15,171 nt of DNA from Candidatus Methylomirabilota bacterium (lineage in GTDB: Bacteria > Methylomirabilota > Methylomirabilia > Rokubacteriales > CSP1-6). Below the pieces are notes generated by a model, which was not told the origin of the DNA, made no database searches, and saw only the letters and a program-made list of their open reading frames with translations. Location: NCBI GenBank assembly GCA_046726415.1, contig JBKPAK010000184.1:1-15171 (forward strand), written 5' to 3'. Below, in pieces: positions 1 through 15,171 of this stretch. A program made the translations under genes and the position numbers. Numbering within the stretch: position 1 is the first letter of the stretch; each line of letters starts with the position of its first letter.

Positions 1-203
1 GTCACCGGCCCGGGGTGCCCGCCGACGCCAGTCGCGATCAGCACACGTGGACCGCCCCGCGCCCGAGTGCGCGCCTCGTCCCAGCGGGCGCGGTCCCGGG
101 TCACGATCGGCTTCCAGTCGGGGAAGGCGTAGGTGCGAGCCCTTACCCAGTTGGCCGCCAGCCGCAGCCGGACCGAGCGCTTGAGCAGCTCGCGAAGCGG
201 CAT
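1..203 (-). CDS. 5' fragment of a capsule-synthesis (KpsS/Capsule_synth-like) putative glycosyltransferase; runs off the left edge
   Basis: Not in the ORF track. ATG at 203-201 overlaps the HAD stop (TGATG). The frame is open to position 1: MPLRELLKRSVRLRLAANWVRARTYAFPDWKPIVTRDRARWDEARTRARGGPRVLIATGVGGHPGPV. The segment RVLIATGVGGH matches RVLIATSLGGY near the N-terminus of the 7119-8744 protein. Confidence 0.7.
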   Translation of the reverse strand, partial: MPLRELLKRSVRLRLAANWVRARTYAFPDWKPIVTRDRARWDEARTRARGGPRVLIATGVGGHPGPV

Positions 204-892
204 CAGGTGGCGCTTGCCATGAGCCGGTCGACGAACACCTCGGGCTCAGGGAGGGCGGGGAGCAGCCACCACGGCTCATGGCGCGCCAAGTCCTCGACTC
301 CGTATGAGCCCGAGGCCACGGCGACGGCGCGGGCGCCGATGGCCCGCGCGCAAGCGATGTCGTGCGGCGTGTCTCCGATCACGTACGTGCTCCGGGTCTC
401 CGGCTCTCGCCCCATCACCTCCCGGGCGACGGCCAGGGCCCGCCGCGCGACCGCACTGCGGTCGCGCGCGCCGTCCGCGAAGGCTCCACGCTCGAAGTAG
501 CCGTCGAGCCCGTAGTGGCGCAGCTTCGCCCACGCACCGGCCTCCGTGTTGCCGGTGAGCAGGATGGAGACCGCCCCGGGCTCCCCGCGGAGGTACTCGA
601 GGATGGCCTGCACCCCGGGAGCCACGCGTCCGGTGCGCCAGTGTAGTCGGTCCGGGAGCAGCGCCTCGTATCGCCGCACCAACGCGCCCACCGCCGACGA
701 CGTCTGCGCTCGGCCAAAACGGTCCAGGATCCGGGCGGCAATCTCCACGTCGGTGAGGCCGGCGGTGTCCAGGGACGAAAAGTCGACCGCCTGGTTCACG
801 AGCTCGTGGGTTGCGTCCTCCCACGCGAAGATGCCGGCCCGCGCGGTGGTCAGCAAAGTGCCGTCAATGTCCCAGCAGAGGACGAGCGTCAT
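203..892 (-). CDS. HAD-superfamily hydrolase (phosphatase), 229 aa; candidate ulosonate-phosphate phosphatase
   Basis: Motif I WDIDGTLL, motif II LTGN, conserved Lys (AWAKL), motif IV IGDTPHD. The start is set at ATG 892 (MTLVLCWDIDG), which overlaps the transketolase stop (ATGA). The ORF-track extension to 1165 lies inside the transketolase gene and is not credible. Confidence 0.9.
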   Translation of the reverse strand: MTLVLCWDIDGTLLTTARAGIFAWEDATHELVNQAVDFSSLDTAGLTDVEIAARILDRFGRAQTSSAVGALVRRYEALLPDRLHWRTGRVAPGVQAILEYLRGEPGAVSILLTGNTEAGAWAKLRHYGLDGYFERGAFADGARDRSAVARRALAVAREVMGREPETRSTYVIGDTPHDIACARAIGARAVAVASGSYGVEDLARHEPWWLLPALPEPEVFVDRLMASAT

Positions 893-2805
893 CGCTCGCC
901 CGCGAGCGCCCGGCGCACCTGCTCGACGATCCCCTCGGCGTCGAGACCGTGCGCGTTGAGGACCTCGGTGTTTCCCCCGCAGAGGGGAATCCGGGTCACG
1001 CCCAGTCGCCGCGCCCGTGGCAGAGGCCGCTCGGGCAGCTCGGCGAGGGCCGCCAGGATCATCTGCCCCTGCCCCCCGTGCAGGTAGTGGTTGTCGAGCG
1101 TGAAGAGCCATGAGTAACGCCCGGCGACTTCGGAAAGCCAGTCGGCGGCGACGCGATTCAGCCATGGAAGATCGATCACCGCTACGTCGAGTCCAGCCCG
1201 CCGGGCCAGCAGCTCAGCGGCCCGGAACGCCTGGGCGAGCAGGACTGGCCCGTACCCGATCATGGCGGCGTCGCGCCCTTCGCGCAGCACCACGCCCCGG
1301 CCGAGGCTCAACCGGTAATCGGCCGGGAGCTGGTAAGGGATCTCCGCGGGAATCGACACCAGGCGGATGTAGCACGAGGACGGGGCCGTGTTTACGCAGA
1401 AGTCGAGCGCCTCCTCCGCCTCGTCCTCGGTGCTCGGCTCGATCATGATCAGGTCCGGCACGCCGCCCAACGCCGAGATGTCTCGCACCGACTGATGGCT
1501 GTGGCCGGGGCCGGCGGGCAGGAGGCCCGCCAGCGAGGCGATGTAGACGACCTTCGCCCTCTCGGTGACGTTGTTGTAGATGTGCTCATTCGGACGCGTG
1601 GACAGAAAACACGCGAACGAGTGCACCAGGGGAAGCAGACCGCGTCGCGCCATACCGCCCGCCTGCGACACCATGTCCTGCTCGGCGATGCCGCATTCGA
1701 AGAAGCGGTCGGGGAACCGCTGGCGAAACGGAATCAAGCCGCAGTCGAGGACCAGGTCGGCGTCGAGCACCACCAGCCGAGGGTTGCGCTCGGCCTGGTG
1801 CAGGAGCGCGCGGGAGTAGGCGGTGACCAGTCGATGCACGCGTCCAGGGGTCGGAGCCTCTGGGCGAGGCTCCTGCTCGAGCCGGAGCTCGCCTCCTCCC
1901 GCCTCGCGCAGCCGCGCGCCGGCGGTGTCGATCAGCTCGGCGAGGGCCTTGGCGTACACCTCGGGGCCCGGCGCTCCACTGTGAAACCGGTACATGCGAT
2001 CGGTGGGGTCCATGGCCGCCGGCTCCATGAACGACACGCCCTTGCCCTTGATCGTATCGGCGATCAAAACTTTCGGTCGATCGGCAATCGCCCGCAGCCG
2101 GGAGAATGCCGCGGCCACCGCGCCCAGGTCGTTCCCGTCAGCGCGCTCCACGTGCCATCCGAAGGCCCCGAACTTCGCGGCAAGGTCACCGAGATCGCTC
2201 ACGTCGGCGATCCAGGTATCGGACTGGATCTTGTTGTGGTCGACGATCACGGTGATCTCGCCCAGCCCGAGCGTGGCCGCGGATGGCAGCGACTCCCAGA
2301 TCTGCCCCTCCTGCAACTCGCCGTCGCCGGTCATGACGTAGACGCGCGAGGGAGCGCCGAGGAGTCGGTTGGCGAGGGCCATTCCCTTGGCCTTGGAAAT
2401 ACCCATGCCGAGCGATCCAGTGTTGGCCTCCACGAAAGGTATCGACACGTCGGGATGGCCGGGCAGCCCGCCCAGGCGACGCAATCGGTGGATCAGCGCG
2501 AAGTCGAGCAACCCGAGCCCGGTGAGCACCGCATACAGCGCGGGGGCGTCGTGGCCTTTCGACGAGAAATAGAGGTCACCGGGGCCGCCCGGCTCCGTCG
2601 GGAGCCGCATTTCCTCGAGGAAGAGCCAGCTGACCAGGTCGATGGAACTGAACGAGGTTCCGATGTGGCCAGACCCCGCCCGCGCGATCATGTAGAGCGC
2701 GTTGATTCGACAGATGGCGGCGAAGGCCGTCGCCCGGCGCTCCGGCGTGGTGTCGAGGCGCCGGAGGCGGCTCAACTCGGAGCGCGGTACGTAGTGCAAA
2801 TCCAT
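889..2805 (-). CDS. tkt: Transketolase-family ThDP-dependent enzyme, single chain (N-terminal, pyrimidine-binding and C-terminal domains), 638 aa
   Basis: Motifs SGHIG, SKGH, LPGHP, TGSLGMG, the ThDP motif GDGELQEGQIWE...N, TIKGKG, GIAEQ and GHSHQ. A GAGGG SD-like sequence lies upstream of the ATG. Confidence 0.92.
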   Translation of the reverse strand: MDLHYVPRSELSRLRRLDTTPERRATAFAAICRINALYMIARAGSGHIGTSFSSIDLVSWLFLEEMRLPTEPGGPGDLYFSSKGHDAPALYAVLTGLGLLDFALIHRLRRLGGLPGHPDVSIPFVEANTGSLGMGISKAKGMALANRLLGAPSRVYVMTGDGELQEGQIWESLPSAATLGLGEITVIVDHNKIQSDTWIADVSDLGDLAAKFGAFGWHVERADGNDLGAVAAAFSRLRAIADRPKVLIADTIKGKGVSFMEPAAMDPTDRMYRFHSGAPGPEVYAKALAELIDTAGARLREAGGGELRLEQEPRPEAPTPGRVHRLVTAYSRALLHQAERNPRLVVLDADLVLDCGLIPFRQRFPDRFFECGIAEQDMVSQAGGMARRGLLPLVHSFACFLSTRPNEHIYNNVTERAKVVYIASLAGLLPAGPGHSHQSVRDISALGGVPDLIMIEPSTEDEAEEALDFCVNTAPSSCYIRLVSIPAEIPYQLPADYRLSLGRGVVLREGRDAAMIGYGPVLLAQAFRAAELLARRAGLDVAVIDLPWLNRVAADWLSEVAGRYSWLFTLDNHYLHGGQGQMILAALAELPERPLPRARRLGVTRIPLCGGNTEVLNAHGLDAEGIVEQVRRALAGER

Positions 2806-2841
2806 CGGCGACCCTCGGCGGGGGCGGGGCTCAGCGGTGGC

Positions 2842-3615
2842 TCAGTCGCCCGGGATCTCGATCGGCACCGGCGGCTGCGGCACGGGGAGAAGCCGGGCCT
2901 CGCCGCTCTGGAGCAGCTCCTCGACGTGGCGCCAGTCACGCGTGTCGTTGATGTCGAGGCCCTCGAGTCCCTGCGTGAAGAAGGGCATCAGCACGTGACC
3001 GGCGATGGTGCGTCCTCCGAAGACGACTCGCGCCCACGCGATCTCCAGGCTCGCGTTCTGCGCGTACACCTCGAACAGCGAGGCATACTGGCTACTGTGC
3101 CAGGGCTGCTCGGCGGGCCCCATGGGCAGGAGCGGCAGCATCCGGCGTTCGCGGATGATCCACATCTTCCCGGGATGCTGCCGGCACTTCTCCACCGCGC
3201 GGAGCGAGTCCACACCGCCTTCGGCCAGGAACTCGCGCCACGCGCGCTGGATGGTCTCCGGCGTTCGGAACGGGCTCGTGGGCCGCAGGATGCTGAAGCA
3301 GTCGTACCGGCGCCCCTCGTCGGCCAGCCGGTGGAGCGTGTACTCGAGCCACTCGATGTCGGGTGAGGTCTCGGTGGCGTACTCCGCCGGCCGAAGGAAC
3401 GGCACCTCCGCCCCGTAGTGTTTGGCGATGTCGGCGATGAGCGGCGAGTCCGTCGAGACCAGGACCGCATCGAAGACCGCGCTGGCCCGGGCGGCCGCGA
3501 TAGTGTAGGCAATGACGGGGTGCTCGCCGAGGCGCCGGATGTTCTTGTTCTTGACGCGCTTGGAGCCCGACCGGGCCGGGATCAACCCGATGATGCTGGG
3601 AGTGTCGCTCGACAT
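2842..3615 (-). CDS. neuA: Acylneuraminate/ulosonate cytidylyltransferase (CMP-NulO synthetase), 257 aa
   Basis: Motifs LIPARSGSKRVKNKNI, VSTDS, EVPFLRP, LRPTSPFR and the C-terminal LDINDTRDW. Sits in an operon with a NeuB-family gene. Confidence 0.92.
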   Translation of the reverse strand: MSSDTPSIIGLIPARSGSKRVKNKNIRRLGEHPVIAYTIAAARASAVFDAVLVSTDSPLIADIAKHYGAEVPFLRPAEYATETSPDIEWLEYTLHRLADEGRRYDCFSILRPTSPFRTPETIQRAWREFLAEGGVDSLRAVEKCRQHPGKMWIIRERRMLPLLPMGPAEQPWHSSQYASLFEVYAQNASLEIAWARVVFGGRTIAGHVLMPFFTQGLEGLDINDTRDWRHVEELLQSGEARLLPVPQPPVPIEIPGD

Positions 3616-3626
3616 TCGGATCAGCT

Positions 3627-4439
3627 CTACCAGACGGTGAAGCCGCCGTCCACCTTCAGGTTGATGCCGGTCACGTACCGCGCGGCCTCGGAGGCAAGGA
3701 AGACCAGGGGCCCGGCCAGATCAGCGGGCTCGGCCATGCGCCCCAGCGGCACGCGCGCGGCGTACTTGCGCTTGAACTCCTCGTCCTGGCCCCCCACCAC
3801 CCCGCCGGGAGAGAGGGCATTGACGCGGACTCCATACGGCCCCCACAGCGCCGCGAAGTACATGGTGAGGTTCACCACGGCCGCCTTGGAGGCGCCGTAG
3901 GCGGGCGGCTTGAGGAACGGCGGGTCGCTCGGCAAGTGGTCGTACAAGCGCTGATCGGGGGCGACCGCAGCGTAGAGCGACCCGATGTTGATGATCGAGC
4001 CTCGCCGGGCCGCCACCATGGCGGGGCCGAACGCCTGGATGCAGTGAAAGGCGCCGAGCACATTCACCTCGAAGACATCGCGAAAGAGCTCTGTCGGGAT
4101 GTCCTCTACTCGAGCGCTCCGGGGAAGCACGGTGGGCGGCTGGTCGATTCCCGCGTTGTTGAGCAGCACGGAGGGGCTCCAACCGTGCTGGCCACACTCC
4201 GTGCGCGCGTGGGTGAGCGACTCGCGATCGGTGACGTCGGCCCGCACCAGGCGCAGCCGCTCGTCGACATCGCGGTCGAGCAACCGCGCGAACGCGTCCG
4301 GGATCTTGGCCTCGGCGAGGTCGAGCCCCACGACCCTGGCCCCGGCGTCGAGGAGAGCCTCGACCCAGACCGGGCCGAGCCGCCCGAGGGCCCCGGTGAC
4401 CAGGGCGACCTCGCCCCCGAGATCCCCGCCGCCCTTCAC
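3627..4439 (-). CDS. Classical short-chain dehydrogenase/reductase (PtmA-like type often found in nonulosonate clusters), 270 aa
   Basis: Rossmann motif TGALGRLG, NNAG, NIGS, catalytic YGASK, RVNALSPGG and VTGINLKVDGG. The GTG start overlaps the neuB stop (GTGA). Confidence 0.9.
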   Translation of the reverse strand: MKGGGDLGGEVALVTGALGRLGPVWVEALLDAGARVVGLDLAEAKIPDAFARLLDRDVDERLRLVRADVTDRESLTHARTECGQHGWSPSVLLNNAGIDQPPTVLPRSARVEDIPTELFRDVFEVNVLGAFHCIQAFGPAMVAARRGSIINIGSLYAAVAPDQRLYDHLPSDPPFLKPPAYGASKAAVVNLTMYFAALWGPYGVRVNALSPGGVVGGQDEEFKRKYAARVPLGRMAEPADLAGPLVFLASEAARYVTGINLKVDGGFTVW

Positions 4440-5518
4440 GGGCGGCGGCCGAGCATATCGAGCTGGATGGCCTCGTCGGTGTCGAGATCCTTGCGGAGGG
4501 CGCGCCCGATGACGTCGTGAAGCTCGTAGGGCGCGAGGCCATCACCACCCGGCGACTTGATGCCCACGTCCTTCGGGGTGAGGATCTGGCCGGAGCGAAG
4601 GGGGCGCGCGGCCACCAGCCTCTTGCCCATCTTGGTGATCCCGGGGATCTCGCTAGGATAGACGCGCTTCGTCCCGTCGCCCAGGGCCACCCGGACCCGC
4701 GTGAGGTCCCGTACCGTCTTCCGTAGCCCCACGGGCTCGAGGGAGAAGGCGTGGTCCGTGCCTTTCATGGCCCGATTCAGGGTGAAGTGCTTCTCGATGA
4801 TCCGCGCGCCGAGCACGTAAGCCGCCACGGCCATGGCGATCCCGCTGTCATGGGCGGACAGCCCGATCACCACGTCGGGGAACAGCGCCCGATATGTCTC
4901 GATCACCCGGAGGTCGAGCTCCTCGAACGCCGCCGGATAGCTGGCCGTGCACTGCAGAATGGCGACCTGCCGGTTGAGCGGCCTCACGGCGTCGTAGGCC
5001 CGGCGGACGTCGTCCAAGGTGCCGCCCCCCGTGCTGATGATGATCGGCTTGCCCAGCCGCGCCACGTGCTCGATGAGGGGAATGTTCCGAAGATCGCCCG
5101 AGGCGATCTTGTAGGCCGGCATGTCGAGCCGGGCGAGGAAGTCGGCGCTGGGGATGTCGAAGGCGGTGGCGAAGAAGGTGATGCTCAGCTCGCGAGCGAA
5201 CCGTTGGAGCTCGGCGTATTCATCCTTGCCGAACTCCAGGAACTCCCGATGCTCGCCGTAGGTGCGGCCAAAGCTGTTCTCGTGGTCGTAGGGCCGGCCA
5301 TACATCTCACGGGTGAAGAGGGTCGGGTTGTCGCGCTTCTGGAGCTTGACCGCCGACGCTCCGGCCGCCTTGGCCTCGCGGAACAGCTGTCGGCACTTCT
5401 CCAGATCGCCCTGGTGGTTGTGCCCGATCTCGGCGATCACCCAGCAGGGAGACTCGTCAGAGATCACCTGCCCGTCGATCACAAGGGCGCGTTGCGCGGT
5501 CGCCTCGTAGTGTCCCAA
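4436..5518 (-). CDS. neuB: NeuB-family PEP-dependent nonulosonate(-9-phosphate) synthase with C-terminal SAF/antifreeze-like domain
   Basis: Motifs IAEIGHNHQGD, VKLQKR, YKIASGD, IISTG, LQCTASYP, GLSAH, IEKHFTL and TDHAFSLEP, plus a C-terminal SAF-like segment. The start is uncertain. TTG 5518 follows GGAGG and fits the predicted promoter; the ORF track uses TTG 5539. Confidence 0.93.
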   Translation of the reverse strand: MGHYEATAQRALVIDGQVISDESPCWVIAEIGHNHQGDLEKCRQLFREAKAAGASAVKLQKRDNPTLFTREMYGRPYDHENSFGRTYGEHREFLEFGKDEYAELQRFARELSITFFATAFDIPSADFLARLDMPAYKIASGDLRNIPLIEHVARLGKPIIISTGGGTLDDVRRAYDAVRPLNRQVAILQCTASYPAAFEELDLRVIETYRALFPDVVIGLSAHDSGIAMAVAAYVLGARIIEKHFTLNRAMKGTDHAFSLEPVGLRKTVRDLTRVRVALGDGTKRVYPSEIPGITKMGKRLVAARPLRSGQILTPKDVGIKSPGGDGLAPYELHDVIGRALRKDLDTDEAIQLDMLGRRP

Positions 5519-5552
5519 GATTCCTCCGCTTCGCGGCAATTGGTCCGCGCTG

Positions 5553-5582
5553 ATTATCTGGGTTCGGAAGTTTCAGTGTCAA
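5553..5582 (-). promoter_or_regulatory. Sigma70-type promoter for the neuB operon: TTGACA-N18-GATAAT
   Basis: Plus-strand tgtcaa (5577-5582) is a perfect -35 on the minus strand. Plus-strand attatc (5553-5558) reads GATAAT, a 5/6 match to the -10. The spacer is 18 bp and the site lies in an AT-richer intergenic region directly upstream of neuB. Confidence 0.7.
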
Positions 5583-5627
5583 GAATGGCGCACTCCTACG
5601 GATTCCCCTATTTTGGGTGGCCCGCTG

Positions 5628-5633
5628 TATAAT
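5628..5633 (+). promoter_or_regulatory. Candidate -10 element (TATAAT) for the rightward operon
   Basis: Perfect TATAAT in the divergent intergenic region of a very GC-rich window. No convincing -35 at 16-18 bp spacing. Confidence 0.45.
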
Positions 5634-5768
5634 ACCCACTCGCGGTGTTCTTTCGGTGATGTTCACTGAGCAAATCTACGACCGCTCGACGATACTCGTC
5701 GGGTCTGAGTGCCTGGGCGGAGCCGGTCGCTGGCGCGCGCGTCGAACCCGCCGCGCGGCGCTTCGCTG

Positions 5769-7025
5769 ATGGCTGGAACGGGGATCTCGCTCGGCCTGCC
5801 CATCCACAACGGGGCCCGGCACCTTCGCCAAGCCCTCGATTCCCTGCTCGCCCAATCCTACCGCGATTTCAACCTCGTCCTCTTGGATGACGGATCGGTC
5901 GACGGCTCCGACTCCATCGCCCAGGAATACGCCCGGCGCGACCCCCGGATCTGCTTTTTTCGGCATGGCGCGCGAATCGGCCTCGTCAACGCCTGGAAGC
6001 GCGTGGCAGACATCGCCGCGCGCTCCCATGCCCCGAGCTACTTCGCGTGGTTCTCCGATCACGACTGGGTCGCGCCCGACTGGCTGGAGCGACTCTCCGA
6101 GGCCCTGCAGGAGCAGCCGGATGCGGTGCTGGCTCACGCGCGGACGATTCACGTGGACGCCGACGGTTCCCCCACCGGGGCCGAGAGTTACGCCCTCGAC
6201 ACGGCCAAGATGGAGCCCTATGAGCAGCTGCGCGCCGTGAGCCTGGGGCCGTTTGGGGCGGGCGACGCCGTCTACGGTCTGTTCCGCTTCGACGCGCTCC
6301 GTCGGTGTGGGATCTTTCCACAAGAGATCCTTCCCGACCGGCTCCTGGTCTCCGAGCTCACGCTCTTCGGAACCGTTGCGCATGTGCCCGGCGCGGTGCG
6401 CTTCCGGCGCGTCTTCGCGGCCAGCGACTCCTCGGCCGACGTGATCCGACGCCAGCTCTCCACCTTGTTCGCTCCTTCCGACCAGCCGGTGCGACCGCAT
6501 CTCAGCCATGCGACCTATTTCATCCGCCGGCTCCTCCACGCGCCCGCGGACGAGCCGCCGCGGCGACGCATGCAGCGGCTCTATCATGCCCTGCTCTACT
6601 TCCAGCGCCAGTTCAACAAGTACCGACTCGAATGCGTGCGCGAGCTCGAGCGGCCTGAGCCGCTGGGCGAGATCGCCCCTCTCACCGATTTTCTGGGGGC
6701 GGTACTGGAACGGAAGTGGAAGTTCCTCTATCAGGACTACGCCGGCCTCCTGGAGAAAACGCGGAACGCCCGCGTACGGGTTCGCGAACTCAAGGCGCTG
6801 CGGGAGAGCTTGGAGGAGAAAATCGCGGAGCTCGAGGCCCGCAACGCCGAGGCCCAGGCCCGGAACGCCGAGGCCCAGGCTCGGAACGCCGAGGCCCAGG
6901 CTCGGAACGCCGAAGCCGAGGCTCGGAACGCCGAAGCCGAGGCCCGGATTGCGATGCTGAGCGAGGAGCTTCGCCATCCCGTCCGCCACCTGCTCAGGCG
7001 TGCGGCCAAGACCCTTCGGAGATGA
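5769..7025 (+). CDS. GT2-family glycosyltransferase with C-terminal heptad-repeat coiled coil
   Basis: GT-A N-terminus ISLGLPIHNGARHLRQALDSLLAQSYRDFNLVLLDDGSVDGS and a DxD-like WFSDHD. The C-terminus has (ARNAEAQ/E)x5 and a basic tail. ATG 5769 is preferred over GTG 5709 because the domain begins right after it. Confidence 0.88.
   Translation: MAGTGISLGLPIHNGARHLRQALDSLLAQSYRDFNLVLLDDGSVDGSDSIAQEYARRDPRICFFRHGARIGLVNAWKRVADIAARSHAPSYFAWFSDHDWVAPDWLERLSEALQEQPDAVLAHARTIHVDADGSPTGAESYALDTAKMEPYEQLRAVSLGPFGAGDAVYGLFRFDALRRCGIFPQEILPDRLLVSELTLFGTVAHVPGAVRFRRVFAASDSSADVIRRQLSTLFAPSDQPVRPHLSHATYFIRRLLHAPADEPPRRRMQRLYHALLYFQRQFNKYRLECVRELERPEPLGEIAPLTDFLGAVLERKWKFLYQDYAGLLEKTRNARVRVRELKALRESLEEKIAELEARNAEAQARNAEAQARNAEAQARNAEAEARNAEAEARIAMLSEELRHPVRHLLRRAAKTLRR
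6837..6947 (+). repeat. In-frame 21-bp tandem repeat, 5 copies plus 6 bp (GCYCGSAACGCCGARGCCSAG), encoding ARNAEAQ/ARNAEAE
   Basis: Units start at 6837, 6858, 6879, 6900 and 6921, with a partial unit at 6942. Units 4 and 5 are identical; units 1-3 differ only at third codon positions. Confidence 0.95.
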
Positions 7026-7118
7026 GACCTCCGATATCTCCGGCGGGCCCAGTATCCTTGACGCCATGACACTGACGCCCGCATGGTGTTGCGATTCGCC
7101 AGGCCCACGGTGGATGGC

Positions 7119-8744
7119 ATGATCTGGCCCTGGCGGCGGAACAGGCGAAATGGGCCCGCTCTGCACGCGGTGAACCCGCGCCAGGAGCGATCCCGGGTGC
7201 TCATCGCCACGAGCCTCGGTGGCTACGACCACGCCCAGGCGCTCGACGCCACCCTCGCCACGGCGCTCGGCCTTCGCGGAAGCGATGTCCGGGTATTACT
7301 CTGCGACGCCGTTCTGCCCGCGTGCCAGATGTCGAAGTCCCCGCGGGTCACCGCTGAGACGCTTGTCAGCATCGGTCAGACCGCCTATTGCGCCACCTGC
7401 TTCGGCCGGGGCTCCGAGCGGTTCCGCCGACTCCCCCTCGTGACCTACAGCCAGTTCCTCACCAGCGGCGATCGCGCGACCGCCGCGCGAATTGCCGACG
7501 AATTGCCCATGGATCAGATCCGCGGGTTCCGGTTCCGCGAGCTTGGGGTCGGCGAGCACGCGTACGCCGGAGCGCTGCGCTTCTTCGCGCGAGGCGATCT
7601 GGACGGCGAACCCCATGGCCAAGCAGTCCTCCGCCGGTACCTACACGCGGGCCTGCTGACCATCATGGCCCTGGACGGTTTGTTCGAGCAGCACTCCGTC
7701 GACGTGGTCGTGGCCCACCACGGGATCTACATCCCCCAGGGCATGATCGTGGAGGCGGCCCGCCGTCGCGGCATTCGCGTGGTCACCTGGAATCCTGCCT
7801 ACCGCAAGCACTCCTTCATCTTCAGCCACGACGACACCTACCATCACACGATGATGTCCGAGCCGACGCGGGTGTGGGAAGACCTGCCGCTGATCGACGA
7901 GATCCGACAGCACACCCTCCGATACCTGGACAGTCGCCGGGCGGGGACGAACGACTGGATCTGGTTCCACGACCAGCCACGCGAGGACGCACGCCGCGTG
8001 CTGACGGAGATCGGGGCCCACCCGGACCGGCCGTACCTGGCCCTCCTGACCAGCGTGGTCTGGGATGCCCAGCTGCACTACGCCTCCAACGCGTTCCCGA
8101 CGATGCTCGACTGGGTGCGCGAGACCATCCTGTACTTCCGGCGGCGACCCGACTTGCAGCTCGTCATCCGCGTGCACCCGGCCGAAGTGCGGGGGCTGGT
8201 CCCCTCGCGGCAACGCATCGCGGACGAGGTGGCTCGATGGTTCCCCCAGCTGCCGGCCAACGTGTTCGTGATCGGGCCCGAACACCAGGCCAGCACCTAT
8301 GCCTTGACCGATCACGCGAACGCCATCGCCATCTACAACACGAAGACGGGGGTCGAGGTCGCCGCCCAGGGGCGCCCGGTCATCGTGGCCGGCGAGGCTT
8401 GGATCCGAGGCAAGGGCTTCTCGCTCGACGTGTCGACCGCCGAGGACTACATCCAGGTACTCGACCGTCTGCCGTTCAGCGAGGGGATGTCGCCGACCCA
8501 GATCGATCGCGCTATCCGCTACGCGTACCACTTCTTCTTTCGCCGGATGATTCCCCTTCCCTTCATCGCCCAGCGCGGGCCGGCTTCCTTCACGGTCACC
8601 GCCACCGACACCCAGCTGCAACCCGGCACCTTCCGGGGCTTGGATGTGATCTGCGACGGCATCCTCACGGGCTCGCCGTTCGTGTACCCGTCGGAGTCCC
8701 TGGCGGACCCCCTGGCCGAACGACATGAGCAGGCCGTCTCGTAG
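7119..8744 (+). CDS. Capsule polysaccharide biosynthesis protein (KpsS/Capsule_synth-like GT-B fold; putative CMP-ulosonate transferase)
   Basis: C-terminal features typical of this group: VVWDAQL, LVIRVHPAE (HP motif) and IYNTKTGVEVAAQGRPVIVAGEAW. Located in a neuA/neuB locus. The start is either ATG 7119 (after GGTGGA) or ATG 7083. Confidence 0.75.
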   Translation: MIWPWRRNRRNGPALHAVNPRQERSRVLIATSLGGYDHAQALDATLATALGLRGSDVRVLLCDAVLPACQMSKSPRVTAETLVSIGQTAYCATCFGRGSERFRRLPLVTYSQFLTSGDRATAARIADELPMDQIRGFRFRELGVGEHAYAGALRFFARGDLDGEPHGQAVLRRYLHAGLLTIMALDGLFEQHSVDVVVAHHGIYIPQGMIVEAARRRGIRVVTWNPAYRKHSFIFSHDDTYHHTMMSEPTRVWEDLPLIDEIRQHTLRYLDSRRAGTNDWIWFHDQPREDARRVLTEIGAHPDRPYLALLTSVVWDAQLHYASNAFPTMLDWVRETILYFRRRPDLQLVIRVHPAEVRGLVPSRQRIADEVARWFPQLPANVFVIGPEHQASTYALTDHANAIAIYNTKTGVEVAAQGRPVIVAGEAWIRGKGFSLDVSTAEDYIQVLDRLPFSEGMSPTQIDRAIRYAYHFFFRRMIPLPFIAQRGPASFTVTATDTQLQPGTFRGLDVICDGILTGSPFVYPSESLADPLAERHEQAVS

Positions 8745-8865
8745 CGGCCCGGCCGCGATGAGCCGGCCCTGACCCCGATGCTACGGGTGCTGGCCGCCTG
8801 GGACGCGCGCCCCGTAGCGATCAGGCGCCCTCCGGCGACGCTCACCCATATGGGAGCGTGCTGAT

Positions 8866-9378
8866 ATGGTACCCGACGCGACCCCCGACACGACGGGTGT
8901 CGTGCTGATCCTTCAGCCCGACGGCAAGGAGGAGAGCGAGGACTTGCCCATCATCCGCGATTGCCTGAGAGGGGTTGGCCTGCCTGCGGTCGAGAGTGCG
9001 GCCGCATCTCTCCCCGGAGTCGAATTCTCGGCGCTCCTGGTCCGGGGCGCGATCCCCGTCAGAGGTTATCTGAGCCCAGACGGATCGAGTCAGTTGGTCG
9101 ATCCCCGCGTCGCCGAGATCATTCGCGGCTTCTTCCACGCGGGCAAGCCCATCGCGGCGCCCTGTATGGGCCTGGCGGTGGTGATCGAATCCCTGTCGGA
9201 CCTGTTGCCGAGCTCGCTGATCCTCTCGCCTGAGCCGGCGCGGGGGGCCGTTGCCGTCTATCCCGCTCTCCGCCTGGTCACCACCAACCGCCCTCTTATC
9301 GGGCGCGCGCCCGGCGCGGTGTCGAGGACGCTGACTGAGCTCGTGCGCGAACTGCGGCGCCTGGTGGAGGCGTGCTGA
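8866..9378 (+). CDS. Divergent DJ-1/PfpI (class I glutamine amidotransferase-like fold) protein, 170 aa
   Basis: DGKEESE resembles the PfpI DxFExxE motif, EFSALLVRG resembles DYDALLIPGG, and FFHAGKPIAAPCMG resembles the GKPIAAICHG nucleophile elbow. GGGAG lies 9 nt before the ATG. Confidence 0.6.
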   Translation: MVPDATPDTTGVVLILQPDGKEESEDLPIIRDCLRGVGLPAVESAAASLPGVEFSALLVRGAIPVRGYLSPDGSSQLVDPRVAEIIRGFFHAGKPIAAPCMGLAVVIESLSDLLPSSLILSPEPARGAVAVYPALRLVTTNRPLIGRAPGAVSRTLTELVRELRRLVEAC

Positions 9379-9449
9379 TGCAATGCCGCGCCTGGTGGAG
9401 GCGTGCCGATGCAATGCCGCGCCTGGTGGAGGCGTGCTGATGCCGTGCC
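9357..9449 (+). repeat. 31-bp direct tandem repeat x3 (GCGCCTGGTGGAGGCGTGCTGATGCAATGCC)
   Basis: Units at 9357-9387, 9388-9418 (1 mismatch) and 9419-9449 (2 mismatches), with no spacers. The first unit contains the last codons and stop of the DJ-1-like gene. Confidence 0.95.
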
Positions 9450-9490
9450 CGTGCCTTCCCGTGGTCTAAGAAAGAGAGAGACGACTCCCC

Positions 9491-11308
9491 ATGCCGACCT
9501 TCGGTGACTCGGGTGTGCTCGCCCTCGGCATCCACTGCATGCACGATGCCTCCGTGGCCGTGTGTACGCCCTCGGGGTGTGTCTTCGCCCTGGCCGAAGA
9601 GCGCGTGACGCGCATCAAGCACTACTATGGTTTCCCCATCGAAGCGCTTCGCACGGCATTCCGCGAGCTCGCCATCACCGGCGCGGATATCGATATCGTG
9701 GCCGTCTCCACGCACCAGCCGTTGTTCCCCTTTCAGCGAAACTACATCTCGGTCGAGCTGGACGGCAAGCCTTCCGGACCAGCGCTCCACGAGTTTTCGC
9801 GCTGGCGCCCCGGAGCCCGGAAGGTCGCCCCGGCCCCACCGCCCCCGCCCACCGCGGCCGCTTCCTTCGTGGGGACGGCCTGGGAGGGTTTCGAGTCTCG
9901 GCACTGGTCGCACTTTCATGGAGCCTTGAACGAGCTTGGTTTGTTCAGTCCGGGGATCCGCTATGTCTACGTCGCCCACCATCGGGCGCACGCGGCGAGC
10001 ACCTTCCGCCTGGCCGGCATGAGCGGCGAGACGGTCTGCGTGGTGACCATGGACGGCAAGGGCGACGGGCATAGCGGCACCATCTATCGGGGTCACGCGA
10101 ACGGCCGACTGGAGCTGATCCGCGCGATCCCCGCCCAGCACAGCCTCGGCTCGTTCTACCAGGCGATCACCGAGGTGCTCGGGTTCGTTCCGGTGGACGG
10201 CGAATACAAGACCATGGGCCTGGCCGCCCTGGGGAAACCCGGTTCGCCCAATCCCTTCGACGGGCTCGTCGAGGTCCAGGACGGCATGACCCGAAGCCGG
10301 CTGTCCTGGACGTTCCGGTCCTACAATGCCGTCTACCCGGCCAAACGGGTGCCCAACCCCCTGGGCTCAGTTGCCGAAACCGAGTCCTTCCGCGGCGATC
10401 TCGAGCGCCACGGACCCTCTCAGTTGGCGTACTTCGCCCAGGAGCACGTGGAGCGAAACGTGATCGCCTTGATGCGCGATGCGCTGAAGCTCACCGGCGC
10501 CCGTCGCCTCGCCGTGGCCGGCGGCGTGATGTTGAATGTCAAGGCCAACGGCCGAGTGCGGGACGAACTCGCGCCGTCGGACTACTTCGTCTTTCCCGAC
10601 TCGGCCGACTCCGGCCTCTCGATCGGCGCCGCCATGGAGGGCTTGTACCTCTGCGGGGTGGCCACCACGGCCTCGCTTCCCTCACCATACTTGGGACACC
10701 GCTATACCGATGAGCAGATCGCCACCACCCTGGCCGGGGCCGCCGATCTGGACGTCGACGACGAGGGAGACCGGCTGCCCTCGCGGGTGGCCAAGGAACT
10801 AGTACGGGGTCAGGTCATCGGAACCTTCCAGGACCGGCTGGAGGTCGGGCCACGCGCGCTCGGCAATCGGTCCGTGCTGGCCGATCCACGCGATCCCGCC
10901 ATCAGAGCGCGCATCAACGACATCCTGAAGGGGCGTGAGTGGTTCGTGCCGTTTGCCCCCGTCGTGCTGGAAGAGGAGGCGAAGAAGTACTGGTGTGGTC
11001 CGATCGACTATCGGTACATGACCTTCACGGTGGCGGCGTCCGATTTTGCGAAAGCCCGCGTGCCCGGGGTCGTTCACGTCGACGGGACCATGCGACCGCA
11101 GGTCGTGAATCGCTCCACCCACCCCTGGCTCCACGCGGTGCTGCAGTCGTTCCGCGCGCTGACTGAGGTGGGGGTGCTGATCAACACGTCGTTCAACCGC
11201 CACGGCCTGCCCATCGTCGGCGCGCCGGCCGACGCCATCGAGCATCTGCGTCAGAGGTGGGTGGACGGCCTCGCCATTGGCCGCTATTACGTCACCCGCA
11301 CGGCCTAG
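9491..11308 (+). CDS. O-carbamoyltransferase, NodU/CmcH/TobZ family, ~605 aa
   Basis: Motifs HDAS, EERVTRIKH, HHRAHAAS, DGKGD, EYKTMGLAA, GGVMLNVKANG, DSGLSIGAA, EVGPRALGNRS, KGREWFVPFAP, HVDGTMRPQ and NTSFN. An alternative GTG start exists at 9515. Confidence 0.93.
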   Translation: MPTFGDSGVLALGIHCMHDASVAVCTPSGCVFALAEERVTRIKHYYGFPIEALRTAFRELAITGADIDIVAVSTHQPLFPFQRNYISVELDGKPSGPALHEFSRWRPGARKVAPAPPPPPTAAASFVGTAWEGFESRHWSHFHGALNELGLFSPGIRYVYVAHHRAHAASTFRLAGMSGETVCVVTMDGKGDGHSGTIYRGHANGRLELIRAIPAQHSLGSFYQAITEVLGFVPVDGEYKTMGLAALGKPGSPNPFDGLVEVQDGMTRSRLSWTFRSYNAVYPAKRVPNPLGSVAETESFRGDLERHGPSQLAYFAQEHVERNVIALMRDALKLTGARRLAVAGGVMLNVKANGRVRDELAPSDYFVFPDSADSGLSIGAAMEGLYLCGVATTASLPSPYLGHRYTDEQIATTLAGAADLDVDDEGDRLPSRVAKELVRGQVIGTFQDRLEVGPRALGNRSVLADPRDPAIRARINDILKGREWFVPFAPVVLEEEAKKYWCGPIDYRYMTFTVAASDFAKARVPGVVHVDGTMRPQVVNRSTHPWLHAVLQSFRALTEVGVLINTSFNRHGLPIVGAPADAIEHLRQRWVDGLAIGRYYVTRTA

Positions 11309-11314
11309 CCCACG

Positions 11315-13318
11315 GTGGGATACATCCTCCACGTCGTTCCCGACAGCATCAACAATACGCGGAAGATCTTCATCGGCAGCACCAAGGACGTGCTGGGCCG
11401 TTCGGAATATTTTGACGCCCGTCCTCACTGCGTGCGCCAGTTCGTGAGCGTGGGCCGCTCCGATGATGAAGTCCTGGCCATGCTCGGCGACGCGGATCTG
11501 CGCGAGTGCCGCGCCGTGCTGTTCGAATACGAAATGTACGTCCGCAGCCTGGCCTTCCTCAAGCAGAACTACCCCAGAATCCGCCGCCTCGTTCGCGCCC
11601 ACAACGCCAATCTGCCGCACCTGGTCGATCAGTTCCACGGGAAGCTCAGGATGATCGAGGATCGCCGGGAGACGGACCTCGCTCGGGCGACCTCGGCAAT
11701 CCACCTCGCCCTCGCGCGCTTCCGGCTCGATGGCCAGTGCGCGGAGCTGGCCGATGCCATCCTGCCCATTTGCCATTGGGAGGCCGATCACTACTGGGGT
11801 CAGCTCACCGCGGCCGAGAAGGTCGTCACCGTCCCCTACTTCGTACCCCGGCCCTTTGTCGAGCAGATCCCGAGCAGACCCCGCCGGAACGTGTGCCTAT
11901 TCGCCATGGGGACGGGTTCGTCGATGGCGGCACTGCTGTACGACGCCGGGCGCAATGCGGTAGAGCTGGTCAACGCGCTCCCCGCTGACGTGGCCGCGGA
12001 GTGGGACTTTCAGATTACCGGCAACCTCAAGCCGCCCGACGTCCTGGGTGCGCTTGGCCGATTGAAGCCGACCGGCCTGGTCGCCTCACCGCTGCCCCTG
12101 CTGGCCGAGGCGCGCGCCGTCGCCATACCGTCCGACCTCGGCATGGGGTTCAAGACGAAGATCCTGGAGGCGATCCTCGCCGGCTGTTGGGTGCTGGTGA
12201 CCGAGGAGGTCCACGCGCGCCTGCCGGAGGCCGTCCGCCCGTGGTGCCTCCTGCTCGATTCTCGCTCTCCCGCGCGGTTCGCGGAGACCCTGCACCAGTG
12301 CGCCGGTCCACCGCCCTCCGGCGATCCGAACGCCCGGTTGCGCGACGAGGCATTTCGCGGATTGGATCGCGTCCTCGCGGTCGGCTCGCCGATATCGGCC
12401 GAATACATTGGTCCGCCGGTGACCCCGCGCTCAGAACCGCCTCGCGCCCCGGACGTGACGCCGACCGGCCGGCTATGGCCCGGCGGACCCGGGGCCGGTG
12501 AGGAACACCGCGCGTCTTCGCCTCTGCCGCCCAACGGAGACACCGCGAGGGTCGGTGCATTCGCGGCGCTGACGGCGATCGGCGCCTTCCGCCGAGTCGA
12601 GCCCAGCGTGTGGAGCGCTGATCGGGGAGCGGCGTCCTTCGGCGAAGGGCGAATCATCTACCACGCCTGTCTCAAGCCGGTGCTGGTCAGCAAGCGGCTG
12701 ATCGCGTCTTCGCCGGCGGTCTTCGAGTACGGGGTGGGCATGGGCCGGATCCTCAGAAGCCTGAGCGAGGATGGGCTCACCTGTGGCGGGGTCGACAGGT
12801 CTCCCGCCCTCCTCGACCATTGCCGGAGATTCGTCCCGCGAGCGAGCACCCTGGGGCTGATGGACGAATCCGGGACCTGTGACTTCCCGAGCGAATGGGC
12901 GGATTTCGCCTACTCGTTCTCGGCCATTCAGCACATCTCGAAGACGTCGAGGATCGACACGGCGATCTCGGAGATGGTCAGGGTATTGAGGCCGGGAGGG
13001 TACGTGAGGCTCCAGTTCCGTTCCGCATCCGGCCAGCGTCCCCACGCGCCCCTCCTCAAGCGCGAGCTGCTCTACAACCTGGAGGATCGCACGGTCGTCC
13101 TGCACCTGCGTCCGCTGCGGCCAGGCCAGCCGGCGCTCAGCCGCATTCGCCTCCCTTGGCTCGGCCTCCGGCAGCATAGCGAGCGAGAGGGCATCCCACT
13201 CTCGATCGGGCACCTGCTGCGCGTGTTGCGGAAGCACGGGGTGGAGCCGCTCAGCGTTGAACCCGACCGGCGCAAGAAGGGAGACCTGTTCTGGGTGACG
13301 GGGAAGAAGAGGCGATAA
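11315..13318 (+). CDS. Fusion of a GT-B (GT4-like) glycosyltransferase domain, Pro-rich linker and class I SAM-dependent methyltransferase, 667 aa
   Basis: GT4-like donor-binding segment AVAIPSDLGMGFKTKILEAILAG. The C-terminal MTase has motif I VFEYGVGMGRI, GVDRS, ADFAYSFSAIQHI and EMVRVLRPGG. The GTG start is 6 nt after the carbamoyltransferase stop. Confidence 0.75.
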   Translation: MGYILHVVPDSINNTRKIFIGSTKDVLGRSEYFDARPHCVRQFVSVGRSDDEVLAMLGDADLRECRAVLFEYEMYVRSLAFLKQNYPRIRRLVRAHNANLPHLVDQFHGKLRMIEDRRETDLARATSAIHLALARFRLDGQCAELADAILPICHWEADHYWGQLTAAEKVVTVPYFVPRPFVEQIPSRPRRNVCLFAMGTGSSMAALLYDAGRNAVELVNALPADVAAEWDFQITGNLKPPDVLGALGRLKPTGLVASPLPLLAEARAVAIPSDLGMGFKTKILEAILAGCWVLVTEEVHARLPEAVRPWCLLLDSRSPARFAETLHQCAGPPPSGDPNARLRDEAFRGLDRVLAVGSPISAEYIGPPVTPRSEPPRAPDVTPTGRLWPGGPGAGEEHRASSPLPPNGDTARVGAFAALTAIGAFRRVEPSVWSADRGAASFGEGRIIYHACLKPVLVSKRLIASSPAVFEYGVGMGRILRSLSEDGLTCGGVDRSPALLDHCRRFVPRASTLGLMDESGTCDFPSEWADFAYSFSAIQHISKTSRIDTAISEMVRVLRPGGYVRLQFRSASGQRPHAPLLKRELLYNLEDRTVVLHLRPLRPGQPALSRIRLPWLGLRQHSEREGIPLSIGHLLRVLRKHGVEPLSVEPDRRKKGDLFWVTGKKRR

Positions 13319-13376
13319 GGTGCCACGCGGCCTGAAGGTCGTGCTCTGCTGGTGGGGTGCCCAACCGGAGTGAGGC

Positions 13377-15171
13377 ATGCCGCGCGACATTGACGTGTTG
13401 TGGCTCATCGAGCACACCGCCCGGGAGATGGACGTCGCCTGCGTGGTGCGCGCCCTGGCCCACGCTCGTTACGGCCTCAGCGTCGAGGTCCGCAATCTCT
13501 ACCAGCACATCGGTGACTATCTATCGGCGTACCGACCCCGGGTCATCGTCCATCCGTTCGTCTACGCCGTGGACGGCGCGCTCGCTACCGAGGACGTCTA
13601 TGCCCGCTGGCCGGGCGCGGTCCACTTCAACCTCGCGTGGGAGCAGATCCACTACCGGGCTCACCTGAAGATCAAGGCGCCGGCCGACCGGAAGGCCCGG
13701 CTCGAGACGATCCATCACGCCTGGGGCGAGTTCTACCGGGTCTACTTGAAGCAGCACGGCGTCCCGGACGAGCACATCTTCGTGAACGGCCACCCGGCCT
13801 ATCGCCTCTATGCCGAGCCATATCGCCGCTTCTTCGCCGACCGCCGCAGCCTGGCCAAAGCGTTCGGGCTCGATGGGGACAAGCGGTGGGTCTTCGTGCC
13901 GGACAACTATCGGTGGGCGTTCGCCCACCGCAAGCTCAAGTTTTTCGTCGCTCAGGGGGGCGACGCCAAGGAGTTGCGATCGCTGGTGGACTTCTCCACC
14001 CCTTCGCTCGAGCAGCTTTTGCGCGCTTGCCGTCAGGCCGCGACCGACGAGAGCCTGGAGGTGGTGGTGAGGCCTCGCCCGTCGGTCAACACGAGTGCAT
14101 TCCTCCACTTCTTCCGGCAAAGACTGGGCCATGACACGGGGCGCCTCCGCTTCCTCAAGGAGGGCTCCGTACGCGAGTGGATCATGGCCAGCGATCTGGT
14201 GATCTCCTCGTACAGTACCAGTCTGATCGAGGCGGCGGTGGCCGGAACGCCGGCGTGGATGTTCGAACCGATTCCCATTCCCGAGGCCCTGCACTGCGAG
14301 TGGTACGACCATGTCGGCCGAATCCGCGACACCGAGGAATTTCTCCGCGTGTGCCGTCAGCCAGCTCGAAGCCGAGCGAACGAGCCGCTCGGGGCTTGGG
14401 CCCAGGCCAATCTGCTGTCCTGTGGCGATCCCCTGCAACGGCTGGCCCTCCAGCTGGCGCTCCTCGTCGAGCGGGCCCGGGCCGCCTGGCCCACGGAGGG
14501 GCGGTTGCCTCGGCACCTCGCGACCGAGAAGTACTTCAACGAGGAGTCACACGAAAAGGACTCCTTCGCGCCGCGGGACGCGGACACTCTGACCGCCGAA
14601 TGGGCGTCTCTGCTGGCGTCGGCGCCGCCCCATGACCCGGTCGTCGCCGACTGGTCCCGGGGGGACACCCTCAACAAGAGCATGGACCGCGACGATCTCC
14701 TGACCGTCGAGGCGGCCCCCTTGGTGGCTGGCCTGAACGACCTGGTCCATACGCTCTACGCGCGTGGCGTCGCCCCGTCGTCCTGGGTCGGCACTGTTCC
14801 TCGGGGGCCGATCTCCCGGAGAGGGGCGACGATCGCTCGCCTGTGGCGGCGGCTTGGCCGCCACCTGCCCGCTCACGCCGAGAACCTCGGCGAGCGCCAC
14901 GCCCTCGGCATGAAAGAGCGACTCGACTATCAGCCGCTCCCGAGGGCCGCAGACGACCCCCGCTTTCCATGGTTTCTCTACTGGGAGATCTACTGGGTCC
15001 TGCGCCGGGTCGGTCCCCTCCTCCATCCCGGCATGCGGTTGCTCGATGCCGGTGGCGCCTCCTCGCTGTTCACGTGCCACCTCGCGTCCCTGGGCTACGA
15101 AGTGCATTCGGCCGACCTCGACGAACGCCTGCTCGAGAATGGGCAGCGCGTGGCCACCACCATGGGCTGGA
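13377..15171 (+). CDS. Surface-carbohydrate biosynthesis protein (GT-B-like putative transferase) fused to a class I SAM methyltransferase; runs off the right edge
   Basis: Not in the ORF track because there is no stop in the window. Manual translation from ATG 13377 (after GGAGTGAGG) is open for 598 codons: MPRDIDVLWLIEHTAREMDVAC...FNLAWEQ...HAWGEF...IFVNGHP...VVVRPRPS...ISSYSTSLIEAAVAGTP. From 15033 it reads MRLLDAGGASSLFTCHLASLGYEVHSADLD (MTase motif I). Confidence 0.82.
   Translation, partial: MPRDIDVLWLIEHTAREMDVACVVRALAHARYGLSVEVRNLYQHIGDYLSAYRPRVIVHPFVYAVDGALATEDVYARWPGAVHFNLAWEQIHYRAHLKIKAPADRKARLETIHHAWGEFYRVYLKQHGVPDEHIFVNGHPAYRLYAEPYRRFFADRRSLAKAFGLDGDKRWVFVPDNYRWAFAHRKLKFFVAQGGDAKELRSLVDFSTPSLEQLLRACRQAATDESLEVVVRPRPSVNTSAFLHFFRQRLGHDTGRLRFLKEGSVREWIMASDLVISSYSTSLIEAAVAGTPAWMFEPIPIPEALHCEWYDHVGRIRDTEEFLRVCRQPARSRANEPLGAWAQANLLSCGDPLQRLALQLALLVERARAAWPTEGRLPRHLATEKYFNEESHEKDSFAPRDADTLTAEWASLLASAPPHDPVVADWSRGDTLNKSMDRDDLLTVEAAPLVAGLNDLVHTLYARGVAPSSWVGTVPRGPISRRGATIARLWRRLGRHLPAHAENLGERHALGMKERLDYQPLPRAADDPRFPWFLYWEIYWVLRRVGPLLHPGMRLLDAGGASSLFTCHLASLGYEVHSADLDERLLENGQRVATTMGW

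Follow-up and report, generated by a model that had tools for sequence, protein, structure and literature searches.

In Bacteroides thetaiotaomicron, Kdn is reportedly made and activated by a Kdn-9-P synthase, a Kdn-9-P phosphatase and a CMP-Kdn synthetase, and in the Kdo8N pathway of Shewanella the terminal carbon of Kdo is reportedly oxidised by KdnB and then transaminated by KdnA. We compared with these systems an operon in a 15,171-nucleotide stretch of Candidatus Methylomirabilota DNA (contig JBKPAK010000184.1; this whole stretch is called the window, Table 1). The host is a soil bacterium. Gene calls and profile searches place neuB, an SDR gene, a neuA-like gene, a transketolase (TK) gene and a HAD gene at the annotated positions, all on the minus strand. 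In the literature searched, no published description of this gene set was found and no characterised pathway matched it, in agreement with the initial annotation. We suggest, with a probability somewhat short of even, that the operon makes a Kdn-like ulosonate that is oxidised by the SDR, shortened by two carbons by the TK, CMP-activated by NeuA and attached by KpsC-like enzymes.

Reading of the junction letters shows that neuB and the SDR gene overlap by GTGA (4439-4436), TK and HAD by ATGA (892-889), and that the HAD stop and the start of the next gene share TGATG (205-201); 11 nt separate the SDR stop from the neuA start, and 36 nt the neuA stop from the TK start. The five-gene operon first described, with its order and overlaps, is thus confirmed in the sequence, and the neuB end of 5518 given there corresponds to the alternative TTG start. 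The transferase it placed downstream is a real gene; however, it is not the listed ORF 1-279, which was rejected, but is read from the ATG at 203, in a frame free of stop codons as far as the window start. This frame continues on contig C273, which joins the window through an exact 141-nt overlap, and the completed Capsule_synth (Caps, PF05159) protein has about 566 aa; the C273 part is a 533-aa ORF that matches PF05159 and shares 50% identity with the other Caps protein of the window. An 86% identical orthologue also follows HAD in a genome of the same genus (G002). The right end joins contig C277, which bears a GT2, an ABC-2 permease, an ABC ATPase and a methyltransferase. Both joins are based on 141-nt overlaps, and synteny with G002 corroborates the left one only.

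Table 1. Features of the window and their positions
Feature	Position	Strand	Details
Capsule_synth (KpsC/KpsS-like) transferase, second copy, 5' end only	1..203	-	starts at ATG 203-201; rest on contig C273
HAD-superfamily phosphatase, proposed ulosonate-phosphate phosphatase	203..892	-	229 aa; HAD, HAD_2, Hydrolase_like
Remodelled short-type transketolase-family ThDP enzyme	889..2805	-	638 aa; Transketolase_N, Transket_pyr, Transketolase_C
NeuA-like CMP-ulosonate synthetase, CTP_transf_3 cytidylyltransferase	2842..3615	-	257 aa; PF02348 75.5 bits
Classical SDR, proposed oxidant of sugar side chain	3627..4439	-	270 aa; adh_short, adh_short_C2
NeuB-family PEP-condensing ulosonate synthase	4436..5539	-	TTG 5539 gives 367 aa; TTG 5518, preceded by GGAGGA, is the likely start
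Divergent intergenic region between neuB (-) and GT2 gene (+)	5540..5708	.	GC dip
Family-2 glycosyltransferase, C-terminal 7-residue repeat tail	5709..7025	+	PF00535 84 bits
KpsC/KpsS-like ulosonate transferase (predicted)	7083..8744	+	553 aa; PF05159 34.7 bits
170-aa protein	8866..9378	+	no Pfam/NCBIfam match; 65% identical orthologue at matching G002 position
NodU/CmcH-type O-carbamoyltransferase	9491..11308	+	Carbam_trans_N, Carbam_trans_C; G002 orthologue 81% identical
GT1-like domain fused to SAM methyltransferase	11315..13318	+	Glyco_trans_1_4, Methyltransf_11; G002 orthologue 68% identical
Surface-carbohydrate biosynthesis protein (TIGR04396 / BFO_1060-like)	13377..15171, continues on C277	+	TIGR04396 76.9 bits, NF046086 44.7 bits, both below cut-off

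The operon belongs to a widespread, unnamed cassette of neuB, (phosphatase), SDR, ALDH, neuA, TK, (HAD) and a KpsC-like transferase. In a pattern search of species-representative genomes, relatives of the TK are encoded at at least 572 of the 600 matches listed, and in metagenomes at 569 of 597 pattern matches. We kept 160 loci; 80 of them are informative, with flanks of at least 4.5 kb on the upstream side of the TK and at least 2 kb on its downstream side. Among these 80, the TK is accompanied by an SDR in 66, neuA in 65, neuB in 63, an ALDH in 61 and Caps in 32; SDR, ALDH, neuB and neuA are all present in 49, neuB, SDR and TK occur without ALDH in 11, ALDH and TK without SDR in 6, and none of the four partners lies within 8 kb of the TK in 6. 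Linkage of the TK is not universal, yet it is far beyond chance, and the same order is found in many phyla, so that the predicted conservation of the neighbourhood holds.

The full cassettes of Vicinamibacterales and Gemmatimonadales (neuB-SDR-ALDH-neuA-TK-HAD-Caps; e.g. loci L014 and L026) have the gene order of the window and show 64% identity with it in neuB, 59-66% in SDR, 61-66% in neuA, 62-64% in TK, 51-52% in HAD and 49% in Caps. Unlike the window, they carry an ALDH (about 490 aa) that separates SDR from neuA, for which the 11-nt gap in the window leaves no space; a carbamoyltransferase and a further Caps paralogue are additions of the window genus. The ALDH-less order in G002 is identical to that in the window, and in the tree of TKs the Rokubacteria clade without ALDH is nested among ALDH-containing loci. 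These suggest that the window operon is an ALDH-less derivative of the wider cassette, which, like the usual presence of an ALDH, was out of sight in the initial annotation. All its genes are under purifying selection though the ALDH is gone (window versus G002, dN/dS 0.10-0.21, 0.113 for TK; dS 0.5-0.8). No cassette-type ALDH was found elsewhere in the host genome (98% complete); the nearest homologues there share 31-40% identity and lie outside the cassette clade. Cassette ALDHs, of whose 52 ORFs 44 were used, group in a clade of their own with support 0.95, and their top NCBIfam models, with scores below cut-off, are 2,5-dioxovalerate and alpha-ketoglutarate-semialdehyde dehydrogenases, enzymes that act on 2-keto-3-deoxy-acid semialdehydes.

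With three canonical domains and a match to a TK model at 1e-110, the window TK might be taken for an ordinary housekeeping enzyme that lies beside sugar genes by chance. However, this has next to no probability: the enzyme falls below every curated TK cut-off (369.7 bits for NF004559, cut-off 488), two canonical TKs lie on other contigs (TIGR00232, 813.8 bits, cut-off 682.25; NF004559, 849.7 bits, cut-off 488), and the window type is found in only 3 of 60 relatives. The linkage across phyla and a remodelled pocket also argue against it. The housekeeping reading is refuted, and the view that the TK is a dedicated one stands.

The best PDB match is human TKT (4kxu), and the host's own C249 transketolase is a short human-type enzyme of the same comparison class. 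The window TK has the three-domain fold and length of human TKT (4KXU/3MOS, EC 2.2.1.1), as well as its GDG...N ThDP/Mg motif, activating Glu and catalytic histidines. Residues were counted in the window enzyme and those TKs from genome loci with ORFs of 560-760 aa (70 of 80; n = 71). H85, Asn191, H275, Glu375 and H437 are retained in 71 of 71, H117 in 70, and H47 and the GDG Asp in 69. PMC8016368 lists Arg318, Ser345, His416, Asp424 and Arg474 as first shell of the X5P-ThDP adduct in human TK. All five are present in both canonical TKs of the host, whereas the family (human TKT numbering) has Ser345 replaced by Asp in 70/71, His416 by Leu in 69/71, Asp424 by Pro in 71/71 and Arg474 by Ser or Asn in 70/71, with Arg at position 318 in none of the five members displayed; the window TK reads Val/Asp/Leu/Pro/Ser and, unlike human TKT, bears an eight-residue insertion ahead of the His258 equivalent. 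We take four of these residues to line the phosphate end of the human substrate pocket and the Asp to sit beside them, their roles in phosphate binding and C2-OH recognition being assigned partly from general knowledge. ThDP-binding and catalytic residues are thus retained, and the sugar-phosphate pocket replaced, throughout the family. Because the phosphate pocket is lost, the usual sugar-phosphate pools are probably not substrates.

The window NeuB (PF03102, 252 bits, with a SAF domain) is 60-69% identical to NeuB of cassette loci and stays under the cut-offs of NeuB_NnaB (282 vs 399.65) and PseI (222.5 vs 340.25); its best relatives among solved structures are SpsE (1vli) and NeuB (1xuu). 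The SDR, 55-71% identical to cassette SDRs, is nearest to NCBIfam models of sugar and sugar-acid dehydrogenases (glucose 1-DH, mannonate oxidoreductase, gluconate 5-DH and KduD, all below cut-off), and its PDB relatives are 6uh2, galactitol DH (2wdz) and gluconate 5-DH (1vl8). The NeuA-like protein has a divergent C-terminal half, its PF02348 match covering just profile positions 1-112 of 217; it scores 122.6 bits against PseF (cut-off 205.7) and has NeuA and CMP-Neu5Ac synthetases as PDB relatives. The HAD protein shows just weak, generic phosphoglycolate-phosphatase-like NCBIfam matches (PDB relative 2hcf). In several cassette loci a KdsC-like phosphatase directly follows neuB; HAD (31 loci) and KdsC-like phosphatases (30 loci) co-occur in none of the 160 loci.

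As first noted, precursor genes are missing: no NeuC, PseB/C or LegB/C-type gene was found in the window or on the overlapping contigs C273 and C277, and a profile search of the host genome gave no NeuC or PseB above cut-off. This absence, together with neuB, SDR and TK being the minimal conserved triad, would fit a role of TK and SDR in making an unusual unphosphorylated aldose for NeuB, leading to a ulosonate of non-standard length or stereochemistry. Such a role is unlikely. The lost phosphate pocket excludes the usual sugar-phosphate pools, an ALDH acting before NeuB would destroy the aldose, and the KdsC-like or HAD phosphatase of 61 of the 160 loci implies a phosphorylated NeuB product and hence an ordinary sugar-phosphate substrate. 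Moreover, one sub-clade has a true NeuC (TIGR03568, 330.6 bits, cut-off 235.9) adjoining SDR, TK and ALDH; since NeuC already supplies ManNAc there, TK is likely to act after NeuB. The option in the initial annotation that has the TK making an aldose phosphate for use by NeuB is not supported as put, in view of this sub-clade and of the family-wide loss of the phosphate-end residues and adjacent Asp.

We therefore favor editing of the finished acid, with every chemical step proposed from family membership and gene linkage. NeuB would use PEP and a common sugar phosphate (mannose-6-P, for example) as condensation partners, which would account for the lack of precursor genes, and HAD would strip the phosphate to give a Kdn-like nine-carbon acid. 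The NAD-type SDR may then oxidise the next-to-last side-chain hydroxyl to a ketone, creating a HOCH2-CO-CHOH tail, the transketolase donor motif, from which the remodelled TK would cleave a two-carbon ketol and leave a C7 aldehyde. In most cassettes the dedicated ALDH would next form a heptulosaric (two-acid) sugar; with its gene gone in the window genus, the end may be an aldehyde or its hydrate, be re-reduced or be handled in trans. NeuA would activate the product with CMP, two KpsC/KpsS-like transferases would attach it to a carbamoyl-/methyl-decorated glycan, and the ABC transporter would export it. If so, the surface sugar is sialic-acid-like with a tail edited by a remodelled transketolase, here without the usual aldehyde-oxidising enzyme. 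Two points weigh on this proposal. A transketolase needs an aldehyde that accepts its C2 unit, and loss of the phosphate pocket leaves none to be named, which counts against trimming. Furthermore, the absence of ALDH, the enzyme that makes sense of trimming, in the window and G002 despite purifying selection means either that the aldehyde has another fate or that the model is incomplete.

The other early option, oxidation of the ulosonate followed by C2 addition, has the right order, SDR then TK on a finished sugar; the addition itself fits less well. Here, after SDR oxidation, the TK would add a two-carbon ketol (e.g. from hydroxypyruvate) to a carbonyl of the sugar, and the acid would become branched or longer (C10-C11). 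The retained ThDP residues and ketol-transfer histidines make addition as feasible as removal, the window has no ALDH to use up an aldehyde, and loss of the Asp beside the acceptor in canonical TKs could mean a new acceptor. However, an SDR normally yields a ketone and, to our knowledge, transketolases add to aldehydes, not ketones; the ALDH in 61 of the 80 informative loci better fits removal, which makes an aldehyde, than addition, which uses one up; and the window TK is 57-64% identical to, and nested among, TKs of ALDH loci, so a different chemistry is improbable. We give addition only a small probability. Still smaller is that of one-carbon trimming, in which the SDR (with ALDH if there) would produce a 2-oxo-acid tail and the TK-family enzyme would remove CO2. 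TK-family enzymes can decarboxylate 2-oxo acids (TK on hydroxypyruvate, DXS on pyruvate), the window TK also matches the DXS model TIGR00204 (151 bits, below cut-off), and no C2 acceptor would be required; however, the near-fixed donor C1-hydroxyl histidines H47 and H275 point to a hydroxymethyl ketol donor, and an ALDH that is dispensable in the window lineage cannot be the maker of the oxo-acid.

Downstream of activation, transfer, decoration and export are proposed for further genes of the window and of C277. The AlphaFold model of the complete Caps protein (pLDDT 86.7) has KpsC beta-Kdo transferases as top Foldseek matches (6mgb, 8fux, 6mgc and 8fuw; TMt 0.51-0.55) and WbbB 5fa1 at TMt 0.50, and no solved structure was matched at the sequence level. 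At 41 of the 160 loci a Caps orthologue comes after TK or HAD, whereas none of the 160 has the carbamoyltransferase. The GT2 gene contains 5.4 copies of a 21-bp unit (6835-6948), and in G002 it is reduced to a 38-aa remnant.

The transfer step of the locus thus recalls the KpsC/KpsS and WbbB beta-Kdo systems in PF05159, fold match and a nearby ABC-2 permease and ATPase. It differs in TM-scores of just 0.50-0.55 on target length and in a donor that is presumably not Kdo; a separate KdsB is encoded on contig C109. Similarly, the Kdn route of B. thetaiotaomicron combines NeuB-family PEP condensation without amino-sugar precursor genes, a phosphatase and CMP activation, as proposed for the window, and the KdsC-type phosphatase after neuB in sister loci scores 95.7 bits with the Kdn-9-P phosphatase model NF058599, under its cut-off of 180. 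However, the window operon has, in addition, an SDR and a remodelled TK, the wider cassette usually an ALDH too, and the window phosphatase is a capped PGP-like HAD rather than a KdsC type. In the Kdo8N pathway, it is likewise a finished ulosonic acid whose tail is edited by an oxidoreductase prior to CMP activation, but by an iron-type alcohol dehydrogenase and an aminotransferase, families other than those of the window operon, and without the carbon-carbon bond cleavage that we propose for the TK.

The source genome is a 7.6-Mb metagenome-assembled genome (98% complete), and the window spans one whole contig of 15,171 bp. Its minus strand carries neuB, a short-chain dehydrogenase (SDR), a neuA-like gene, a three-domain transketolase (TK) and a HAD hydrolase gene (see table). 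The initial annotation had described stop/start overlaps of GTGA at neuB/SDR, ATGA at TK/HAD and TGATG between HAD and a following transferase gene, and all three are found when every junction is read. SDR and neuA are separated by 11 nt, neuA and TK by 36 nt. The transferase is also real: a reading frame that begins with the ATG at 203 is open up to the contig end and, by way of 141 nt shared exactly with contig C273 of the same genome, carries on there, encoding a KpsC/KpsS-like (Capsule_synth, hereafter Caps) protein of ~566 aa, whose orthologue in the same-genus genome G002 is 86% identical and at the same position. Because the Caps gene joins after HAD via TGATG and the C273 overlap, the operon consists of six genes. 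ORF 1-279(-), tried as the downstream gene, was rejected as a wrong-frame shadow of the true gene.

Features of the window and of the repeat in its GT2 gene
Feature	Position	Strand	Remark
HAD hydrolase	203-892	-	
Three-domain transketolase	889-2805	-	
NeuA-like cytidylyltransferase	2842-3615	-	
Classical SDR	3627-4439	-	
neuB	4436-5539	-	likely start TTG at 5518, GGAGGA ahead
GT2	5709-7025	+	
Repeat in GT2 gene	6835-6948		21-bp unit x5.4, 94% match; encodes (EARNAEAQ)-like heptad tail at C-terminus
Second KpsC/KpsS-like protein		+	
170-aa protein	8866-9378	+	between Caps gene and carbamoyltransferase
Carbamoyltransferase		+	NodU/CmcH-type
GT1-methyltransferase fusion		+	
TIGR04396-type surface-carbohydrate protein		+	

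The 170-aa ORF matches no Pfam or NCBIfam family; it is 65% identical at the same place in G002 and is thus a real gene. Between neuB and the Caps gene of G002, just a 38-aa remnant of GT2 was detected. Each end of the window overlaps another contig of the genome (C273 on the left and C277 on the right) by exactly 141 nt, which is probably the k-mer length used in assembly, so that the locus extends past the window on both sides. C277 bears genes for a GT2, an ABC-2 permease, an ABC ATPase, a methyltransferase (CmcI-like O-methyltransferase) and a PLP decarboxylase. Past the Caps paralogue, C273 bears genes for a luciferase-like monooxygenase, an aminotransferase and a solute importer; these were set aside as precursor or aldehyde-handling genes and are not counted in the locus, because none is conserved downstream in G002.

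Relatives of the window TK with 55-68% identity occur in Acidobacteriota, Gemmatimonadota, Proteobacteria, Cyanobacteria, Actinomycetota, Chloroflexota, Verrucomicrobiota, Planctomycetota, Myxococcota and Patescibacteria. Species-representative genomes hold at least 572 TK relatives (572 of 600 among the pattern matches listed), and metagenomes gave TK relatives in 569 of 597 pattern matches. We retained 160 loci, 80 from the genome collection and 80 from metagenomes. ORF clustering on the first 80 loci and tblastn over all 160 recovered one recurring order: neuB, (KdsC-like phosphatase), SDR, aldehyde dehydrogenase (ALDH), neuA, TK, (HAD), KpsC-like transferase. Partners within 8 kb were counted in the 80 of the 160 loci with at least 4.5 kb upstream and at least 2 kb downstream of TK. 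The initial annotation had proposed a search for conserved neuB, SDR, neuA, TK and HAD neighbourhoods, and the linkage is strongly conserved: SDR lies near TK in 66 of the 80 loci, neuA in 65 and neuB in 63; ALDH is near TK in 61 and a KpsC-like gene in 32. SDR, ALDH, neuB and neuA are all present in 49 loci, neuB and SDR occur without ALDH in 11, ALDH occurs without SDR in 6, and 6 loci show none of these four partners.

In the TK tree the window enzyme falls inside the cassette clade, and orthologues of its neighbours are 55-71% identical and arranged in the same gene order. The best TK match retained from metagenome contigs is 65% identical, and closer relatives came from the related-genome search, in which a cassette-type TK was found in 3 of 60 genomes (G002 at 84%, the same-genus G001 at 72% over a partial match, and G059, a further Rokubacteria, at 69%). 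A fourth match among the 60 genomes (41% identity) is probably an ordinary TK. The cassette is therefore patchy among relatives. An actinomycete Kdn teichulosonic-acid cluster, suggested by the high GC, was dropped as a reading, since the nearest named TK relatives point to Rokubacteria. Two cultured actinomycetes carry neuB-SDR-TK without neuA and without ALDH, namely a Streptomyces sp. (L087, 2619-13425) and Actinokineospora enzanensis DSM 44649 (L069, 6063-9884). The Streptomyces triad is accompanied by a glyoxalase-fold dioxygenase, an FMN-dependent dehydrogenase, two aminotransferases, an RmlD-like reductase and a HAD protein, and the locus looks like a natural-product cluster rather than a surface-glycan locus. 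At five loci from Actinomycetota and Verrucomicrobiota (L059, L060, L064, L066 and L068), a ~476-aa Sulfotransfer_3 protein lies, in several of them, between ALDH/neuA and TK, a hint that the sugar may have sulfated forms.

The window TK shows all three transketolase domains above cut-off (PF00456 116.9, PF02779 80.7 and PF02780 56.5 bits) and scores under the curated NCBIfam cut-offs (NF004559 369.7 vs 488; NF004556 248.3 vs 575; TIGR00232 127.3 vs 682.25). A separate housekeeping enzyme had been named as a point to check, and the genome holds two canonical TKs, a long bacterial one on contig C74 (TIGR00232 813.8 vs 682.25) and a short human-type one on C249 (NF004559 849.7 vs 488); the window TK is not the housekeeping enzyme. 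We aligned human TKT (PDB 4kxu) with the window enzyme and with the 70 genome-locus relatives (of 80) whose ORFs are 560-760 aa long (n = 71 without human TKT). The ThDP/Mg motif GDG...N (D161, N191), the cofactor-activating E375 and the catalytic histidines are all present in the window TK, and they are conserved across the 71 sequences (H47 in 69, H85 in 71, H117 in 70, the GDG Asp in 69, Asn191 in 71, H275 in 71, Glu375 in 71 and H437 in 71). The substrate pocket is remodelled: human Ser345 is replaced by Asp (window D354; 70/71), His416 by Leu (L425; 69/71), Asp424 by Pro (P433; 71/71) and Arg474 by Ser or Asn (S484; 70/71), and none of the five family members displayed has Arg at the position of Arg318, where the window enzyme has Val/Thr (LVT-AYS vs TREAYG in the C249 enzyme). 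Canonical residues at all five positions are intact in both other TKs of the genome. We take four of the replaced positions (Arg318, Ser345, His416 and Arg474) to hold the phosphate and Asp424 to read the C2 hydroxyl. PMC8016368 lists the same five residues as the first shell of human TK that surrounds its xylulose-5-P-ThDP adduct. In a FastTree of the aligned enzymes, rooted on that of C249, the cassette TKs group together as a single clade with a long branch at its base.

The absence of precursor genes from the window, as first annotated, holds and can be extended, as Pfam and NCBIfam profiles detect no NeuC-, PseB/C- or LegB/C-type gene on any of three contigs, the window and its neighbours C273 and C277. 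Genome-wide, neither NeuC nor PseB is found above cut-off: the best NeuC score (80.9 vs 235.9) belongs to the sole Epimerase_2 gene, a non-hydrolysing WecB (324 bits), and the best PseB score is 46.6 vs 407.75. The window NeuB and NeuA belong to their families by Pfam (PF03102 and PF02348) and lie below the equivalog cut-offs (NeuB_NnaB 282.2 vs 399.65; PseI 222.5 vs 340.25; PseF 122.6 vs 205.7). The other CTP_transf_3 gene of the genome is KdsB. Contig C212 has one further NeuB-family match at 17665-18765, which is very weak (PF03102, 41.8 bits) and has no NCBIfam match. NeuB relatives 49-67% identical to that of the window are in many loci directly followed by a KdsC-like phosphatase, whose matches to the models for KdsC and for Kdn-9-P phosphatase fall short of the cut-offs. 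This gene occurs in 30 of the 160 loci and a HAD of the window type, itself with generic HAD matches, in 31, and the two are together in none, the pattern that alternative enzymes for a single step would give. The phosphatase after neuB and this mutual exclusion suggest that NeuB may take a common sugar phosphate, for which mannose-6-P, the substrate in the Kdn-9-phosphate route, is a candidate.

It had been proposed that TK and SDR supply an unusual aldose precursor to the synthase. Five loci from Acidobacteriota and Vicinamibacterales (L076, L081, L083, L084 and L089) form a sub-clade with the order SDR-TK-ALDH-NeuC-neuA, in which NeuC is of the true hydrolysing type (TIGR03568 330.6 vs 235.9). 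Since a true NeuC stands there beside SDR, TK and ALDH, TK is not there for precursor supply; the proposal is not supported in the form given, and we consider it unlikely for the cassette. In this sub-clade the same editing module seems to be paired with a Neu5Ac-like backbone that derives from ManNAc.

The window lacks the cassette ALDH between SDR and neuA, where there are just 11 nt. A tblastn search of the genome found three homologues 26-40% identical to cassette ALDHs, all outside the cassette ALDH clade (support 0.95, from 44 of 52 cassette ORFs after length filtering). G002 has the same ALDH-less order, and shares the divergent KpsC-like, 170-aa, carbamoyltransferase and GT1-methyltransferase genes; in G001 SDR is directly followed by neuA without ALDH. 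Between the window genome and G002 (dS 0.5-0.8), dN/dS is 0.10 for neuB, 0.11 for TK, 0.12 for neuA, 0.14 for SDR, 0.15 for Caps, 0.16 for the carbamoyltransferase and 0.21 for HAD, and every gene compared is under purifying selection. The missing ALDH is therefore no artefact of assembly. The window, G002 and a further Rokubacteria locus without ALDH (L012) have TKs that branch, in the TK tree, among those of HAD-Caps loci from Vicinamibacterales and Gemmatimonadales that do contain ALDH, so the loss of ALDH is derived. In G001 (72% complete; L182, 3449-6170), neuA is in two overlapping pieces and TK residues 222-458 alone are matched, with a TGA inside, which could reflect operon decay or assembly indel errors. 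At the ALDH-less locus of G059 (L183, 9592-13456, minus strand), TK lies on the strand opposite neuB-SDR-neuA, has one TGA in its frame and follows a gene for an asparagine-synthase-like amidotransferase (PF00733, 356 bits).

For the cassette as a whole we tentatively propose a C2-trimming pathway with chemical steps drawn from the gene set, a reading of which we are slightly more doubtful than confident. NeuB and a phosphatase would make a Kdn-like acid. The nearest models of the SDR are sugar-acid dehydrogenases (e.g. gluconate 5-dehydrogenase and KduD), and an Asp after its second strand (VVGLDL) presumably indicates NAD+ by SDR rules; the enzyme would oxidise the penultimate hydroxyl and give a ketol tail. 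TK, with the histidines of ketol chemistry and no phosphate pocket, could then cut off a C2 unit and leave an aldehyde, which ALDH, in loci having one, would convert into a second carboxylate. The best models of the cassette ALDH, below cut-off, are 2,5-dioxovalerate and alpha-ketoglutarate-semialdehyde dehydrogenases, which act on 2-keto-3-deoxy-acid semialdehydes. NeuA would activate the product, and the KpsC-like enzymes may transfer it, as suggested by PF05159 in the window Caps (34.7 bits, cut-off 20) and by its predicted fold. PDB sequence searches with the two putative transferases gave no match for either; an AlphaFold model made for the first of them (pLDDT 86.7) has its best Foldseek matches in KpsC (6mgb, 8fux, 6mgc and 8fuw) and WbbB (5fa1) at TMt 0.50-0.55, with other GT-B folds at 0.38 or below. 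The lineage-specific carbamoyltransferase, found in 0 of 160 other cassette loci, might decorate the product end.

Two points speak against trimming: no acceptor for the C2 unit can be named, and the ALDH step is missing in the window itself. In a C2-addition reading, the ulosonate would be oxidised and TK would add a C2 branch, which we hold to be improbable, and a one-carbon decarboxylative trimming appears more improbable still. If trimming does occur, the missing ALDH step means that the end group of the window product could be an aldehyde or its hydrate, a re-reduced alcohol, or an acid made by an unrelated enzyme. It is possible, if rather doubtful as a joint reading, that the remodelled TK is a side-chain-cleaving enzyme of nucleotide-sugar biosynthesis, that the common cassette leads to a Dha-like 3-deoxy-heptulosaric acid, and that ALDH loss in Rokubacteria re-routed it to a new C7 ulosonic acid with an aldehyde or re-reduced alcohol tail, possibly O-carbamoylated.

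CMP-activated ulosonic acids (Kdo, sialic, legionaminic and pseudaminic acids, and Kdn) are major determinants of microbial surfaces, and we know of no ThDP enzyme in any established CMP-ulosonic acid route. The initial annotation had recognised no characterised pathway with this gene set, and the open-access literature and bioRxiv likewise yielded none. In the main texts searched there, the SDR-TK(-ALDH) module has no counterpart, no paper was found to connect NulO or Kdn gene sets with a transketolase, and side-chain cleavage in nucleotide-sugar biosynthesis is not reported as a role of the transketolase family; in the matching portions of PMC12342839, transketolase and nonulosonic both occur in unrelated sections. 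Heptulosaric acid (Dha) appears, among the matches listed, in plant and algal cell-wall work only. Passages of a 2025 review (PMC12168206) count among the unknowns the enzymes that make it in plants and call its nucleotide form undefined, and passages of PMC3355719 do likewise. The cassette, spread over hundreds of species in many phyla, is a candidate route to heptulosaric acids, among them Dha, whose biosynthesis plant cell-wall research still lists as unknown, and would define a new tailoring logic in which a tail is oxidised, a carbon-carbon bond cut and the end re-oxidised. What the window adds is the ALDH-less state under selection, a natural experiment in which a lineage has lost ALDH while purifying selection acts on every other gene; this sets the SDR and TK steps apart from the ALDH step, and ALDH-containing and ALDH-less operons offer two directly comparable sets for reconstitution.

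The overall frame of the locus resembles Kdn-type CMP-ulosonate pathways combined with KpsC/WbbB-type transfer and ABC export. Unlike the Neu5Ac, legionaminic and pseudaminic acid pathways, the window operon has no hydrolysing NeuC and no PseB/LegB dehydratase, and its synthase and cytidylyltransferase do not score as equivalogs of theirs. With canonical transketolase (EC 2.2.1.1) the window TK shares the three domains, the ThDP motif and the histidines, whereas it differs in the sugar-phosphate pocket and the equivalog score. The window Caps resembles the KpsC/KpsS/WbbB beta-Kdo-type transferases in its Capsule_synth domain and, by the predicted model, in a KpsC-like GT-B fold. Compared with the unnamed neuB-SDR-ALDH-neuA-TK cassette of other genomes, the window has a TK of the remodelled clade and orthologous neuB, SDR and neuA, but lacks the cassette ALDH.
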